Positions 1 through 64,000 of a stretch of DNA of 64,000 nt are shown here, piece after piece. Source of the DNA: Candidatus Poribacteria bacterium (GTDB taxonomy: Bacteria > Poribacteria > WGA-4E > WGA-3G); NCBI GenBank assembly GCA_022826805.1, contig JAJDUH010000062.1, forward strand, positions 66,060-130,059, written 5' to 3'. A program made the position numbers and the translations under genes. The notes beneath the pieces were generated by a model. It was not told where the DNA came from, made no database searches, and worked only from the letters and a program-made list of their open reading frames with translations. How positions within the stretch are numbered: the first letter of the stretch is position 1; every line of letters begins with the position of its first letter.

Positions 1-314
1 AAATCAAAGAGGGTATCCGCTACACACCCAAGGGTGGTGAAGCGGAACCGCTCTTTTACACGCGTCCAGAGGGATACCCCCACAACAAGGTTGACCAACT
101 CGTCGGTTTGGTAAAGGGTGCGTACGATGTAAACTACACGTCTGGCGTCAACGGTGTCCGCACCAGTTGGTTGACAAATGCCATCCTTGAAGCAGGTAGA
201 GGGCCTGAGGCGAAGAACAAAGTCAATTGCGACGAACTTATCGAAAAAGAGGGTTATACCCGGCAGGACGTTTTAGCGTTCATCGAAGAATGTGCATCCA
301 AATCGTGTTACTAA
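1..314 (+). CDS. 3' end of an unidentified protein gene (5' part outside window)
   Basis: Frame 3 is open from the window edge to TAA at 312-314 (IKEGIRYTPKGGEAEPLFYTRPEGYPHNKV...ECASKSCY*). The listed 108-314 ORF is only its tail. No family recognised. Confidence 0.5.
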   Translation, partial: IKEGIRYTPKGGEAEPLFYTRPEGYPHNKVDQLVGLVKGAYDVNYTSGVNGVRTSWLTNAILEAGRGPEAKNKVNCDELIEKEGYTRQDVLAFIEECASKSCY

Positions 315-348
315 AGCACACAGACACTGATTTACGTAAGTTCCTGAA

Positions 349-2364
349 ATGAAACGATACGAAAAAAGGAGAAAGACCGTGAAACTCTTGGCACAACTCG
401 CAAACTTTCAAAAATTTGCTGTTAAAAATATAAAATATTACGGACTCATCGCTGTTATTTTAGTGGCGGGGTGGCAAATTGGATGTGTAGCTGGTAGTGG
501 ACTGCGGGCTGCAGAACAGCTTGCTGTAGAGAAAGACTATAGCGGTGCACTTGCGGCGTATCAAAGTATTGTAGATACCAAGCCCGGCACACCAGAAGCC
601 CGGCAAGCACAAGTCGCCATAGGTGAACTGTTGATTGAGCACATGAACCAGCCCGCAGAAGGTGTCAAAGCCTATGAGGCGGTTATCGCTGCTGCACCAG
701 AAAGCGATGAAGCAGCGGAAGCATATTACAATCTCGGCATGCACTATTATCGAGAAAAAGATTACAGCACTGCCCAGACCCAGTTTGACATAATTGTTAA
801 TAAATTTCCAAATCTGGAATTGAGTCACAATGCCCAACTGATGTTAGCAAAAAGCTTTGAGGACGCGAAGAATTTTGAACAAGCAGTAGAGATTTACGAC
901 AATTTTGCGAACCGTAATCCGAGAAGCGAACGTGCGGCGATAGCCATCGCTCGTAAAGGGCAGATCCAGAAAGACCACCTTAAAAACGAGGAAGAAGCGA
1001 AACGCACGTATCAATCACTCGTTAAAAGATATGGAAAGGTCGAAGGCACTGAAGAAGAAATTGAGAAAGCGAAGCAAGAGTTGACAGCACTCAAAGCCAG
1101 TATCCCAGAGCCAGACGATCCATTGGCAACGCAATACGGCAGAGCCTTGGCACAGCAGGAAGCGACCCGTGAACGAGACCGTCCACGCGGTGGCGTTGAG
1201 CGAAGCCGTGCAATGGGCAATATTGATCTTCAAGTTGCAGATTCTGGATTCGGGATTAGTGCCCCAGAAGTTATGCGGAACTTCGGTGGACAGGGTGGTA
1301 TCGCAGGTGATGAGCAGGGGAGTTACTTCGACGCAGAACTCATGATTGCAAGTTTCTTCTACGGAGATGAGAACTACCGTGACGCAGGGGCGTTATATTT
1401 CGATGCAATTGCCCGTGCGGAGTCTGCAAAAGTGAAAATCGACCCGTATGCTTATCTTCGTCTCTCAATTTGCTATCGAAAAGTCGGGATGCACCAACGG
1501 GCACGAGAAGTGCTTAAACAAGCAGCAAGGCGAGATGGTAGCGTTATCGAAGCAGTTATCGACACCGGACGCAATCAATATACCTCCGAATCCTACGAGA
1601 AAGCTTTGGAAACTTATAATTCCGTTATTGGAATGGCGAGGGGCAGGGACTCTGAGATTTACTGGTTAATTGCGTTGGTCCACAAAAAATTAGGTGAACC
1701 TGAAAAGGAACGTGAGGCTCTTGAACACTCTGTTGCTGCGAATACACAGAATGTTGATGCGCTGCAAAGCCTCGCCGAAGTGCTTCACTACCGGTTGAAG
1801 GACCGGAAAGCCGCCGCAATATTTCAGGATCTCGTCGATCAGAAAGGTGATTCATACATCGGATCCAAAACAGTCGGCGACCTAACCTACAAGTATGGAA
1901 ACTACGTCCAATCCCGTGCCAAGTATAGAGCTGCCGCTCGTACAGCAAAACGGTTACTTAACAAAGCTGAAAACAAAGCTGAAAAACGAGAACTTCGTCA
2001 TCAGATAATCTATGCAACTATTCTTGCTGCACGTGCGACCCATCATCTGAACAAAGCAGAAGATGCCCAAAACATGATTGATGAATTGGCAGTGGAGTAT
2101 CCCGAACACGCCTTGATACCTTACGGTAGAGGTGAATTGGCACTTCTCAATGGCGATACAGAAACCGCAGTTGCTGAATTCAAAGCGTCAATTGAGCAAA
2201 ACCCGGCCTCTGACATTGCCCTAATAGCTCTTGGGGAGTATTATGTTTCACAAGGCTATAACGATGATGCGATTGCTCTTTGGGAGGGTTATCTGACCAA
2301 TAACCAGTATAACCAGAACGTTCGACGTCGTCTTAAAAAGTTGACAGGTGAGGACGAAGAATAG
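349..2364 (+). CDS. Membrane-anchored tetratricopeptide (TPR) repeat protein
   Basis: 671-aa ORF. N-terminal hydrophobic segment (YYGLIAVILVAGWQIGCVAG) followed by many A..Y..A...P TPR-like units (AYYNLGMHYYREKDYSTAQTQFD, ALGEYYVSQGYNDDAIALWE). Confidence 0.8.
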   Translation: MKRYEKRRKTVKLLAQLANFQKFAVKNIKYYGLIAVILVAGWQIGCVAGSGLRAAEQLAVEKDYSGALAAYQSIVDTKPGTPEARQAQVAIGELLIEHMNQPAEGVKAYEAVIAAAPESDEAAEAYYNLGMHYYREKDYSTAQTQFDIIVNKFPNLELSHNAQLMLAKSFEDAKNFEQAVEIYDNFANRNPRSERAAIAIARKGQIQKDHLKNEEEAKRTYQSLVKRYGKVEGTEEEIEKAKQELTALKASIPEPDDPLATQYGRALAQQEATRERDRPRGGVERSRAMGNIDLQVADSGFGISAPEVMRNFGGQGGIAGDEQGSYFDAELMIASFFYGDENYRDAGALYFDAIARAESAKVKIDPYAYLRLSICYRKVGMHQRAREVLKQAARRDGSVIEAVIDTGRNQYTSESYEKALETYNSVIGMARGRDSEIYWLIALVHKKLGEPEKEREALEHSVAANTQNVDALQSLAEVLHYRLKDRKAAAIFQDLVDQKGDSYIGSKTVGDLTYKYGNYVQSRAKYRAAARTAKRLLNKAENKAEKRELRHQIIYATILAARATHHLNKAEDAQNMIDELAVEYPEHALIPYGRGELALLNGDTETAVAEFKASIEQNPASDIALIALGEYYVSQGYNDDAIALWEGYLTNNQYNQNVRRRLKKLTGEDEE

Positions 2365-2435
2365 ATTAGGGCGCGGTTTTTCAACAGCGTTTAGAGATTA
2401 TATTTTCCTATAATAATGATTTTTTTGAAAAAAAC

Positions 2436-2464
2436 TTGACCTTTTTTCGTTAATTAGGTATAAT
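2436..2464 (+). promoter_or_regulatory. Near-consensus sigma70 promoter upstream of rho
   Basis: TTGACC (2436-2441), 17-nt spacer, TATAAT (2459-2464). About 550 nt before the rho ATG. Confidence 0.6.
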
Positions 2465-3017
2465 TAACAATTAAGGTTCTTAACTTCCTAAGCGCGAGCA
2501 CACTTTAAAGACTTAATAAGTGGCATTTTTAGAGAAGCCACCTTCTCGCATGCATTGTGACAGCCATACAAACAGCATTTCCGCGGGCAACACTGCACCT
2601 ACTCCATCGATACCCTGTACATTCTGCATTTTGTTCCGTCGTACATTTCAACGGTAATTTCTCATGCACCAAGTTGGGGTGTCATACTGGCTTACCTACT
2701 TTGTAGGGCCCCGCCTTCGTGCGTCAGTCCTATACTGCTCTACTATAGACAGTGTAAGGAAACTCGGTAAATGCGGTTTTCAACCGTGCACCGAAAGCGA
2801 TAGAAACTGATTTCAGTAAATTATTCTATAGAATCAGCCCTGATTCCATTTTTAACCTCTTTTTTATCTCCCAATTTAGCGATAGTTTTCAAATTGCAAT
2901 AACATTTTGCAAACACGGCGCATGTAAGAGGGAATAAAGAATACGCTAGGTTGTTAGATGAATACCAGAGCGGAACGATTACTTTGGAACCGGGCACAAT
3001 GAGGAGTATTAGAAATT

Positions 3018-4349
3018 ATGGAGAGCTTGGACATTGGCAAGCTCCAAGAAATGGAGTTCTCAGAACTCAAAGACTTCGCACTGACACTCGGGATGAACGA
3101 ATACACCGGGTCTCGGAAAGAGGAATTGATTAACGAAATCATAGAGGCAAAATCTGACGGGGCTATTCAATTTTACGGTGGCGGTGTACTGGAAATCTTA
3201 GATGACCGGGATCAGCGCTACGGGTTTCTCCGTTCACCGCGTTCTAATTATCTGCAGAGCAATGAAGATATCTACGTATCCTCATCACAAATTCGAAGAT
3301 TCGATTTGCAGACGGGGCACGTCGTTGAAGGTGTGATTCGTCCACCTAAGAAGACGGAAAACAAAGCAGAACGCTATTTTGCTATGCTACAGATCGAGAA
3401 GGTCAACGGTGAAAAACCAGAAGCCGTAAAACAGAAAATCCTTTTCGATAACCTCACCCCCATCTATCCATATGAACAATTGCAACTGGAACACAATGAG
3501 GCAGAATTCGCGACCCGTATGGTGGATTTGATGTCCCCAGTTGGCAAAGGACAGCGTGGGCTGATTGTTGCGCCCCCTTACAGTGGCAAAACTACGTTGC
3601 TGAAGAATATCGCTGCTGGTATTGAATCGAATCATCCTGAAGTCTCCCTCATCTTTCTCCTGATTGACGAACGTCCGGAAGAAGTCACAGACGTCGCACG
3701 TTCTGTCAAAGGAGAGGTAATCAGCTCAACCTTTGATGAGTACCCAGAACGACACATTCAAGTTGCTGAAATGGCGGTTGAGAAAGCCAAGCGGTGGGCT
3801 GAGTATGGAAAAGATGTTGTCATCTTATTAGACAGTTTGACCCGACTCGCGCGAGCTTACAATTTAACGGCGCCACATAGCGGTAAAACGTTGACGGGTG
3901 GTTTAGATGCAATGGCACTTGTGAAACCACGTCAGTTCTGCGGTGCAGCGCGGAAGTTTGAAGAAGGTGGGAGTCTTACAATTATAGCGTCGGTACTCAT
4001 AGGCACCGAAAGCCGTGGAGACGAAGCTATCTATGAGGAATTTAAAGGCACCGCGAACATGGAGATCCATTTGGAACGTTCGCTGTTAGATCGCCGGATT
4101 TTCCCATCGATTAACCTTGAAAAGTCAAAAACACGTCGTGAAGAACTCTTGTTAGCCCCAGATGTACTTAACAAAGTCTGGGTCCTGCGAAAATTCACAA
4201 GTCAGATGGACAGTGCGGAATCACTTGAAATGCTCGTTGAACAATTTGGTAAGACTGGTACGAATGAGGAGTTTCTCGAACGGATGGTCGATAATGCCGG
4301 TTACAGCAGCAATACCTCAGCGAGAAACAACGCCCGTCTGAAAAGATAA
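3018..4349 (+). CDS. rho: Transcription termination factor Rho
   Basis: 443 aa. Rho N-terminal/RNA-binding region (YGFLRSP..NYL....DIYVS.SQIRRF.L.TG), Walker A (PPYSGKTTLL), LLIDERPEEVTD, DSLTRLARAYN. Confidence 0.97.
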   Translation: MESLDIGKLQEMEFSELKDFALTLGMNEYTGSRKEELINEIIEAKSDGAIQFYGGGVLEILDDRDQRYGFLRSPRSNYLQSNEDIYVSSSQIRRFDLQTGHVVEGVIRPPKKTENKAERYFAMLQIEKVNGEKPEAVKQKILFDNLTPIYPYEQLQLEHNEAEFATRMVDLMSPVGKGQRGLIVAPPYSGKTTLLKNIAAGIESNHPEVSLIFLLIDERPEEVTDVARSVKGEVISSTFDEYPERHIQVAEMAVEKAKRWAEYGKDVVILLDSLTRLARAYNLTAPHSGKTLTGGLDAMALVKPRQFCGAARKFEEGGSLTIIASVLIGTESRGDEAIYEEFKGTANMEIHLERSLLDRRIFPSINLEKSKTRREELLLAPDVLNKVWVLRKFTSQMDSAESLEMLVEQFGKTGTNEEFLERMVDNAGYSSNTSARNNARLKR

Positions 4350-4453
4350 GGATATTCTACACGCCCCCTGGTGCGTGTCTAAAGACTATTAAGAATTTTC
4401 TAACCGAATAGCAAATCAGCGATTCGGATATCTCAAATTTAAGGAAGGATATT

Positions 4454-4669
4454 ATGAAAGCCGAAATCCACCCCAAAATGGTAGAATGTGTGATCACATG
4501 TGTCTGCGGCGCAACCCATAAAACCCTTGCAATCCAACCAAGCATGCGAGTAGATATTTGTGGAAAATGTCATCCATTCTACACCGGGCAGCAAGCCCGC
4601 TTTATTGATACTGCTGGACGCGTTGAAAGCTTCCGCCGACGCTATGGGTTGAGCGAAGACGATAAGTAG
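4454..4669 (+). CDS. rpmE: 50S ribosomal protein L31 (Zn-ribbon type)
   Basis: MKAEIHPK...TCVCG...[12 protein letters not shown]. Typical size and position after rho. Confidence 0.95.
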
Positions 4670-4802
4670 AACATTATCCAACGGGAAAGGTCTCCGTGTC
4701 CCAATAACAATAGACGCGGGGAGATTTCTAAGAAAATAGTGATAAACATCTTTTACTTTCAACAGCTAATAGCAAGTTTCAACTTGCAAGTGGTGTCAAA
4801 AA

Positions 4803-5870
4803 ATGTTTGAAAAACTCAAGGATATCGAAACTAAATATGCCGAAGTTGAAAGATCACTGGGAGATCCAGTACAGATCTCAAATCAACAACGGTTAATGGA
4901 GTTATCCAAAACACATGCGGAACTTTCCCCGATCGTCTCCACATATCACGAGTATCAGCAGTTAGAATCTGCCCTCGAAGAGACCCTCCTGATGATAGAA
5001 TCAGAAACGGACGCGGAAATAGTGGGGTTAGTGCAAGAAGAATTGGAAAGCCTCACGGCGCAAAAGGAAGAACTAACAGAAGCACTGAAGCTGCTCCTGA
5101 TCCCGAAAGACCCAAACGATGAAAAGAACGTTATCATCGAGATTCGGGCAGGCACTGGTGGAGAAGAAGCCAGTCTCTTTGCAGCTGAGTTATTTCGAAT
5201 GTACACCCGATACGCGGAACGACAAAACTGGAAACTTGAAATCCTCAACTCAAATGCAACAGGATTGAAAGGTTTTAAAGAGATTGTCTTCTCAATCGAA
5301 GGTGCGGGGGCGTATAGTCAACTAAAATACGAGGGTGGCATTCATCGTGTACAAAGAATCCCAGCAACAGAAGCGAGTGGCCGCATCCACACCTCTGCTG
5401 CAACCGTAGCTGTCCTCCCCGAAGCAGAAGAACTCGATCTGGCGATAGATGAAGCGACCGAATTGCGAATCGATACCTACCGATCGTCAGGTCCGGGTGG
5501 GCAAAGCGTTAACACAACCGATTCGGCTATCCGGATTACACATATTCCAACGGGCCTGATTGTAACATGCCAAGATGAGAAATCTCAACACAAGAATCGC
5601 TCCAAAGCGATGAAAATTCTCCGTGCCCGTCTCCAAGAGAAAAAACAGTCTGAACTTAACAGTGAAAGAGCAGAAACGCGTCGTTCAATGGTTGGGAGTG
5701 GGGACAGGAGCGAGAAGATTCGCACTTATAATTTCCCGCAATCCCGGATCACGGATCACCGAATCCAATTCAGTTCCTATCAATTAGACTCCGTTTTAGA
5801 TGGGGATTTACAGGCATTTATTGATCAATTGACAACCGCCGACCAAGCAGAGAAGTTGAAAGAGGCTTGA
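4803..5870 (+). CDS. prfA: Peptide chain release factor 1
   Basis: 355 aa. PAT tripeptide (RIPATEASGR), GGQ motif (SGPGGQSVNTTDSA), followed by prmC. Confidence 0.97.
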   Translation: MFEKLKDIETKYAEVERSLGDPVQISNQQRLMELSKTHAELSPIVSTYHEYQQLESALEETLLMIESETDAEIVGLVQEELESLTAQKEELTEALKLLLIPKDPNDEKNVIIEIRAGTGGEEASLFAAELFRMYTRYAERQNWKLEILNSNATGLKGFKEIVFSIEGAGAYSQLKYEGGIHRVQRIPATEASGRIHTSAATVAVLPEAEELDLAIDEATELRIDTYRSSGPGGQSVNTTDSAIRITHIPTGLIVTCQDEKSQHKNRSKAMKILRARLQEKKQSELNSERAETRRSMVGSGDRSEKIRTYNFPQSRITDHRIQFSSYQLDSVLDGDLQAFIDQLTTADQAEKLKEA

Positions 5871-5896
5871 TACACGCCGACTAAGGAATCTCAATC

Positions 5897-6793
5897 ATGC
5901 CTAATAAGATATGGCGTGTCATGGACTTACTCGACTGGACCTCTGGATACTTCGAACAGCACGGTATCCCAAATCCGAGATTAGACGCTGAGGTCCTGCT
6001 CGGACATCTGTTAGACAAAAGTCGCTTGCAACTCTACCTCCACTTTGAAATGCCGGTCTTCCAAGAACACCTGACGCCATTTCGGGAACTGATCAAAAGG
6101 CGGATCGAGCACACCCCTGTCAGCTACATAACGAATCGCAAAGAGTTTCTATCTTTAGACTTTTATGTTGATGAACGGGTCCTGATTCCCAGACCGGAGA
6201 CAGAACAACTCGTCGAAACAGTTCTGGCAACAAACACAGATACCCCACAGCGGCTGCTCGAACTCGGCACGGGGAGCGGTGTTATCGCTACCAGTCTCGC
6301 AGTCCATCAAGCAGAGTGGGATATTGTTGCAACCGATATATCTGAACCAGCACTGGCAGTTGCACAGAAGAATGCGGAAGCACATGCGTGTACAACACAG
6401 ATTACATTTATGTCGGGCGACTTGTTTGAGCCGATAAAGATGATTGATATACCTGAAAAGAGACAATTTGATTGGATAGTTTGCAATCCACCCTATATCA
6501 AAAACGTGGAACGGGACAGCCTCAGTCTGGATGTCCGAGACCATGAGCCTGAGATTGCCCTTTTTGCAGGTGACGATGGTCTTACTGTGATTCGCCGGTT
6601 AATCTCGGAAGCGCCACAATATCTCTCACCGAACGGAAAACTACTTTTTGAGATTGGTGCCACGCAAGCTGAGTCGGTTTGTGCTCTCATCAATGCTGAA
6701 CCTGCTTATTGCAGATACGAATTCCTCAAGGACTACGCGAAAAAAGATCGCCTCGTTCTCGCCAGTGTGCCTTCGGCGCATATTCCTGTGTAG
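5897..6793 (+). CDS. prmC: Release-factor glutamine N5-methyltransferase PrmC/HemK
   Basis: SAM motif LELGTGSGVIA and NPPY motif (VCNPPYI). Canonical position after prfA. Confidence 0.92.
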   Translation: MPNKIWRVMDLLDWTSGYFEQHGIPNPRLDAEVLLGHLLDKSRLQLYLHFEMPVFQEHLTPFRELIKRRIEHTPVSYITNRKEFLSLDFYVDERVLIPRPETEQLVETVLATNTDTPQRLLELGTGSGVIATSLAVHQAEWDIVATDISEPALAVAQKNAEAHACTTQITFMSGDLFEPIKMIDIPEKRQFDWIVCNPPYIKNVERDSLSLDVRDHEPEIALFAGDDGLTVIRRLISEAPQYLSPNGKLLFEIGATQAESVCALINAEPAYCRYEFLKDYAKKDRLVLASVPSAHIPV

Positions 6794-6823
6794 ATTTGCA
6801 GTTAAAGTGTGGAGATTTGAAAA

Positions 6824-7228
6824 ATGCGTCAGTCAACTGACTATGATGATTTACAAATCCATATCCGTACGTTAAAAACGCCTCGAATTGAGACGTGGCA
6901 TAACGAATATCATCACCGAGATTACACAATCGAGATTACCAACTTAGAGTTTACCGCCGTATGCCCTAAAACGGGATTGCCGGATTTCGCGACACTCTGC
7001 ATCACTTATGTGCCAGACGAGGACTGTGTCGAACTGAAATCGCTGAAAGAGTACTTTCTTTTTTATCGGGATGTGGGTATTTTTCATGAACACGTGGTGA
7101 ATAAAGTGCTTGAGGATTTTGTTGAAGCGTGCCGCCCACGGAAGGTAGAAGTCGTAGGGGATTTTAATATCCGTGGTGGTATTAAAACTGTTGTGCGGGC
7201 AAGTTATCAGAAACCGACACAACAGTAG
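6824..7228 (+). CDS. queF: NADPH-dependent 7-cyano-7-deazaguanine (preQ0) reductase, short type
   Basis: 134 aa. Catalytic Cys motif CPKTGLPDF and QueF motif ELKSLKEYFLFYR. Confidence 0.9.
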   Translation: MRQSTDYDDLQIHIRTLKTPRIETWHNEYHHRDYTIEITNLEFTAVCPKTGLPDFATLCITYVPDEDCVELKSLKEYFLFYRDVGIFHEHVVNKVLEDFVEACRPRKVEVVGDFNIRGGIKTVVRASYQKPTQQ

Positions 7229-7250
7229 GCACGCTATGGAACGTGCCTAC
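7225..7250. terminator. Hairpin between convergent queF and the oxidoreductase gene (possible bidirectional terminator)
   Basis: GTAGGCACG (7225-7233), 8-nt loop, CGTGCCTAC (7242-7250). No clear U-tract. Confidence 0.35.
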
Positions 7251-7275
7251 ACGAATCTTGTCAAATAGATTTGCT

Positions 7276-8304
7276 TTATACAATAGGGACGGAACATCCT
7301 ATCCGAGCGGATTCATAGATGGCATCGAAGATTTTTGCCACATTCAAGACCTCTTCTGCTGGTACCGGAGAGGGTAAATCCTCTCGAACAGCTTTGTGGA
7401 ACGATTCAAATTCACTCGGTAAGCCTGTGAGAAGTTTCGGTGTGTAATTGACCATCTCATCTTTCTTATCGAGATAAATTTGGAGTGGCTCATAAGTTGC
7501 ACCGGCTAAATCACCGATGAAGAAGGTGCCGCCGATATTTTCAATATGCGATGCCCAAGCAGTTTCCAAGGTTACTGTCAAACCACCTTCAAAACGGATT
7601 GTGCCCATCGCGAAATCTTCGACTTCAAATTCTTCAGGGTTCCACTTCCCCCACGGATTAATGACATTCTCTCTATGTCCAAACTTCTTGACCGCCACTC
7701 CAAAAGCTTCAACAGGTTTTGGGCAACCAATCATCCAAAGTAAGACATCAAGGATATGCACACCGATATCAATCAACGGACCACCACCTGCGATGGCTTT
7801 ACTAAGAAATGATGGAGAGGCGGGCACACCGCGTCGCCGCACCGACATTGCGCGTGCGTAATAGATGTCGCCAAAAAATCCTTCGTCGTAAAGTTTTCGC
7901 AACGTACAAGCCTCAGCACGGAACCGAGATTGTAGCCCAATCTGTAGCACTTTGCCACTGGCTTTTTGGGCATCCACCATTGTCTGTCCGTCAACAGCAT
8001 TCGCAGCAATGGGTTTTTCACAGATAACGTGTTTTCCAGCGTTCAAGGCAGCGATAGTGGGGCCTGCATGGAAGTTGTTTGGCGTACAGACACTCACTGC
8101 GTCCAGTTCATCCATTGCAGCTAATTCCTCATAATCACTGAAAACATAAGGAATGTCGTGCTTTTTCGCGAATGCTTTTGCGCGGGATTCGTCAATATCG
8201 CATGCGGCAACAATTGACACACCTTTGACGCTCTGATGACCTGGGAGATGCTTACCTCCAGCAATGCCACCACACCCAACAATACCGACTTTAACTTCTT
8301 TCAT
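7276..8304 (-). CDS. Gfo/Idh/MocA family NAD(P)-dependent oxidoreductase
   Basis: N-terminal Rossmann motif VGIVGCGGIAGGKH, EKP motif (VICEKPIA), family-typical length of 342 aa. Confidence 0.88.
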   Translation of the reverse strand: MKEVKVGIVGCGGIAGGKHLPGHQSVKGVSIVAACDIDESRAKAFAKKHDIPYVFSDYEELAAMDELDAVSVCTPNNFHAGPTIAALNAGKHVICEKPIAANAVDGQTMVDAQKASGKVLQIGLQSRFRAEACTLRKLYDEGFFGDIYYARAMSVRRRGVPASPSFLSKAIAGGGPLIDIGVHILDVLLWMIGCPKPVEAFGVAVKKFGHRENVINPWGKWNPEEFEVEDFAMGTIRFEGGLTVTLETAWASHIENIGGTFFIGDLAGATYEPLQIYLDKKDEMVNYTPKLLTGLPSEFESFHKAVREDLPSPVPAEEVLNVAKIFDAIYESARIGCSVPIV

Positions 8305-8325
8305 TCTTGTACCCTTTAACTTGTA

Positions 8326-9174
8326 TTAGATTGTCACGGTTTGGGGAGCCTGTGCCAAGTCCAGGTTGTGCGACTTCGCCCATTCTTCTCCAGCCCAATG
8401 AACGCCGTTCGGATCTTCTCTGCCTTTCGTATCTGTGGATGCACCAAGGAACTGCCGACCAAGGTCGTCCAGGCCCTTCACCAATTTCGCTTCGGGTTGT
8501 AGCGTATCGTTGTAATATCGTAGATAATAATCAGGTTTAACCCAACGATAGTGGTACCCATAAATGACTACTTTAGAGATATTTTTTCTGAAATTCAGAC
8601 CGGCAGCATGGTAGATACGGCTTTCAAATAGAAACGCATCACCTGCCCGGAGCAATGGTTCATCATATACCGGCGGATCGACCTCACCTTCAGGGATGTG
8701 CAACGGTTCCTGCAATCTATTGCTTTGCCGGACAAACCACGTCGCCCCTGAGTTTGGAACGCTGAAATCCGTTAAGCAATAACCTACCTTCAAACCGACG
8801 CGAGGACAGCCTTCGTGTCCAACATCCAAATGTACACCGACATCTCGATGCCAGTTGCGGTTGTCGGGTTTCTCAGGTGCCTGCGGGTGTTTGTAGATAA
8901 GTGCGGTATTCGTAATGTGGATATTTGTACCGAGTAACTGAAGAATCAACGGCACTGCTTTTGACTTTGTTGCCAGATCGGCAAATGCGGACTCTTGAAC
9001 TAAGCCATACCGTCGGTGTGCGTAATAGCCGTGGTATTCAAATGACTCCATGAGTCGATCACCGGTTTTGATCAAGCGACCAACCATCTCACTATCAATC
9101 GCGGAACGCACGATGAGATAGCCGTTGTTATCAAATTCTTGACTTTGTGCCTCTGTCAATTGAACAAATTCCAT
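8326..9174 (-). CDS. Phytanoyl-CoA dioxygenase (PhyH) family Fe(II)/2-OG oxygenase, paralogue 1
   Basis: 282 aa. F..NGY..V..... N-terminus, WHRD...D metal motif, late H (IYHAAG). Paralogue of 21646-22461. Confidence 0.75.
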   Translation of the reverse strand: MEFVQLTEAQSQEFDNNGYLIVRSAIDSEMVGRLIKTGDRLMESFEYHGYYAHRRYGLVQESAFADLATKSKAVPLILQLLGTNIHITNTALIYKHPQAPEKPDNRNWHRDVGVHLDVGHEGCPRVGLKVGYCLTDFSVPNSGATWFVRQSNRLQEPLHIPEGEVDPPVYDEPLLRAGDAFLFESRIYHAAGLNFRKNISKVVIYGYHYRWVKPDYYLRYYNDTLQPEAKLVKGLDDLGRQFLGASTDTKGREDPNGVHWAGEEWAKSHNLDLAQAPQTVTI

Positions 9175-9347
9175 CAGCCTCCTCCTTTATGCTTCAAAAC
9201 GTAGTAGGTTGATAGACACGTGCAAATATGCTATCATAAATGTAAAAGGAAGTCTACTAATATAGTTGTCAGTTCTCGGTTTTCAGTTGGCTGTTAGGGA
9301 TGAGAAAGCATCGGGATTTAGATACCCCTCTTAGAGGGTTATAAGTT

Positions 9348-10904
9348 ATGAATCAATTTCAATCTTGGATTTCGGATACTATCAACACTGCCCGCTCTGT
9401 AGGGCGTAAAAAGAAGGTGGAGCAAAAAGAAGTTACCGACGTGTGCGTTATTGGCTCTGGTGCTGGTGGTGCGGTCGTTGCAAAGGAGCTGGCTGAAGCT
9501 GGACTCTCGGTAATCATTTTAGAAGCGGGAGAACATCACGAGGCAAGTACTTTTGGCACTTATGAACCGGAGATGCTCCGCCGTCTTTTCTGGGACAGCG
9601 GCTTACGTAGCACACGCGACGGCGCGATCGTCATTTCACAAGGTATAGGTGTTGGTGGTTCAACGGTGCACAATCTCTGCTACGCGGTTCGTCTACCCCA
9701 AGCAGTATTGCATAGGTGGGGAGTTCCAGAGGTCTGGTCCCACTTCGACGAGGTGGAGCGAACGCTGGGCGTTACGCAGATGCAAGAATCGGACGTAAAT
9801 GAATTAAATGCTGTTATCCGCTACGGGTGCGAGATGATGCGGTGGCGCGGTGGATTGCAAAGGCACAATCGCGGCGATTGCCCGACATGCGGTGCGAGAT
9901 GTCTCTTTGGATGTCCAAATTCTAAATCTATTCAGACTGAACCAGTGAGAACAGGCAAACAGAGTATGGCGGTTACATATATTCCTTTAGCACTCGCAGC
10001 GGGTGCCCGACTCTACAGTAACTGCGTGGCAGAGAAAATTCACGTGAAGCAGCAGAGAACCGTGGGTGTTTCGGCACGACTACCATTAGGTCTATTGGAT
10101 ATTGAAAGCAAAGTAGTGGTGTTAGCCGCTGGTGCCATCAACTCCCCACAACTCTGGTTAAAAAGCCAACTCCCGAACGCGAATCGACGGGTGGGAAAAA
10201 ATCTCCACCTGCATCCCGCAGTTTTCGTGGGCGGAATTTTCAACGAAACTATTGATGGACATCTTGGCATCCCACAAAGCTACTATATCGATCAGTTCCT
10301 CGACTTAAAACGTGCGCCAGACAGCGGGTACCTGCTGATGCCTGCGTTCGGTTCACAAATGATCGTTGCGGCAAGCCTGCCGGGATTCGGCAAAAGCCAT
10401 CGAGAACTGATGGAGCGTTACCGCCACACCGCTGCGCTTCTCGTCCTTTTACACGACAGAACAACTGGACGCGTATCAATAAACCACAAGGGAATGCCCA
10501 ATATCTCATACCGTTTGCGGCGTTCGGATAAAGAGGTATTGGTGGAAGGAGCGATTAACGCTGCCCGCTTGCTTTTCGCTGCAGGTGCAACAGAGATTGT
10601 CATGCCTTATACAGAACATATCCCCATCAAAACAGAAACAGACCTCGAAATTATTCGTCAACGCGGCATTGTGCGAAACGATATTATGTTGGCTTCGAGT
10701 CATCCGCAAGGTACACTCCAAATGGGTGAGGAGCGGCGCAATGCTGTCGTTAAGCTTTCCGGAGAATCTCATGCGGTGGAAGGTTTATTTGTCGCTGACG
10801 CGAGCCTCTTCCCAACCTCCATCGGTGTGCCACCGACGTTGACGATCGCTGCGTTTGGCAGACACATCGCAGGTCGGATAATTGAGAGTGACATCGTGCA
10901 GTAG
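9348..10904 (+). CDS. GMC family FAD-dependent oxidoreductase
   Basis: 518 aa. FAD fingerprint VIGSGAGGAVVAKELAEAG, C-terminal GMC signature region (H....GT..MG, FVADASLFP). Confidence 0.85.
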   Translation: MNQFQSWISDTINTARSVGRKKKVEQKEVTDVCVIGSGAGGAVVAKELAEAGLSVIILEAGEHHEASTFGTYEPEMLRRLFWDSGLRSTRDGAIVISQGIGVGGSTVHNLCYAVRLPQAVLHRWGVPEVWSHFDEVERTLGVTQMQESDVNELNAVIRYGCEMMRWRGGLQRHNRGDCPTCGARCLFGCPNSKSIQTEPVRTGKQSMAVTYIPLALAAGARLYSNCVAEKIHVKQQRTVGVSARLPLGLLDIESKVVVLAAGAINSPQLWLKSQLPNANRRVGKNLHLHPAVFVGGIFNETIDGHLGIPQSYYIDQFLDLKRAPDSGYLLMPAFGSQMIVAASLPGFGKSHRELMERYRHTAALLVLLHDRTTGRVSINHKGMPNISYRLRRSDKEVLVEGAINAARLLFAAGATEIVMPYTEHIPIKTETDLEIIRQRGIVRNDIMLASSHPQGTLQMGEERRNAVVKLSGESHAVEGLFVADASLFPTSIGVPPTLTIAAFGRHIAGRIIESDIVQ

Positions 10905-11000
10905 CGACACGCTTCTACGCATCTAACTATGGTGATTTATAATTACTATGCAGCCTGAACCGGCGAGGTTAGGAAACCTCGCTTACCGAGGGGAAGTTTA

Positions 11001-11972
11001 ATGATTGAGTCAATTCCATACCTTTCACTTGGTAATTTCCCCACTCCTGTGCAGCACCTCTCAAACCTTGAGCACGCTCTTGGTTTGAAATCACTCTGGA
11101 TAAAACGGGACGATCTGAGCGGTCAATTGGGCGGCGGCAACAAGGTGCGAAAATTGGAGTACATGTTCGCAGCAGCACAAACATATCCCAACGGCGGTGA
11201 AAAGAAAACGCTTTTCACAATCGGTCCGACAGGTTCTAATCACGTCCGAGCGACAGCCGTGTACGGCAAAGCGTCGGGTTTTCGTGTGGAATGTTTGTTG
11301 TTTAAACAACCGCGTACCGAATATTCCGAAACAAACTACCGCACAATTTGTGAAAATGCCACACAGGTCTACGAGGTGCGTCACATGAGCACCATGTTTG
11401 CCCGTTACGCGTATGAACAGGTGAAAACAGTGCTTGGGATTGGAAGGGAACGCTATTTTATCCCGGCGGGCGGTTCCTCTCCACTCGGTTCTATCGGTTA
11501 TGTGAAAGCGGTTTTAGAACTGAAATCGCAGATCGAAGCGGACATCTTGCCAGAACCACGGTTTATTTTTGTGCCGGTGGGGACTTGCGGCACTATCGCG
11601 GGCTTAATAGTCGGTGCAAGACTTGCAGGACTGCGAACCCAAATTGTCGGTATTCGTGTTGCTGATGGAGTCGTCGCCAATTCGTGGGCGATTTCTCGTA
11701 TGGTGCGGCGCATTCTGCGCCTCGTCGGTGCAGCGGATGCTGATTATGTCAACCCACGCCGCATTGAACTCTGGCACAATGATTTCGGAAAGGGATATGC
11801 CATCCCAACGGAAGCTGGGATGCGCGCAGTTGCGCTGATGGCTGAACACGAAGGTATCACACTTGAAAACACCTATACTGGCAAAACATTAGCAGGACTT
11901 GCTCACTATATCAAGGCACATGGATGGGAAGGTGAACACATACTATTCTGGCATACGTACGGTGGTAGATAA
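11001..11972 (+). CDS. PLP-dependent ACC deaminase / D-cysteine desulfhydrase family enzyme
   Basis: 323 aa. Hallmark GGNKVRKLEY PLP-lysine motif. The rest of the fold looks intact. Confidence 0.85.
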   Translation: MIESIPYLSLGNFPTPVQHLSNLEHALGLKSLWIKRDDLSGQLGGGNKVRKLEYMFAAAQTYPNGGEKKTLFTIGPTGSNHVRATAVYGKASGFRVECLLFKQPRTEYSETNYRTICENATQVYEVRHMSTMFARYAYEQVKTVLGIGRERYFIPAGGSSPLGSIGYVKAVLELKSQIEADILPEPRFIFVPVGTCGTIAGLIVGARLAGLRTQIVGIRVADGVVANSWAISRMVRRILRLVGAADADYVNPRRIELWHNDFGKGYAIPTEAGMRAVALMAEHEGITLENTYTGKTLAGLAHYIKAHGWEGEHILFWHTYGGR

Positions 11973-12006
11973 AAATTAAAGAGCACGAATCTAAAAGGAA
12001 AAATAT

Positions 12007-13131
12007 ATGGGAACTGACTTTAATCAAGCAAGTTTTCGGTTGGCAAGCGGCACCGAAAAACCCAAACCGAGCTTCGTTCAGGCGGGTATGCCTATAATTG
12101 ACTGCGATCTTCATAACCGACTTCCATCACCTCAGATGCTTTATCCGTACCTACCCGATTACTGGTGCGACTATTGCGAAGAATCTGGCTTCCCTGGACC
12201 GGATGCGAACGACTATCCAGAGGGTGTTCCAACCTCAACACGACCAGAAATCACACATCCGACAGAAGATCGTCCGGCGTCGGATTTGGGACTCCTACGT
12301 AAGCACGCGCTGGATTTCTGGGAGGTTGAATACGGCATACTTACCTGTGGGTTTAGGGTGCAGAGCGTACATAACGAAGACCTTGCGGCAGCACTCGCCT
12401 CGGCAGTCAATAACTGGCAGATTGAGCATTGGCTTGACCCGGAACCGCGTTTACGCGGGTCTTTGATTGTTCCAAGCCAAAATCCAGAACTCGCCGTGAG
12501 AGAAATTGAGCGTTTGGGTGGACACTCCGGGTTTGTTCAGATAATGTTACCTGCTCGATCACAAGCACCTTACGGCAATAGACGCTATCATCCCATCTAC
12601 GAAGCAGCTGTGCGTCATGAACTTGTCGTCGGTATCCACTACGGCGGTGCGCCGGGCCTGCCCCCAACATCTGTAGGGTGGCCCTCGACCTATTTGGAGG
12701 AATACGTCGGTATGTCGCAGGTATTTCAGGCACAGGTACTCAGTCTCGTGTCAGAGGGTGCTTTCGACCAGTTTCCTGATTTACGCGTCTCCCTCATCGA
12801 AACTGGCGTTACATGGATGCCTTCGCTTATGTGGCGATTCGATAAAGAGTGGCGTGGTTTGCGCGGGTTAACACCGTGGGTGAAGCAACTACCGTCGGCG
12901 TATATCCGAGAACATATTCGCATGACGCTTCAACCGATTGATGCACCGCCGACAGCGGCAGAACTGCTGCAGATTGTGGGGCAACTCGATTCAGAAGACA
13001 TGTTGATGTTTTCAAGCGATTACCCACACTGGCACTTCGATTCGCCTGATGCGGCTTTTCCTGCGCAGCTGCCCCAATCGTTGGCACGCAAAATTTTGTC
13101 TGAAAATGCACGGGAATTCTATCGCCTCTAA
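12007..13131 (+). CDS. Amidohydrolase_2-type metal-dependent hydrolase/decarboxylase, paralogue 1
   Basis: 374 aa. N-terminal IDCDLHN, internal GIHYGG, C-terminal SDYPHWHFD. Paralogue of 20505-21584. Confidence 0.7.
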   Translation: MGTDFNQASFRLASGTEKPKPSFVQAGMPIIDCDLHNRLPSPQMLYPYLPDYWCDYCEESGFPGPDANDYPEGVPTSTRPEITHPTEDRPASDLGLLRKHALDFWEVEYGILTCGFRVQSVHNEDLAAALASAVNNWQIEHWLDPEPRLRGSLIVPSQNPELAVREIERLGGHSGFVQIMLPARSQAPYGNRRYHPIYEAAVRHELVVGIHYGGAPGLPPTSVGWPSTYLEEYVGMSQVFQAQVLSLVSEGAFDQFPDLRVSLIETGVTWMPSLMWRFDKEWRGLRGLTPWVKQLPSAYIREHIRMTLQPIDAPPTAAELLQIVGQLDSEDMLMFSSDYPHWHFDSPDAAFPAQLPQSLARKILSENAREFYRL

Positions 13132-13167
13132 CGAGGCAGCGCCTTTTTCGTTATAAACAACAGACCT

Positions 13168-14001
13168 CTAACCCTCAAATAGCGCAAGATACGCCTTCAT
13201 TTTCGTCTCGAAACGCCACGCGAGATCAAGATTCAGTATCTTATCATACTGTCGAGCTTCGTTGAAAAAACACGTTGTTGCTGCTCTCAAGGCGTTCATA
13301 ATATCAACGCCTTTTAAACTTAATACCAGTGTCTGCTCAAGATCCGTCAAAAAATCTTCTGGCATCTGATCCACGTGTCGAAAACGTTTTGTTTCCAATT
13401 CCTCGCGTAATCCCCGCAGCTCAATGACTCGGTCCCGAATTTGTTCCAGTTCATATATGGCTCTCCAAGGTTGCTGTCGTTGAACGGCAATAGCGGCATG
13501 CTTGATGCAGTGCCAGATTGAGCTAAGTCGAAATCGATAGGCTTCTTCCAAATCGGGCTTCGGCCTGTTCTCCCAACTGGATTGCATAATACTCTCAATC
13601 CTCCCTGAACGATCAAGTATAGTGTTCCAACGATTTCTCGTTGCCCGGAGATCGTTCAAACAGAGGAAGCACAGATCAATCTCCAGAAAGTTTTCAAGGA
13701 AAAATACCCACAGATAGATGTTGGGCGCTCTTGGTGACTCAAGCGAATGGAACGTGGGCAGCATTTGGCGAATCTTTTCACCCCATTCCTGGAAAGCAGG
13801 TCTCACATCGTCAGCCGAGGTTGTAACCGCACACAAATCTATATCGGAGTGGTCGTCCTCAAAGCCTTCTGCGCCGGATCCGACGACCAAGAGACCTACA
13901 AGGCGTTTATCACTTCGTAGGGCATTCAGGAGACGATCAAGGATTGCTTCACGGGTGGCAGGGGAGTAATGCGTGTCTGTTTGGTCAGGACGTTCCATCA
14001 T
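13168..14001 (-). CDS. Nucleotidyltransferase-fold protein (ANT/KNTase-like)
   Basis: GS...D.D NTase signature (VVGSGAEGFEDDHSDIDLCAV) plus a helical C-terminal half. Start moved to MMERPDQ, since the first 17 codons of the track ORF look like read-through. Confidence 0.6.
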   Translation of the reverse strand: MMERPDQTDTHYSPATREAILDRLLNALRSDKRLVGLLVVGSGAEGFEDDHSDIDLCAVTTSADDVRPAFQEWGEKIRQMLPTFHSLESPRAPNIYLWVFFLENFLEIDLCFLCLNDLRATRNRWNTILDRSGRIESIMQSSWENRPKPDLEEAYRFRLSSIWHCIKHAAIAVQRQQPWRAIYELEQIRDRVIELRGLREELETKRFRHVDQMPEDFLTDLEQTLVLSLKGVDIMNALRAATTCFFNEARQYDKILNLDLAWRFETKMKAYLALFEG

Positions 14002-14279
14002 AGTATATACTCGCGATTTCTGGGTTTTTAAAATTATACAACAATGTCGCAACAGTTATCAAGAACGGTCAGAGTCTCCCTATCACACTTTTCCTTGAAA
14101 TGAACCTCAAAGGGAACATATAATTGGAGAAAGGATTAAGATAGCGTTATGATGCAAGAGAGCCACCAACTTTCACCGTTAACGGATCTCTTTTTTCCTC
14201 ACATCTTAATTGCTTTCTGTATTCACTATCCACACGAGTCACTACGAAAATAATCGCAAAACCCCTTTACCAAAAGGAG

Positions 14280-15647
14280 ATGGCTATGGCAACTTACGCA
14301 ACACTTGAAGCAAAAGTTGATCAACTGTTCGCTGAATGGAAGTGCCCGGATTCGCCTGGTGCTGCCTTAGCGGTTACCAGAGACGGTGAAGTTATCTATC
14401 AACAGGGATACGGAATGGCGAATCTGGAATACGACCTCCCAATCACAACGACCAGTATCTTCGATATCGCCTCAGTGTCCAAGCAATTTGCAGCGTTCGC
14501 CATCGTTACGTTATCGCACGAAGGGAAGTTTTTATTAGACGACGACATCCGAACATATCTGCCCGATATGCCGGATTTTGGAAACATAATCACAATTCGA
14601 CATCTTTTGCATCACACCAGCGGATTACGGGATTGGGTACAATCGCTTGTCATTGCGGGTGTTGGTATGGAGGATGTCATCTCGTTTAGACACATCCTGA
14701 AAATGGCGAGACATCAGAACACGCTCAATTTTGAGCCAGGCAGTGAGTTTTTATATAGCAACACGGGCTACAATCTGTTGGCGGAAATCGTCGAAACGGT
14801 AACGGGAGATTCATTCAGAGAATGGACGGACACCCACATTTTCAAACCTCTTGGCATGACTAACAGCCATTTTCACGACGACCCCCAGATGATTCTGAAG
14901 AACCGAGCGTATTCGTATCAAGCTGTCGAAAACGGTGAGTTTAAGCATGCTGTCAACAACACAACTGCTCTGGGATCAAGCTCTCTTTATTCAACAGTGG
15001 AAGATCTAGCGAAATGGATCCTGAATTTTGACAATACACGCATTGGCGAACAGACAGTGATTGAACAGATGCACCAATGTGGCGTGCTTAATAACAGGGA
15101 GCAAATTAAGTATGCCCTCGGGCTGAATATTGATACGTATAGCGGCTTGCAAACGGTTGGGCATAGTGGATCATGGCGTGGATTTCGGAGCCATTTGATG
15201 CGCTTTCCAGATCAGAAATTTGGCGTTGTCATCTTATGCAATCTGGATACTTTTAATCCGCTCCGTTTGGCAGAACAGGTGGCGGATATCTATCTTGCCG
15301 ACCTCCTTGCTCCCGTAGAAACAGCCGAGCCAGATAAAGCAGCAGAATCCGTTGAAGACACCAAACCCGAATCGTTAGCCCCAGAACAACTGCTAGAATT
15401 TGAAGGTGATTATTATACCGAAGAACTCGACACAACCTACACTATCAATGTGCGTGGAAATCAACTTATGGCACAACACATAAGGCACGATGATATATTG
15501 CTAACCTACGCTGGCGATCATTTCCTTGGGGACGCGTGGTTTTTTCCAGAGGTGCATTTTACGCGAGATGAGACCGGACGGGTTATAGGATTTAAGTTGA
15601 CAGGCAACCGAATCAGAAATCTATATTTTGAGAGAAAGACATATTAG
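14280..15647 (+). CDS. Beta-lactamase-fold serine hydrolase (class C / esterase / D-aminopeptidase-like)
   Basis: SxxK (SVSKQF), YxN (YSNTGYN) and HSG (VGHSGSW) motifs in the canonical order. 455 aa with a C-terminal extra domain. Confidence 0.85.
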   Translation: MAMATYATLEAKVDQLFAEWKCPDSPGAALAVTRDGEVIYQQGYGMANLEYDLPITTTSIFDIASVSKQFAAFAIVTLSHEGKFLLDDDIRTYLPDMPDFGNIITIRHLLHHTSGLRDWVQSLVIAGVGMEDVISFRHILKMARHQNTLNFEPGSEFLYSNTGYNLLAEIVETVTGDSFREWTDTHIFKPLGMTNSHFHDDPQMILKNRAYSYQAVENGEFKHAVNNTTALGSSSLYSTVEDLAKWILNFDNTRIGEQTVIEQMHQCGVLNNREQIKYALGLNIDTYSGLQTVGHSGSWRGFRSHLMRFPDQKFGVVILCNLDTFNPLRLAEQVADIYLADLLAPVETAEPDKAAESVEDTKPESLAPEQLLEFEGDYYTEELDTTYTINVRGNQLMAQHIRHDDILLTYAGDHFLGDAWFFPEVHFTRDETGRVIGFKLTGNRIRNLYFERKTY

Positions 15648-15727
15648 TAGTTCATCTTTCTCCAAATTTTACCTTCAAATAGTTTCGGTCAAAATTGGAC
15701 ATCATCTGGTTTTAGGTGTAATCTTGT

Positions 15728-16096
15728 TCATTGACGGATTCTAATTCGATGTACTTCAATCAAGAAAAGCTTACCTTTATAATGCCCCATATCAGGATTG
15801 GCGGAAAGATAATCTGTCAAGCGTGACACAATTTGTGGTAAGACTTCAGGGTGATTCCTAACTTGAAGTGCTATAATGCCCTGATAGTTACTTGGTGGAT
15901 AATCAAATATATTGGCGAAATCGCCATTTAGGGATATAAGAATCATCCCCAGCTCTTGTGCCTTTGAAATTACAACTAAATCTGGTGATTCAATAGGAAG
16001 GTAATCTCTAAGATACCAAACTTCGTAATCTGCATCACGAAGAGTTTCAATAACAACAGTAGGAACACACTGATCTGCGAAAAACCGCAATCCCAT
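15728..16096 (-). CDS. DUF5615 (PIN-like, Mut7-C related) putative toxin
   Basis: 122 aa starting MGLRFFADQCVP. Its start overlaps the stop of the DUF433 gene, the usual DUF433/DUF5615 pairing. Confidence 0.7.
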   Translation of the reverse strand: MGLRFFADQCVPTVVIETLRDADYEVWYLRDYLPIESPDLVVISKAQELGMILISLNGDFANIFDYPPSNYQGIIALQVRNHPEVLPQIVSRLTDYLSANPDMGHYKGKLFLIEVHRIRIRQ

Positions 16097-16320
16097 TAGG
16101 CAACTTCCTCAAATTCCGCCAATTCTCGCGCGTAATCAAGACAGGCTTGAATTTGGATCGTTTTGATATCAGGGAAGTCAGCGATGATTTCGTCGGTGGT
16201 ACGACCCGCCGCCAAATATCCGAGGAGAAGACTTACAGAGATTCTTGTTCCCTTGATACGTGGTTTACCTCGCAATATCTCCGGTGTGCTAACAATATGA
16301 TCTCTCCAATGAATTGGCAT
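16096..16320 (-). CDS. DUF433 putative antitoxin
   Basis: ILRGKPRIKGTRISV...LAAG.T.DEI..DFP....I.ACLDYA is the DUF433 core. I chose the start at M43 of the track ORF (GGAGGG 6 nt upstream). 16338 and 16446 are alternatives. Confidence 0.7.
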   Translation of the reverse strand: MPIHWRDHIVSTPEILRGKPRIKGTRISVSLLLGYLAAGRTTDEIIADFPDIKTIQIQACLDYARELAEFEEVA

Positions 16321-16453
16321 GTCCATCCCTCCAGCCATAGAAATTATCTCATTAACAGAATAGCACATCCGTAACCCGTTTTCAAACGAAATTATTTCCA
16401 CTTCGTTCCAAACCTTTGTCAAAAACCTTATAAGTTCTCCAACCACTTTTTTC

Positions 16454-16481
16454 TTGACACCTGAATAAAATTCTATATAAT
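16454..16481 (+). promoter_or_regulatory. Near-consensus sigma70 promoter ahead of the nuclease-M-R-nuclease cassette
   Basis: TTGACA (16454-16459), 16-nt spacer, TATAAT (16476-16481). About 95 nt upstream of 16576. Confidence 0.6.
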
Positions 16482-16575
16482 AAAAGAAATTAAACCATTA
16501 GTTTATAGAGAGTTCTTGGTAAACCTCACCGCAATCAGGTTTTCGTTGGAATTGAAAGGAATGATTTGTTAAGCG

Positions 16576-17568
16576 ATGACACTTGAGGAACATATTGACG
16601 ACATACGTGAAGGTTTAGGAGTAGATCGCTATCCAAACGAGGCAGCAGTTTCCCAAGGAATCGTCCTGAGGCTGCTCGGTGCCTTGGCTTGGCCCACGTT
16701 CGATACTCAAGTTGTTGCTCCTGAATACGGAGTGGAAGGAACGCGGGTAGACTTTGCCTTATGTCATCCACCATCAAAACCGCGCGTTCTCATTGAGGCG
16801 AAGCAAGTTGGTAACATTAAAGGGGCAGAGGAACAATTATTTGGATATGATGCTCGTGTTAGAGTGCCAATCGCGGTACTGACCGATGGTGGGGGATGGC
16901 ACTTCTTCCACCCGACAGGGGAAGGGACATGGCAGGAACGTAAAATCTGTGAATTAGATTTCATCGCAGGAGATAGGGCAGAAAATGCCGAGAGGCTCAA
17001 CAGATACTTGAACTATGAGTCAATCCGTACGGAGAAAGCTATTGAGGCAATCAAGGAGGACTATGAGAAAGTCGTTCAGCAAAGACAAGTTGCAACACGG
17101 TTACCAGAAGCGTGGAACAAATTGGTAGAGGAAGCAGATGAGTTTTTGTTACATGCGGTGGCAGAGAAAACTGAAAGTTTGTGTGGGTATAGACCTACCG
17201 ATGAACAAGTATTAGCTTTTCTAAGAAGCTTGAAAATAGAGTCTAAGCCAAACGGGAATGGAAATAGAGTCTGGAACCCAGGCCTTCTTGTTACCATGCA
17301 CAACGGAGAAACAATTAACCATAAAGTTTCAGCAATTACTTTTGTTGAGGTAATTGAAAAATTAGGAATAGATCGAGTAAGAAATCTTAACAAAGTATAT
17401 ATCATCCCTCTCATATCAACTTCCAAAAATTCCAGATACACACAACGTAAGTCTGGTCGTTACTACATAATGACTAATACGGATACAAAGACCAAAAAGA
17501 GACTTCTTGAGGAAATTGCAGCGGACCTTCAAGAACCAATGAAAGTAAAAATAATTGAGAAATCATGA
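16576..17568 (+). CDS. PD-(D/E)xK nuclease-fold protein (HsdR-N-terminal-like domain) with unique C-terminal half, paralogue A
   Basis: 330 aa. RVDFAL...LIEAKQ (D...ExK) followed by PIAVLTDGGGWHFF, the pattern of the type I restriction-enzyme R N-terminal domain. The first ~165 aa are paralogous to 19565-20512. Confidence 0.65.
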   Translation: MTLEEHIDDIREGLGVDRYPNEAAVSQGIVLRLLGALAWPTFDTQVVAPEYGVEGTRVDFALCHPPSKPRVLIEAKQVGNIKGAEEQLFGYDARVRVPIAVLTDGGGWHFFHPTGEGTWQERKICELDFIAGDRAENAERLNRYLNYESIRTEKAIEAIKEDYEKVVQQRQVATRLPEAWNKLVEEADEFLLHAVAEKTESLCGYRPTDEQVLAFLRSLKIESKPNGNGNRVWNPGLLVTMHNGETINHKVSAITFVEVIEKLGIDRVRNLNKVYIIPLISTSKNSRYTQRKSGRYYIMTNTDTKTKKRLLEEIAADLQEPMKVKIIEKS

Positions 17569-17736
17569 AATTGTCAGGTAGGATAGTGGTATAGCCTGAT
17601 ATCTATCAACAGGAACCTCTACCAAAAAATCTTTTTATATTCATTTCTTATCCTGTCTCATGTAGGAGAAGAGTTTCATATACAATGGTCGTAAAAAAAT
17701 TAATGTATTTTGAGCAGTCCTGAGGAAGTAATCTCC

Positions 17737-18852
17737 ATGATCGGAATAGAAAACATTGACTACCTTTCAAATCAACTTATCACATATATAGGCAATAAGC
17801 GTTCGCTATTGGGCCATATAGGCAAAGCAGTTATACAAGTAAAAAGACGAATAGGCAAGTCCCACCTTCGTGTATTTGATGCTTTCAGTGGCTCCGGTAT
17901 TGTCTCCCGTTTTATGAAAGCCCATGTTTCGTATCTTGCAAGTAATGATTTTGAGGACTATGCTGCGTCAATTTCACGATGTTATCTCCAAAATCACAGC
18001 ACAGTTGATTTGATTACAATTGCCAGAATTGTTGAGGAGCTCAACAATCGTGTGGACGAACCAACTTCTAAAGGATTTATTGAGAAACTTTATGCCCCTG
18101 AGGATGAATCGAGAATTACACAAGATGACCGCGTTTTCTACACCGGCAATAATGCCCGCCGACTGGATAACTATCGTAGAATGATTGAAGACTATCCTTC
18201 AAACTTCCGCGATTCGCTATTAGGGCCCCTTCTCAGTAAAGCGTCTGTCCACTCAAACACTTCAGGGGTATTTAAGGGCTTCTATAAGAACAAGATCACT
18301 GGGATTGGACAATACGGGGGCACTAACTCCAACGCACTAAGCCGTATTAAAGGAAAAATAGAACTGGAACCACCTGTGCTAAGCCAATTTGAGTGTGATT
18401 ACGAAGTGTATCATGACGACACGAATAAAATCGCTAGTCAAATCAAGGATCTTGATTTGACTTATATTGATCCTCCTTACAATCAACATCCTTATGGTTC
18501 AAACTACTTTATGCTAAACTTACTTGTGCATTATAAAGAACCTACAGAGATAAGTCGAGTATCGGGTATTCCAAAAGGCTGGAAACGTTCGGGCTATAAT
18601 GTTCAAACAAAATCTAAAGAACTATTTAAGGATCTACTGCATACACTTGACACACGCTTTTTCCTCATTTCCTTTAATAATGAAGGGTTTATTTCCCCAG
18701 ATGAAATGCGTGATATGCTCCGAAAAATAGGCACTGTTGATGAGTTTGAGATTCGGTACAACACATTTCGCGGGTCAAGGAATCTAAGAAACCGAAACAT
18801 TCATGTTACTGAACAACTATTTCTTGTAGAGAGGAATTTCAATGGCAAATAA
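17737..18852 (+). CDS. N6-adenine DNA methyltransferase (motif I -> target-recognition region -> DPPY order)
   Basis: YIGNKRSLL, FDAFSGSGIVSRF (FxGxG) and LTYIDPPYN motifs. ATG at 17737 is preceded by GAGGAAG; the track start at 17710 is a TTG without an RBS. 11-nt overlap with the downstream endonuclease gene. Confidence 0.85.
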   Translation: MIGIENIDYLSNQLITYIGNKRSLLGHIGKAVIQVKRRIGKSHLRVFDAFSGSGIVSRFMKAHVSYLASNDFEDYAASISRCYLQNHSTVDLITIARIVEELNNRVDEPTSKGFIEKLYAPEDESRITQDDRVFYTGNNARRLDNYRRMIEDYPSNFRDSLLGPLLSKASVHSNTSGVFKGFYKNKITGIGQYGGTNSNALSRIKGKIELEPPVLSQFECDYEVYHDDTNKIASQIKDLDLTYIDPPYNQHPYGSNYFMLNLLVHYKEPTEISRVSGIPKGWKRSGYNVQTKSKELFKDLLHTLDTRFFLISFNNEGFISPDEMRDMLRKIGTVDEFEIRYNTFRGSRNLRNRNIHVTEQLFLVERNFNGK

Positions 18853-19561
18853 AGATCGACTGCGAGAATCGCGGGCAGACACTATAATCAATGCAACGGC
18901 TAAACAACAAGAAACTGAACTTATGAAGGCACTTTACAAAGTTGAGGAATATTTGACAGGCAGATTTGCCAAGGGGATCACCTTAACTCATACAAAGCAA
19001 TGGTATCTGAAGGATATTATTCATGAACTGAAACCATATTTCCCCGACATTGATTTACATTATCACTTTGAGAAAAGCCATATTCGACCAGATGGTGGTA
19101 TCCTTGGAATAAAGAGTGTCAAGGACAATACCCTAACTTATCCAATTCTAATTTCGGAAGTCAAAAATCAGGGAACGAATGATATGCGTGCTAGGGAAGG
19201 AAAGCCCAAGCAAGCAAAAGGAAACGCTATTGAACGGCTTGGAAAGAACGTAATAGGATTTCGCACCGCATTGTTGCGCGAAAGTATCTTTCCGTTCGTT
19301 TGCTTTGGATACGGTTGTGATTTTGAGGAAACATCCTCAATTTTAGACAGGGTATCAACTATGGCAATGTTTGGCAAACTCAACAAGATTTACCTCCACA
19401 ATGAGGAAGATGGCCGATTCAACCGTGGTAGTTTCTATTTCCGTGCTGAGGAATGGACGGCCGATGAAATGTTCGATATTATGAAAGATATTGCGGAACG
19501 CGCTGTACTATACTACTTCTCTAAATACCGTGAAAATCATTTCATTGATTTTTCTAATTGA
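18842..19561 (+). CDS. EcoRI-family type II restriction endonuclease
   Basis: IRPDGGILGIK ... ILISEVKNQGTND ... AKGNAIERLGKNV ... FPFVCFGYGCDF aligns block by block with EcoRI (IKPDGGIVEVK ... VLVAEAKHQGKD ... AAGNAIERSHKNI ... FPYVLFLEGSNF). Confidence 0.85.
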   Translation: MANKDRLRESRADTIINATAKQQETELMKALYKVEEYLTGRFAKGITLTHTKQWYLKDIIHELKPYFPDIDLHYHFEKSHIRPDGGILGIKSVKDNTLTYPILISEVKNQGTNDMRAREGKPKQAKGNAIERLGKNVIGFRTALLRESIFPFVCFGYGCDFEETSSILDRVSTMAMFGKLNKIYLHNEEDGRFNRGSFYFRAEEWTADEMFDIMKDIAERAVLYYFSKYRENHFIDFSN

Positions 19562-19564
19562 ACA

Positions 19565-20512
19565 ATGACACTTAAAGAACATATTGACGATATACGCGGA
19601 AGTTTAGAAACAGGTCGCTACCCAGATGAGGCAGCAGTTCGTCAAGGCGTTGTGCTTAGGCTGCTTGACGCCCTGGATTGGCCAATATATAGCCCGCAGA
19701 TTGTCTATCCTCAGTACCCGGTCGGGGAAGGGAAAGTAGATTTTGCTCTGTGTCATCCCGAATCAACACCCCTCGTTTTTATTGAGGTCAAACAAATTGG
19801 AAACATCGAAGAGGCGGAACAGCAACTTTTTGAATACGCTTTTCACGAAGGAATTATCCCAATTGCTGTTCTCACGGATGGACAGAAATGGCGTTTTTTT
19901 CACCTGATGGGACTAGAATATTATAGAGAGCTAAAGGTCTGTGAATTAGACTTCATTAAAGGCAACAGTGAGGAAATTGCTGATTGCCTTAACATATACC
20001 TAAACTACCAGTCAATCCGTAAAGGTGAAGCAATTCGTAGAATAAAAAAAGACTATAAGAGAATCTATAAGCAGAAAATTCAGTGGAAACCTGTTCCACC
20101 AATACCGCCAGAACTACATCACGTGATTGTACCTCCTAACGCAGAGGACAACGAAGTTGTTTTCAATAAGACTGCCTGGAAAGTTGCTCACATGAGATGG
20201 TTGGGGGATGAGTGGAGAGGCTCCGTCCCGGAGGGAAATGTCGGAAAGGCAATACAGGTAATCGAATCTTCCTTGGAGAGCATCCAGGGAAGCGATATTT
20301 ACGAGCACTGCGTCAAACATCTTATGCTGACCACTCGTACAGCTGAGGAGTTCAATAAGTGGGTATGCCCACGCTCCGGTTTCTATAAGAAGAATATGCC
20401 AGAGAGGTTCGGTCGTCGCATGAGGTTATCGCCTGAGAGAGTCCAGCAAATGGTAGATGAAATAAAAAAAGAACACAACAGCCCTGCGCAGGGGAGCAAT
20501 AAGAATGCGTAA
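19565..20512 (+). CDS. PD-(D/E)xK nuclease-fold protein (HsdR-N-terminal-like domain) with a different C-terminal half, paralogue B
   Basis: 315 aa. KVDFAL...FIEVKQ, PIAVLTDGQKWRFF. N-terminus MTLKEHIDDIR versus MTLEEHIDDIR in paralogue A. Starts 3 nt after the endonuclease stop. Confidence 0.65.
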   Translation: MTLKEHIDDIRGSLETGRYPDEAAVRQGVVLRLLDALDWPIYSPQIVYPQYPVGEGKVDFALCHPESTPLVFIEVKQIGNIEEAEQQLFEYAFHEGIIPIAVLTDGQKWRFFHLMGLEYYRELKVCELDFIKGNSEEIADCLNIYLNYQSIRKGEAIRRIKKDYKRIYKQKIQWKPVPPIPPELHHVIVPPNAEDNEVVFNKTAWKVAHMRWLGDEWRGSVPEGNVGKAIQVIESSLESIQGSDIYEHCVKHLMLTTRTAEEFNKWVCPRSGFYKKNMPERFGRRMRLSPERVQQMVDEIKKEHNSPAQGSNKNA

Positions 20513-21584
20513 AACAGATATACCCAAACAGAAACAGAGGCCATCCGTTATTGATTGTGATGTTCATAACACCCTCGCTTCTGAGACGGTGTTGTACCCG
20601 TATCTCTCCGAACGTTGGCGCAAGCATCACAGCATGGTAGGAACAACTGATCGCGTCGGGGCATATATTCCGCGTGCGCATCTTTATGGTGCAAGATACG
20701 ACGCGTGGACTCCTTCTGGACACCGTCCTGGATCCGACCTCGACTTCTTACGCGAGCAACTACTGGATGCATTTAACATCGAATACGGTATCCTTAACTG
20801 CCTAACGCCGGTCTGTGAAATGCCGAACCTCGCTTTTGCAGCGGCATGGGCACGAGCCGTGAACGACTGGCAAATCGAAGAGTGGCTTGAAAAAGAACCG
20901 AGACTTCGTGCTTCAATGATTGTGGCATGCGACGATGCAGAGTTTACCACTACTGAGATTAATCGGCTTGCAGGGCATCCGGGATTTGTGCAAATATTGC
21001 TGCTTGCTCGAACAATGGAACCGTTGGGACGACGTAAGTACTGGAAGCTGTACGAAGCGGCGGTGGAGCATGACCTTCCGATCGGGATTCACTTTACGGG
21101 TGTTGGTGCAGGACCGATTACTGCTGTCGGTAGACCTTCGCACTACATCGAAGATCACGCGGGAATGACACAGGCGTTTCAGACGCAGGTAACCAGTCTC
21201 GTTTGCGAAGGTGTTTTTGAACAATTTCCGACGCTGAAGGTCGTGTTAATTGAAGGTGGTTTCGCTTGGCTACCACCCTTGATGTGGCGACTCGATCGAG
21301 CATGGAAAAAACTACGCGGTGAAGTGCCAGACCTGAAACGGCTGCCCTCCGAATATATCCGTGAGCATTTCTGGATTACGACCCAACCGATCGAAGAACC
21401 TCCCAAACAAGAATACTTCGATCAACTTCTCGCGCATCTTAATTTAGACGATAAGCTAATGTTTGCAACCGATTATCCGCACTGGGATTTCGATTCGCCG
21501 GAGCAGGCACTTCCGAAAAGCCTTGCGCCACCTCTCAAACGGAAAATCATGGCAGAAAATGCGCGGGCATTTTATCAGTTCTAA
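20505..21584 (+). CDS. Amidohydrolase_2-type hydrolase, paralogue 2
   Basis: 359 aa. IDCDVHN, GIHFTG, TDYPHWDFD. Collinear with 12007-13131 and about half identical by eye. Confidence 0.7.
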   Translation: MRKTDIPKQKQRPSVIDCDVHNTLASETVLYPYLSERWRKHHSMVGTTDRVGAYIPRAHLYGARYDAWTPSGHRPGSDLDFLREQLLDAFNIEYGILNCLTPVCEMPNLAFAAAWARAVNDWQIEEWLEKEPRLRASMIVACDDAEFTTTEINRLAGHPGFVQILLLARTMEPLGRRKYWKLYEAAVEHDLPIGIHFTGVGAGPITAVGRPSHYIEDHAGMTQAFQTQVTSLVCEGVFEQFPTLKVVLIEGGFAWLPPLMWRLDRAWKKLRGEVPDLKRLPSEYIREHFWITTQPIEEPPKQEYFDQLLAHLNLDDKLMFATDYPHWDFDSPEQALPKSLAPPLKRKIMAENARAFYQF

Positions 21585-21645
21585 CCCGATTACTTTACCA
21601 ATGCTGCCCCTTGGTGGACGGCACAGGGACTGTGCCTACTACCTT

Positions 21646-22461
21646 TTAGATTGTCACGACGTGCGGGACTTCTTCAAACTGCAAACCGTGTGCTGCTGCC
21701 CAATCGGCGATTGCATTCCCATCAGCACCGAGAAATTGCTTGCCGAGGTCATCAAGATTTTCTCTCACCTTCTCTTCAGGTTGCAGTTTGTCATTGTAAT
21801 ATATCAGGTAAGGCTCGGGTTTGAGCCATGCATAATGGTAGCCGTAAATAACCACTTTGGCGACTTTGTCCGTAAAGTTGACACCAGCGGTATGATAGAT
21901 GCGGTTTTCAAAGAAAAATGCGTCACCAGCACGTAGGACCGGCTCATCGTAAGGTTCAATAGGATCGATTTCGCCTTTGGGAATACCCAACGGTTCGCCT
22001 AACTTGTGGCTTTTTGGTACAAACAGTGTCCCGCCTGAATTCGGCACGGTGAAATCCGTCAAGCAGTATCCCACCTTCAAACCGACGCGCGGACAATTCT
22101 TGTACCCAATGTCCAAAAACAGTCCAGCATCCCGATGCCATCCACGGCTCTCCGGTTCCTCAGGCGGTTGTGGATGTTTGTAGATGAGTGCTGTGTTCGT
22201 GATGTGGATGTTTGTGCCGAGCAGTTGGATCACCAATGGAATCGCTTTGGTCTGTGAGGTCAACTCCGCGAAGACAGGTTCCTGCACCAAACCCTCTCGC
22301 TTGTGCGCATAGTAGCCGTCACGCTCAAAAGACGCCATGAGCCTATCCCCTGTTTCTGTCAAACGCTCTATCATGTCCGTGTCAAGTACTGATCGGACGA
22401 TGAAGTATCCATTCCCCTCAAATTCCTCACGCTGCGCGTCTGTTAACTGGACGAATTCCAT
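21646..22461 (-). CDS. PhyH family dioxygenase, paralogue 2
   Basis: 271 aa. MEFVQLTDAQREEF... is collinear with 8326-9174 (MEFVQLTEAQSQEF...), sharing the block LGTNIHITNTALIYKHPQ, and both end in VTI. Confidence 0.75.
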   Translation of the reverse strand: MEFVQLTDAQREEFEGNGYFIVRSVLDTDMIERLTETGDRLMASFERDGYYAHKREGLVQEPVFAELTSQTKAIPLVIQLLGTNIHITNTALIYKHPQPPEEPESRGWHRDAGLFLDIGYKNCPRVGLKVGYCLTDFTVPNSGGTLFVPKSHKLGEPLGIPKGEIDPIEPYDEPVLRAGDAFFFENRIYHTAGVNFTDKVAKVVIYGYHYAWLKPEPYLIYYNDKLQPEEKVRENLDDLGKQFLGADGNAIADWAAAHGLQFEEVPHVVTI

Positions 22462-22559
22462 GTGTCTGCTCCTTTTGGCTTAAGAAATAGGAATACCAAA
22501 TAGAAATCCCCGAATATCCTACCATGAATCGGAATCGCTGTCCATTAATGCCCTTGACT

Positions 22560-22830
22560 GCTTAATGTCATTCAGTTTTTGGCGGTTGGTGGTTGGCAGG
22601 TAGTTGTCTGAACCAAGATCTATGGGATTCAAGGATTAGCAGGATTTGAGGATTTGCTATGTCACATGGCGTGTGCCCATTACCTTTGTCTGAATCGCGG
22701 ATTACACAGATGACGTAAATTTGGGAATCTCTTGTGTGCCCAACGTTTGTGATATGCAGTTGGGTTTCGCTGTGCTCTACCCAACCTACGGACTATTCTG
22801 CCATTGGTAGTTGGTAGTTGAAGGTAGAGC
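22560..22830. repeat. Mosaic of short dispersed repeat modules in a 670-nt gene-free gap
   Basis: ctgaaccaagatctatgggattcaaggatt (22608-) recurs at 49803-49841. Hairpin gttgggtttcgctgtgctctacccaacctac (22759-22789) recurs at 51849-51879. ttggtagttggtagttgaaggtag is a heptamer array. Confidence 0.7.
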
Positions 22831-22999
22831 TTAAGATAATGGGAAGGAAATTAAAACTGAATGTCCGTACCTGATCGGTAGAACAATTGCTGAAGGCATG
22901 GCTTGGCTCATAAAGGTCACTGTGTTACAGAACTGCAGGTGGGTTTACTGACTTTATCTTCCCTTTCACGAAAATATGACGAAAAGCGAAAAAACCAAC

Positions 23000-23029
23000 T
23001 TGACATAACTTAACAAAAATTGATATAAT
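23000..23029 (+). promoter_or_regulatory. Sigma70 promoter with extended -10 upstream of the DUF5131 gene
   Basis: TTGACA (23000-23005), 18-nt spacer ending in TGA, TATAAT (23024-23029). Confidence 0.55.
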
Positions 23030-23133
23030 TAATATAGAGTAATTCACCAAACTTAGGAAAGGATAGTGAGCATGAATAACCCTGGACATAGATTCGGTGG
23101 AAACTGGACTAATTAGGTGTAGGAGGCGAACGA

Positions 23134-23874
23134 ATGGCAAGCCAATCCTCAAAAATTGAATGGACAGAATCCACATGGAATCCAGTGCGTGGTTGTACCC
23201 GTGTATCAGAAGGCTGTCGATTTTGCTACGCTGAACGGATAGCAGCGCGATTTTCAGGTGAAGGCTTGGCTTACGAAGGCTTGGCGGAAAATACCATAGC
23301 AGGTCCGCGATGGACAAAAGAAGTACGTACTGTTCCAAAGTTACTTAACGAACCAATGAAATGGAGAAAGCCGCGCCGAATCTTCGTCAACTCCATGAGC
23401 GACCTGTTTCATGAAAAGATTGAATTGACCTATATTCAAAAAGTCTTTTCTGTGATGGAAAAAGCACACTGGCACCAATTCCAAGTCTTAACAAAGCGGG
23501 CAGATCTACTACTGAAATACAGTCCAAAATTGCTGTGGCCGTCGAACGTCTGGATGGGAGTCAGCGTTGAAGACAATCGCGTCACACATCGGATTGACGC
23601 TCTCAGCCAAACCGACGCCCACATCAAATTTCTCTCACTTGAACCACTACTTGGTGAACTTCCAAATTTAGCATTGGACGAAATAGATTGGGTTATTGTA
23701 GGCGGCGAGTCAGGTCCCGGTGCACGCGAGATAGAAAAAAAATGGGTTATTGATATCCGAGATCAGTGTGAAAGTGCTAAAGTCCCATTTTTCTTCAAAC
23801 AGTGGGGCGGCAGGCGTAAATCGAAAACGGGGAGAGAACTGGATGGACGGTTTTATGACGAAATGCCGGTTTGA
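23134..23874 (+). CDS. DUF5131 (phage Gp37/Gp68 family) three-Cys-motif protein
   Basis: 246 aa. IEWTESTWNPVRGCTRVSEGCRFCYAE N-terminus is the family hallmark. WVIVGGESGPGAR and FFFKQWGG near the C-terminus. Confidence 0.8.
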   Translation: MASQSSKIEWTESTWNPVRGCTRVSEGCRFCYAERIAARFSGEGLAYEGLAENTIAGPRWTKEVRTVPKLLNEPMKWRKPRRIFVNSMSDLFHEKIELTYIQKVFSVMEKAHWHQFQVLTKRADLLLKYSPKLLWPSNVWMGVSVEDNRVTHRIDALSQTDAHIKFLSLEPLLGELPNLALDEIDWVIVGGESGPGAREIEKKWVIDIRDQCESAKVPFFFKQWGGRRKSKTGRELDGRFYDEMPV

Positions 23875-23948
23875 GTAACGCCCAAATTTTACCTTTATAG
23901 GCAAAATTTGTCTTTGCTTTACATTCCCGACATTTCAGTACGTTAATT

Positions 23949-24392
23949 TTAGACTCTCGGCAAATCGTCAGCGAGTAATTCTTCAGAGACAGATTTTTTC
24001 GTAGACTCACGCTCTGGACGCTCAACATGCACATAACGGAACCAATCCTTGAAATCTTCAGCGGGGAAATTTCCGTCATAATCTTCTTTGAACTGCGCGT
24101 GGAAATCTTCCATATAAACGCGCAGGTAAGTACTGGCACGCTCGAGTGCTTTCCAATCAAAGATATTTGAGGGCATTTCAACGACCCCACCCTCAAGCAT
24201 ATTGCGCCGCATCTCCAAGTAGTAAGCGTAACGAGTCCCCATTATCAGATCAACCAGTCTGTCAAAAAGTTTTGCGGGGATCTCAGCGAGTCTTCCCTTT
24301 AAAAATTGACGCCGAACTCCCATCTCTCTTTCCAGATCTCGATTGAGCATAAATCCGATGACCATATCAAAAATTTTGTCTACCATTTTCAT
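23949..24392 (-). CDS. Hypothetical protein (acidic, Trp/Phe-rich)
   Basis: 147-aa ORF convergent with the DUF5131 gene. No family recognised. Coding status is inferred from length and an AT-rich upstream region only. Confidence 0.45.
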   Translation of the reverse strand: MKMVDKIFDMVIGFMLNRDLEREMGVRRQFLKGRLAEIPAKLFDRLVDLIMGTRYAYYLEMRRNMLEGGVVEMPSNIFDWKALERASTYLRVYMEDFHAQFKEDYDGNFPAEDFKDWFRYVHVERPERESTKKSVSEELLADDLPRV

Positions 24393-24754
24393 TCGCTTTC
24401 ATTTATCCTTTACTTGATAATAATTTACAAATATAACATCCCATTAGGGAGCCGATTCGCGTGAATTCCTATTGTTGTGGACACCAATTTTAACATTAAT
24501 GTGCAAACACGTCAAGATCAAAATTAGATCGCATTTACTTTTCCTTGTAACACTATCAATATACCGAAGAATATTATAGTAGAATAATTAAAATGGCGTT
24601 AATTTAGAATACTTGTCAGAAAAAAATTGATTAAATGGATATCTTTCTGTTCATTACGTATAAATTGGGATGAAAGGGAAGGAAATTGCTCGTGCCACGG
24701 TATCAAGAAAGTGTATCACATTTAGAACCGTTAGCAAGGAAAAATTTGATTAAC

Positions 24755-24940
24755 TTACAGCCTAGGAATTCTTAAATCTTTACAGATGTCCCTGGCTAAC
24801 CGATTGTTAATTTCAGTATGCCTCGGTACGACAGTCTTGACATTTAATTCCAAATTGCCCCACACCGAATGATTACCGCCCTCCCGAACTAAATAACATC
24901 CGTGCTTTTTAAGGTGTCGAATTAAGGCACGTCGTTTCAT
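24755..24940 (-). CDS. hicA: HicA mRNA-interferase toxin
   Basis: 61 aa. LIRHLKKHGCYLVREGGNHSVW...VPRHTEI....RDICKDLRI matches the YcfA/HicA pattern. ATGA overlap with hicB. Confidence 0.85.
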   Translation of the reverse strand: MKRRALIRHLKKHGCYLVREGGNHSVWGNLELNVKTVVPRHTEINNRLARDICKDLRIPRL

Positions 24941-25149
24941 ATTGAGATAGAGACAGCCTCATATCCACTTTTAATACGACGACTTGCTTCCTGTCGATTG
25001 AGTTCTAAAATATCTTTAAGTGCACTTCTGATGCTAACCAGCAATTGGTCTTTAGTTCGTTCCTGGCAATTGATACCGGAGATCTCTTGTACGCTGCCAA
25101 TCCACCACCCATCAGCGTACTGAATAAGTGCAGTATAGGTTTGTGCCAT
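24937..25149 (-). CDS. hicB: HicB-family antitoxin (short, UPF0150-like)
   Basis: 70 aa. YTALIQYADGWWIGSVQEISGINCQERT is typical of the HicB N-terminal fold. AAGGAG RBS present. Confidence 0.75.
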   Translation of the reverse strand: MAQTYTALIQYADGWWIGSVQEISGINCQERTKDQLLVSIRSALKDILELNRQEASRRIKSGYEAVSISI

Positions 25150-25162
25150 CTGTTTTCTCCTT

Positions 25163-25208
25163 TAAGATAATGCAGTAAGTATAGCTAAGATAATGCAGTA
25201 AGTATAGC
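25163..25208. repeat. Perfect 23-bp tandem duplication directly upstream of the hicB RBS
   Basis: taagataatgcagtaagtatagc at 25163-25185 and again at 25186-25208, identical at every position. Confidence 0.95.
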
Positions 25209-25427
25209 ATAAATTTCTGAACAAATCAACTCTAAAATATGTAGGCACTAGGACAATTCAGTTTTTGAATTTTTAACGGGTTTGGTTAGAAAGTCACGAG
25301 TCAGAGGAGAACTTGACAAACTTGTCCGCCAGGGCATGTTTATTTGTTTTTAGAATCCACCATAAACGCCACTGGCATACTCTGAATTTCGATTGCATTC
25401 CAACCGAAATTCTGTTATATTTATACT

Positions 25428-26165
25428 ATGCTTATATTTTATCTGGCAATTGCGGTGTTAACGGTTCCACTCGGTGCTGGAATCGCTTTTGTATCTCAGG
25501 TGGAGCAAAGGCATTTTGGAAACATTTTTGGATTGACCGCTGGTGCAGTACTTGGTGTCGTCTTAGTGATGATGATGCACCTTTATACCGAGGCAGGATA
25601 TGTCACAATCCTTGTGATGTGGGGTGGATTCTTCCTAATTTCAGCGATGGAACGTCTCACAACACACCGACGTGATGAAACTGAGAGAAACATCGATAGC
25701 AGATGGGGTGTAAACTTAACGGTACTCGGTTTGTCATTCCATTCGCTTGCAGATGGTCTCAATTTGGTCATCGCAGCGAAAGAAGAGCTCCTTGGTGGTG
25801 CCCTTGCATTTGGTATATTAATCCACCGCTTGCCAGTGGGGACACTCATCACCGTCGCGCTTCTCCGAAATCAGACTTTTGCGAAGGCATTGGTGCGACT
25901 GACCCCCCTGATAGTTGGCCCGGTTGTTGGGGCGTTGCTCGGGGAACAACTGTTTCGTGGGGCCTTCCAGGAATTGACCCACTACCTAACAGCATTCGCT
26001 GTGGGAACACTCTTGCACGTTGTAATGGATGGGTTTCGTGGGAATTATACCCTCGAAAGTGCCGGTTTGAGTCGCATTGCGAAAACCTTATTTGTCATCG
26101 GCTTCGTCCTGACCTTTTGCGCGATCTACTTTTTACAGGGGTTTGAAGGTGGAGATGTTCATTAA
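25428..26165 (+). CDS. ZIP family divalent-metal transporter
   Basis: 245 aa, polytopic. HSLADGLNL and GILIHRLPVG motifs in the two conserved ZIP helices. Confidence 0.75.
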   Translation: MLIFYLAIAVLTVPLGAGIAFVSQVEQRHFGNIFGLTAGAVLGVVLVMMMHLYTEAGYVTILVMWGGFFLISAMERLTTHRRDETERNIDSRWGVNLTVLGLSFHSLADGLNLVIAAKEELLGGALAFGILIHRLPVGTLITVALLRNQTFAKALVRLTPLIVGPVVGALLGEQLFRGAFQELTHYLTAFAVGTLLHVVMDGFRGNYTLESAGLSRIAKTLFVIGFVLTFCAIYFLQGFEGGDVH

Positions 26166-26193
26166 AACGCGCTAACTAAGGATAAAAAGTCTG

Positions 26194-28701
26194 ATGTCTC
26201 TAAAAAAAATTGCCCACAAAAGAGGTGTTCCCACACTTATCCTCACATTTTGCATCGTGATGTTCGCTGCGCCAGCGAGAAGTAATGAAATCCCAATTGC
26301 GGTATCTGGAAAACCGAGGGCGACCCTTCAAATTGGTGCAAATGCCTCGGCACAGGAAGTATTCGCCGCCGAGGAAATTCAAACTTTTATCCAACAATTC
26401 ACAGGCGCAAAACTCGACATTCGCACCAATCGCCAGCAGACAGAAACCACAGCGGTGATTGTGTTGGGCACTCCAAAATCAAATCCGACAATTACAGGAC
26501 TACAAGCAGACACAGGACTCTTATTGGGAAAAGAGCTTGGAGACGAAGGCTATCGTATCAAAACCATAGAGGTTGGTACTGAAATCGTCATTGTTGTGGC
26601 TGCACACACTGGAAGAGGCGTTATCTACGGTGCGTATGGCTTCATCGAAAACTGTATTACAGCATTGACCGGCTTGACCCCGGTCCATCCTGAGGTGGCG
26701 GTTGCCAAAGCGCAAGCACTTCTTGTACCGTTTATGGACGAAACATCGGTTCCATTTTATCCCGTGCGCGCCGTGTTAGAAATAGAGGATCCGAATTGGC
26801 TGGCGCGTCATCGTGTTAATATGAGCGGCGGCGAGGGTGTGTGGACTGGTACCGGTATTGAAGACGGTCTCGGAACAGCGTTCAAATATGTTGACGCACC
26901 GGCATTTGAAGCATTGCAAGATGAACCGATAGAGCAGCGTCGAGAACGGATTGCGACACTACGAAATCGGTTTAATGCGCTCAAACGGCGCGGGATCGAC
27001 GCGTATCTTTTCATGTACGTGACGGGCGAACCGACAGAGGCGTTGATCCAACAACGTCCTGATGTTTTGGGACCGGCGGTGTTATACGGTGCGTCTCGGA
27101 ACGAAGTGTCTTATCGTCCGTTCTGCTGGTCGAAACCTGAATTTCACACACTTGTAAGGGAGTTAATTCAGGCGATTTTACGAACCTATCCAGCGCTTGG
27201 AGGGTTTCATCTCCGTTCTTGGGGACACGAAACACGTGCCTGCGACTGTCCTGACTGTGGAGACAGAACAGAGCAAGGACAGGCAAAATTGTGGCAGGTC
27301 TATTTCACGATTATCAACGCCGCACGAGAAATACGTCCAAACTTCAAATTCTATATTTCTGGCTACGATAGCAGTTGGCTCAAAGACGCAGCAGGTATTT
27401 ATGCACGGCAGTTACCGAAAGGGACCATTTTCTCCAGGAAGTGGGGTGCGGATGGTGAACCAGTCGCTGACGCAGGTGTACCTATTCCGCAAATCAGAGC
27501 ACTGGGTGAAATGGGGCATCGTTTTATAATCCTCTCACATGAGGTGGAAGAGGTGATGCCGTTCTGGATGTTGGAGAGCGATCTGTTCGTGCAAGGTGTT
27601 CGGCAACTCGCTAATAATCCTGAAGTCGTTGGTCTAAGTGGATTTACGATTCAAGGGGCGACACAGGGATTAGGATACCTTGATCGGCTGGCGAGTGCCC
27701 GTATCAATTGGGATATTGAACTCGACCATTTTCAACTCATCCAAAATGAATTAATAGCCCGATACGGCAGTAAAGCGGCACCACATATTCTGAATGCCTT
27801 ACGGGTAAACGGATGGAACATGGCGAGTTATTTTTCAGATTACGCCGGATCTTTGACTGTTGGCGGCACATACGGCAGCGGTTCAGCGGGACTCGCAACT
27901 CGATTTTGGACGATGATTGGACCGCGGGCGGTCAAGGATACGTTGGCAATCCCTGAGTTGGAGATCGCGAAAGTTGCGGTGAATCGGTTCACTGCACTTT
28001 TGGCACCGCAACAACAAGCCACAAACGAGCTACGCGATGCAAGCGAGATTGCAGAACCTTTTGATTCAGAAGCTGCCGAGGATTTGCGCGACGCCGTTCA
28101 TTTGATGGAATTGTGGATGCTGCTTTTTGAGAGTCGGGCTAAATTGGTAGAAGCGATTGTACTCGGCTACGAACCAGGAACCGAAGAGGCAGTCCGTGCG
28201 AAACTGACGAGTGCTATAGAGTTCTCAAAGTCTATACAATTGCATATAAAAGGGATTGAGGAGTTTGTTCCGCTTTTTGGATACTCGCATCGGACGATTG
28301 AAGCAGAATTGCTAAGCACTCTAAATGCAGAAGTCGCTTGGTTGACGAGTTTCGATTATCAGACACTCCAGAAACACGATGCGGACTTCTCACCGGAGGA
28401 AACACCTTTCCAAATATGGGACGTTCACAACTATCCGAACCCCTTAAAACGCGAAACTACATTTACCTATCAGTTATCACTGGATGCAGACGAGACTTCT
28501 ATCACAATTTACACGACATCAGGACGGGTGGTACAAGTCCTGAAAGAGATTTCTGGAAACGAAGGCTACAATGAGGTTATGTGGGATGCCCGAGATGCTG
28601 ACGGCGTGTTGCTCGCAAACGGGGTTTATTTTTATAGAATACGCGCTGTCGCTGGAGAACGGACAACACAGACCCTGGGACGCTTAGCTGTGTTAAGATA
28701 A
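26194..28701 (+). CDS. Secreted large protein (glycoside-hydrolase-accessory-like N-terminus) with FlgD-Ig/T9SS-type C-terminal beta-sandwich
   Basis: Signal peptide (LILTFCIVMFAAPARS). C-terminus NYPNPLKRETTFTY...WDARDADGVLLANGVYFYRIRA...LAVLR. The central region was not assigned. Confidence 0.6.
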   Translation: MSLKKIAHKRGVPTLILTFCIVMFAAPARSNEIPIAVSGKPRATLQIGANASAQEVFAAEEIQTFIQQFTGAKLDIRTNRQQTETTAVIVLGTPKSNPTITGLQADTGLLLGKELGDEGYRIKTIEVGTEIVIVVAAHTGRGVIYGAYGFIENCITALTGLTPVHPEVAVAKAQALLVPFMDETSVPFYPVRAVLEIEDPNWLARHRVNMSGGEGVWTGTGIEDGLGTAFKYVDAPAFEALQDEPIEQRRERIATLRNRFNALKRRGIDAYLFMYVTGEPTEALIQQRPDVLGPAVLYGASRNEVSYRPFCWSKPEFHTLVRELIQAILRTYPALGGFHLRSWGHETRACDCPDCGDRTEQGQAKLWQVYFTIINAAREIRPNFKFYISGYDSSWLKDAAGIYARQLPKGTIFSRKWGADGEPVADAGVPIPQIRALGEMGHRFIILSHEVEEVMPFWMLESDLFVQGVRQLANNPEVVGLSGFTIQGATQGLGYLDRLASARINWDIELDHFQLIQNELIARYGSKAAPHILNALRVNGWNMASYFSDYAGSLTVGGTYGSGSAGLATRFWTMIGPRAVKDTLAIPELEIAKVAVNRFTALLAPQQQATNELRDASEIAEPFDSEAAEDLRDAVHLMELWMLLFESRAKLVEAIVLGYEPGTEEAVRAKLTSAIEFSKSIQLHIKGIEEFVPLFGYSHRTIEAELLSTLNAEVAWLTSFDYQTLQKHDADFSPEETPFQIWDVHNYPNPLKRETTFTYQLSLDADETSITIYTTSGRVVQVLKEISGNEGYNEVMWDARDADGVLLANGVYFYRIRAVAGERTTQTLGRLAVLR

Positions 28702-28718
28702 CCCAAGTTGCCCTGAAT

Positions 28719-29621
28719 TTACTCCCATCTTGCCCACACGTTTGGCGTAACGTACCCTTCGTCGATATAGGGGTCTTCGCCTGCGACGGTAACAACGCCA
28801 CGGTAATTCCGTTGTCCCTTCCAACCCAACCAGGAGGCTGTCGAACAGTAATGACTCACAAGTATACGCCGGAATTTATCACTACGGTTTTTCTTGGAAC
28901 GGTGTAGAAGGTAACCGTTAAAAAAGAGAGCACTACCGGCTGACATCTCAATTGGGATTTCGTCTCTGTCATCAAACCCGACAGCTTCGTGGCAGCTATC
29001 AAATTCGTGACGTTTGTCATGAGGTACTCGGTCATAGATGACGCCAGAACGATGGCTATTCGGCAGAACCCAGAGACATCCGTTGTCAACAGTGGCATCG
29101 TCTAATGTAATCCACACGCCAATAAGCGATCTATCCCGCGTCGGAATTGGGTGCTCATCCTGATGCCACGGATTACCCGTATGTCCCGGCACTTTGCCTA
29201 ACATCATCGACTGCATACACTTCACACCACCATCCCAAAATGGAATGTGTGCGCCCACAATCTCTCGAAGTACTTCACAGATTTTTGGATGTTCGATGTA
29301 ACGTCGCACCAATGGACTAAAGACGTGTGGTTCACCGACACACATGATTCTATCCAATACTTCCATTTCGCTCGCTGTCTCTGGCATCGGTGGAATTGCT
29401 TCATACTGGTAGTCCCCACGGAAGATTTTTACCATCTCTGCTTTTAGGGCGGCGCATTCCTCCCCTGTGATGATATCTGGAAGCAGTAAATACCCATCGC
29501 TGATATAAGACTTTGCCCAAATGCTGCCCTCACAGGCAGCATTTGTCTTAACTTTATATTTGGATCTGGGAATAGACCCATTTGGGTCAGTATGGGGTTG
29601 ATTAGACTGTTCTTGGGTCAT
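28719..29621 (-). CDS. PhyH family Fe(II)/2-OG dioxygenase, third and more distant copy
   Basis: 300 aa. GYLLLPDIITGEEC, WHQDEH metal motif, late LLHRS. Confidence 0.7.
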   Translation of the reverse strand: MTQEQSNQPHTDPNGSIPRSKYKVKTNAACEGSIWAKSYISDGYLLLPDIITGEECAALKAEMVKIFRGDYQYEAIPPMPETASEMEVLDRIMCVGEPHVFSPLVRRYIEHPKICEVLREIVGAHIPFWDGGVKCMQSMMLGKVPGHTGNPWHQDEHPIPTRDRSLIGVWITLDDATVDNGCLWVLPNSHRSGVIYDRVPHDKRHEFDSCHEAVGFDDRDEIPIEMSAGSALFFNGYLLHRSKKNRSDKFRRILVSHYCSTASWLGWKGQRNYRGVVTVAGEDPYIDEGYVTPNVWARWE

Positions 29622-29667
29622 TTTTGAGTCCTTCGCAAGTACGGTTCAAGTTTCGGATTCCGCGCCC

Positions 29668-30789
29668 TTATTCTGCTCTTATAATCCGCCACGTTTCCGC
29701 TTCATTCGCGAAAACCAGTGTCAATTTGCCCGATGTTTGTTCAACTTTCCCGTTCTCTATCGGGCTGTATTGTAGTGTGTATCCGCCCGTTACAATCGCT
29801 GTATCGTCAGCGATATTGGGATGGATGTCAATGTTAGTCAGGGTCATATCAATCTGATGATAGACCTCAAAAAAGCGTGCTGCCTTTGATTCAACATCTT
29901 GGTATGTGCGTCCATTAGATAAATACGTTTTTGAGAAACAGGACATAACTTGCGTCAGATTTGCCATATCATATCCGAGTTCGTATTGATTTAAGACGCT
30001 CTCAATGATTTCCTTAATCGTCGGTTCGTGTTGCGCTTTGCCTTCCTGTGTTTCTGTCAGAACGACCTGTGTCACTGATGCTGGTGGCATGCCTTGTGCA
30101 ATCTGCTTAAGCGTGTGCACCTCTGGCGCTGCATAGCCCCAAACCTCTAATTCCATCACCCGTGCAATGCCTTCTACTTCATATACTGGTCGGCTACCCG
30201 CCATATGCTGGTAGTTACGCACTGTGTCATTTGAAGATACTGGTACGAGCCGTATTTTGCTGGCAATTAAACGGTCTCGGATTTCATGAACTCGTTTACC
30301 TTTGGTGTTGTTCCGCGCTGTGTACTGCTTATCTTTCGTGTCACCTGATGGAACAAGTTCCCAACCCGTGCCGTGCCAATACTCAATTCGATAGTCCTTC
30401 AATCCGAACTGTTGTGCTGGATGTTTTTCAGAGTCAATTGTCCACATGACAATCTCTCGGATGTCAACCGGTTTAGCAAGTGTCACAGATACGTAAGGAC
30501 GTTTGTTCAGATCGGAGGTGCGTAAGTGTTCCAAACTACTTCCCCAACCACTGCCTTCATCCCAAGTCTCGGAGGTGGTATCACCATCGATTACCTCCTC
30601 GGCGCGGTGATTTGGGACAGATTGCGAGGCTTCCGCAGTCGCCCCGTTCCGGATCAGTGCGAAATTAGTGAGAGGCAATGGCGGTTCTAAAAGATGTTCC
30701 TGCAGCGTTTGCGACTTACAACCTATCACTGCAAGTAAAAGTGTCAGGCATACCATCCATATACGAAGCATTTTTACTCTCCTTTGCAC
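29668..30789 (-). CDS. Lipoprotein with discoidin (F5/8 type C)-like domain and C-terminal SnoaL/DUF4440-like domain
   Basis: Lipobox LLAVIGC. NGATAEAS....VIDGD..T.W-type discoidin start. NTF2-like C-terminal ~120 aa. Confidence 0.55.
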   Translation of the reverse strand: MQRRVKMLRIWMVCLTLLLAVIGCKSQTLQEHLLEPPLPLTNFALIRNGATAEASQSVPNHRAEEVIDGDTTSETWDEGSGWGSSLEHLRTSDLNKRPYVSVTLAKPVDIREIVMWTIDSEKHPAQQFGLKDYRIEYWHGTGWELVPSGDTKDKQYTARNNTKGKRVHEIRDRLIASKIRLVPVSSNDTVRNYQHMAGSRPVYEVEGIARVMELEVWGYAAPEVHTLKQIAQGMPPASVTQVVLTETQEGKAQHEPTIKEIIESVLNQYELGYDMANLTQVMSCFSKTYLSNGRTYQDVESKAARFFEVYHQIDMTLTNIDIHPNIADDTAIVTGGYTLQYSPIENGKVEQTSGKLTLVFANEAETWRIIRAE

Positions 30790-30876
30790 TTGATATACTC
30801 CTAAGCCCAGAGGCGTTGGGAGTATTTTATTACCGTATCTCTATTCAACCATTATTAGCAATGGTAGTGAAGATTA

Positions 30877-33654
30877 CTACTTCAAAATTACCATGCGACG
30901 TGTCCGTTGGAAGTCGCCAGCAGTGAATGTATAGAAGTAGATACCGCTTGCGACAATTTCTCCGGATTCATCTCTGCCATCCCAGTATGCGGCTTTTTCC
31001 CGATCGCGATAGCTGCCGGGTTGTTGTAACCCGATATCCAACTGGCGTACCAGTCCACCCTGGATATCATAGATTTTCACAACGACTTCCGTCGGTTCCG
31101 CCAGATTATAGGGGAACCAGGTTTCGGGATTAAACGGATTCGGATAATTTTGGAAGATTGTTGTCTGTTTAATATGCCCGAGGGTAGTGAGGTTCTTCGA
31201 TGCCGGGTCAACAGAGAAAGGGACATCGGCGGCGCGAAATCCGAGATCAATTGGATTATAGATAAAAGCCGAGCCTGAGTTCGCCCCTGCACTATCGCTG
31301 CCTGAAGCACCGACGATAGCAAATGAGCCTTTGATTGCGACGGATGCCCCAAATAGGTCAGATCGGTTCGTGTCGGAAGCAGAAATTCGACGTTTCTCGA
31401 CCCAAGATAATCCATCACGTAAGAAGGAATAGGCTGAACCTTTGTCAATTTCCAATGTTGGATCTGCCCCGCTATCAACGAGTGGATGATTGTCTTTCCA
31501 TGCGCCGACGATTGCGGTATCTTCATAGAGTGCGACAGAAATGCCGAATTCGTCTCCAGCCTCGCCATCAGTTGCAGTAAGTTTGGCTTGTTGTGCCCAA
31601 GCATCTCGTGTTTCTACGAAGACATAAGCAGCCCCCATGTCCTCCTGATTTCGATTCTCCTTGGGTGATCCGATAATAGCGGCACCTTCGACCAGATCAA
31701 CGGCGTAACCGAATTCATCACCAATACTGATATCACTTGGAATAAACTGACGGTCTTGGCGCCATGCGCCTCCGTTGCGGATAAAGAGGTAGGCTATACC
31801 TGAATCTGGTCCTGCTGCATCACTCCGGGGTGCTCCGATGAGAGCGTTATCGCCATAGACAGCAACGGCAAATCCAAAATGATCTCCGGGTACAGCATTA
31901 CGATGTGTTAGTTTCGCCTGTTGTGTCCAAGTGGCACCGTTTCGGACAAAGACATAAGCGGCACCGGAATCCGTGCTGAGTTCATCTTTCCCGTAGGCAC
32001 CGACTACAGCGGTATTCTCGTGTATTGCCAGGGTTGATCCGAACCGATCAAAGATTTCGAGATCAGCCCCAATTAATTTTGCCTGTTGAATCCATTCCTC
32101 GCCTGCCTTCACGAAAATATACGCTGCACCGGCTTCTGGCCCAGCATCATCAACACCAGGGGCACCAATCAAGATTGTGTCACCACTGATAGCAACAGCA
32201 TTTCCGAACAGATCTCCAGCCTTTCCGTCGTCAGCGATGAGTTTTCCGCGCTGTAGCCAGAGAACACCGCCTCGCTCAAAAATATATGCAGCACCAGCAT
32301 TGGGTGCGACGTCATCGGCTTGCTGGGCTCCAGCGATAGCAATATTGCCGCTGATAGCGACAGCGGTTCCAAACTGATCTTCAGAAGCGGTTTCTCCGTC
32401 ACTCAATTTACCACTTTCTACCCACTTTGCTTCTTCATTTCGTTCAAAAATATAAGCAGCACCGGAAGCTCTTCCACCTGCGTTGTGCGTCGGAGCACCC
32501 GCTATAATTTCATCGCCACTAATGGCGACAGCAAATCCGAGTTGATCACCGCTCTGTCTATCGCCTGCGGCTAATTTTGTGTGTTGATTCCAAAAGGGAG
32601 GTTCATTCTGCGTAAAGACATACGCTGCACCGCTCTCTTTGTCCCCGATTACGCCTCCTGTTGCGCCGATGACTGCGGTATCTCCACTGATAGTGACAGA
32701 AACACCGAAAGAAGTTGCACCATCTGGGTCAATCGGAATCATACGGATCCGGACGCGATTTCTTTTTTGTTCCCATTCAGTGCCTTCGCGTCTATAGATG
32801 TAAGCCGCACCAATGCCTCTGTTGCGAGGTGATGTGACAATAGCGAAATCACCGTCAATATCGACTGCGTAACCAAACCTATCTTCCGCCTCGGTATTAT
32901 TACCCAAGAGTTTCGCTTGAGGGACCCATCCGAATTCGTTCTTCACGAAAACATAGGCGGCACCAGCATTTTCACCGGCTTCACCATCTCGAATTGCACC
33001 AACGATTGCAGTATTCGCATCAAGTCCAACAGAAAAACCGAAGTATGCGAAGTGGTCGCCATCTGGTGCTAAAAGTTTGGCTGTCTGGTTCCAGATTTCC
33101 CCGTTCCGCTCAAAGACGTAAACGGCGCCTCCGTCAGCGAAGGGTTCATTTGCACGATGGGCTCCAACGAGGGCGGTTCTTTCATCAAGTGCTACTGAGA
33201 TGCCGAAATAGTCGCCACGCATCTCATCAGATGCGACGAGTTTGGCTTGCTCGACCCATTCAGTGCCGCGTCGCTCAAAGACGTACGCTGCACCTGAGTT
33301 CCTTCCGGCACCTTCTTTCTTGGGTGCACCAATGAGGACATAATTGCCGCTCATTGAGAGTGCTGCTCCGAATCGCTCTCCACTTGCAGCGTCGCTGGCG
33401 TTCAGTTTTTGATGTTGCATCCAACCGGCTTCAGTGCGAATAAAAACTTGGACTGAGCCAACATCTCTGCCGTGATCAGTATCATCTTTCGGAACACCTA
33501 CCATAGCGTAATCGCCACCTATAGCAACAGTCGAACCGAGATTGTCTTGGATGACAGCAGCGCTCGTATTGAGTTGTACTCGGTCGGCACTGCTTTGCAT
33601 GACCGGCCCGATTCCTAAAAATAAAATTAGGACGACTATTTGTAATTTTCTCAC
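30877..33654 (-). CDS. Secreted FG-GAP repeat protein (about 14 blades) with the same C-terminal sorting-type domain
   Basis: Signal peptide. 14 units of the form FG.AVAISGD.A.IGAP..D....(N/D)(S/A)GAAY(V/I)F.R. C-terminus QNYPNPFNPETWFPY...WDGRDESGEIVASGIYFY...MVILK. Confidence 0.85.
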   Translation of the reverse strand: MRKLQIVVLILFLGIGPVMQSSADRVQLNTSAAVIQDNLGSTVAIGGDYAMVGVPKDDTDHGRDVGSVQVFIRTEAGWMQHQKLNASDAASGERFGAALSMSGNYVLIGAPKKEGAGRNSGAAYVFERRGTEWVEQAKLVASDEMRGDYFGISVALDERTALVGAHRANEPFADGGAVYVFERNGEIWNQTAKLLAPDGDHFAYFGFSVGLDANTAIVGAIRDGEAGENAGAAYVFVKNEFGWVPQAKLLGNNTEAEDRFGYAVDIDGDFAIVTSPRNRGIGAAYIYRREGTEWEQKRNRVRIRMIPIDPDGATSFGVSVTISGDTAVIGATGGVIGDKESGAAYVFTQNEPPFWNQHTKLAAGDRQSGDQLGFAVAISGDEIIAGAPTHNAGGRASGAAYIFERNEEAKWVESGKLSDGETASEDQFGTAVAISGNIAIAGAQQADDVAPNAGAAYIFERGGVLWLQRGKLIADDGKAGDLFGNAVAISGDTILIGAPGVDDAGPEAGAAYIFVKAGEEWIQQAKLIGADLEIFDRFGSTLAIHENTAVVGAYGKDELSTDSGAAYVFVRNGATWTQQAKLTHRNAVPGDHFGFAVAVYGDNALIGAPRSDAAGPDSGIAYLFIRNGGAWRQDRQFIPSDISIGDEFGYAVDLVEGAAIIGSPKENRNQEDMGAAYVFVETRDAWAQQAKLTATDGEAGDEFGISVALYEDTAIVGAWKDNHPLVDSGADPTLEIDKGSAYSFLRDGLSWVEKRRISASDTNRSDLFGASVAIKGSFAIVGASGSDSAGANSGSAFIYNPIDLGFRAADVPFSVDPASKNLTTLGHIKQTTIFQNYPNPFNPETWFPYNLAEPTEVVVKIYDIQGGLVRQLDIGLQQPGSYRDREKAAYWDGRDESGEIVASGIYFYTFTAGDFQRTRRMVILK

Positions 33655-33903
33655 TTCACCCTCCCTCGCTATTTGACATTACCTAAGTTCCCCGAAACCG
33701 AAAGGAATGATTCATTTTGCTTCGAAGATTTTCTTTTGTTTTCTCCACTGTTTATTAATATAGATTTCAATTATTAATGACACAATTTATAGGCGAAAAA
33801 GGTGCATTATTTTGAAAATTATAGAAATCTAAAAATTTGATCCTTAAATCGGAGGCGATTCCATATCTGCAGTTTCTCAATATCTTCTCACTCTCGTTCC
33901 GCC

Positions 33904-34524
33904 TCATTCGGACACATTGAGCCTACAGATTGTCTTTACAGCATCATCACCGTACCACAATGCCGTGCCATCCCAAGTGAGCCCGTGCGGTTCACCAGGG
34001 CATGAAAGGCTCCTAAGAACCTCACCAGATTCCGGGTGGATTCGGTAAATGATATGGTCATTTGTATCAGCATTCCAAAGTGCCTCTCCATCCCAAGCGA
34101 GTCCGTGTGCGCGACCGCCCGGGGTCGGAAATTCAGCCAAGATTTCGCCTGTTTCGGGACACTGTTTCACTAAACGACTGGTGTTCATATCAACGCTCCA
34201 GAGATGTTCACCATCCCATGCCAATCCGTGCGGTCCCTCTCCGGGCGATGGGAAAGTCGTAATGATATCGAGTTCAGGAATTGTGAGTTTGTAAAAAGTC
34301 TGTTGCCAGATGCTGTTATACCAGAGATGCTCACCATCCGACTCTATACCAGAGGAACCTGGGAAAGACGGCGAGAGCGTTAATTCAACTGCCCCAGTCT
34401 GAGGATTGATTTTGTGGATAGGACCCGGACCCTCAACACTCCAGATTGATGTTCCCTGCCATGCAAGCCCATTTGTGCCGGTACCGGGAGCTGCTATCTG
34501 ATGTTCAGCTGCTATTTCACGCAT
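33904..34524 (-). CDS. Small beta-propeller repeat protein (glutamine-cyclotransferase-like repeats)
   Basis: 206 aa with about five units of the type PHGLAWDGE.LW..D.....I.......GE.L. No signal peptide seen. Confidence 0.5.
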   Translation of the reverse strand: MREIAAEHQIAAPGTGTNGLAWQGTSIWSVEGPGPIHKINPQTGAVELTLSPSFPGSSGIESDGEHLWYNSIWQQTFYKLTIPELDIITTFPSPGEGPHGLAWDGEHLWSVDMNTSRLVKQCPETGEILAEFPTPGGRAHGLAWDGEALWNADTNDHIIYRIHPESGEVLRSLSCPGEPHGLTWDGTALWYGDDAVKTICRLNVSE

Positions 34525-34546
34525 TTTTCTCGTTCCTCCCTGATGA

Positions 34547-35677
34547 TCACTCTATCTCTAAGAGCGCGTCCTGAATTTCAGTAATAACCTCTGGCTCAGT
34601 CTCAACGGTTAATCGCGTCTGTAATGTTTGTCTGGCAGTTTCGCCGCCAATTCTCCCCAATGCCCATGCAGCATGACTCCGTATCAAAGGCTCTTCATCC
34701 GCTAATGCGCCTTTGAGTGCGGGAACAGCACGCTTCTCTCCCCAATTACCGATGGCAACAAGGACATTTCGTAAGAACCCTCGGCGTTTCGCACGTTTGA
34801 TCGGACTTCCCTTGAACCGCTTGCTAAACTCCTGCTGTGTCATGCCGATAAGCGATAATAACTTCGGCGCAAGATTTCCATCGCGTGGGTGGAATCCTGG
34901 CTCAGTTGTCGGTACGGCTTTGCTGTTCCAGGGGCAGACCTCTTGGCAGATGTCGCACCCAAAAATCAGGTTTCCCATTTTAGGACGTAGTTGCTTTGGA
35001 ATACTCCCCTTGAGTTCAATCGTGAGATACGAAATACAGAGCCGGGAATCGAGGAGGTTTGGCTCAATGATTGCATCCGTCGGACATTCTTCAATGCAGC
35101 GGGTGCAAGTCCCGCAACTCCCCCGGAGTGGTGGTGTCTCTGATTCCAAAACGATATTCACAAGAATCTCGGAGAGGAAATACCAAGAACCGGAACGCCA
35201 ATGAATCAAGTTCGTATTTTTGCCGATCCAGCCGATACCTGCTTTTTGCGCATATTCCCTTTCGATAACAGGAGCGGTATCGACACAGACACGGGTCTTT
35301 AATTCGCTTTCAGCAGTATACTTAATAAATTCGACGAGTTCTAAAAGTCGTCCACGGATAAGTTCGTGATAGTCATCACCCCAAGCATAGCGAGAAATCT
35401 GTCCGCGTCCTGAGTCCTCGGCGAGTGCCTTCGGTGGATCCAAGGTATAATAGTTCATTGCGAGGCTAATAACAGATTTTGCCTCTGTGAGCAGTTGCCG
35501 AACATCTGCTTTGAGAGGAAGATGCTTTTCGAGATAGTGCATCTTCCCAGCGTACCCACTTTCTATCCACTGCCGGTATCGAGCGATCGTTTCGCTGTGT
35601 GCTGCGGATGTAATTCCGACGAGTTCAAATCCGAGTTCGCTTGCGCGTGCTTGAATTTGTTGCGTTAGTGTAAGCAT
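34547..35677 (-). CDS. queG: Epoxyqueuosine reductase QueG
   Basis: Two 4Fe-4S motifs (CGTCTRCIEECPTDAI, CDICQEVCPWN) and a HEAT-like C-terminus. Start set at MLTLTQQ (ATG in a TAATG overlap with the pheA stop) rather than the track's 35725. Confidence 0.9.
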   Translation of the reverse strand: MLTLTQQIQARASELGFELVGITSAAHSETIARYRQWIESGYAGKMHYLEKHLPLKADVRQLLTEAKSVISLAMNYYTLDPPKALAEDSGRGQISRYAWGDDYHELIRGRLLELVEFIKYTAESELKTRVCVDTAPVIEREYAQKAGIGWIGKNTNLIHWRSGSWYFLSEILVNIVLESETPPLRGSCGTCTRCIEECPTDAIIEPNLLDSRLCISYLTIELKGSIPKQLRPKMGNLIFGCDICQEVCPWNSKAVPTTEPGFHPRDGNLAPKLLSLIGMTQQEFSKRFKGSPIKRAKRRGFLRNVLVAIGNWGEKRAVPALKGALADEEPLIRSHAAWALGRIGGETARQTLQTRLTVETEPEVITEIQDALLEIE

Positions 35678-36744
35678 TACCGGGTACCACGCGGATAAGA
35701 TCCGAGTATTTTGACCTCTCGGCACAACACCTCAAGTTTCTCAAGTGCGGCGGTGACGCTTTCGTCGGTAACATGTCCATCCATCTCAACAAAAAAGATA
35801 TACTCCCACGATTTGGCGCGAGACGGTAAAGATTCCAGATAATTCATGTTCAATCGTGCTTCTTTTAAAATTCCAAGAACTTGATGAAGCGCGCCGACCC
35901 TGTCCTGAATTGCCAAAAAGAGAGAGGTCCGGTCGTGTCCACTGGGTTCAGCAGCGTGGCTACCAATGACAAAAAAACGGGTGGTGTTATCCGGCTCATC
36001 CATAATGGCACTAGCAACAACCGGGATTTGGTAAATTTCGCTTGCGAGTTCACTTGCGATGGCAGCCGTGGACGGCTCCTGTGATGCTCGAAGTGCTGCT
36101 TCGGAGGTACTGACAACCTCGACCTGCTCTACACCATCCATATACCGACTAAGCCATCTTCTGCATTGAGCGAAAGGTTGCGGGTGTGAGTAGATACACT
36201 TAATTTCGTTAAGTGGCGACTGAGACAGTAGATGTTGTTTTACGGGCTGGAATGTCTCGGCACAAATCTTCAATGGTGTACGTTGAAAGCGCTCCAAAAC
36301 GTCCCGAACGGTGCCTTGCAGCGAATTCTCAATAGCGACCACACCGTAGTCTGTTCTACCAGATTCAACCTCCGTAAAAATGTCGATCTGCGGACTGATA
36401 GGGATCAATTCAGCCGCGGAACCAAAATGAGATAAACATGCCATGTGCCCAAAACTGCCAATAGGACCGAGGAAAGCCACACGCTCCGGTTCTTGCAAGG
36501 AACGAGAAGCAGATAAGATTTCTGTCCAGATTGCCTCCAAGGCGTTTTCAGGAAATGCCCCTCGATTTTGCGCCTTCAAGCGTTCAATGACCTCCTTGTG
36601 CCGATGTGGCACATAGACGGTGGCAGCACCTGTCTCTGCTTTTAACGCACCGACCTGTAGAGAAATTTCAGATCGCTTCCGCAGAAGCGCTAAAATCTGG
36701 TCGTCAATCTCGTTAATCTGGTCACGATACGCTGTTAAGTCCAA
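35677..36744 (-). CDS. pheA: Bifunctional chorismate mutase / prephenate dehydratase (P-protein)
   Basis: CM region (YRDQINEIDDQILALLRKR), PDT region (VAFLGPIGSFGH), ACT region (TRFFVIG, SRP motif ESLPSR). Start uncertain: TTG at 36744 has GGAGA 9 nt upstream; TTG at 36771 is the track start. Confidence 0.9.
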   Translation of the reverse strand: MDLTAYRDQINEIDDQILALLRKRSEISLQVGALKAETGAATVYVPHRHKEVIERLKAQNRGAFPENALEAIWTEILSASRSLQEPERVAFLGPIGSFGHMACLSHFGSAAELIPISPQIDIFTEVESGRTDYGVVAIENSLQGTVRDVLERFQRTPLKICAETFQPVKQHLLSQSPLNEIKCIYSHPQPFAQCRRWLSRYMDGVEQVEVVSTSEAALRASQEPSTAAIASELASEIYQIPVVASAIMDEPDNTTRFFVIGSHAAEPSGHDRTSLFLAIQDRVGALHQVLGILKEARLNMNYLESLPSRAKSWEYIFFVEMDGHVTDESVTAALEKLEVLCREVKILGSYPRGTR

Positions 36745-36767
36745 GGAAATAGGTCTCCGTGTTATTG

Positions 36768-36788
36768 GCAATCAGCAATCAGCAATCA
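36768..36788. repeat. Heptanucleotide tandem repeat (gcaatca x3) in the pheA 5' region
   Basis: Three perfect units, followed by a degenerate fourth. Confidence 0.9.
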
Positions 36789-36922
36789 GCAAAAGCAGTT
36801 TGTGGCAAAAAACGAAACGCAACCACCACACACTTTCAGTAAAGCCTATGTAGCAGGAAAACGCTTGTCATCGCCACAACGACCTACCGATTGCCAACGG
36901 CTGACGGCTGACGACTATTCCG

Positions 36923-37168
36923 CTAACGATCCAATGCTTTCATAGCGGCGATCATTTCATCGTCTGAGGGGTTGCTCTTGACCATCTCAACGAACTCCTC
37001 AGCACTTACCTTGTGTTCCTCCAGGAACACCTTATCTTGCGGTCAGGGGTAGATATACTCACCGATGATGCCCTGCAGTTTCGCATTGGCTTTATCGGAG
37101 ATTCTGGCTAACCATCGAATATCTCCGATAATCATATCCCGGTGGCGTGGTTTCCAATCGAGAGCCAT
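36923..37168 (-). CDS. 81-codon gene interrupted by a single in-frame TGA (codon 42): candidate selenoprotein or pseudogene; DUF5069-like by memory
   Basis: Hand translation: MALDWKPRHRDMIIGDIRWLARISDKANAKLQGIIGEYIYP-TGA-PQDKVFLEEHKVSAEEFVEMVKSNPSDDEMIAAMKALDR*. AAGGAGGTG lies 7 nt before the ATG. Both halves are under 60 aa, so it is absent from the ORF track. Confidence 0.55.
37013..37030 (-). promoter_or_regulatory. SECIS-like hairpin 12 nt downstream of the in-frame UGA
   Basis: On the minus strand: UGA, then ccgcaagauaag, then GUGUUCC-UGGA-GGAACAC (perfect 7-bp stem, 4-nt loop containing G). Confidence 0.4.
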
Positions 37169-37307
37169 CTGTTTCACCTCCTTTAATCGTTATCAGTACG
37201 GTTTGCTTAGCAAACCTTTCAGTTATCAGTTGTCGGTTAAGAGGTGTCATCGTTTACCCAAACGCCTTTTTAAGCGACAACCGGCTGCTGACTGCCGACA
37301 GCAGGTT

Positions 37308-40300
37308 CTATTGTGTGTTTCCCTCAAGCTGCCGCAAAGCGCCCTCTAAAAGTTGAAGAGCCCTGCCATACTCTGCCCAGTTCCCAGCGCGTCGTGCGTC
37401 TTGCGCTTGAGTGAAGTAGCGGTTTGCTTGTTCAATAAGTCCTCGTAACGAGATTTGAGTTGTGCCGGGATCAGCGGCTGTTTCAGTTGTTGCTACGGTA
37501 TCAGTGGCTTGAGATAGCATTCCCTCTCCGAACATCTTGACGAGCGCCTCATCAAGGGTGGCTCCCCAGACAACTTGGTTGCCATAGCCAATGACGACTC
37601 GCCGCAATTCGGGGATAGCGGTTTTCTCATCTTCGGACTGAATGTAAATAGGCTCTACATAAAGCAGGGAGTTGTTCATCGGGAGAATCAACAGATTGCC
37701 TCGTAAGACGCGGGATCCTTGTGTATTCCAAAGACTAATCTGTTGGGAAATCTCCGGCTCTTGGCTAATAAAGTTTTCCACTTGCATGGGTCCAGCGACC
37801 TGTTTGCCTTTCGGGAAACGGTAAACGAGGAGCTGCCCGTATTGGGGCAAATCGCATCGGGCGGCGAGCCACGCGGTAAGATTCGGCTTGTTGAGGGGTG
37901 TGAAAGGTAACATTAACATGAATTCCGCCTTCTCCTGCCCCGGTAGCCTGATAACAACATAGTAGGGTTCAACGGGTTGCCCGTTTACGCCAGAAGTTTG
38001 GGGTACTTGTTGTGGCGCAAAAGGACTTCTTTGTTGGGGCGGTGCAGCTTGCCGCGTTTGGGCATCCGTGTTGTCATAGAGTTCCCTGCCAATCTCCCAT
38101 TTATCTTCACCCGCATAAAAGGTTACCGGATCCTTCATGTGATAATCTTGATAGACCCGCGCTTGAATCAGGAACATGGATGTCGGATAACGGATATGCG
38201 TTTTGAGTTCATCTGGCATCTCTTCAAACGATTTGAAGAGATCTGGGAAGATTCTGCGATAGCACTCGGCAATAGGATCCTGTTCTCGTTCCATAATATA
38301 AAAATCGACACTACCATCGTAAGTATCAACAATCACTTTGACAGAATTTCGGATATAGTTGCCCCACGGTTCACTGTTCCGCTGTGTATTTGCAATTTGT
38401 CGCCTTCTTTCGCTGACAAACTCCTCCATAGAAACAGCATAGGGATACCGATGGGTGATGGTATACGCATCGATTATCCAAACGAGTCTCCCGTTATGGA
38501 TAACGATGTAGGGGTCGCCATCATATCGCAAGAAAGGTGCGATCTTCTGAACTCGTTCCCTGATATTTCGTTCATAGAGAATCCGACTGGTCGGTGAAAT
38601 TTCACCCGGCAAGACGAAGTTAATTTCGTTATCGAATTTGAGCATATAAACGAGTTTACGCCAGAAAGAGTTCAACTGTACGCCGCCTTTTCCCTGATAT
38701 GCATATTCGGCGTATTGTTGTCCCTCTTGCGGATAATCGAATTCAAGCCCTTGGGGACGATCTGGGTGGACAATAACGTAGCGATTGGTCCGCTCACCAT
38801 AGTAGATACGGGGTCCCGGCGTTTCACTAAATCGGTGTTGCCACTGTTCGTTATAATCAATAGGCGGCAACCCTTGAATGTACATGTTCGGTTTGCCGTT
38901 ATCAATTTCGTTGACAGGACTAACGACTGCACCATATCCGTGTGTATAGGTATAGGTCTGCTTATACCAATCATTTCTGATTTCTACGGGAAGTTCGTTG
39001 ATATTGAGTTCCCGTCCGGCAAGCATTACCTGTCGAATTTCACCATCAACAACATAGCGATCAATGTCAACATCATTGAAGTCGTATTGCGATCTTAATT
39101 CTTGGAGTTGGCGGAAAGTTCTGCGTAAGGGGCGCCAATCCCAGAGTCGGATGCTATTAAAAACAGGGGCGTTTTCTGGACTTCTAATATCAGCATAATT
39201 GAGTTGCTCCGTCAGTGGGTATTCCTGCTCGGTCACAGTGTTTCCGGCTAAGCCGTAAGCTTGGAGCGTTGCTTTGATATTATAGTTGATATAATCTGAC
39301 TCTAATACCTGTTTTCTGGGTTCAACTTGCCATCTCTGTATAGCGACGGGATAGGCTTGTCCGAGGAATCCAGCGATTAGAAAGACGGCGAATCCACCGA
39401 AAGCAAGGGTGTTGCGCTTCAGGAAGATGCTGACGATGAAAACCAACGCACACAAGATTGTGATACCGAGCATAATCCACAATACAGGAAGGCGCGCCTG
39501 TATAGCAGCGTATCCACCACCGCCACGCACGACATTGTTTGAGGTATACAACAAGTCGTACATAGCGAATTGGTAGTTCCAAGCGCGGCAGAGGAGTGTT
39601 ATCCCAACGAGTGTAAACAGATGGGCTTTCACGTTGAAAGGCGGACGGAACCTAAACTGGTTGGTATCACCCGTGATTAACCCGTGGAAAAAGTAGATAA
39701 CGACTGCGAATATTGTTACCAACAAGAAAACACCAAAAAGCGTTCCACAGATATATCGCCACATGGGCATTCTGAAAACATAATAGGAGACATCTTTATT
39801 GAAAATCGGGTCGCGTGCGGGTGAAGTAAAAAACGCTTTTTGTCCAGGTTCTATCTGAATGGATGTATTCAATCGGATAGCATTGCCCAAGACAGCTTCA
39901 ACGCGTGCCTCCTGATTTATGCCATTGACCTGAACATTTACTGGATCCCCAACCGTTATATTTTTCGCTTGGAGTTCCAATTCTGAGACCGGAATCTCGT
40001 TAGAATCAAGCCCACCTTCGGCGATAATAGGCGTAGCTGCAGGAAAAACGAGTTCATTGGAATTGGCGAAACGTTGGTAAACCTCCCAGCGGTCACTGGC
40101 TGTGTATCCCATCAAGACACTAAAAAGCACTGCGAGAAGCGTTAGCCCACCGTAAATCAACCTTCGTGTAGCACCCGGATCGTCTGTAGCACCGGTGAAT
40201 TCGGCACCTCCCATAAAAGCGGGGCTGAGATACGCTGGCGTGAATCGGTAGATTACAGCAATATTTGTTAGCAGGATTATCAAATAGCAGAGCCCAACAA

Positions 40301-40469
40301 TTAGACCGACCCCGATCTTTGTTGTGAGAATTTTAGTGTAAACGCTCCAATAGTCTACTACCTTGAACCATAGAAAATCAGGGTAAAGGTTAACCCAAAT
40401 GGCAGCGAGTCCTCCGATAATTGCGAGGACAACGATAGTAGGAATCAAGCGTTTGGTTCGTGAATCCAT
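37308..40469 (-). CDS. UPF0182 family large polytopic membrane protein
   Basis: 1053 aa. N-terminal multi-TM region with DFLWFKVVDYWSVY, large C-terminal domain with YTHGYGAVVSPVNE, YIQGLPP, NSVKVIVDTYDGSVDFYI. Confidence 0.75.
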   Translation of the reverse strand: MDSRTKRLIPTIVVLAIIGGLAAIWVNLYPDFLWFKVVDYWSVYTKILTTKIGVGLIVGLCYLIILLTNIAVIYRFTPAYLSPAFMGGAEFTGATDDPGATRRLIYGGLTLLAVLFSVLMGYTASDRWEVYQRFANSNELVFPAATPIIAEGGLDSNEIPVSELELQAKNITVGDPVNVQVNGINQEARVEAVLGNAIRLNTSIQIEPGQKAFFTSPARDPIFNKDVSYYVFRMPMWRYICGTLFGVFLLVTIFAVVIYFFHGLITGDTNQFRFRPPFNVKAHLFTLVGITLLCRAWNYQFAMYDLLYTSNNVVRGGGGYAAIQARLPVLWIMLGITILCALVFIVSIFLKRNTLAFGGFAVFLIAGFLGQAYPVAIQRWQVEPRKQVLESDYINYNIKATLQAYGLAGNTVTEQEYPLTEQLNYADIRSPENAPVFNSIRLWDWRPLRRTFRQLQELRSQYDFNDVDIDRYVVDGEIRQVMLAGRELNINELPVEIRNDWYKQTYTYTHGYGAVVSPVNEIDNGKPNMYIQGLPPIDYNEQWQHRFSETPGPRIYYGERTNRYVIVHPDRPQGLEFDYPQEGQQYAEYAYQGKGGVQLNSFWRKLVYMLKFDNEINFVLPGEISPTSRILYERNIRERVQKIAPFLRYDGDPYIVIHNGRLVWIIDAYTITHRYPYAVSMEEFVSERRRQIANTQRNSEPWGNYIRNSVKVIVDTYDGSVDFYIMEREQDPIAECYRRIFPDLFKSFEEMPDELKTHIRYPTSMFLIQARVYQDYHMKDPVTFYAGEDKWEIGRELYDNTDAQTRQAAPPQQRSPFAPQQVPQTSGVNGQPVEPYYVVIRLPGQEKAEFMLMLPFTPLNKPNLTAWLAARCDLPQYGQLLVYRFPKGKQVAGPMQVENFISQEPEISQQISLWNTQGSRVLRGNLLILPMNNSLLYVEPIYIQSEDEKTAIPELRRVVIGYGNQVVWGATLDEALVKMFGEGMLSQATDTVATTETAADPGTTQISLRGLIEQANRYFTQAQDARRAGNWAEYGRALQLLEGALRQLEGNTQ

Positions 40470-40660
40470 TTTTTAATTATTAACCTCTTGAGTTTCACGG
40501 TTTGCTCCGCTGTCGCAAACCTTATACTTTTTTAAGATAACTGGATCCTGGTTTTTCACGATCTATTATCCGCCATTTGGTTATGCAATTGACTGAAGTA
40601 GCGTTGAATTAACAGGAACCGCTTTCCGACAACGGAGGAAAGCGACCAGCGTACAATAGT

Positions 40661-43600
40661 TTAAAAAGCTTGTCCAAGTCCAAGGTGAAATTTTACACCG
40701 GGATCCAATCTGGTGAGGTCGGTAAGTCGTGCTGCGGCGAAATCTATGGAAAACACCCCGAGTTGCAGTCGAAGACCGATCCCGATTGCGGCTTTGACGT
40801 GTTCGAGACGCAGTCGATTTTTCTCCCAGACAAAGATCTTGTACGGATTATCCGTTCCATACTGCCAATCTGACCAAGCACCGCCCATATCTGCAAAAGC
40901 GATCCCACGGATCCCACCGAGCGTCCACGGAACGGGCCATCCGAAGTGAAGTACATCTATAAAAGGGATGCGGACTTCCAAATTGAGCAGTCCGATGCGC
41001 GTGCCGACCAATGCTTCATAGTCATGACCGCGTATTGTATCAATCCCACCGAGATAGAAGTATGATTTGTCAGCACCAAAGTTGCCGCCGAGCAATAACC
41101 GTGCTGCAATAGTAGAGCGCCTACCGAGTCCGAAGTAACGGCGGGCATCAAAAATAACGTTTGTTATTGCCAATTCACTACCGAGTGCAGGGATAGACTG
41201 TTCAAGTTCGACGCGATATCGTGAACCTGTATAAGGCGCCCACTCCCGCCACATCGTGGTATCGCCAACAAAAGCGACAGAGCCGACGGTAAGTAAACCT
41301 CTATCGTCGTACAGATCCAAAGGTTGGCTGGTTTGGTAGTTAAAGGAAAACGGCTTCGAGTACATAGCGAATTCAAAGTCAAGGCGGTGGTATCTGTCAA
41401 ACGGGTAATTGACATACGCGCCGAGTCCAGTAATCCGTTGCAAAATGCCACGCCTCCTCTGGATACCGCCCAAGATGTGATACTCGTGATAATTGTAAAT
41501 CATTGCGCCAACATCGGTTCGATGTGTCAAGAACCCATACTGTGCGATAAAATCTGGGGCAAGATAGCTGGACTGGTTCATCACACTGACTCCGATGCGA
41601 TGGTTGCCGAGCATATCACTGCCGACAATCTGAACCGTACTTCTCAGAAGACCATCGGCACCGAAACTAAAATCTGGGAAGATGGCATCTAAAGCGAAAG
41701 AGGATTTTGTGCTGTACTTTCGCTTAGCGATCCTATAATTCTCTGGAATCTCGGCTGTCAAAATCGCAGTGGGTTCTTCGACGTCTGACACCTCCGTTTT
41801 CTCCTCTATGGTTTTAGAGATATCCATGAGACAGACATCGTATTTTCCGTTCTGGTATGCGCTAAACAGAAGGTGTTCTCTGTCTGGGGAAAAACTCGGA
41901 TTAAAACAGCCCGTCATGATGTTGGTAAGACGCGTCAGTTCAATTGCTAAAGACGGGTCCGAAGCCTTCTCCTCTCCCTGTGCGGATACGCCTAATTCTG
42001 TGTCCGTCGTGCTATCAGTTTGTTGTAGAGGGTCTATCGCTTCTATGGCATCTATGTTTTCCTCTGTGCTCGTTTTCTCTACAATTTCAAGTTCATAGGC
42101 ATCATAAATTCCCAAGGCATCTGAACAGAAGAGAATGGATTCACCATCTGGGGTCCAAGCTGGGCTGATAGCATTAGCGGTGCGATCTGTCAGCACACGT
42201 TCCGTACCGAGGTTGAGGTCTATAAGGACGATCCTATTTTTACCGCGCTCTGAAGCGTAGACGATTTTACCATCCGTTGGATGCCATGAAGGATGCGTGT
42301 CATTGAACGGATCGAACGTTAGGCGGTCTACGTCACCGGTCAGCAATTCAATGATATAGAGGTCTGTCTGCCCCTCTTTCAGGGCGGAAAAGATGATTCG
42401 CTCACCGCTGCCATCATAGTCCGGGGAGGTGACGTTGTCAAAATCGAGTTCAAAGTACTGTGTGAGCTCCTCTGTCAAAATGTTGACTTCAAGTAGATAG
42501 TTGGCATCGTGATACTTGGCGACAAAGGCAATCCTATCGCCATCAGGTGCCCAAGCAAGACTTCTGCCGAACCCGCTGAAATCAGTGCGAATCTCCTCGT
42601 ATTTTTCACGGAAAAGCCGCTTAGTGACGCGCTTGATGCGTTCACCGGTTTTTGCGGACATGAGGACAATCTCCAGAAACCCTTCATTTCCTGTAACATA
42701 GGCGATAATATCGCCGCTTGGTGACCAGATAGGTTTAATGTTATGGGAGTATCGCGATTTCTCGGTCAGATTCTTGGCGACGAGGTCGGGTAATTCCCGA
42801 TGTTCAATGAGGGGCCAGTAACGTTTTCGGACTGTCTGTCTCCACGCTTTATCAAATTCTTCGAGTTCTACGCCGAGAACTTCTATGAAAACTTGGTTGA
42901 TATCCTTCGTCCGACTCTGTCGTAATCCTTGCAAAATCTCAGCAATTTTCTCCCGTCCATACGTCTCTGTGAGATACGCCACAGCCAATTGTCCGAGTTT
43001 ATATCCGATGAAAGGTGAACTGAGTCGATTGAAATTTTGGAGTTGCGGTAGTGGGACGATGTTGTTATTCATGCTTGCATCGCGAATTACCATTTCGCCG
43101 ATTGCGTCGTTGTCTTCGGCAAAGTAGTCCGCCATTCCCTCTATGAACCAGATCGGTGCGGAATAGAGAAATTCACCACTATAGATACGCGCATGCGGTT
43201 TCTGATAGATGATATCGTACTGGAAAATGTGAATAAGCTCATGGAAAATTACCTCTCGAAACGCTTCAAGCGAACCTGTGAAAGGTATAACGATGCGATG
43301 CTTAAAGATCTCTGCGAACCCTCCAATACCTTCGTGAAGTTCTTGGAGGATTATGTTGGTTTCCTGAAAGTCTTTATGGGATTTATAAAGGATAAGGGGT
43401 GTTCTATCTCGCAGCTCATGTTCAAAATCCGCACTGTGTTGCTCGTAAGCCTCCTCTGCGATGGCAGCCATAATGGGCACGAGTTTCGCTTCGCTCGGAT
43501 AGTAGTGAATATCAAAATGCTCTGTCCTATGAATGTGCCACTCAAAACGCTGTCCCGTAATCTTATTCTTCCCAAATCCCTGTGCCCACGTGACACAAGG

Positions 43601-43690
43601 AATAGCGAATAGCAAATAGCAAATAGCGAATAGCAAATAGCGAATAGCCAACTGTCGATTGCCAATTTGATTTTTTTTCACACCACTCAT
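40661..43690 (-). CDS. Outer-membrane protein: zincin (HExxH) domain + TolB-like PD40 repeats + Omp85/BamA-like C-terminal barrel
   Basis: Signal peptide. FHELIHIF. Repeated SP(S/D)G..I(A/V)(Y/F) PD40-type units. C-terminus ...GIGLRLQLGVFSIDFAAA...FHLGLGQAF ends in Phe. Confidence 0.65.
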   Translation of the reverse strand: MSGVKKNQIGNRQLAIRYLLFAICYLLFAIPCVTWAQGFGKNKITGQRFEWHIHRTEHFDIHYYPSEAKLVPIMAAIAEEAYEQHSADFEHELRDRTPLILYKSHKDFQETNIILQELHEGIGGFAEIFKHRIVIPFTGSLEAFREVIFHELIHIFQYDIIYQKPHARIYSGEFLYSAPIWFIEGMADYFAEDNDAIGEMVIRDASMNNNIVPLPQLQNFNRLSSPFIGYKLGQLAVAYLTETYGREKIAEILQGLRQSRTKDINQVFIEVLGVELEEFDKAWRQTVRKRYWPLIEHRELPDLVAKNLTEKSRYSHNIKPIWSPSGDIIAYVTGNEGFLEIVLMSAKTGERIKRVTKRLFREKYEEIRTDFSGFGRSLAWAPDGDRIAFVAKYHDANYLLEVNILTEELTQYFELDFDNVTSPDYDGSGERIIFSALKEGQTDLYIIELLTGDVDRLTFDPFNDTHPSWHPTDGKIVYASERGKNRIVLIDLNLGTERVLTDRTANAISPAWTPDGESILFCSDALGIYDAYELEIVEKTSTEENIDAIEAIDPLQQTDSTTDTELGVSAQGEEKASDPSLAIELTRLTNIMTGCFNPSFSPDREHLLFSAYQNGKYDVCLMDISKTIEEKTEVSDVEEPTAILTAEIPENYRIAKRKYSTKSSFALDAIFPDFSFGADGLLRSTVQIVGSDMLGNHRIGVSVMNQSSYLAPDFIAQYGFLTHRTDVGAMIYNYHEYHILGGIQRRRGILQRITGLGAYVNYPFDRYHRLDFEFAMYSKPFSFNYQTSQPLDLYDDRGLLTVGSVAFVGDTTMWREWAPYTGSRYRVELEQSIPALGSELAITNVIFDARRYFGLGRRSTIAARLLLGGNFGADKSYFYLGGIDTIRGHDYEALVGTRIGLLNLEVRIPFIDVLHFGWPVPWTLGGIRGIAFADMGGAWSDWQYGTDNPYKIFVWEKNRLRLEHVKAAIGIGLRLQLGVFSIDFAAARLTDLTRLDPGVKFHLGLGQAF
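43600..43648. repeat. Seven tandem heptanucleotide units ([ga]aatagc) inside the 5' coding end of the OMP gene
   Basis: gaatagc gaatagc aaatagc aaatagc gaatagc aaatagc gaatagc. On the coding strand this is translated as AIRYLLFAICYLLFAI, the hydrophobic core of the signal peptide. Confidence 0.95.
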
Positions 43691-43703
43691 CTTTTTTTCC
43701 TAC

Positions 43704-44420
43704 CTATTTTACCAAATACCTATCTTCTTGCTCATAATGTGGGGAGATTTGACGCGTAAACTCTGACACAGCACGCCTACCGAGTTCTCTGACAGTATTT
43801 GCCTGCGGACCTGCCTGAGAAAAAATAAATGAACCGATAGTATGCGCCTCTGCGGTGCTCCGCCGGTATGACTCATCCCAAATAATTTTCTCAGTTTCAA
43901 CATCAACAATCATGACACGCAGGGAGAGCAGATAGGTTTTTTGCATGTAGTCTTGATAATCCATCACGTAGCGTTGTCGTTGTATGGAGTAGCGCTCGCC
44001 ATAATACCGTCTCGGCCGACTATCTGAATAAAATCGGAAGCTCCCGACGATAACCCCTTTCACCTCAAAATACTCGCCGAGTTGGCTGAGATGCTTTGTA
44101 TCAGAGAGCCATTCCTCTCCGAGGTCTTCGCCGGTAAGGATTCTTGCTGTTTCCTGCGAGCTGACGACTTCAAAGCGTTTTTGGCGCGCTAAACCTCTGC
44201 GGAGGGTCGCGGCGATGTCCTCGCCGACCTCCGGTGGTAATTCTTCGTTGTGATCTCTCTGCTTTTCACTGACAAATGGCAAAACAGCGAAGTTGGAATA
44301 CCGGGTAATGTCAATCTCAGATTGGACCTTCACCGGAATAGAGACACGTGTGACAGCAGTGCTACATCCGCAAAATGTTAGCATTACCAAGAGAATTCCT
44401 ATCTTTTTCACTATCTGCAT
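43704..44420 (-). CDS. Lipoprotein (LpoB/DUF799-like by pattern)
   Basis: Start moved to MQIVKKIGILLVMLTFCGCS (GGAGA RBS, lipobox). FAVLPF.S motif. 14 nt after the TPR lipoprotein stop. Confidence 0.55.
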   Translation of the reverse strand: MQIVKKIGILLVMLTFCGCSTAVTRVSIPVKVQSEIDITRYSNFAVLPFVSEKQRDHNEELPPEVGEDIAATLRRGLARQKRFEVVSSQETARILTGEDLGEEWLSDTKHLSQLGEYFEVKGVIVGSFRFYSDSRPRRYYGERYSIQRQRYVMDYQDYMQKTYLLSLRVMIVDVETEKIIWDESYRRSTAEAHTIGSFIFSQAGPQANTVRELGRRAVSEFTRQISPHYEQEDRYLVK

Positions 44421-44433
44421 CCTGCTGTCTCCA

Positions 44434-44844
44434 TTATTCCCCAACTGGAGATTCCTCTTCTTCTGAGTGGGGCGTATCGTCACCGTTAATTCCACTTCGC
44501 CGAATGTGTATACGACACCGCCGATAGTTGAGCCGGTAGTATTTATTATCCGGTTCTAATTCCGTTGCGCGCTGATAAGCAGCGACTGCCTCATCTATCT
44601 TTCCGAGCGCCTCGTAAGCAACACCGATGTTATTATAGGCTTTGGCGTCCTCTGGGTCAACATCAATAACTTGTTTCCATCGGAAGACCGCCTCGTTCCA
44701 GAGTTGTGCTTGTGCTGCTTTTATTGCGAATTGATTGTAAGCTTCAATTTGGTTAGTATCACGCGACACAGCGCATCCAGACAGAATTAAGCACACAAGA
44801 ATAGCAATTGACGCGAGTCGGTTGGAGTTTAACACAACTATCAC
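44434..44844 (-). CDS. Small TPR lipoprotein
   Basis: Lipobox LILSGC, GTG start. TPR units (AKAYNNIGVAYEALGKIDEAVAAYQRATELEPDN). Confidence 0.65.
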   Translation of the reverse strand: MIVVLNSNRLASIAILVCLILSGCAVSRDTNQIEAYNQFAIKAAQAQLWNEAVFRWKQVIDVDPEDAKAYNNIGVAYEALGKIDEAVAAYQRATELEPDNKYYRLNYRRCRIHIRRSGINGDDTPHSEEEESPVGE

Positions 44845-44951
44845 CTCAAAATTTTGCGATGTGATTTGCAGGCTACATCGTATGTATATATTACATTGTA
44901 CTCACCTTTTGCGTCAAGGGAAAAAGGGCAAGTGACCTCTGAACTTAAAAC

Positions 44952-44981
44952 TTGACATTATTTGCATTTTTTGTGTATCAT
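44952..44981 (+). promoter_or_regulatory. Sigma70-like promoter about 340 nt upstream of the LRR/LTD gene
   Basis: TTGACA (44952-44957), 18-nt spacer, TATCAT (44976-44981). Confidence 0.5.
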
Positions 44982-45247
44982 GATACTGATTAAAAACGTT
45001 ACAGAATAAGAAACTGATACGAATTGTCCAAACTTTAGTCATTTGGGTGAGAGGACCCGCGTGAAGATGTCCCCCATTAACTGTTTGCCTCAAGTTTCTG
45101 TCTATATGCCGAATATTGTGTCGGTTGTGCGTTTCTGGTCCCTTAACCAGTCAAGTAAGCCTACCCCCCCTCCACTTTTCACAAGTTAAGTATTTTATCG
45201 TCCAAGTTTCTGCCTCGTTGTCAAACGCCGGACAGGATAGTCTCGCG

Positions 45248-45296
45248 CCCGCACACGCCTTGTTTCACATAGTGAAGCGTGTTGCGGGATTTTTTT
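45248..45296 (+). terminator. Intrinsic-terminator-like hairpin plus T7 tract, 23 nt before the LRR/LTD start codon (attenuator or sRNA 3' end)
   Basis: cccgcacacgc..tttcac-ata-gtgaa-gcgtgttgcggg followed by a-ttttttt (45290-45296). Confidence 0.6.
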
Positions 45297-45319
45297 GCTG
45301 CATCAGGGTTCCGCAAAAA

Positions 45320-48300
45320 ATGTCAAAAACCATGTCAAAATCTTTCTACGTTTTTTCTCTCTTTTTGCTTGGGTTTCTTGCAGCACTTCATCCAGCGAAT
45401 GCTGGTCCCAATGACCCTGTGAACATCCCTGATCTTGAACTTCGTAAGCTCATTGAAACTTCGCTCCTCAAGAGTCCTGGGGATACAATCACCGAGGCAG
45501 AGATGGCGACAGTGACATCACTCAACGCAGACGGTCCAGACATTCGTGAGCTCACGGGTTTGGAGTATGCTATTAACCTCACTAGGTTGAACTTACTTCG
45601 GGGGATTCCCAGGACCCAGGCAGAGTTAAACGCACGTCCTCGCTTTAATCTCGACCCCCTTTCAGGGCTAACGGAATTGGAATATCTGGCACTTTCAGGT
45701 GTTATAATTTTTGATATGGCGCCCCTGGCGGATTTAACAAAACTTAAATACTTATCACTTACACATACTTATGGCATCAGCAAAATTCCTGACCTATCGA
45801 AACTCACGGCGTTGGTACACCTAAGACTTATCCGTAATGCTATCACGGATATAACAGGGGTCAGCCGTCTAACAAACTTGAGAGATCTAACTATTAGCTC
45901 AAATTCGAACCTCTCGGATATATCGCCCCTGACGCAGTTAAGAAATTTGGAAATTTTGCGGCTTGATGGTACCGACATCACTCATGAATCTCTATCAGCC
46001 GTGCTACCCTTTTTGTCAACAGAAATCGATCAAGAACCATTAGAAGAATACCCTCCTTATTACATTCATTCGGGGGAATTAGGTCTTACCAATACCAACA
46101 TCTCGGACCTATCCGTGTTAGATGCCTTACCCAACGTGTTCTTGGTGAATCTGTATCTGCGCTTCATAGGCACCGGATCCAGTACCTTTTTCCATCTGAC
46201 GGATCTCACCCCTTTGGTGGACCTCATGAACAAGGGAAAGGTCATAAATAGCAGGACGGCTATCTACTTGAGGTTGAACCTTGGACTCGACTATGCGTCC
46301 GTCTACGAAGACTTACCCGCACTCGTATCCGGTAGTCGTAGCGTCGAATATACACCATCTGTCCCTATGCTTGAGAGAGCGTTTCCAGAAGAGGCATCTT
46401 ACAGGGGCCACCCGAGAACACGCTACACGTTTACGGTGCGGGGCGTTAATGAACATCCGAGTGTCCCCGAAAGCTGGTACAGTCTCACGCCACGTCTCAC
46501 GCGAGATCGAGGTGCCAACAGTCAATTCGCGAAAGTGCCTGTCACATGGACGGTTACCGCCCCAGATGGCAGCAGCGAGACGATGAATCCTGTCGAAACA
46601 GGGGACGATGGATTGGCACCCGTACAAATTACCCTCGGCAATGATGGCGAAACACACATCGTGGAAGCCGTCGTCCCAGCAAAGACGACATCCGTGACGA
46701 ACCTCGAGCATCCTGAACTTCGTGTGAGCTTCACAGTGACCGCAGATCGGACAGTTCCACCGCCGCCTAGGCCTTCACCGCCGCCCCAGACAAGCGGTAT
46801 ACGCGGCCCGAATCGGACCCCTGATAGCTTAGCGTTTCGCGGACAAATCGGATTCAGCGAACTAATGTTTGATATGGGTAGTCAACCCGATGCGCTACCC
46901 CAATGGATAGAACTTTGTAATGTGTCTCAGACAGAGACCGTAAATCTCTGGGATTGGAACCTTGAAACCGAGGTGCGCGACGCAGCAGGTCAACATCGGT
47001 ACGCCACCGTCAGACTGGATAACTTGCAGATTTTACCCAATGAAACAGCACTTATCGTGACATCGGATGCCCCTAACTCCATCAATCTCTTAAAAGGGTC
47101 TGTGTATAACTTCTTTGAACACCACCCACATGCGTTTAGGGACAATAAGACTCAGCAGCAGATACCCCGAGCGAATAGCGTGCTCGGTCAGCCGGGTTTC
47201 TACTTAAGGTTATCACACCCGACCGATGGTGTCAGCGATGTTGTCGGCAATCTCGATGGTAATAGATTCACATTGGATGAACCGGCGTGGGTGTTGCCTG
47301 CTGGTATCACAGATACGGGTGTGCGAACATCGTTGCTCCGCCTCTATGATGATAGGGAGCCCCTTGATGGGAAAGTCTCAGAGAACTATGTCCGTGCTGC
47401 AGATGTGGGATTAGAAGTCGCCAGCTATTATGGCAAAGCAACAGACATCGGCAATCCGGGATATAAAAAAGGCTGGACCTTTCCGCCGGGTCCACCTGGA
47501 GGTCTTTATTTTTCGGAGTTGATGCTCACCTCCAAGGGCGGTCTGCATTCTTTGCCACAGTGGATAGAACTTTACAACGATTCAGAGACGGAAGTCGATC
47601 TCCGAGACTATCAACTGAAGGTAGAAACCCTTGATGCTTCGGGTGGACGCCGGCATGCCGTTATCAAGTTGCATAGTTTTCTCATCCCGCCACGTCAGAC
47701 AGCAGTCCTGGTGTCCGGGATTGCGCGGAGCTCGCCGGATGTTCGCCCGCGCGTCTACTCTCTCGCGAGTCATCATCGTGATGTGTTTACCCCGAAAAGC
47801 CATCAAGACCGAAATAAAGTGTTCGGTCAGACGGGGTTCTTCTTAAAGTTGTCCGATCCCGATGGCACCGTCAATGACATCGCTGGCAATCTCGATGGTA
47901 TTGAAGGGACAGCAGACGCGCCGAGGTGGGAGCTGCCCACCGCCGAGAGCGATGTACGGGCCTCGCTGATGCGTCGGTATTACCGTGCCGCTGGGATACC
48001 CCTTGATGGGAAAAGCGAAGAAAACTGGATGCCTGCCTCGGAGATGACGTTAGAAGTCATGTCGTATTACGGTCGCAGCACAGACATCGGCAATCCGGGG
48101 TATGCCAATGACGCAAGACGCATGCCTGGCCCCGCAGTGAGTTTTTCGGAGTTGATGTTTACCCAGCGTCGTGGACGACGTTCGCTGCCGGCGTGGATCG
48201 AAGTCTATAACGGCTCTCAGCGCACCGTCGATTTGAGAGACTATCAACTCGAAATTGAAGCACGCGACGCTCTGGGTGAACATCGCCATGACGTCATTAC

Positions 48301-49732
48301 CTTTCAGCGTCTCAGCATTCCCGCGCATCAGGTCGCCGTATTGGTAACGTCGCCTGGACGGCACTCTTCAGACCTTCCGCTAGATCGTATATACGTTCTT
48401 TATAGACGTATGCCGGCTGCGTTTCGTCATGCCCCGAATCAGATATTGGGTGAGAGCGGTTTTTTCTTGAAGTTGTCGGATCCTGAGGGTCGGGTGAGCG
48501 ACGTTGTGGGCAACCTTGATGGCGATAAACACACAAAAGACACACCCGTATGGGAGTTGCCTGCTGGCAAAACTGATGCGGGTGCTCGGACCTCCTTGAT
48601 GCGTCGGTATCATGAGATCGGTATGCTGCTTGATGGGAGGCTCTCAGAAAACTGGGTGCCTGCCTCAGAAATGCGATTGGAAATCGAAAGTTATTATGGC
48701 AAAGAAACAGACATTGGCAATCCGGGCTACACGAATCAGGCGCGACGTCTGCCTGGACATCAAGTGAGTTTTTCGGAATTGATGCTCACCTCCAAGGGAG
48801 GACTGCATTCTTTACCACAATGGATCGAACTTTACAACGATTCAGAGACGGAAGTCGATTTGAGAGGCTATCAGCTTCACATTGAGGCACGCGACGCTGC
48901 GGGCGCACATCGCCATGGTCTCATCACGCTCAAGGGTTTGCGGATTCCGGCGCATCAGACAGCACTCATCGTGACCTGGCACGGTCGGAGTTCGCGAGAG
49001 ATTCCAAGAGAAACGGTTTACAACGTTTCTGACCAGAAAGCCTTTGATCGCAACGCCGTGTTGGGTGAGCGCGGTTTCTTCTTGAAGTTGTTAGATCCTG
49101 AGGGTCGGATCAGTGACATTGCCGGAAATCTCGATGGGGATCGGCGAACCGCAGATGTCCCGGCGTGGCAGCTCCCAGCTGGCAAAACTCAAGCAGGTCA
49201 TCGGACTTCGTTGATGCGTCGGTATTATCACGTCACAGGCATCCCGCTTGATGGGAGGCTCTCAGAGAACTGGGTGCCTGCCTCGAAGCTGCCGTTGCGA
49301 GTCATGACGTATTGGGGCAAAGCGACAGACATCGGCAATCCAGGGCATCGAGGGGGCGGTCCACTGCCGGTCGGATTGTCGCGTTTTCATCCGGTTCGCG
49401 ATAAAGCCACGGGGCATGTGGAGATTACCTGGGTCACAGAGTCAGAATTGAACACTGCGGGTTTCAATATCCTACGGAGTGAGACGAAGTTGGGTGGGTT
49501 CAAGGTTATCAACGTCAAAGGTCTCATCGCTGGGCACGGCACGACGAATGAGAAGCACGTGTATACCTTTACGGATACAACTGCGAAACCGAATGTTGTT
49601 TACTACTACCGGCTCGAGGATGTTTCCTTAGCGGGTCAGCACACGCCGTTGGCGACGACGCATGTGCGGGGGCATGTTATAGCTGCGGGTAAACTGACGA
49701 TGATATGGGGCGATTTAAAGAAATCGCATTAG
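45320..49732 (+). CDS. Giant secreted protein: N-terminal leucine-rich repeats + four lamin-tail-domain (LTD) modules + C-terminal beta-sandwich
   Basis: Start at MSKTMSKSFYVFSLFLLGFLAALHPANA (signal peptide). LRR units (L..L..L.L..N.I.DI..L). Four ~210-aa modules FSELM(F/L)...LPQWIELYN.S...V(D/N)L..(Y/W).L ... YYGK.TDIGNPGY. Confidence 0.85.
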   Translation: MSKTMSKSFYVFSLFLLGFLAALHPANAGPNDPVNIPDLELRKLIETSLLKSPGDTITEAEMATVTSLNADGPDIRELTGLEYAINLTRLNLLRGIPRTQAELNARPRFNLDPLSGLTELEYLALSGVIIFDMAPLADLTKLKYLSLTHTYGISKIPDLSKLTALVHLRLIRNAITDITGVSRLTNLRDLTISSNSNLSDISPLTQLRNLEILRLDGTDITHESLSAVLPFLSTEIDQEPLEEYPPYYIHSGELGLTNTNISDLSVLDALPNVFLVNLYLRFIGTGSSTFFHLTDLTPLVDLMNKGKVINSRTAIYLRLNLGLDYASVYEDLPALVSGSRSVEYTPSVPMLERAFPEEASYRGHPRTRYTFTVRGVNEHPSVPESWYSLTPRLTRDRGANSQFAKVPVTWTVTAPDGSSETMNPVETGDDGLAPVQITLGNDGETHIVEAVVPAKTTSVTNLEHPELRVSFTVTADRTVPPPPRPSPPPQTSGIRGPNRTPDSLAFRGQIGFSELMFDMGSQPDALPQWIELCNVSQTETVNLWDWNLETEVRDAAGQHRYATVRLDNLQILPNETALIVTSDAPNSINLLKGSVYNFFEHHPHAFRDNKTQQQIPRANSVLGQPGFYLRLSHPTDGVSDVVGNLDGNRFTLDEPAWVLPAGITDTGVRTSLLRLYDDREPLDGKVSENYVRAADVGLEVASYYGKATDIGNPGYKKGWTFPPGPPGGLYFSELMLTSKGGLHSLPQWIELYNDSETEVDLRDYQLKVETLDASGGRRHAVIKLHSFLIPPRQTAVLVSGIARSSPDVRPRVYSLASHHRDVFTPKSHQDRNKVFGQTGFFLKLSDPDGTVNDIAGNLDGIEGTADAPRWELPTAESDVRASLMRRYYRAAGIPLDGKSEENWMPASEMTLEVMSYYGRSTDIGNPGYANDARRMPGPAVSFSELMFTQRRGRRSLPAWIEVYNGSQRTVDLRDYQLEIEARDALGEHRHDVITFQRLSIPAHQVAVLVTSPGRHSSDLPLDRIYVLYRRMPAAFRHAPNQILGESGFFLKLSDPEGRVSDVVGNLDGDKHTKDTPVWELPAGKTDAGARTSLMRRYHEIGMLLDGRLSENWVPASEMRLEIESYYGKETDIGNPGYTNQARRLPGHQVSFSELMLTSKGGLHSLPQWIELYNDSETEVDLRGYQLHIEARDAAGAHRHGLITLKGLRIPAHQTALIVTWHGRSSREIPRETVYNVSDQKAFDRNAVLGERGFFLKLLDPEGRISDIAGNLDGDRRTADVPAWQLPAGKTQAGHRTSLMRRYYHVTGIPLDGRLSENWVPASKLPLRVMTYWGKATDIGNPGHRGGGPLPVGLSRFHPVRDKATGHVEITWVTESELNTAGFNILRSETKLGGFKVINVKGLIAGHGTTNEKHVYTFTDTTAKPNVVYYYRLEDVSLAGQHTPLATTHVRGHVIAAGKLTMIWGDLKKSH

Positions 49733-49761
49733 GAATGTTTACATATTTTGACAATTCACTA

Positions 49762-49796
49762 TAGTTATTAGTTATCAGTTATCAGTGGTCAGTTGT
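49762..49796. repeat. Heptanucleotide tandem array (tagttat tagttat cagttat cagtggt cagttgt)
   Basis: Five units read directly. Same family as 55648-55676. Confidence 0.9.
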
Positions 49797-49850
49797 GAAT
49801 ATCTGAACCAAGATTTACAGGATTCAAGGTTTTTCAGGATTGGCGGCTTT

Positions 49851-49926
49851 AGCCCCAGCGGGGCGATAGGTGTATAGCACGCCCGGATCCCCAACCACAA
49901 AAGCCCCAGCGGGGCGATAGGTGTAT
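49851..49926. repeat. REP doublet (left flank of the Y1 transposase gene)
   Basis: agccccagcggggcgataggtgtat at 49851- and 49902-. Each contains the hairpin GCCCC-agc-GGGGC. Confidence 0.9.
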
Positions 49927-50400
49927 CAGGCATCAAACGCATCATCCGTATCAAAAACGTATTTCGGATTGTAGGGAACATCGAAACGTTTCAGAAACGC
50001 GAGATATTCCTCTCTAAATGTCTGATGTGAATGATGGACCTCCTGATTTTTTAATGTAACGAACGACAGTATCTAACTGTGAGTGAGAATATGAGAACGC
50101 GCCAAAGCCCGTCTGCCATTGGAATTTTCCGAGAACCCATCTCTTTTTATTAATGAATTTTGATGAATTTGCCTTGATGTCCCTTACTAAATCAGAGAGT
50201 GCCATATCGGGTGTCATCCCGACAAGGATATGGATATGATCGGGCATTGAATTAATCCGAATGACTGTTTGCTTTTTGTTGGTGATAATGCGGGTAATAT
50301 ATTGGTGTAAAGCTTCTTTGTGCTGTTTTGGAATTAGGGATTGTCTCCCTTTGACGGCAAAGACAACATGCATGTAAATTTGGGTATAGGTATCCGCCAT
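49926..50400 (-). pseudogene. IS200-like Y1 (HUH) transposase in a REP-associated (RAYT-like) arrangement; frameshifted in an A6 run
   Basis: YMHVVFAVKGR, MPDHIHILVG (HUH), GFGAFSYS (catalytic Tyr region). After ...VVRYIK the family-typical NQEVHHSHQTFREEYLAFLKRFDVPYNPKYVF continues in the +1 frame to TGA at 49926-49928. The shift is at the T6/A6 run 50047-50052. Confidence 0.8.
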
Positions 50401-50405
50401 AGTTC

Positions 50406-50484
50406 TATGCGCCTTTCGCCCCGCTGGGGCTTATGGGTTGGTGGGTTTCCCATATTTCTATACACCTTTCGCCCCGCTGGGGCT
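50406..50484. repeat. REP doublet (right flank), inverted relative to the left doublet
   Basis: tatgcgcctttcgccccgctggggct (50406-50431) and tatacacctttcgccccgctggggct (50459-50484). The second differs from the reverse complement of the left copies at one position. Confidence 0.9.
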
Positions 50485-50656
50485 ATAAGATGCACAGGCT
50501 AACGGTTTCCTATGCTACAAAGTGCATACCCAGATGCAGGAGAATTGAATGACCCTGGAATAAATATAATATCGGCTTGTAATCAGTGTGGTAATTTGAT
50601 ACACTTAAAGCCTTACAGATCACGGAAAAATTGACAGGTAAAAAGGAGCTGAGTGA

Positions 50657-51757
50657 ATGTCTAATACAACTCCAGTTCGCATGGTGATTGTTGGATGTGG
50701 TATGATAGCGGCGGGTGGCTACCAGCCCCGATGCCAAGCGTATCCCCATCGTATTGAATTGGTTGGCTACTACGACGAAGATGAAGGGCGTGCCTCAGCA
50801 TTGGCAGAACGAAACGGTGGACACGTTTATAAATCACTTGACGAAGTGCTGAACGATCCAAATGTAGAAGCGATTGTGAATTTGACGATTCATATTTCCC
50901 ACTATCCGGTTTCGCTGGCAGCACTGAAAGCAGGAAAACACGTCTATTCTGAGAAACCGATTTCGATCCGAACCGATGAGGCGAACGAACTCGTCGAAAC
51001 AGCGGAAGCAATGGGTTTGAAACTGGCGTGTGCGCCTTCAGCGATTCTCGGCTACGTTCAACAGAACGTTTGGCAGCGGATACGCGAGGGCGAAATCGGC
51101 GATGTCATCTCTGCGATTGGTAACTTCGGTGGTCCGTTGGAACACTGGCACCCGAATGCGGACGCGTTTCTGATGCACGCCGGTCCCTTCCGAGATGTCG
51201 CGCCTTATCCACTCACAGCAATGACTACGATGATCGCCCCTGTTAAAACGGTGCACGGCTTTGCAAGGCTTGCTGTTCCGAAACGAACGTTAACTCAAGG
51301 ACCGCGGAAGGGAACTGAGTTTGAGGTAAACGAGAAAGATCACGGGTTTGCTGTACTGGAATTTGAGAACGGAGCACACGGACTGATTTATCACAGTTTC
51401 ACTGTCGCTTCTGGGATTCCACCTTATGAAATCCACGGCACAGCAGGCGGATTCTCTCTTCAGGCACACGATGACGGGCGCGGTATTCAAAAATTTACAC
51501 CACAGGACAGGTGGCAAGATGAACCTTCTCCCCCGAAATCTTTTACAGGGTTGGATTGGGGCAAAGGTGTTGCGGATTTCGCTGACGCAATCCGATCCGA
51601 CCGAAACCCGCGCTGTAACGGTGCGCAAGCACGGCACGCGTTAGAAGTATGTGAACGCGTGATTGAATCTTCTGACGTGGGGAAGCCTGTTGATGTCGTA
51701 AGCCGTTTCCCGGCACCACCACCCGTTGGGGATGTGGCACCGTGGGAAACAGATTAG
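50657..51757 (+). CDS. Gfo/Idh/MocA family oxidoreductase
   Basis: 366 aa. VRMVIVGCGMIA Rossmann start, EKP motif (VYSEKPIS). Confidence 0.85.
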   Translation: MSNTTPVRMVIVGCGMIAAGGYQPRCQAYPHRIELVGYYDEDEGRASALAERNGGHVYKSLDEVLNDPNVEAIVNLTIHISHYPVSLAALKAGKHVYSEKPISIRTDEANELVETAEAMGLKLACAPSAILGYVQQNVWQRIREGEIGDVISAIGNFGGPLEHWHPNADAFLMHAGPFRDVAPYPLTAMTTMIAPVKTVHGFARLAVPKRTLTQGPRKGTEFEVNEKDHGFAVLEFENGAHGLIYHSFTVASGIPPYEIHGTAGGFSLQAHDDGRGIQKFTPQDRWQDEPSPPKSFTGLDWGKGVADFADAIRSDRNPRCNGAQARHALEVCERVIESSDVGKPVDVVSRFPAPPPVGDVAPWETD

Positions 51758-51821
51758 TCAGCGGTTAGTGGTCAGGGCGTTCACTGCGAAAGCCGAAGCC
51801 ATTTTCAGCAGTCAGCAGTCG

Positions 51822-51879
51822 TAGGGATTTGGAAATCCGTCCTATTTTGTTGGGTTTCACTACGTTCAACCCAACCTAC
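51822..51879. repeat. Two dispersed hairpin modules
   Basis: tagGGATTTggAAATCCgtccta (51822-51844) and gttgggtttcactacgttcaacccaacctac (51849-51879, copy of 22759-22789). Confidence 0.7.
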
Positions 51880-51935
51880 AAGTATCAATTTGCATCTGGA
51901 CAGAACACTGCATTACCGATTTATTTCCTTTAATT

Positions 51936-54644
51936 TCATTGACTAAGGCTGAGCAGGTTGACGAAAAGACGGTATGCCCCTCCTACACCTGCCGGGAGTT
52001 GTCTATAAAAGGCATAGGCGGCGTAGGTATAGGTGCCTTGTCCGTATTGGGCATAGAGAAATCCGCCGTGCTGTGGTTCCTGCTCGCGGTCGTTGCATGT
52101 GAGGAGTGCTTGATAGTTGGAGTCCCATTCGGTCAAGAATTTTGAACCGCGTTCCTCAACCCATCCGTTGAAATCCGCCTCTGTAATTCGGTTTGGATGC
52201 TGGAAAATCGGATGCTCTGGCATTAGAATGGTCACCTGTGTGTCCTCTTCGGATACCTCCTCTGGACGTCTGCCCATTGTATAAGGATAGGGACCGAAAG
52301 GTGCTGCATCAAATTCTGGGGTCTGATATTGTACGATGAGATTGCCACCTTTATGGGCGTAATCGAGGAGCCGTCCATTATAGGCGATAAGATCCTGTCG
52401 CACAGCATACGCTCGAATGCCGACCAGAATGGTATCAAACCGATTTAAATCACCGGTACGGAGTTCTTCTCGATCAAGCATCTCAACGTCGATACCGATC
52501 TGTTGTAGTGCTTCAGGCACCCTATCACCCACACCCATGATGTAACCGACTTTCAAATCCGTTGGAAGTTCAATCGAAACGCCGTGAAGCTTCATTGTCG
52601 CAGGGCGATATAGGTGGCGCGGTTCAAGATCAGGATGATCAATCGCCTGATAACCGGTGGCGTATTCCTCGCCATTGGATGTAGCGACTGCTTGAATTGT
52701 GTAATCTTTTCCCGCTTCTACATCTTCAGCGGACACCTGAAAAGTAAACGTCTTACTTGCCCCTTCGTGTGTGAAGGCAAAAGATGCACTTTCAGGCGAC
52801 GGACGCCATCCGTCTGGTAACTTGAGCGAAAGTGTGCCTTCTGATTCACCCTTTACGTTATTTAGCATCTCCACCGTGACGGTAAACGTCGTTTTCCCAC
52901 CCGCCATAGCAGATTCAGATATGGGAATCACACCGATACGCGGCGACACAGAGAGACTGATGGCGGGAGCTACGGTTAGCAAACGTCGTCTCTCTCCCCA
53001 AGGTCGGTTGATCGAAACTGTTTGTGCGGGTCGTGTGAGCGTAAAGTCGACCCCATCCACGCGATAGGTCACAACACCTTGAACATCAGGTGGCGTGTAA
53101 GGTAAGAATCGGAATTCTGGACGCTCGAGTGTATAGACAGCGTCGTGGTACTCAGAGGCGCGCGTCCAATAGGGTTGCGTGTACGCGGTATTTTTTGGCA
53201 CTTCCACCTCAAACGCAATAGAGACTGGCTGGTTTGTCTGTATGGACATCATCTCTTTCTGACCTGTCTCTGTTGGCATTTGACGTACATTCCAATCTTC
53301 CGGGGTCTGGAGTGATGCGCCAACAAATTCAGCTGCAACCGGCGCTGGATTTACCATCCGCATGCCGATTGAAAATTTCTGTCCCGGAATTGCGACAGCG
53401 AAGGTTTCAGGTGAGCGGAAGAATCCTTCTTGTGCCCCTTCGGGTTGAACGAGTACCTCCAGAGACATACCGAGCGCAGCACTCGCGGCATCCATCAATT
53501 CCTGTTCTTTATTTCTGAGGAGGAAAAGGAGATGTGCGCGGGTGGCATCATCAAGCTTTATGCTCTGGACGTTCTCGATTAAGGTGCGGGTCGTCTTTAA
53601 CCCATGCACGAGGTGAGGAACAACGCTCCAAGGTTGACGGGCATCGTAGTCCTGTAGTGCAGCATCAACGCTTTCTTGGAGTTGCGTAAACGTGGCATTC
53701 AGGTCAGGTGCGTTAGCGAGTGTTGCCATACCCATAATTGTAGTGTCAAGCCCATCAAAGAGACGCTCCTCGGCTGCCATTTGCTCGGAGAGGACTGTAT
53801 CAACCAACCGCAATTCGGCAATCAAAGCACCCTTGGATGCGCGTGTTTGCCCCACGCCCTGTGAACGCTGGAGGCTGAGACCTTGACGTGCAATCTGTGC
53901 ATAAGAGAGTCCTAACAATGCGTTGTATTCACCCGTATCAATTTTTATCATGGGTCTATCATCAGTTTCGGTATTGCTACGTCTCCACCTGGAACGTGTG
54001 ATATAGAGTTTCTTCGGTTGCCACGGTTGTAGCCCCTCGGCGATATGTTCAGGAAACCGATTTGCATCGCCTGCGGCACGGAACGCTTCTAAAGTCACAA
54101 CGCCAGACGCTTGATGGTGTCCATGTCCATCTTGGCGATTCCCCTGATACCGAGAGATGATGACATCGGGCCGGTAATGGCGAATTAGGCGCACCATATC
54201 CTCTAAAAGCATCTGGTAATCCCATTTTTCTAACGTTTCGTCGAGTCGTTTGGAATAACCGAAATCGACGGCACTGCTAAAAAAGAGATCTATACCGTAA
54301 TAGCGCACAGCGGCAAGATGTTCTTCGGTCCGAACAATGCCGAGTGCGTCGAATAATTCGGGTCCGATGAGGTTTGCACCACCTTCTCCTCGTGTAGTTG
54401 AGTATAATCCGGTCCTAATGCCTTGTCCACGACTGAGCCACGTTAGCAACGCTCCGTTTTCGTCGTCAGGGTGCGCAACAGTGTGTAGGACGGTGGCAGT
54501 TGTCTGTAGGCGTTGTAAGGCGCGCCAAACCTCGGAAGCGTTCGTTACTCCCGCCATTTCGCCTGTCTCTGCCATTGCTGTGTTACCTCCTATTGTTGCA
54601 AATAGTGCGAAAACCAAAATTGATATTACGATTTTTTTGTACAT
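51936..54644 (-). CDS. Large secreted PIG-L/LmbE-family deacetylase with C-terminal extension
   Basis: Start moved to MYKKIVISILVFALFATIGG (GGAGGA RBS). AHPDDE motif (VAHPDDENGALL), HGHH. About 900 aa. Confidence 0.75.
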   Translation of the reverse strand: MYKKIVISILVFALFATIGGNTAMAETGEMAGVTNASEVWRALQRLQTTATVLHTVAHPDDENGALLTWLSRGQGIRTGLYSTTRGEGGANLIGPELFDALGIVRTEEHLAAVRYYGIDLFFSSAVDFGYSKRLDETLEKWDYQMLLEDMVRLIRHYRPDVIISRYQGNRQDGHGHHQASGVVTLEAFRAAGDANRFPEHIAEGLQPWQPKKLYITRSRWRRSNTETDDRPMIKIDTGEYNALLGLSYAQIARQGLSLQRSQGVGQTRASKGALIAELRLVDTVLSEQMAAEERLFDGLDTTIMGMATLANAPDLNATFTQLQESVDAALQDYDARQPWSVVPHLVHGLKTTRTLIENVQSIKLDDATRAHLLFLLRNKEQELMDAASAALGMSLEVLVQPEGAQEGFFRSPETFAVAIPGQKFSIGMRMVNPAPVAAEFVGASLQTPEDWNVRQMPTETGQKEMMSIQTNQPVSIAFEVEVPKNTAYTQPYWTRASEYHDAVYTLERPEFRFLPYTPPDVQGVVTYRVDGVDFTLTRPAQTVSINRPWGERRRLLTVAPAISLSVSPRIGVIPISESAMAGGKTTFTVTVEMLNNVKGESEGTLSLKLPDGWRPSPESASFAFTHEGASKTFTFQVSAEDVEAGKDYTIQAVATSNGEEYATGYQAIDHPDLEPRHLYRPATMKLHGVSIELPTDLKVGYIMGVGDRVPEALQQIGIDVEMLDREELRTGDLNRFDTILVGIRAYAVRQDLIAYNGRLLDYAHKGGNLIVQYQTPEFDAAPFGPYPYTMGRRPEEVSEEDTQVTILMPEHPIFQHPNRITEADFNGWVEERGSKFLTEWDSNYQALLTCNDREQEPQHGGFLYAQYGQGTYTYAAYAFYRQLPAGVGGAYRLFVNLLSLSQ

Positions 54645-54746
54645 TAAGTCCTCCAAGAGCTGATAGGCGGAAAATATAAAGCAAAGATAAATTTTGCCAC
54701 GTGTAGGCAAAATTTGGAAATCCCTCCGACAAAGAGCTATCAGTTA

Positions 54747-55568
54747 TTAAGAAAGCGCGTCGCGGAGCATTTCGACACTCTGTGGGACACCGATGTGTGC
54801 ATCCGCTTTGCCTTCAAATTCAATGGACACGTACCCTTGAAACCCAGCATCTTTTAGAATACTGCCAATTTTAGCATAATCCAGATCGAGTGTATACCAT
54901 TCGCCACCGCCGTAATAGGTTTTGGCATGAACAAGCACTGCCTCGTTTGCAATTTGTGTTAGTTTTTCGTATGGATTAGAGAGGAAATTACCGCAATCCA
55001 TTGTCACCTTCAACCACGCTGAGTCGATAGCGGAAACGATACGGTCAACACCCTCAGGTGTGCAAGTCAGTCCCCAGTGGTTTTCGAGTCCGAGAACGAC
55101 CCCATATTTTTCAGCGTCTGGAAGACATTTTTCTATGGCAGCGATGACCCACTCGAATGCCTCATCTTCTGTGTGTCCGGGGAGTGTCGGTTCTTGTCCT
55201 TCGGTTTTCATTAATTCATCGAAAGAGGGAACAGTGCCCCACCGTCCTGAGTTGAGACGAATTGAGGGGATGCCGAGTTCATGCGCTAATCTGATGCAGT
55301 GAATAGTGTGATTGATATTTTTTTGGCGTGTCGCTTCGTCTGGCGAAACGAAGCCTTGATGGATAGAGAGGGCGTATAGATCCAGTCCGTGAGTGAAGGC
55401 GTGTCGTTTCAGTCTTTGAAGATACGGATTTGCTTCGGATGCCATCTGTTGATGTAAGATTTCAACGCCGTCGAGTTCAAGCCGTGCGGCTTCCTCAATG
55501 ACGTGCTCAATAGGCACCCGTTCTGGTTTGAAATGCCAATAAGAATAAGTCGATACACCGAGTTTCAA
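54747..55568 (-). CDS. Sugar phosphate isomerase/epimerase (xylose-isomerase-like TIM barrel)
   Basis: 273 aa. LGLENHWG and YVSIEFEG family-typical segments. Confidence 0.8.
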   Translation of the reverse strand: MKLGVSTYSYWHFKPERVPIEHVIEEAARLELDGVEILHQQMASEANPYLQRLKRHAFTHGLDLYALSIHQGFVSPDEATRQKNINHTIHCIRLAHELGIPSIRLNSGRWGTVPSFDELMKTEGQEPTLPGHTEDEAFEWVIAAIEKCLPDAEKYGVVLGLENHWGLTCTPEGVDRIVSAIDSAWLKVTMDCGNFLSNPYEKLTQIANEAVLVHAKTYYGGGEWYTLDLDYAKIGSILKDAGFQGYVSIEFEGKADAHIGVPQSVEMLRDALS

Positions 55569-55647
55569 TTTATCACCTCAAGCGGAGTCTTTATTCCCGC
55601 TATGATAACACAACTCGGTGCATATAATCCAGTTTTTTATTTTTAGA

Positions 55648-55676
55648 GTTATCAGTTGTCAGTTGTCAGTTGTCAG
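55648..55676. repeat. Heptanucleotide tandem array (gttatca gttgtca x3)
   Basis: Read directly. Lies immediately 3' of the terminator of the DUF4159 gene. Confidence 0.9.
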
Positions 55677-55677
55677 G

Positions 55678-55728
55678 AAATAAAAATAGGGCTATTTAGT
55701 TGCCCTTGGAGGTAACCAAATAGCCCTA
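55678..55728 (-). terminator. Rho-independent terminator of the DUF4159 gene
   Basis: 15-bp stem tagggctatttggtt/aactaaatagcccta (one G-A mismatch) followed on the minus strand by tttttatttcc. Confidence 0.75.
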
Positions 55729-55750
55729 CAATAACTATGCTGTAAAAACT

Positions 55751-57229
55751 CTATTCAAAACCGCCGACTTTCGCAGCTTCAGGTGCGCTGGTCGGGAGTT
55801 CTTTCTTAGCTAACGTGTCTTCAGGCACATAACCGGAGTAGTCGGAAATCGAGCCGTGCGTCAACGCATACACCACAACGTTCGTCATGAAACGATAGAC
55901 ACCGGGTGAATAGTGGACACTACGTGTCGGGAGACTGACAGACTCCATTGCGCACATGTAATCACGACGGACAACGATAACGGAGAGTTTTTCACCGACG
56001 GAGATACCTTCGAGGTAGTTCCGTTTCGGCGGACGTGTGCCCCACCAGAAGATGTCGTATCCGACCGGGGGACCACCCATTTCATAGAAGTTATCGTAAA
56101 TCGAGTGATCGTTAGCAATCCGCTCAATCTGATATTCAGGCATGACGTAGCGCATCTGTGCGAGGAAGAGACGAATCATCGCTTGTGCGGGAGCGTTCAC
56201 ACCGCAATCGTCAAAGACGAGGAATCCACCTTTTTCGACGAGGTAGCGACGCATACCGGCGGCTTCAGTCTCGGTGAGACGGCTATCCATTTTACCGCCA
56301 CCATACTGCCGTCCAAGTAGGTTACGCGAACGGACGAGGGACGGATCGTGTCCTGTCATAAAGACGAACGGAGTTTTGAAGAGGTTGGCATCCGTAAATT
56401 TCAGGGCGCCACCTTCAACGTTCATGTCGGTTTTGATTTTCGTACGCTCGTTGAGCCACTTCGTCAATGCGTTGAGTGAAGAAGCATCAGCCCACCAGTC
56501 AGAGAGAGAGTGACGGATCCGTGTGAAACGGAATACGCCGCGGATGTCTCGACCTTTACCAATAACGCGTCCACCGGGTTCGCCTCTGGGCAGGGGTGGT
56601 ACTTCAACGTTACCGAGGGTGATGTTTTCAACGACATCGCCGAGTGCGTCGCGTGCTGCACCGACGTTCTCAACCATCGCGAGTCCGGGTGGACGTTCAA
56701 AAGCGACCTTGACCTGTACTGCGCCGCCTGCGACACCACGACCGATGTTAGCGGGCCCAGCGGAGGGAGCGGTTGCGACAGGGGCTGAGAATGCCAAGGC
56801 ACCGGGTGCATCCGAAACGGGTAGATCGGCGTGTGTTACAACCGTTGGCACTGGGGCGTTAGGTGTAACGACTCGCGGGACGTTTGGATTAATTGGTGCT
56901 TCTACTTTAACAGTCTGGTTTGAAAATTCGAGGACCGTCTGCGGTTGGAAATTCGACTTAGCGACGAACGCGGTTGTTACACGCGGTTGTACTTGAACTT
57001 GTTCGACGACGACGGTGTTCTGTGTCGGGACAGTCGGCTTAATAACCGGCTTGACGACGGGTTTCCGTACCTTAGGCTTCGGTGGCTCCTTGGGCTGGAG
57101 CACTTCGGCACCAACGAGATCCTTGAACTGTTCAGTCTGCGTGACAAGATAAATGCCAGCAATGAACGCAATGACCGCGTGGAGTACCAAAGAAGTCATA
57201 AAGGCACCTGAGGTTCGTTTTGCACTCAT
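55751..57229 (-). CDS. Membrane-anchored protein with Pro/Val-rich linker and C-terminal DUF4159 domain
   Basis: N-terminal TM segment. PKEPPKPKVRKPVVKPVIKP linker. C-terminal block FVFMTGHDP ... YLVEKGGFLVFDDCG ... NDHSIYDNFY. Confidence 0.7.
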   Translation of the reverse strand: MSAKRTSGAFMTSLVLHAVIAFIAGIYLVTQTEQFKDLVGAEVLQPKEPPKPKVRKPVVKPVIKPTVPTQNTVVVEQVQVQPRVTTAFVAKSNFQPQTVLEFSNQTVKVEAPINPNVPRVVTPNAPVPTVVTHADLPVSDAPGALAFSAPVATAPSAGPANIGRGVAGGAVQVKVAFERPPGLAMVENVGAARDALGDVVENITLGNVEVPPLPRGEPGGRVIGKGRDIRGVFRFTRIRHSLSDWWADASSLNALTKWLNERTKIKTDMNVEGGALKFTDANLFKTPFVFMTGHDPSLVRSRNLLGRQYGGGKMDSRLTETEAAGMRRYLVEKGGFLVFDDCGVNAPAQAMIRLFLAQMRYVMPEYQIERIANDHSIYDNFYEMGGPPVGYDIFWWGTRPPKRNYLEGISVGEKLSVIVVRRDYMCAMESVSLPTRSVHYSPGVYRFMTNVVVYALTHGSISDYSGYVPEDTLAKKELPTSAPEAAKVGGFE

Positions 57230-57447
57230 TCGTTATTACCTCCAAGGGAAATTTCTGTATCCTAAGCGAAAAAACAAAAGTTGTTGATGCAGAGATATAT
57301 GCAATTTCCGTGCCAATCCAAAAAACACTGAATTTGCGGTTAATCCCTGCATCATACGGGTTAGGCTGCACAAAAACGGGCAGTTTCTTTTTTTACGCTG
57401 CACAAAAACGGGCAACCTTTGGGGAAACTTGTGAACCGAAATTGAAC

Positions 57448-58125
57448 TTATTCGACTTTGGATGCGTCTGTCGAAAAGAAGCGACCTGCCTCCTTAAGAC
57501 GCGGTTTACCTTTGTGAAAGCCAAAGATACCAAGGTTGTTTTCCGTGCTGCTATCCAACTCGTGAATCTTCCACCCATCTTTCGCTTCTTTGACTAAATA
57601 GAGATGCGTTTCGCCGGGAAACGCCCCTTTGTAACAATTGTAGCCTATAGCACTGGCTTCAATTTTGCTCCCTTTATAGCGAATCCAAAAATCTTTCAAC
57701 TGATCGTCCCGACCCCATTTGGAACCCTTTGTGCCGATGCCGATCCATAAACCTTCGATAGCAATTTCAATATTCCTCCAACCGAAGGCGATTGGCACAG
57801 GTTCATTTCCGGCAAAGATTGTCCCGAAGGCAACCTTGTTATCACTCGTCCGAAAGGTGTCCGAAATGGCGTTTATATCGTTGTCGTTGAAGCCTTTGTA
57901 GAAGGCACTATACAACTCTTGAATCGCTGCTTTTTCCGCAGCAAAGTCAATAGGGGGTTTCGCAGCAACTGTGGGTTCAGTCGTAGCACTGTTGCTTGAG
58001 GAACTTTCTGTTGATTTTTCAGCAGATCCTTCTTCTTCGCTATCACTACCGCATCCTATGATGCCGACACTCATGATGCCCACTGCGAATAGGGCAATTA
58101 CGAGCCACATTAATCTCGATTGCAT
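57448..58125 (-). CDS. Lipoprotein with SnoaL/DUF4440-like domain
   Basis: Lipobox GIIGCGS, Ser/Glu-rich linker, about 130-aa NTF2-like C-terminal domain. Confidence 0.55.
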   Translation of the reverse strand: MQSRLMWLVIALFAVGIMSVGIIGCGSDSEEEGSAEKSTESSSSNSATTEPTVAAKPPIDFAAEKAAIQELYSAFYKGFNDNDINAISDTFRTSDNKVAFGTIFAGNEPVPIAFGWRNIEIAIEGLWIGIGTKGSKWGRDDQLKDFWIRYKGSKIEASAIGYNCYKGAFPGETHLYLVKEAKDGWKIHELDSSTENNLGIFGFHKGKPRLKEAGRFFSTDASKVE

Positions 58126-58279
58126 TTTTCTAAATTCCTCCTTTAGTTCATCACATCACCTGCGAACCTCGCAAGCTAATCACATCCGAAAATAGCGTTT
58201 CAATACTATTGTAAGACATTATAACTACTTTTGAAAAATATGTCAAGTTAATTTGTCTACGTTGACAAATATTCTTTAT

Positions 58280-59419
58280 CTAACATTGCATCTTACGATT
58301 TTCCAAGGATAGATACCGTTCCTCCTCAAGCACTTGGATTACATCGGTAACTTGGATTTTAGACATGCATCCGTCTTTTCCGAATCGACAGGCTATTCCC
58401 CTACAAGGTGGACAGTCAAGTTTCCGTCGAACTGTATGACACTGTGCCCCTATCGGACCGAAACGGGTCGGATCTCCAGGTCCGTAGAGTCCAATTGTTT
58501 GTGTACCAACTGCGGCGGCGAGATGCATTGGGCCACTGTCGTTCCCGATAAACACATCAGATGTATGCAAGATTGATGCCAATCGTGTCAAGGTTGTTTT
58601 GCCAGCAATACTCATAGACTTTGCCCGCATAAACTCTTGAATCTCGGTAATTATTGGAATCTCATTTTCCACTCCGACAAACAGCACTTGTGCACGTTTA
58701 TGGGCAATGAGCCAATCTGCTAACTCGGCATACCGTTCGGGGAGCCACCGTTTTAGTGGAATTGGGGAACCTGGATGGATGACGACCAACGGATCCTGTC
58801 TGTCAATCTGATGTTTTGCGAGGAAAGCAGATGCCCACTTCTTATCCTCGTCTGGCACTGAGAAAGTAGCAGTTTGGATGGACGTTGGGATACCCGCATG
58901 TCTTAAAACATCAAGATTGCGCGTCGTTTCATGTATCCCACTGAAGCGTGAAAGCCGCAGTTTGTTTGCAATTTGTAAAGCGGCACGGCTGAGACGATGC
59001 GGTGCGAATTTGAGGAACGCGAACCATACCGTCCGCCAATCTCCGCGGAGTTCCACTATCAGATCGTATTTTTGACGACGCAACTGTTGGTAAAGTTGGA
59101 ATGCTTGTTTCAGTGAAGTCGATTGTTCTGTTCGACAAAAAGCAGGAGAATTGTATTCCAGGACCTTATTGACTTCAGGGTGGCGTTCCAAAACAATGCG
59201 ACTCCACCCACCAGTGAGGGTGTGCAGTTCGGCGTTTGGATATGCCTGATGTAGATTGGAAAACACCGGCGTTGCTAATATAACATCTCCAAGATGGTCA
59301 AGTTTTACAACGAGAATCCGCTTTGGAACGAAATCCTTTGGCAAACGTTTTCTGTAGAAGAACCATTGCACAGCAGCTGAGGCGATTAAAGTGAGGATTT
59401 CGGACAGGTTCTGAAACAT
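58280..59419 (-). CDS. Glycosyltransferase family 9 (heptosyltransferase-like)
   Basis: ILVVKLDHLGDVILATPVF and GNDSGPMHLAAAVG motifs. Confidence 0.88.
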   Translation of the reverse strand: MFQNLSEILTLIASAAVQWFFYRKRLPKDFVPKRILVVKLDHLGDVILATPVFSNLHQAYPNAELHTLTGGWSRIVLERHPEVNKVLEYNSPAFCRTEQSTSLKQAFQLYQQLRRQKYDLIVELRGDWRTVWFAFLKFAPHRLSRAALQIANKLRLSRFSGIHETTRNLDVLRHAGIPTSIQTATFSVPDEDKKWASAFLAKHQIDRQDPLVVIHPGSPIPLKRWLPERYAELADWLIAHKRAQVLFVGVENEIPIITEIQEFMRAKSMSIAGKTTLTRLASILHTSDVFIGNDSGPMHLAAAVGTQTIGLYGPGDPTRFGPIGAQCHTVRRKLDCPPCRGIACRFGKDGCMSKIQVTDVIQVLEEERYLSLENRKMQC

Positions 59420-59504
59420 TTTTTTAGTTTACACGGGTTGTGGAGATCTGTCAAGGGGGCCGACAGAGGTATCAGGGCTATTTAGTTTTAAGAAATAGGT
59501 CTAC

Positions 59505-59650
59505 TTATTTGACATCCTCCCCAAGCTAAAGCATGGGCATTCCTTTGTTCCTCGTGGGAATATTCTCTGCTCAGGCAGAGCGACAGAGATGCCATTTGAA
59601 TCTGACACCTATGGGGGCTGCCAATGCCCCGACTACAGGATTGAAAAGCA
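59505..59650 (-). ncRNA. Predicted omega/right-end RNA of the TnpB element (extent approximate)
   Basis: By analogy with characterised TnpB loci, the guide RNA scaffold overlaps the 3' end of tnpB. Hairpin CTCTGC-ctga-GCAGAG spans the stop codon, then cccatgctttagcttgggg-aggatgtcaa. Confidence 0.4.
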
Positions 59651-60725
59651 ATCCTGATACTTGTTTCCAAAGGTTTATCGCACCAACACCATCGCGATGA
59701 TATTTGAAGCCGCAAGCAAGGCAGTGATAGTTTCGGTTATTTGGTTGCTTTCGGTTGCCACACTGCGGACAGGTTTGCGAGGTATACGCCTCTGAAACTG
59801 AAATGACTCGGATACCCGCGAGTTCGGCTTTGTAGGTGATGAGGTGTCTGACACGAGCAAACGCCCACTGGTGAATCTTCTGGTTAGACTTCTTGGAGTA
59901 TTGCGCACGATCTCGAATGCCTTTGAGATCTCCAATCACAAGCGTATCCGCCTTCGCTCTCTGGCAGTCGGATATAAAACGTGATGTGATTTTATGCTCA
60001 GCATCCTTGATTTGGGCATTGAGTTTATCTAAGGTGCGGCGTTTCGCTTTTCGGAGGCGATGCCATCGCCGCGAACCTTTTTCGCAGCGAGCCATTTTTG
60101 CTGAAAAGTGGGCTTTGGTTTTCTCTCGATAACGAACGATAGACCGCAGAAAACGTCCGTTGTAGATTCTGGTATTTGTGCCGTTATGGGAAACAATCGG
60201 ATGAATTTCACCCAAGTCTACAGCAACAGTGATACCTGTGTTCTGTTTCGGTGGTGTTTCTACTTTATAGACGAGTGAAAAGAAGTATGCCCCGCGGTGA
60301 TAGTACATCTCTACATATTTCGGTCGGATGTCGGTTTCCAAAAGAATAGGATCACGACCAACCCCATTTGAAAGCCTCAATAGCCCTTCTTTTGGGTGAC
60401 TGATAGCATTTGATTTCCAACGCACCTTGAAATGTCTTGATGTGTGCTTCGGGGGCTTGGCATCAGCATTCGACTTACGCACCTGAAAAAAGGATTTCAA
60501 AGCATCAAAATAGGAATCCGCACACGCTTGGACGCTCTGTGAATGCAACTCAGACTCGCGGTGGCGCATATACTTCTGGACACTACCTTTAGACAACCAA
60601 AAACCTTTTCGCTGATGGGTCTTGCGGACAAGCGAAACAACCTTAGAATAGCAACGTCCAGACTCACGGGCAAGTGCGTCTAAATATGGAGTCGGTTTAA
60701 CCTTGATTTTTTCTGTGAGATACAT
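59571..60725 (-). CDS. tnpB: TnpB RNA-guided endonuclease (OrfB_IS605 + Zn ribbon)
   Basis: Start at MYLTEKIK (AAAGGA RBS). RuvC residues in VAVDLGEIHP, SEAYTSQTC and HRDGVGAINL. CPQCG...CLACG zinc ribbon. Confidence 0.88.
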   Translation of the reverse strand: MYLTEKIKVKPTPYLDALARESGRCYSKVVSLVRKTHQRKGFWLSKGSVQKYMRHRESELHSQSVQACADSYFDALKSFFQVRKSNADAKPPKHTSRHFKVRWKSNAISHPKEGLLRLSNGVGRDPILLETDIRPKYVEMYYHRGAYFFSLVYKVETPPKQNTGITVAVDLGEIHPIVSHNGTNTRIYNGRFLRSIVRYREKTKAHFSAKMARCEKGSRRWHRLRKAKRRTLDKLNAQIKDAEHKITSRFISDCQRAKADTLVIGDLKGIRDRAQYSKKSNQKIHQWAFARVRHLITYKAELAGIRVISVSEAYTSQTCPQCGNRKQPNNRNYHCLACGFKYHRDGVGAINLWKQVSGLLFNPVVGALAAPIGVRFKWHLCRSA

Positions 60726-60814
60726 GGTGTTCCTTTCACATGGTGATGCCGCCTTCAAACGGAGCGGTGGCACCCTCGTGTGAGGGGTGAAGTCCACCGC
60801 CACCATGTTTAGGT

Positions 60815-60843
60815 ATAATAGCATTTTCTCACATAAAAGTCAA
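60815..60843 (-). promoter_or_regulatory. Sigma70 promoter for tnpB inside the left end
   Basis: Minus strand: TTGACT, 17-nt spacer, TATTAT. Confidence 0.55.
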
Positions 60844-61250
60844 GATGTTTTTTCAAACAACGCCTCAGTCTAACTCACGAGGGTGGGCATTCATCCCCGA
60901 CCTAAAGGAACGGGGCTTTCTGCCCATAAACTTGGTAAAGGGATTCTCCTTCTGGATGCCCGAATTTATTCGGGACAGCACACTCTGCCCGAACAAGAAT
61001 GTAATACAAGGAATGGATTTCGTCTATTCCCAGACGAAATCCGGGCGTCCGGATGTAAATTATTGGAAAACTAAATGACCCTAATTTAAAACAGGACAAT
61101 TCTTGACTATTATGTCAAAATGTGTTATGCTTCTCTAATCCATAGGGATGTAACGCGGTTATGAAGGTTTCACGTGTGGTTCCCAGAGCATCTACCTTTA
61201 TTAGAAATAACCCTCGTAATTTTTAAAATCTAATTAGATGAGGTATTACC

Positions 61251-61892
61251 ATGATGACAAGTACACAAAGATTCTCCTTACTAATTGTTGGATTGCTATT
61301 TTGTATACTCGGATGTGCTCGCGATCGAGCGCATGTCCTAATGCCTGATCATATTTCACCACCAATGGAAGTTCACGAAACTGCCCATGCCGAGGTATCC
61401 TTTGAAGAGGATATTTTTCCCATTCTAACGTCAAGGTGTGCCCTTGCTGGATGTCACGTCGCAGACGGACCTCACGGCTTAGATTTCAGGACCTACGAAT
61501 CTTTCATAGCGGGCGGAGAACACGGTCCCGCATTTATTCCAGGGAATGCTGAAGAGAGTGAAGTTGTTGAACAAATTGTTTCGGGTAACATGCCTCCTGG
61601 GGGTCCACCCTTGTCTGCTTCCGAAATTCAACTTTTCGTTGATTGGATTAACCAACAGGAAACGCACGGCGATATTGTCCCGCATGACGATGATCACGGT
61701 GTTGAGGATATGGACGACGATCATGACGACGACGATGCACATGATGACATGGATGCCGATCACGATGGCATGGATGATGACCATGACGATGATGACGATA
61801 ACGGGCACGACGACAACGATGATAACGGTCATGGTGATAATGACGCGGACAACGGTCACGATGACGATGATGATCATGACGACGATAACTAA
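61251..61892 (+). CDS. Lipoprotein with PSCyt1-like (planctomycete cytochrome c-type) domain and ~70-aa His/Asp-rich tail
   Basis: Lipobox CILGCA. FEEDIFPILTSRCALAGCHV...SGNMPPGGPPLSASEIQLFVDWI. Tail DDDHGVEDMDDDHDDDDAHDDMDADHDG... Confidence 0.6.
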   Translation: MMTSTQRFSLLIVGLLFCILGCARDRAHVLMPDHISPPMEVHETAHAEVSFEEDIFPILTSRCALAGCHVADGPHGLDFRTYESFIAGGEHGPAFIPGNAEESEVVEQIVSGNMPPGGPPLSASEIQLFVDWINQQETHGDIVPHDDDHGVEDMDDDHDDDDAHDDMDADHDGMDDDHDDDDDNGHDDNDDNGHGDNDADNGHDDDDDHDDDN

Positions 61893-61929
61893 TAGCAGCG
61901 ATTCTAAGGTCGTTGCTATCTCTAAGCAC

Positions 61930-61966
61930 CATAGAGGCTGGTTTCATACCAGCCTCTATGTTTTTT
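61930..61966 (+). terminator. Strong Rho-independent terminator
   Basis: catagaggctggt-ttcat-accagcctctatg (13-bp perfect stem) followed by tttttt. Confidence 0.85.
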
Positions 61967-62140
61967 AAGCCTGCCCTTTTTTCTTCTCTTATAACGTGAA
62001 CAACGCACGTAACTTGAATAATGCACAGACTAACAGTCTATGCTACAAAATAGTAAGCTGCAAACGCGTTTGCATTCGACAGATAGATGCTGCTATACTA
62101 TTTTCAAGTACTTCATCCCCTCGCTGACCAACCCAAGTGT

Positions 62141-64000
62141 ATGCAATTTATCAAACACTTTTCAGAAATTGATGCGACAGATATTTCGCGTGTCGGTGGA
62201 AAAGGTCTAAATCTTGGGAAACTAACACGCGCTGGGTTTCGTGTGCCTCAAGGTTTTTGTGTTACTACAGATGCCTATCTATCTTCTGTTCAGGACTTGC
62301 CAGAACAGAATGTAAACAGCATTAAAGACCTTGTGTTAGCACCGAAACTCGTCACAGAAATTCGCGCGGCACACGAAAAATTACAGACCACTACGGTTGC
62401 TGTGCGTTCCAGCGCAACCGCCGAGGATCTGGCAGAAGCAAGTTTCGCGGGTCAACAAGATACCTTTCTGAATGTAACATCCGATGAACTGTTAGAAGCA
62501 CTCAAAGCGTGCTGGGCATCGCTCTGGTTAGAACGGGCTATCGCTTACAGAGAGACACACGGTATTGCTGATGAAGGGTTGGCAATGGCAGTCGTGATTC
62601 AAGAGATGTGCGAAGCAGATGCCTCCGGTGTGCTTTTCACTGTCAGTCCCTTCAGTCAGGATGTTTCTATTGTGGAGTCGAATTGGGGGTTGGGTGAATC
62701 TATTGTATCGGGTGCTATCACGCCTGATAGTTTTCAGGTATCGCGAGAGACAGGCGAGGTGTTGGAAAAGACCGTTGCTACGAAGCGGGAAATGGTAACC
62801 GCCAGTGGTGTAAGTGAGGTGGCAGTTGCACAACAGGACCTCCCGAGCCTAACAGAGGCGCAACTCAAGGCGCTTACACAACTCGGTCTTCGGGTCGAAA
62901 GTCACTACGGACAGCCGATGGATATTGAGTGGGCACTCGCAGATGGACAGTTTGTCCTGTTACAAGCACGCCATATTACCACATCCTCTAACGCTACCAC
63001 GCCTTTCAAACGCACCCATCCGCACCCTGAAGTGGCTGAAGAAGTCGCTGAAAACCTCCGTCAAGGAGAGATTCATCTGCTGAAGATTTATGCTGACGCA
63101 CACGGTACTGTTTGGTGTCATCACAACATTGCGGAGGTGTTGCCCGCTCCGCAGCCGATGACATGGTCGATTATTCGAAAATTTATGTCGGGTAACGGTG
63201 GATTAGGGAAGGCGTATCGGAGTCTTGGATTTTATCCGAGCAAGCGGGTGGATAGCGAGGGTATTCTGGACCTGGTCTGTGGACGAATTTACGTTAATTT
63301 GAACCGTGAGGCAGAGCTTCATTTCGACGGCTTCCCGTTTGCACACGATTTCAATGCCTTGAAGCAGAATCCACAGCAGGCGATGTATGCGCAAGCGGCT
63401 ACTGATATTACTCGAAGTACGACATCATTTTGGTTGAAACTCCCGCTACATATTGTGCGTATGAGCAAAGCAGAGACGCGTCTAAGACAGTGCCGCTCCG
63501 ATTTCGATCAGGTGCTAACCACACAGGTATTCCCTGCATTTCAGTCGGAAGTTGAAGCAGAATGGGCTATTTCATATTCTAACTTATCGGATACAGAATT
63601 AGTAGGAAAGTTTCGGACATGGTGTGCCAAAACGTTGGACGATTTTGCGCCGAAAGTACTCACGGCCACACTCCTTGCAGGGTTTTCATTGCAGCGGTTA
63701 GAGGGAGCACTTCAGAAATGCGTCGATGAAACAGCAGCGAAATCCATCGCGAGTCGGCTTATTAGTGGACTTTCTGGCAATCTCACCGTTGAAACCAATG
63801 AGAAACTCCAGCAGGTGGCACTCGGAGACTTATCCCTCACCGATTTTCTGAAAGATTACGGACATCGTGCAGTGGATGAGTTTGAATTGGCACAACCCCG
63901 TTGGCGCGAAGATACGACCTACCTTGAACAGATCGTTGAATCTCTCCAGCAAGATAGCCATCAGCCATCAGCCATCAGCAGTCAGCAAGGACTTGGAAAC
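62141..64000 (+). CDS. PEP/pyruvate-binding (PPDK_N) domain protein, PEP synthase / phosphotransferase-like; 3' end outside window
   Basis: Open frame from ATG 62141 to the window edge (620 codons), absent from the track because it has no stop. ISRVGGKGLNLGKL, VAVRSSATAEDL..ASFAGQQDTFLNV, DIEWALADGQFVLLQARHIT. Confidence 0.8.
   Translation, partial: MQFIKHFSEIDATDISRVGGKGLNLGKLTRAGFRVPQGFCVTTDAYLSSVQDLPEQNVNSIKDLVLAPKLVTEIRAAHEKLQTTTVAVRSSATAEDLAEASFAGQQDTFLNVTSDELLEALKACWASLWLERAIAYRETHGIADEGLAMAVVIQEMCEADASGVLFTVSPFSQDVSIVESNWGLGESIVSGAITPDSFQVSRETGEVLEKTVATKREMVTASGVSEVAVAQQDLPSLTEAQLKALTQLGLRVESHYGQPMDIEWALADGQFVLLQARHITTSSNATTPFKRTHPHPEVAEEVAENLRQGEIHLLKIYADAHGTVWCHHNIAEVLPAPQPMTWSIIRKFMSGNGGLGKAYRSLGFYPSKRVDSEGILDLVCGRIYVNLNREAELHFDGFPFAHDFNALKQNPQQAMYAQAATDITRSTTSFWLKLPLHIVRMSKAETRLRQCRSDFDQVLTTQVFPAFQSEVEAEWAISYSNLSDTELVGKFRTWCAKTLDDFAPKVLTATLLAGFSLQRLEGALQKCVDETAAKSIASRLISGLSGNLTVETNEKLQQVALGDLSLTDFLKDYGHRAVDEFELAQPRWREDTTYLEQIVESLQQDSHQPSAISSQQGLGN
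63956..63990. repeat. Heptanucleotide array (agccatc x3, agcagtc, agcaagg) inside the PEP-utilising ORF
   Basis: Read directly. Translated in frame as ...SHQPSAISSQQG.... Confidence 0.85.

Follow-up and report, generated by a model that had tools for sequence, protein, structure and literature searches.

A 64,000-nucleotide stretch of Candidatus Poribacteria DNA (hereafter the window) carries four consecutive genes, A, M, R and B, in which an EcoRI-like restriction-modification (R-M) pair, M-R, lies between two related nuclease genes. Comparison with relatives makes it probable that a self-sufficient R-M pair landed in a defence hotspot between two old solitary-nuclease paralogues, and that these genes are neighbours, not one machine. 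Positions of all features are given in Table 1.

Table 1. Features of the island and of the A-M-R-B run in the window.
Feature	Position	Strand	Basis
Amidohydro_2 paralogue 1 (AH1), left anchor of the variable island	12007..13131	+	Pfam Amidohydro_2 1.6e-38; synteny
Island cargo: ANT-like nucleotidyltransferase	13168-14052	-	Pfam
Island cargo: beta-lactamase-fold protein	14280-15647	+	Pfam
Island cargo: DUF5615/PIN-like + DUF433 pair	15728-16446	-	Pfam
Sigma-70-type promoter-like site TTGACA-16-TATAAT, 5' of A	16454..16481	+	12/12 match
Conserved leader of the locus-resident nuclease gene	16518..16575	+	Alignment of relatives
A: solitary PD-(D/E)xK (HsdR-N-like) domain (16576-17085), helical linker, SeqA-C-like domain (~17269-17565)	16576..17568	+	Pfam, AF2, Foldseek
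M: N6-adenine DNA methyltransferase, motif I (FSGSG) before DPPY	17737..18852	+	Pfam MethyltransfD12, PADLOC MTase_II
R: EcoRI-family type II restriction endonuclease	18842..19561	+	Pfam EcoRI, PDB EcoRI, PADLOC REase_II
B: solitary PD-(D/E)xK (HsdR-N-like) domain (19565-20074), all-helical C-terminal domain	19565..20512	+	Pfam, AF2
Amidohydro_2 paralogue 2 (AH2), right anchor	20505..21584	+	Pfam 1.7e-42

The layout described in the initial annotation was confirmed: all four open reading frames run head to tail on the + strand, M and R share 11 nt, 3 nt separate the R stop from the B start, and B overlaps the next gene, AH2, by 8 nt. The promoter 5' of A, described there as near-consensus, matches at every position of both hexamers, which are also present in L005 and L007. 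No terminator-like site was found on the + strand between the genes, the sole + strand site (17269-17283) being inside A, and the A promoter may drive transcription of all four. The next gene of the co-directional run is metabolic, and operon structure is therefore a poor guide to shared function. The tight R-B junction and the overlap of B with AH2 may be signs of functionally meaningful translational coupling, which would count against the genes being mere neighbours. The leader aligns 5' of the A-type genes of L005, L007, L012, L014 and L023; in L003 it precedes the A stump, and in L001 the B-type gene. It is absent 5' of B, in the window as in L003.

M matched MethyltransfD12 in Pfam (63.9 bits, 2.4e-17) and MTase_II in PADLOC (3.6e-108), and its ATG start is kept across 17 loci. 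R matched the Pfam EcoRI family (55.2 bits, 7.1e-15), REase_II in PADLOC and the EcoRI chains in PDB (5e-11), with the PD...ExK and GNAIER motifs aligned. By these matches the pair would be a classical type IIP system, and its predicted recognition site is probably of the NAATTN type. A total of 79 R-related loci were fetched. M adjoins R in ~65 non-Poribacteria genomes from more than 10 phyla, where tblastn detected no A/B-like gene within 5-6 kb of the pair, and an HMM of the N-terminal domain (N-domain) of A and B gave a single distant match on the non-Poribacteria loci (L084). At other places in the genome, five Poribacteria loci (L019, L021, L022, L024 and L082) likewise have the pair alone. 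M-R is a stand-alone unit, independent of A and B.

A and B had been described as sharing an N-terminal domain of ~165 aa, more than half identical and with an HsdR-like D...E-x-K signature, followed by unrelated C-terminal halves. This description held. Residues 1-171 share 57% identity (71% positives, E = 3e-65), whereas the C-terminal halves do not align with each other; in the DNA, similarity is ~67% overall and 77% in the first 126 nt, with an onset ~7 nt before each ATG. B matched Pfam HSDR_N at 29.8 bits, above the cut-off of 25.1, and A remained below it at 18.7 bits; among A-type relatives, 69 of 74 matched the family (best E = 1e-10). Every one of 74 A-type and 33 B-type sequences keeps residues D59, E74 and K76. 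The AF2 model of A (mean pLDDT 89.7) retrieved with Foldseek the HsdR N fragment 3h1t and the nuclease domains of DrdV and BpuSI (probability 0.85-1.0), as well as SeqA 1iu3_C (probability 0.82). Pfam SeqA was matched by 13 of the 74 A-type relatives, and one relative, P0106, matches SeqA 3sk7 in PDB. The A protein of the window itself scored 16.6 bits for SeqA, below the Pfam cut-off of 25.5, which counts against the preferred explanation. Its SeqA-C-like module is also found in 490 representative proteins, ten of which were scanned with Pfam: one carried HSDR_N, one MTaX1 (methylase-associated) and one an SF2 helicase core. For B the AF2 model is less confident (mean pLDDT 73), and fold and family searches with its C-terminal half returned no match.

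Both proteins are 315-330 aa long, and neither SF2 motor domains nor HsdM/HsdS partners were found. Each would be a lone Mg2+-dependent DNA endonuclease, with its substrate set by the C-terminal domain. Because the C-terminus of A is SeqA-like, the comparison suggests a methyl-adenine-reading, type IV-like nuclease, and JGI labels relatives of A 'predicted type IV restriction endonuclease'. Its substrate may be (hemi)methylated adenine sites, in which case A would be a type IV or type IIM-like restriction enzyme.

AH1 and AH2, 50% identical to each other, anchor the island. AH1 is syntenic in L001, L005, L007 and others, and the cargo between them (13168..16446) varies in content and order among relatives. 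The closest relatives of the window are all Poribacteria MAGs, in most of which AH2 is 87-94% identical (79-80% in L105 and L114), and AH2 is always directly 3' of a nuclease gene or of R. What precedes it differs widely: B only (L001), A only (L011, L012 and ~25 species representatives), A-M-R without B (L014, L023), an A stump followed by M-R (L016, L020, L025) or an A stump followed by M-R-B (L003). In L005, A-M-R is present with an in-frame stop in R. At the AH2 locus, B is missing from most M-R-bearing Poribacteria genomes, and the 5' stumps record no fewer than three different truncations of A next to intact M-R. The nearest relative of R (L014, 95%) has an A only ~66% identical and an AH2 ~91% identical, and the nearest relative of A (L005, ~79%) has an R at 83% and an AH2 at ~91%. 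These patterns indicate separate histories for A, M-R and AH2.

The N-domains of the A/B family are 70% identical within a type and 61% between types, and for 106 of 107 the nearest neighbour is of the same type. Judged from these sequences, A and B are old paralogues, whose N-domain lineages are separate and follow their C-termini. A full-length A-type or B-type gene stands alone 5' of the same amidohydrolase in ~30 species. Among 220 family members retrieved, 25 match neither C-terminal type over the full length, some having other C-termini and some being truncated. In each genome examined, GC3 of the A-type genes is low (mean 0.36-0.39 versus 0.58 for AH2), and family members are 55-84% identical where AH2 is ~90%. 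Paralogues at other loci sit at fixed sites beside RecD2, the Suf operon and a P-type ATPase. Such fixed chromosomal sites beside housekeeping genes are unusual for defence genes, a point against the preferred explanation. Neighbours of the family include DUF433, BrnTA, DarTG, HEPN and Uma2 modules, and the top-25 neighbour families of 50 relatives at other loci include no DNA methyltransferase family.

The initial annotation had considered that A and B might be accessory nuclease or sensor subunits working with M and R in a composite four-gene defence system. The genes are co-directional, overlapping or nearly abutting behind one strong promoter, and A-M adjacency recurs in several Poribacteria lineages, in which A and M-R may be functionally linked. 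However, M-R does without A and B in many phyla and at the five other Poribacteria loci, most M-R-bearing loci lack B, and A stumps with three different endpoints accompany intact M-R. The incongruent similarity patterns of A and M-R, the solitary A-type and B-type genes, and the neighbours of the ~50 relatives elsewhere, with no methyltransferase family among the commonest, point the same way. Comparative genomics largely refutes the four-gene reading, which we consider very improbable. It is hardly credible that A and B arose as a long target duplication when the R-M unit entered a single gene already at the site. R-M units are known to insert in this way (PMC2853133), which counts in favour of the reading, and L001 provides an 'empty-site' relative, in which one gene stands in place of the two flanking copies of the window. 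Yet these copies are only ~67% identical in DNA, and their N-domains belong to separate lineages tracking unrelated C-domains and are not each other's closest relatives. Full-length A-type genes are found widely where M-R is missing, a second copy is lacking at most loci with M-R, and no B relics were detected in R-AH2 spacers (all p > 0.1). Relatives with a single A/B-like gene at the locus were indeed found, in the species noted above, but the gene is A-type or B-type, from separate lineages.

L001 also bears on the third proposal, recombination handles. Its gene is a hybrid, in which the A leader and about the first 45-60 nt of A are joined to B, and the A body, M and R are absent. The first 45 nt have 5 mismatches to the A stump of L003 and 15 to its B, whereas nt 76-180 have 11/105 mismatches to B and 32/100 to A. 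Therefore, at least one recombination has taken place in the 5' segment common to A and B, and this part of the proposal stands. That this segment and the leader are regular homology handles, by which C-terminal modules or cassettes (A-body-M-R) are repeatedly excised, integrated (Campbell-type) and swapped across Poribacteria, would also account for B homology beginning exactly at the B ATG, directly after the R stop, in both A-M-R-B loci, for the 25 atypical family members and for the incongruent histories of A and M-R. However, a single hybrid was found, one allelic A to B replacement by ordinary homologous recombination explains it equally well, and the A and B repeats of the window, at ~67% identity, would recombine poorly. 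Most N-domains travel with their own type of C-domain, and swapping must therefore be rare. One hybrid does not establish a regular mobility mechanism, and we regard regular handles of this kind as unlikely. Distinctly unlikely is a role of A and B outside defence, as housekeeping nucleases for DNA repair or strand discrimination (the SeqA-like A-type acting, for instance, in the manner of MutH) that merely adjoin an inserted R-M unit. The constant place 5' of AH2 in most Poribacteria sampled, the fixed sites of other paralogues and the strictly conserved catalytic triad favour it, but the low GC3, the high divergence relative to AH2, the repeated truncations, the variable C-termini and the toxin-antitoxin and other modules nearby do not.

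Parts of the locus resemble known systems. Like EcoRI/RsrI-type type IIP systems, M-R is a two-gene unit with adjoining methyltransferase and endonuclease, the R motifs align with those of EcoRI, and the pair has spread horizontally across phyla. Unlike M.EcoRI and M.RsrI, which are not known to be of this type, M is D12-class with a Dam-like motif order (FSGSG before DPPY), and R is only a distant relative of EcoRI, matching it over ~110 residues. A and B share the N-terminal nuclease family and fold of type I HsdR, but are short and lack its motors and its HsdM/HsdS partners. As in Mrr, DpnI-like type IIM enzymes and COG2810, a single chain would combine a PD-(D/E)xK nuclease with a separate DNA-reader domain, without a methyltransferase partner. 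In A, however, an HsdR-N-like nuclease forms the N-terminal part and the putative reader resembles SeqA-C, not a winged helix or SRA domain, and the C-domain of B has no match. The island recalls the E. coli immigration control region (ICR) and other core-gene-anchored hotspots (PMC12707154): conserved core genes bound it, R-M, solitary nucleases and toxin-antitoxin modules interchange among relatives, and no integrase is present. It differs in that its anchors are two paralogous amidohydrolase/PhyH sets, its cargo adds a beta-lactamase-fold gene and nucleotidyltransferases, and its right-hand slot is almost always held by one nuclease family. As in the repeat-flanked R-M units of Furuta, Abe and Kobayashi (2010, PMC2853133), the M-R pair has a long direct repeat on either side, and a related genome carries one copy and no R-M. 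The repeats of the window, however, are old paralogous genes with ~67% identity, neither att sites nor a recent target duplication, and the case fits the third class of that paper, chance insertion between repeated sequences.

In the explanation we prefer, an R-M pair landing between solitary-nuclease paralogues, a hypervariable island lies between paralogous metabolic sets, PhyH ... amidohydrolase-1 and amidohydrolase-2-PhyH. The slot 5' of amidohydrolase-2 normally holds a single gene for a solitary PD-(D/E)xK nuclease, from a family that evolves fast and is low in GC3; its proteins have an HsdR-N-like fold, no motor domain, and a SeqA-C-like (A-type) or helical (B-type) C-terminus. In some lineages an independent, horizontally mobile type II unit of two genes, an alpha-class m6A methyltransferase and an EcoRI-like endonuclease, is found 3' of the A-type gene. 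In the window and one other lineage, R and amidohydrolase-2 also have a B-type gene between them, giving the order A-M-R-B. Occasional recombination in the 5' segment of A and B may then delete or insert A-body-M-R, or swap A and B alleles.

The ORF list and the alignments bore out the four-gene anatomy described in the initial annotation, both the coordinates and overlaps of the genes and the N-terminal domain common to A and B, the nuclease genes that flank the methyltransferase gene M and the EcoRI-family endonuclease gene R (see table). M shares 11 nt with R, a gap of 3 nt separates the stop of R from the start of B, and B overlaps by 8 nt the metabolic gene AH2, into which the co-directional run extends. 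The ATG start of M is conserved in 17 related loci, with an alternative TTG start at 17710. No terminator-like site was found on the + strand between the four genes. The A and B proteins share 57% identity over residues 1-171 (E = 3e-65) and do not align elsewhere. At the DNA level, similarity begins about 7 nt 5' of each ATG and amounts to ~67%, or 77% over the first 126 nt; A and B hold the only two copies of this segment in the 64-kb window.

The genes lie in a variable island bracketed by two paralogous metabolic gene sets (8326-13131 and 20505-22461). The left set comprises a PhyH gene on the - strand, then genes for a GMC oxidoreductase, a PALP enzyme and the Amidohydro_2 protein AH1, and the right set comprises AH2 and another PhyH gene on the - strand; by-eye comparison indicates that the two PhyH proteins are evidently paralogous. 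According to Pfam, the interval between AH1 and A holds an ANT-like nucleotidyltransferase, a beta-lactamase-fold protein and a DUF5615/PIN-like and DUF433 pair.

Features of the A-M-R-B locus and its surroundings in the window
Feature	Position	Strand	Context and basis
PhyH dioxygenase gene (left)	8326-9174	-	outside AH1
AH1 (Amidohydro_2)	12007-13131		4.5 kb upstream of A; Pfam; 50% identical to AH2
DUF5615/PIN-like + DUF433 pair	15728-16446	-	directly upstream of A; small mobile-type cargo
Promoter-like site	16454-16481	+	match 12/12
A	16576-17568	+	330 aa; ORF list
M	17737-18852	+	ORF list
R	18842-19561	+	ORF list
B	19565-20512	+	315 aa; ORF list
AH2 (Amidohydro_2)	20505-21584		overlapped by B; Pfam
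PhyH dioxygenase gene (right)	21646-22461	-	outside AH2
DUF5131 (phage Gp37/Gp68-like) gene	23134-23874	+	Pfam; small mobile-type cargo
HicA toxin with likely HicB partner	24755-25149	-	Pfam; small mobile-type cargo

In EcoRI structures, the PD...(D/E)xK residues are catalytic and the GNAIER segment reads AATT. R scored 55.2 bits against the EcoRI family model PF02963 (cut-off 22) and 6.4e-19 with PADLOC REase_II, and its segments irPDGGI, lisEvKnqG and akGNAIERlgKN aligned to ikPDGGI, lvaEaKhqG and aaGNAIERshKN of the EcoRI chains. R was placed in the EcoRI family on a model score above threshold, the catalytic and GNAIER motifs and the adjacent methyltransferase; an NCBIfam search gave it no family. 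M scored 63.9 bits against PF02086 (cut-off 22) and its translation contains FDAFSGSG and IDPPYN, the profile of a predicted D12-class N6-adenine DNA methyltransferase.

A search with R, limited to a single genome for each species, yielded 79 related loci, nearly all of which keep the M-R pairing. About 65 of them are outside Poribacteria (Planctomycetota, Dehalococcoidia, Gemmatimonadota, Actinomycetota, Acidobacteriota, Bacillota and others), where R is 40-70% identical. No A/B-like gene was found by tblastn in the 5-6 kb flanks of these ~65 loci, and the N-domain HMM gave one distant match among them (L084, E = 8.5e-7). M-R is also present elsewhere on the chromosome at five more Poribacteria loci, with neither A nor B nor AH2 beside it. 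M-R is a self-contained, horizontally mobile unit.

B scored 29.8 bits against HSDR_N, above the Pfam threshold, whereas A reached 18.7 bits, below the cut-off. Among relatives, HSDR_N was matched by 69 of 74 A-type proteins (those with the C-terminus of A) and by all 33 B-type proteins (those with the C-terminus of B), and residues D59, E74 and K76 are invariant across all these sequences. Profile searches of A and B against PDB sequences gave nothing significant, and NCBIfam and PADLOC searches assigned them no family. In the AlphaFold model of A (mean pLDDT 89.7), the N-domain matches 3h1t, an N-terminal fragment of HsdR, as well as the DrdV and BpuSI nuclease domains (Foldseek probability 0.85-1.0). 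The model of B is weaker (mean pLDDT 73), with a helical C-terminal half that had no match in fold or family searches.

The last ~95 residues of modelled A resemble the C-terminal domain of SeqA bound to hemimethylated DNA (1iu3_C; Foldseek probability 0.82, target TM 0.49). The Pfam SeqA model gave 16.6 bits for the window's A, under its cut-off of 25.5; of the 74 A-type relatives, 13 were matched, with E values down to 1.3e-6. The A relative P0106 aligned to the PDB SeqA entry 3sk7 (E = 0.027), with the loop 'vMTNNNTqkK' opposite 'vITNNNTsrK'. A TN(T/N)(D/N)T loop is common to the A-type C-domain and SeqA; the window's A reads YYIMTNTDTKTKK there. In E. coli SeqA, the Asn residues of the TNNNT loop contact the methylated A-T pair. 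Used alone, the SeqA-like module (17269-17565, residues 232-330 of A) retrieved 490 representative proteins, many of which are ~190 aa long and end in the module; some have 2-3 tandem copies. Of ten such proteins analysed with Pfam, P0229 contains HSDR_N, P0293 contains MTaX1 (methylase-associated) and P0348 has an SF2 helicase core (ResIII/Helicase_C); the remaining seven showed only an unrelated match or, at best, weak similarity to SeqA. The module has the look of a mobile DNA reader belonging to conflict systems.

A and B share the N-terminal PD-(D/E)xK nuclease domain of the type I subunit HsdR but fail membership of that class, because they are without its motor domains (no ResIII, DEAD or Helicase_C match to either protein) and without HsdM/HsdS partners (none around the genes in the window, nor among the most frequent families flanking relatives at 50 other loci). 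Like type IV and modification-dependent enzymes, they have an intact catalytic motif, and in most family members a methyltransferase neighbour is missing. SeqA, for its part, is a ~180-aa protein whose C-terminal domain binds hemimethylated GATC and whose N-terminal domain serves oligomerisation; A instead has a nuclease at its N-terminus.

Database homologues number more than 800 for B and more than 2000 for A; those named are all from Candidatus Poribacteria, under the JGI label 'predicted type IV restriction endonuclease'. Among 220 retrieved proteins, 159 have the C-terminus of A and 36 that of B, and 25 match neither over the full length, some carrying another C-terminus and some being truncated. 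N-domains are 70% identical within a C-domain type versus 61% between types, the nearest N-domain neighbour was of the same type for 106 of 107 sequences, and a neighbour-joining split contained 30 of 33 B-type and zero A-type sequences. Since N-domains segregate by C-domain type, A and B are old paralogous lineages.

A scan with the N-domain alignment gave 80 A/B-family loci, of which ~30 are at the AH2 locus. The M-R pair is present in only three of the 80, in the same genomes as the loci L014-L016. The other ~50 are at different sites and represent second or third Poribacteria paralogues or homologues in other phyla (Chloroflexota, Acidobacteriota, Desulfobacterota, Gemmatimonadota and others); some Poribacteria genomes have at least two or three copies. 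In Poribacteria, these paralogues recur beside conserved genes, among them a RecD2 helicase gene and a P-type ATPase/SASA/GFO_IDH_MocA group (L136, L139, L145; L141, L144, L149, L155, L159; L119, L125, L127, L128). For the 50 genes at other sites, two flanking ORFs per side were compared with Pfam (193 ORFs), and the inner 98 also with PADLOC. Most frequent were DUF433, Uma2, DarT/DarG and HEPN; RecD2 helicase, GFO_IDH_MocA, SASA and P-type ATPase; SufS/SufBD and MR_MLE. The 25 commonest families included none of DNA methyltransferases or R-M systems. The initial annotation had named a lack of association with R-M or defence genes elsewhere as grounds for refuting its proposal, and for R-M this lack was observed at these 50 loci; a loose association with toxin-antitoxin-type cargo remains. 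A type I R-M context had been guessed for other paralogues from neighbour sizes (~800, 515 and 380 aa); Pfam identified these neighbours as P-type ATPase, SASA and GFO_IDH_MocA.

Related genomes revealed many arrangements of the same locus. In L011, L012 and ~25 species representatives, a sole A-type gene lies 60-70 nt 5' of AH2. In L131, L137 and L147, AH2 is overlapped by a B-type gene. L001 has AH1, then the beta-lactamase-fold and PIN genes and B overlapping AH2, with A, M and R absent. L014 and L023 have the order A, M, R, AH2 without B; B between R and AH2 occurs only in the window and in L003/L004. In L016, L020 and L025, A is reduced to a 5' stump (residues 1-141 or 1-52) beside an intact M, and in L003 a frameshifted stump (~85 codons) is followed by M, R, B and AH2. 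Alignment upstream of M showed three different endpoints for the A deletions, all of which keep the promoter-proximal end of A. R is intact in L016 and L020. Decay of R beside an intact M was observed in L025 (6001-7958), where a ~1.2 kb insert splits it, and as an in-frame stop in both L005 (9274-9996; order A, M, R) and L006, which leaves R as 52 + 177/185 aa in these two.

The R closest to that of the window is in L014 (95%), where the adjoining A is only ~66% identical. The closest A is in L005 (~79%), where the adjoining R is 83% identical; AH2 is ~91% identical in both. A, M-R and AH2 thus have different histories. In L137 (5489-6936) and L147, the ORF after a BrnT toxin gene is 371 aa long and encodes an in-frame fusion of a BrnA-like antitoxin with a B-type nuclease, joined at the second codon of B. 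Such fusions account for the 365-376-aa B-type proteins among the homologues. A BrnA-like 3'-end fragment (NEWLRG.MQL) lies upstream of M in L016 (~4796-4895) and L017 (~380-470), which indicates further rearrangements joining island cargo to the M promoter-proximal region.

Two possible traces of past events, one of B loss and one of insertion, were rejected. The first 30 nt past the stop of R in L014, L016, L017, L020 and L023 resemble by eye a degraded N-domain gene start; local alignment of these R-AH2 spacers to three B genes, with shuffling, detected no B relic (p = 0.13-0.99), and the resemblance was rejected as a sign that these loci once had B. In the window, GC3 is 0.31-0.38 in the C-terminal part of A, M, R and the N-terminal part of B, versus 0.44 in the N-terminal part of A and 0.52 in the C-terminal part of B, as if one block had been inserted. 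A-type genes are GC3-low in every genome, with or without M-R (0.27-0.48; the two halves average 0.39 and 0.36; ~16 genes, L093-L172), which makes the pattern a trait of the family rather than a mark left by insertion. The contrast with the adjacent AH2 genes (0.51-0.62; 0.58 against 0.36-0.39 for the A-type genes) holds in every genome checked.

A leader of ~60-80 nt is common to all A-type genes at the locus and is also found 5' of the B-type gene of L001, whereas R coding sequence stands directly before B in both the window and L003. A structured RNA was considered for the leader; it had no Rfam match, and its conservation is confined to genes at the locus, not paralogues elsewhere, which makes this ordinary orthologous 5' UTR or promoter conservation. 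At 19550-19575 (also 5830-5860 in L003), the last codons and stop of R and the start of B (CTAATTGAACAATGACACTT) match the end of the A-type leader and gene start at 17/17 nt. The TGA stop of R falls within ATTGAACA, which is also similar to the 3' end of R in loci where R adjoins AH2 (GATTGAATA). The R/B junction may be a microhomology junction.

The L001 gene was typed by direct comparison with the closely related L003 copies, as diagnostic columns across all A and B genes gave only three informative positions. Coding nt 1-45 differ at 5 positions from the L003 A stump and at 15 from L003 B; nt 76-180 differ at 11/105 from B and at 32/100 from A. Because the mismatch pattern reverses along the gene, L001 carries an A/B hybrid with a crossover at ~nt 45-75. 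It could have arisen by intrachromosomal deletion of the A body, M and R between direct repeats, or by a Campbell-type integration, which is the same event in reverse. Ordinary homologous recombination that put a B allele in place of an A allele could equally produce it.

This hybrid is the one event supporting the proposal that A and B act as recombination handles for M-R, and to that extent the proposal stands. The other two readings of the initial annotation were not supported. Against A and B as subunits of a composite system with M-R are the ~65 non-Poribacteria loci where M-R is alone and the A stumps beside intact M. Against a target duplication made when the R-M unit inserted are the separate old lineages of A and B, their different C-domains and the occurrence of each type alone in other genomes. 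R-M units flanked by direct repeats have been sorted into three groups: units integrated site-specifically, units inserted with a long target duplication, and units that landed by chance between repeated sequences (PMC2853133). The second needs repeats derived from one target that is single-copy in the empty-site genome, unlike A and B; the A-M-R-B case fits the third. The locus behaves like the immigration control region of E. coli, a defence hotspot anchored by core genes (PMC12707154). Overall, an ordinary R-M unit occupies a variable island beside two solitary nucleases of an uncharacterised family.

M-R would be a type IIP system of the classical kind, and the EcoRI-like GNAIER motif of R makes an NAATTN-type site probable. 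A and B are putative separate, solitary Mg2+-dependent endonucleases whose C-terminal domains would choose the substrates, and A is possibly a methyl-adenine-reading enzyme of type IV or IIM-like. The four genes may share the promoter of A, which would explain why A stumps always keep their 5' end. A and B fit better as conflict genes than as housekeeping genes, because of low GC3 in every genome checked, fast divergence and repeated truncation; their fixed chromosomal positions are unusual for that. We regard as unlikely the combined proposal that A-type proteins are a new solitary restriction nuclease with a SeqA-like methyl-adenine reader and that the A/B 5' segment is a built-in homology arm, swapping reader modules and cassettes like M-R in a phylum-wide defence hotspot.

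A tidy four-gene 'operon' can be an accident of a recombination hotspot, a caution for synteny-based defence discovery from a single genome. Three leads emerge, which leave the current picture of R-M biology unchanged. One is the uncharacterised nuclease family itself, HsdR-N-like but motor-less, whose C-terminal modules are exchangeable and include a SeqA-like one; another is one concrete case in which diverged paralogues on either side of an R-M unit have recombined. The last is the anchored variable island itself, which across Candidatus Poribacteria, in sponge-associated and free-living MAGs, is a possible natural catalogue of defence cargo.

Follow-up and report, generated by a model that had tools for sequence, protein, structure and literature searches.

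The question raised by this locus is whether an in-frame TGA in a small open reading frame of a Candidatus Poribacteria contig ends a 41-residue peptide or is decoded as an amino acid inside a longer protein. The window, that is, the whole 64,000-nucleotide stretch of DNA that was analysed, had been read in a first-pass annotation, made from the letters alone, as carrying a hidden small gene with one internal TGA followed by a hairpin, and thus a candidate selenoprotein. The gene structure described there is present on the reverse strand (Table 1). A strong ribosome-binding site and an ATG open a frame that runs for 41 codons to the TGA, and the same frame carries on for 39 further codons to a TAG, giving a conceptual translation, in agreement with the earlier one, of MALDWKPRHRDMIIGDIRWLARISDKANAKLQGIIGEYIYP up to the TGA and PQDKVFLEEHKVSAEEFVEMVKSNPSDDEMIAAMKALDR from there to the TAG. 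The start codon in the mechanical list of open reading frames is a GTG at 37177 and not the ATG at 37168; the ATG is supported as the start because orthologues begin with M[ASG]LDWKPR. The protein holds no other cysteine, making the residue at the TGA its sole cysteine-type residue, and as neither a second Cys nor a CxxU motif is found in it, the usual redox signature is missing. It had also been noted that TGA is an ordinary stop elsewhere in the window, and this is borne out by the 9 of 39 long open reading frames, prfA included, that TGA terminates; global reassignment is therefore not the case here. A related 86-kb poribacterial contig has the same order of genes as the window: UPF0182, the DUF5069 gene, pheA and queG.

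Table 1. Coordinates of the features of the TGA-containing gene, numbered from the first letter of the window
Feature	Coordinates	Strand	Remarks
Shine-Dalgarno-like site AAGGAGGTG	37175..37183	(-)	Direct sequence read; ATG 6 nt downstream
Complete CDS, 81-residue DUF5069-family protein	36923..37168	(-)	ATG 37168-37166, TAG 36925-36923; proposed Sec is residue 42
In-frame TGA, proposed selenocysteine codon	37043..37045	(-)	Residue 42, motif GEYIYP-U-PQD
UGA-to-hairpin spacer, encodes PQDK	37031..37042	(-)	12 nt here; 13 nt to the universally conserved 6-bp stem
SECIS-like hairpin GUGUUCC-UGGA-GGAACAC	37013..37030	(-)	Core stem 37029-37024 / 37019-37014, loop UGGA 37023-37020

A resemblance to DUF5069 proteins, suggested in the first-pass annotation, was confirmed by a Pfam search with the product in which Cys had been typed in at residue 42: PF16798 was matched at 47.8 bits (cut-off 27; E = 2.1e-12). 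The alignment continues unbroken through the TGA, covering profile positions 4-75 of 133, and either half alone falls below the threshold. A profile search of the PDB returned a single match, 3OMD, a protein of unknown function from Leptospirillum rubarum (E = 5e-11), which carries Cys at the position aligned with the TGA (GEYTYNCPLDQ). With one Pfam domain and one crystal-structure homologue spanning the TGA without a break, the two halves are parts of one protein, as their appearance had suggested.

The conservation of the TGA was examined by scanning the GTDB species, each represented by a single genome. Among the 176 relatives detected, the best 80 were without exception MAGs of Candidatus Poribacteria, and many of these are complete chromosomes. 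Codon 42 is TGA in all 80 of these poribacterial species representatives (the best 80 of 176) and in two more poribacterial contigs, for a count of 82/82 distinct poribacterial coding sequences, and the 81-codon architecture is kept across the 80 loci with the single exception of an 84-codon form (42 rather than 39 codons after the TGA). Scanning JGI metagenomes with a more divergent query yielded 57 loci, comprising 48 with TGA, 8 with TGC or TGT and 1 that was truncated, and three further divergent contigs (L086-L088) also have TGA. In total, TGA is found in 131/131 genes of the Sec clades (80 from Poribacteria and 51 from metagenome relatives), with the next stop lying 39-50 codons on. Among the 82 distinct coding sequences, dN/dS was 0.037 for codons 1-41 versus 0.090 for codons 43-81, at a dS of about 1.2 (1.15 in the C-terminal half), and the mean entropy of the downstream half was 0.86 at third codon positions versus 0.30 at first and 0.17 at second positions. 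Codons 43-46, directly past the TGA, differ mainly at their third positions (CCG/CCA/CCC, CAA/CAG, GAT/GAC and AAA/AAG), with five rare replacements, and as this variation is mostly synonymous, these codons are translated in frame beyond the UGA. The comparative record demonstrates that the UGA is conserved and, by the signature of selection on its far side, that it is translated through.

To establish what residue the family carries at this position, an exhaustive profile search was conducted, which yielded 492 members at E <= 1e-3, and the column aligned with the TGA was counted in the 147 best representatives covering the site. Cys was found in 100 of these, Ser in 22, an apparent Trp in 13 and some other residue in the remaining 12. 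The 13 Trp entries are restricted to the TGA clades, and those examined as DNA read TGA, so the Trp is probably an artefact of translation with genetic code (table) 4; the same call, Trp at the TGA as in code 4, was seen in short ENA/Logan contigs (L002:258-503, P0001-P0012 and P0019). No TGG was seen at the column in any family member, and the only alternatives to TGA among close relatives were TGC or TGT. In favour of the original proposal, the column holds a conserved Cys in 100/147 representatives, in 3OMD and, as TGC or TGT, in nine close relatives. One of these Cys forms (L095) shares 86% identity with a Sec form (L089) but no more than 57% with the Cys form next closest to it; being nearer to a Sec form than to its fellow Cys forms, it indicates that switches between Sec and Cys have been recent and repeated. 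These alignments show the UGA taking the place of the family's conserved Cys.

The hairpin that had been pointed out 12 nt past the UGA is indeed a perfect 7-bp stem closed by a UGGA loop (GUGUUCC-UGGA-GGAACAC). In an RNAalifold consensus it is reduced to a 6-bp stem with the UGGA loop, placed 13 nt (UGA to stem) and 19 nt (UGA to loop) from the UGA over codons for (M/V/L)FLEEH, and the distance to the loop falls inside the range of 16-37 nt used by bSECISearch. The 6-bp hairpin is short, at about -6 to -10 kcal/mol, and its folding energy was no better than that of shuffled sequences (z = -0.33 and -0.42); its significance therefore comes from comparative data alone. Within Poribacteria the hairpin is nearly invariant, with U-A changed to U-G twice, C-G changed to U-G once and one break, and its codons are nearly fixed as well (TTC in 82, CTG in 81, GAG in 82 and GAA in 80 of 82), whereas Phe and Glu codons elsewhere in the same gene vary freely, for example with TTT 47 / TTC 35 and GAG 58 / GAA 14. 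Across all 131 TGA genes, the corresponding counts are 130 for TTC, 128 for CTG, 129 for GAG and 125 for GAA.

Covariation was counted on 57 distinct sequences from all clades. Pair 26-41 is AU in 18, UA in 16, GU in 13 and GC in 2 of these, and pair 27-40 is GC in 44 and CG in 10, giving a covariation score of 0.268 versus 0.109 for shuffles (0/500 as high) and no more than 0.101 for slid controls. The compensatory changes are confined to the two outer pairs, and the seventh pair is mostly unpaired across clades. The loop and the four inner pairs do not vary, so the FLEE peptide, and not the RNA, could account for part of their conservation. If the canonical hairpin is taken to be five inner pairs with a UGGA loop, all in a fixed register, 128/131 TGA genes contain it versus 0/9 relatives with a Cys codon (Fisher p = 5e-10 on distinct sequences), and in the Cys forms either the stem is broken or the G's of the loop are lost. 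The three TGA genes outside this count are L088 and L099, which have a different hairpin in the same place, and L117, which has none. The last of these (L117:633-692) retains its TGA in the absence of UUCC-UGGA-GGAA, with the codons TTC CTC GAC CGG, and may have an alternative structure or be in decay. Judged by covariation and by its distribution among relatives, the hairpin is demonstrably under RNA-level selection specific to the UGA forms. The suggestion that it is a candidate SECIS element is thus strengthened, as it is conserved, covaries and is missing from the Cys forms, and the G at loop position 2 agrees with the bacterial SECIS consensus (G in the first two loop positions) quoted in PMC13582414. 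Rfam returned no match for the whole window at the gathering score, and a search of 36850-37250 at E <= 10 yielded no SECIS model, just a chance miRNA match.

Sequencing reads offered a further check, as a base-call error had been listed among the alternatives to a selenoprotein. No variant at 37043-37045 was present in contigs of four sponge metagenome runs, and the likely source run matches exactly at the site at about 48x depth. The neighbouring G>C at 37046 is a synonymous change of CCC to CCG known from other strains. The TGA is also crossed by contigs from four metatranscriptome runs of sponges, which belong to three studies, and these show no variant there. In these RNA contigs, word depth is higher over the gene than over its flanks, although contig depth is a rough guide and DNA carry-over is possible; in window positions 36700-37400 of the RNA runs X23, X24, X25 and X28, the summed depth over the gene is several-fold above that over pheA and far above that over UPF0182. 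The 3' end of the gene and the 5' end of pheA are joined in some RNA contigs, which suggests co-transcription of the two.

Column, selection, hairpin and reads together support the view that this is a Sec-containing member of DUF5069, and we consider it highly probable that a SECIS-type mechanism recodes the UGA at codon 42, with Sec as the most likely residue. By analogy with characterised systems, we infer that the inserted residue is Sec and that SelB is the reader of the hairpin. With the ribosome at the UGA, a complex of SelB, GTP and Sec-tRNA(Sec) would bind the small hairpin, SelB would deliver Sec in competition with release factor 2, and the product would be one 81-residue short-form DUF5069 protein with Sec at codon 42. 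None of selA, selB, selD or tRNA-Sec lies within the 64-kb window or the retrieved loci of its relatives. Indirect support comes from the literature: COGs for SelA, SelB and SelD are listed for the poribacterial bin44, bin70 and the single-cell genome WGA-3G in Table S4 of PMC5649159, and Sec-type group 4 hydrogenases are reported in Poribacteria (PMC13582414).

A different outcome of the same SelB/SECIS route, in which a tRNA(ReC)-type tRNA (selC*) inserts Cys in place of Sec, would be equally compatible with the TGA, the hairpin and the Cys homologues. In PMC13582414, tRNA(ReC) is described as reading SECIS-associated UGA as Cys and as occurring in about 13-17% of surveyed genomes, but the enrichment reported there is chiefly with UXXU motifs and outside this phylum. 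SelA and SelD serve Sec alone and have been reported from poribacterial genomes, and costly recoding for the sake of Cys would be unparsimonious when relatives simply use TGC or TGT, so that insertion of Cys by this route is quite improbable.

Alternatively, the UGA could be a leaky stop read independently of any SECIS by a near-cognate tRNA, such as that for Trp, with the hairpin slowing termination and a mixture of 41- and 81-residue products as the result. The UGA is always followed by C in Poribacteria, a weak termination context in E. coli, and the hairpin is small, both of which would suit such leakage. Near-cognate reading is nonetheless difficult to reconcile with a column in which the conserved residue is Cys and the sense codons are TGC and TGT with no genuine TGG, or with a hairpin that has the SECIS register and loop G and is lost exactly upon the switch to a Cys codon, and we regard it as quite improbable.

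Two separate small genes, the first encoding a 41-residue peptide that ends at the TGA and the second restarting at codon 47 through termination-reinitiation, are just what public gene callers predict, and codon 47 is a possible start (ATG, GTG, TTG or CTG) in 81/82 poribacterial sequences. Other TGA clades, however, have no start codon there but AAG, AGG, AGC, AAC or CGC, and the coding pattern already appears in codons 43-46, ahead of the supposed restart, while one Pfam domain and one crystal-structure homologue bridge both halves; reinitiation is accordingly a highly improbable account. A pseudogene with a nonsense mutation, or an error in assembly or base calling, which the single window taken alone would not be enough to exclude, is ruled out for practical purposes by the presence of TGA in 131 independent genomes or contigs (131/131), by purifying selection on both halves (dN/dS <= 0.09 on both sides with dS > 1), by the retention of the 81-codon length and by the invariant reads of eight sequencing runs.

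With recoding as Sec as the preferred reading, the structure of the family was examined for indications of function. The closest Cys homologue, P0013, which shares 59% identity with the window protein, was modelled with AlphaFold (AF2) at a pLDDT of 91.7; the model depicts a small beta-hairpin followed by four helices, with Cys46 directly preceding helix 2 (47-55), after the GxYxYP loop. Foldseek aligned this model to 3omd_A with a probability of 1.00, a query-normalised TM-score of 0.75 and an rmsd of 0.8 A over 72 columns, and as 3OMD was its only match in the PDB, the fold provides no functional lead. Going by this model, the DUF5069 fold is not thioredoxin-like. More tentatively, a single-selenol redox or carrier role seems most likely for the predicted Sec protein, because the residue is its only cysteine-type residue and is located just before helix 2, after the GxYxYP loop; the protein may, for instance, act as a reductant or peroxidase of the 1-Cys type, or shuttle sulfur, selenium or a metal. 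Our confidence in any specific biochemical function is low.

The genomic neighbourhood contains no universal partner gene. In Poribacteria and in a single related clade the gene is followed by pheA; the neighbours in other clades differ. In ten related metagenome loci (L124:1018-2364, and also L113-L116, L119, L120 and L125-L127), a glutaredoxin fused to a thioredoxin-reductase-like flavoprotein of the pyridine-nucleotide-disulfide-reductase type is encoded directly upstream on the same strand, with a dodecin-like gene further upstream of it. The fusion could serve as a redox partner, but Poribacteria do not conserve it. In the window itself, the intergenic region upstream of the gene (37189-37230) contains a perfect palindrome, GGTTTGC-TAA-GCAAACC (37216-37200), which occurs once in the window and matches five other contigs of the source-like run X1 with 2-5 mismatches, and so looks like a short repeat dispersed in this genome. 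Perfect heptamer tandem repeats lie between the gene and pheA, GCAATCA x3.6 just before the pheA start (36768-36792) and ACGGCTG x2.4 just past the TAG (36897-36913), and related strains show large replacements in this interval, with RNA and DNA contigs skipping 155-190 nt.

Elsewhere in the window, other TGA-split reading frames were sought by translating five candidates in stretches free of open reading frames, and none resembles coding sequence. An apparent restriction-modification cluster at 17737-20512 encodes a D12-class adenine methyltransferase together with an EcoRI-family endonuclease and a protein with an HSDR_N domain. The reading frames of the endonuclease and the HSDR_N-domain protein lie in one frame with only a TGA between them, which looks like chance adjacency and not recoding. 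The window also contains an IS200-type Y1 transposase gene (50014-50400) and a separate OrfB_IS605 / Cas12f1-like (TnpB) gene (59571-60824).

To place the protein among described selenoproteins, it was compared with family collections and the literature. The window protein does not match NF041374 or NF045500, and a scan of NCBIfam 20.0 returned 0 families at E <= 1. PF16798/DUF5069 is not among the 119 prokaryotic selenoprotein families in Table 1 of PMC13188914 (2026), nor is DUF5069 mentioned in the supplements of deep-Sep, a selenoprotein-gene prediction tool (PMC12013277). A search of about 8.3 million full texts for the term DUF5069 gave no occurrence, and one for 3OMD gave unrelated papers only. 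Judged against NCBIfam and the list in PMC13188914, this is a new selenoprotein family of a known kind, the bacterial selenoproteins with an intragenic SECIS. The DUF5069 Sec gene appears to be close to universal in Poribacteria and to occur in other marine lineages as well.

Public gene calls either split the gene into 41-residue or N-terminally extended pieces or mistranslate the UGA, leaving the protein effectively invisible in databases. For example, on the 154.6-kb ENA contig KELL22-1_SAMN22237336_METAG-scaffold_221, which includes the window, the gene is called as a 41-residue open reading frame without a Pfam match, and in the protein search the 81-residue relatives with Trp all came from short ENA contigs, with the versions from long contigs being fragments that end after YIYP. 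Gene calls with Trp for TGA are a general trap in analyses of Sec/Cys columns. Recognition of the proposed Sec residue brings a further family into the selenoproteins and singles out one position as the functional centre of DUF5069, which is directly testable by redox assays and Cys/Sec mutants because the crystal structure of a Cys relative, 3OMD, exists. It also suggests that the Poribacteria, a dominant phylum of uncultivated symbionts in marine sponges, require selenium. The 131 Sec and 9 Cys forms, in which the hairpin vanishes with Sec, provide a natural experiment for SECIS models and Sec-codon predictors. A bolder interpretation, which is possible but which we hold to be doubtful, is that DUF5069 constitutes an unrecognised class of redox or carrier proteins with a single Cys or Sec and a non-thioredoxin fold, whose Sec form is a core, transcribed poribacterial gene, decoded through an unusually minimal, invariant SECIS (UUCC-UGGA-GGAA) that several marine lineages share. 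If this were true, the shared invariant SECIS would imply either that SelB recognises it in a distinctive mode or that gene and SECIS have spread together horizontally.

Finally, the locus can be set beside the systems it most resembles. In common with bacterial selenoprotein genes that have an intragenic SECIS (E. coli fdhF and the bSECISearch model), it has a UGA aligned with Cys, a stem-loop inside the coding sequence with an early loop G, and Sec and Cys forms interleaved among close relatives. Unlike the fdhF-type SECIS, its hairpin is minimal and lacks a bulged U, an internal loop and a conserved lower stem; four of its pairs and the loop do not vary over several clades, and no Rfam model matches it. 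The protein itself is not among the listed selenoprotein families and has neither a CxxU nor a UxxC motif. With DUF5069 and 3OMD it shares the motifs LARxxDKARA and GxYxYP-C/U-PxD and, through the P0013 model, the fold, but the window protein is a short form that lacks the C-terminal part of 3OMD and in which the proposed Sec replaces Cys. Relative to the "hypothetical" selenoprotein families of the GOS datasets, such as GOS_A, the sequence is unrelated and the motif is another one, with no YIYPU string occurring in those datasets, but the kind of family is alike: small, mostly from marine or uncultivated bacteria, and recognised only through the combination of a TGA, Cys homologues and a SECIS-like hairpin.
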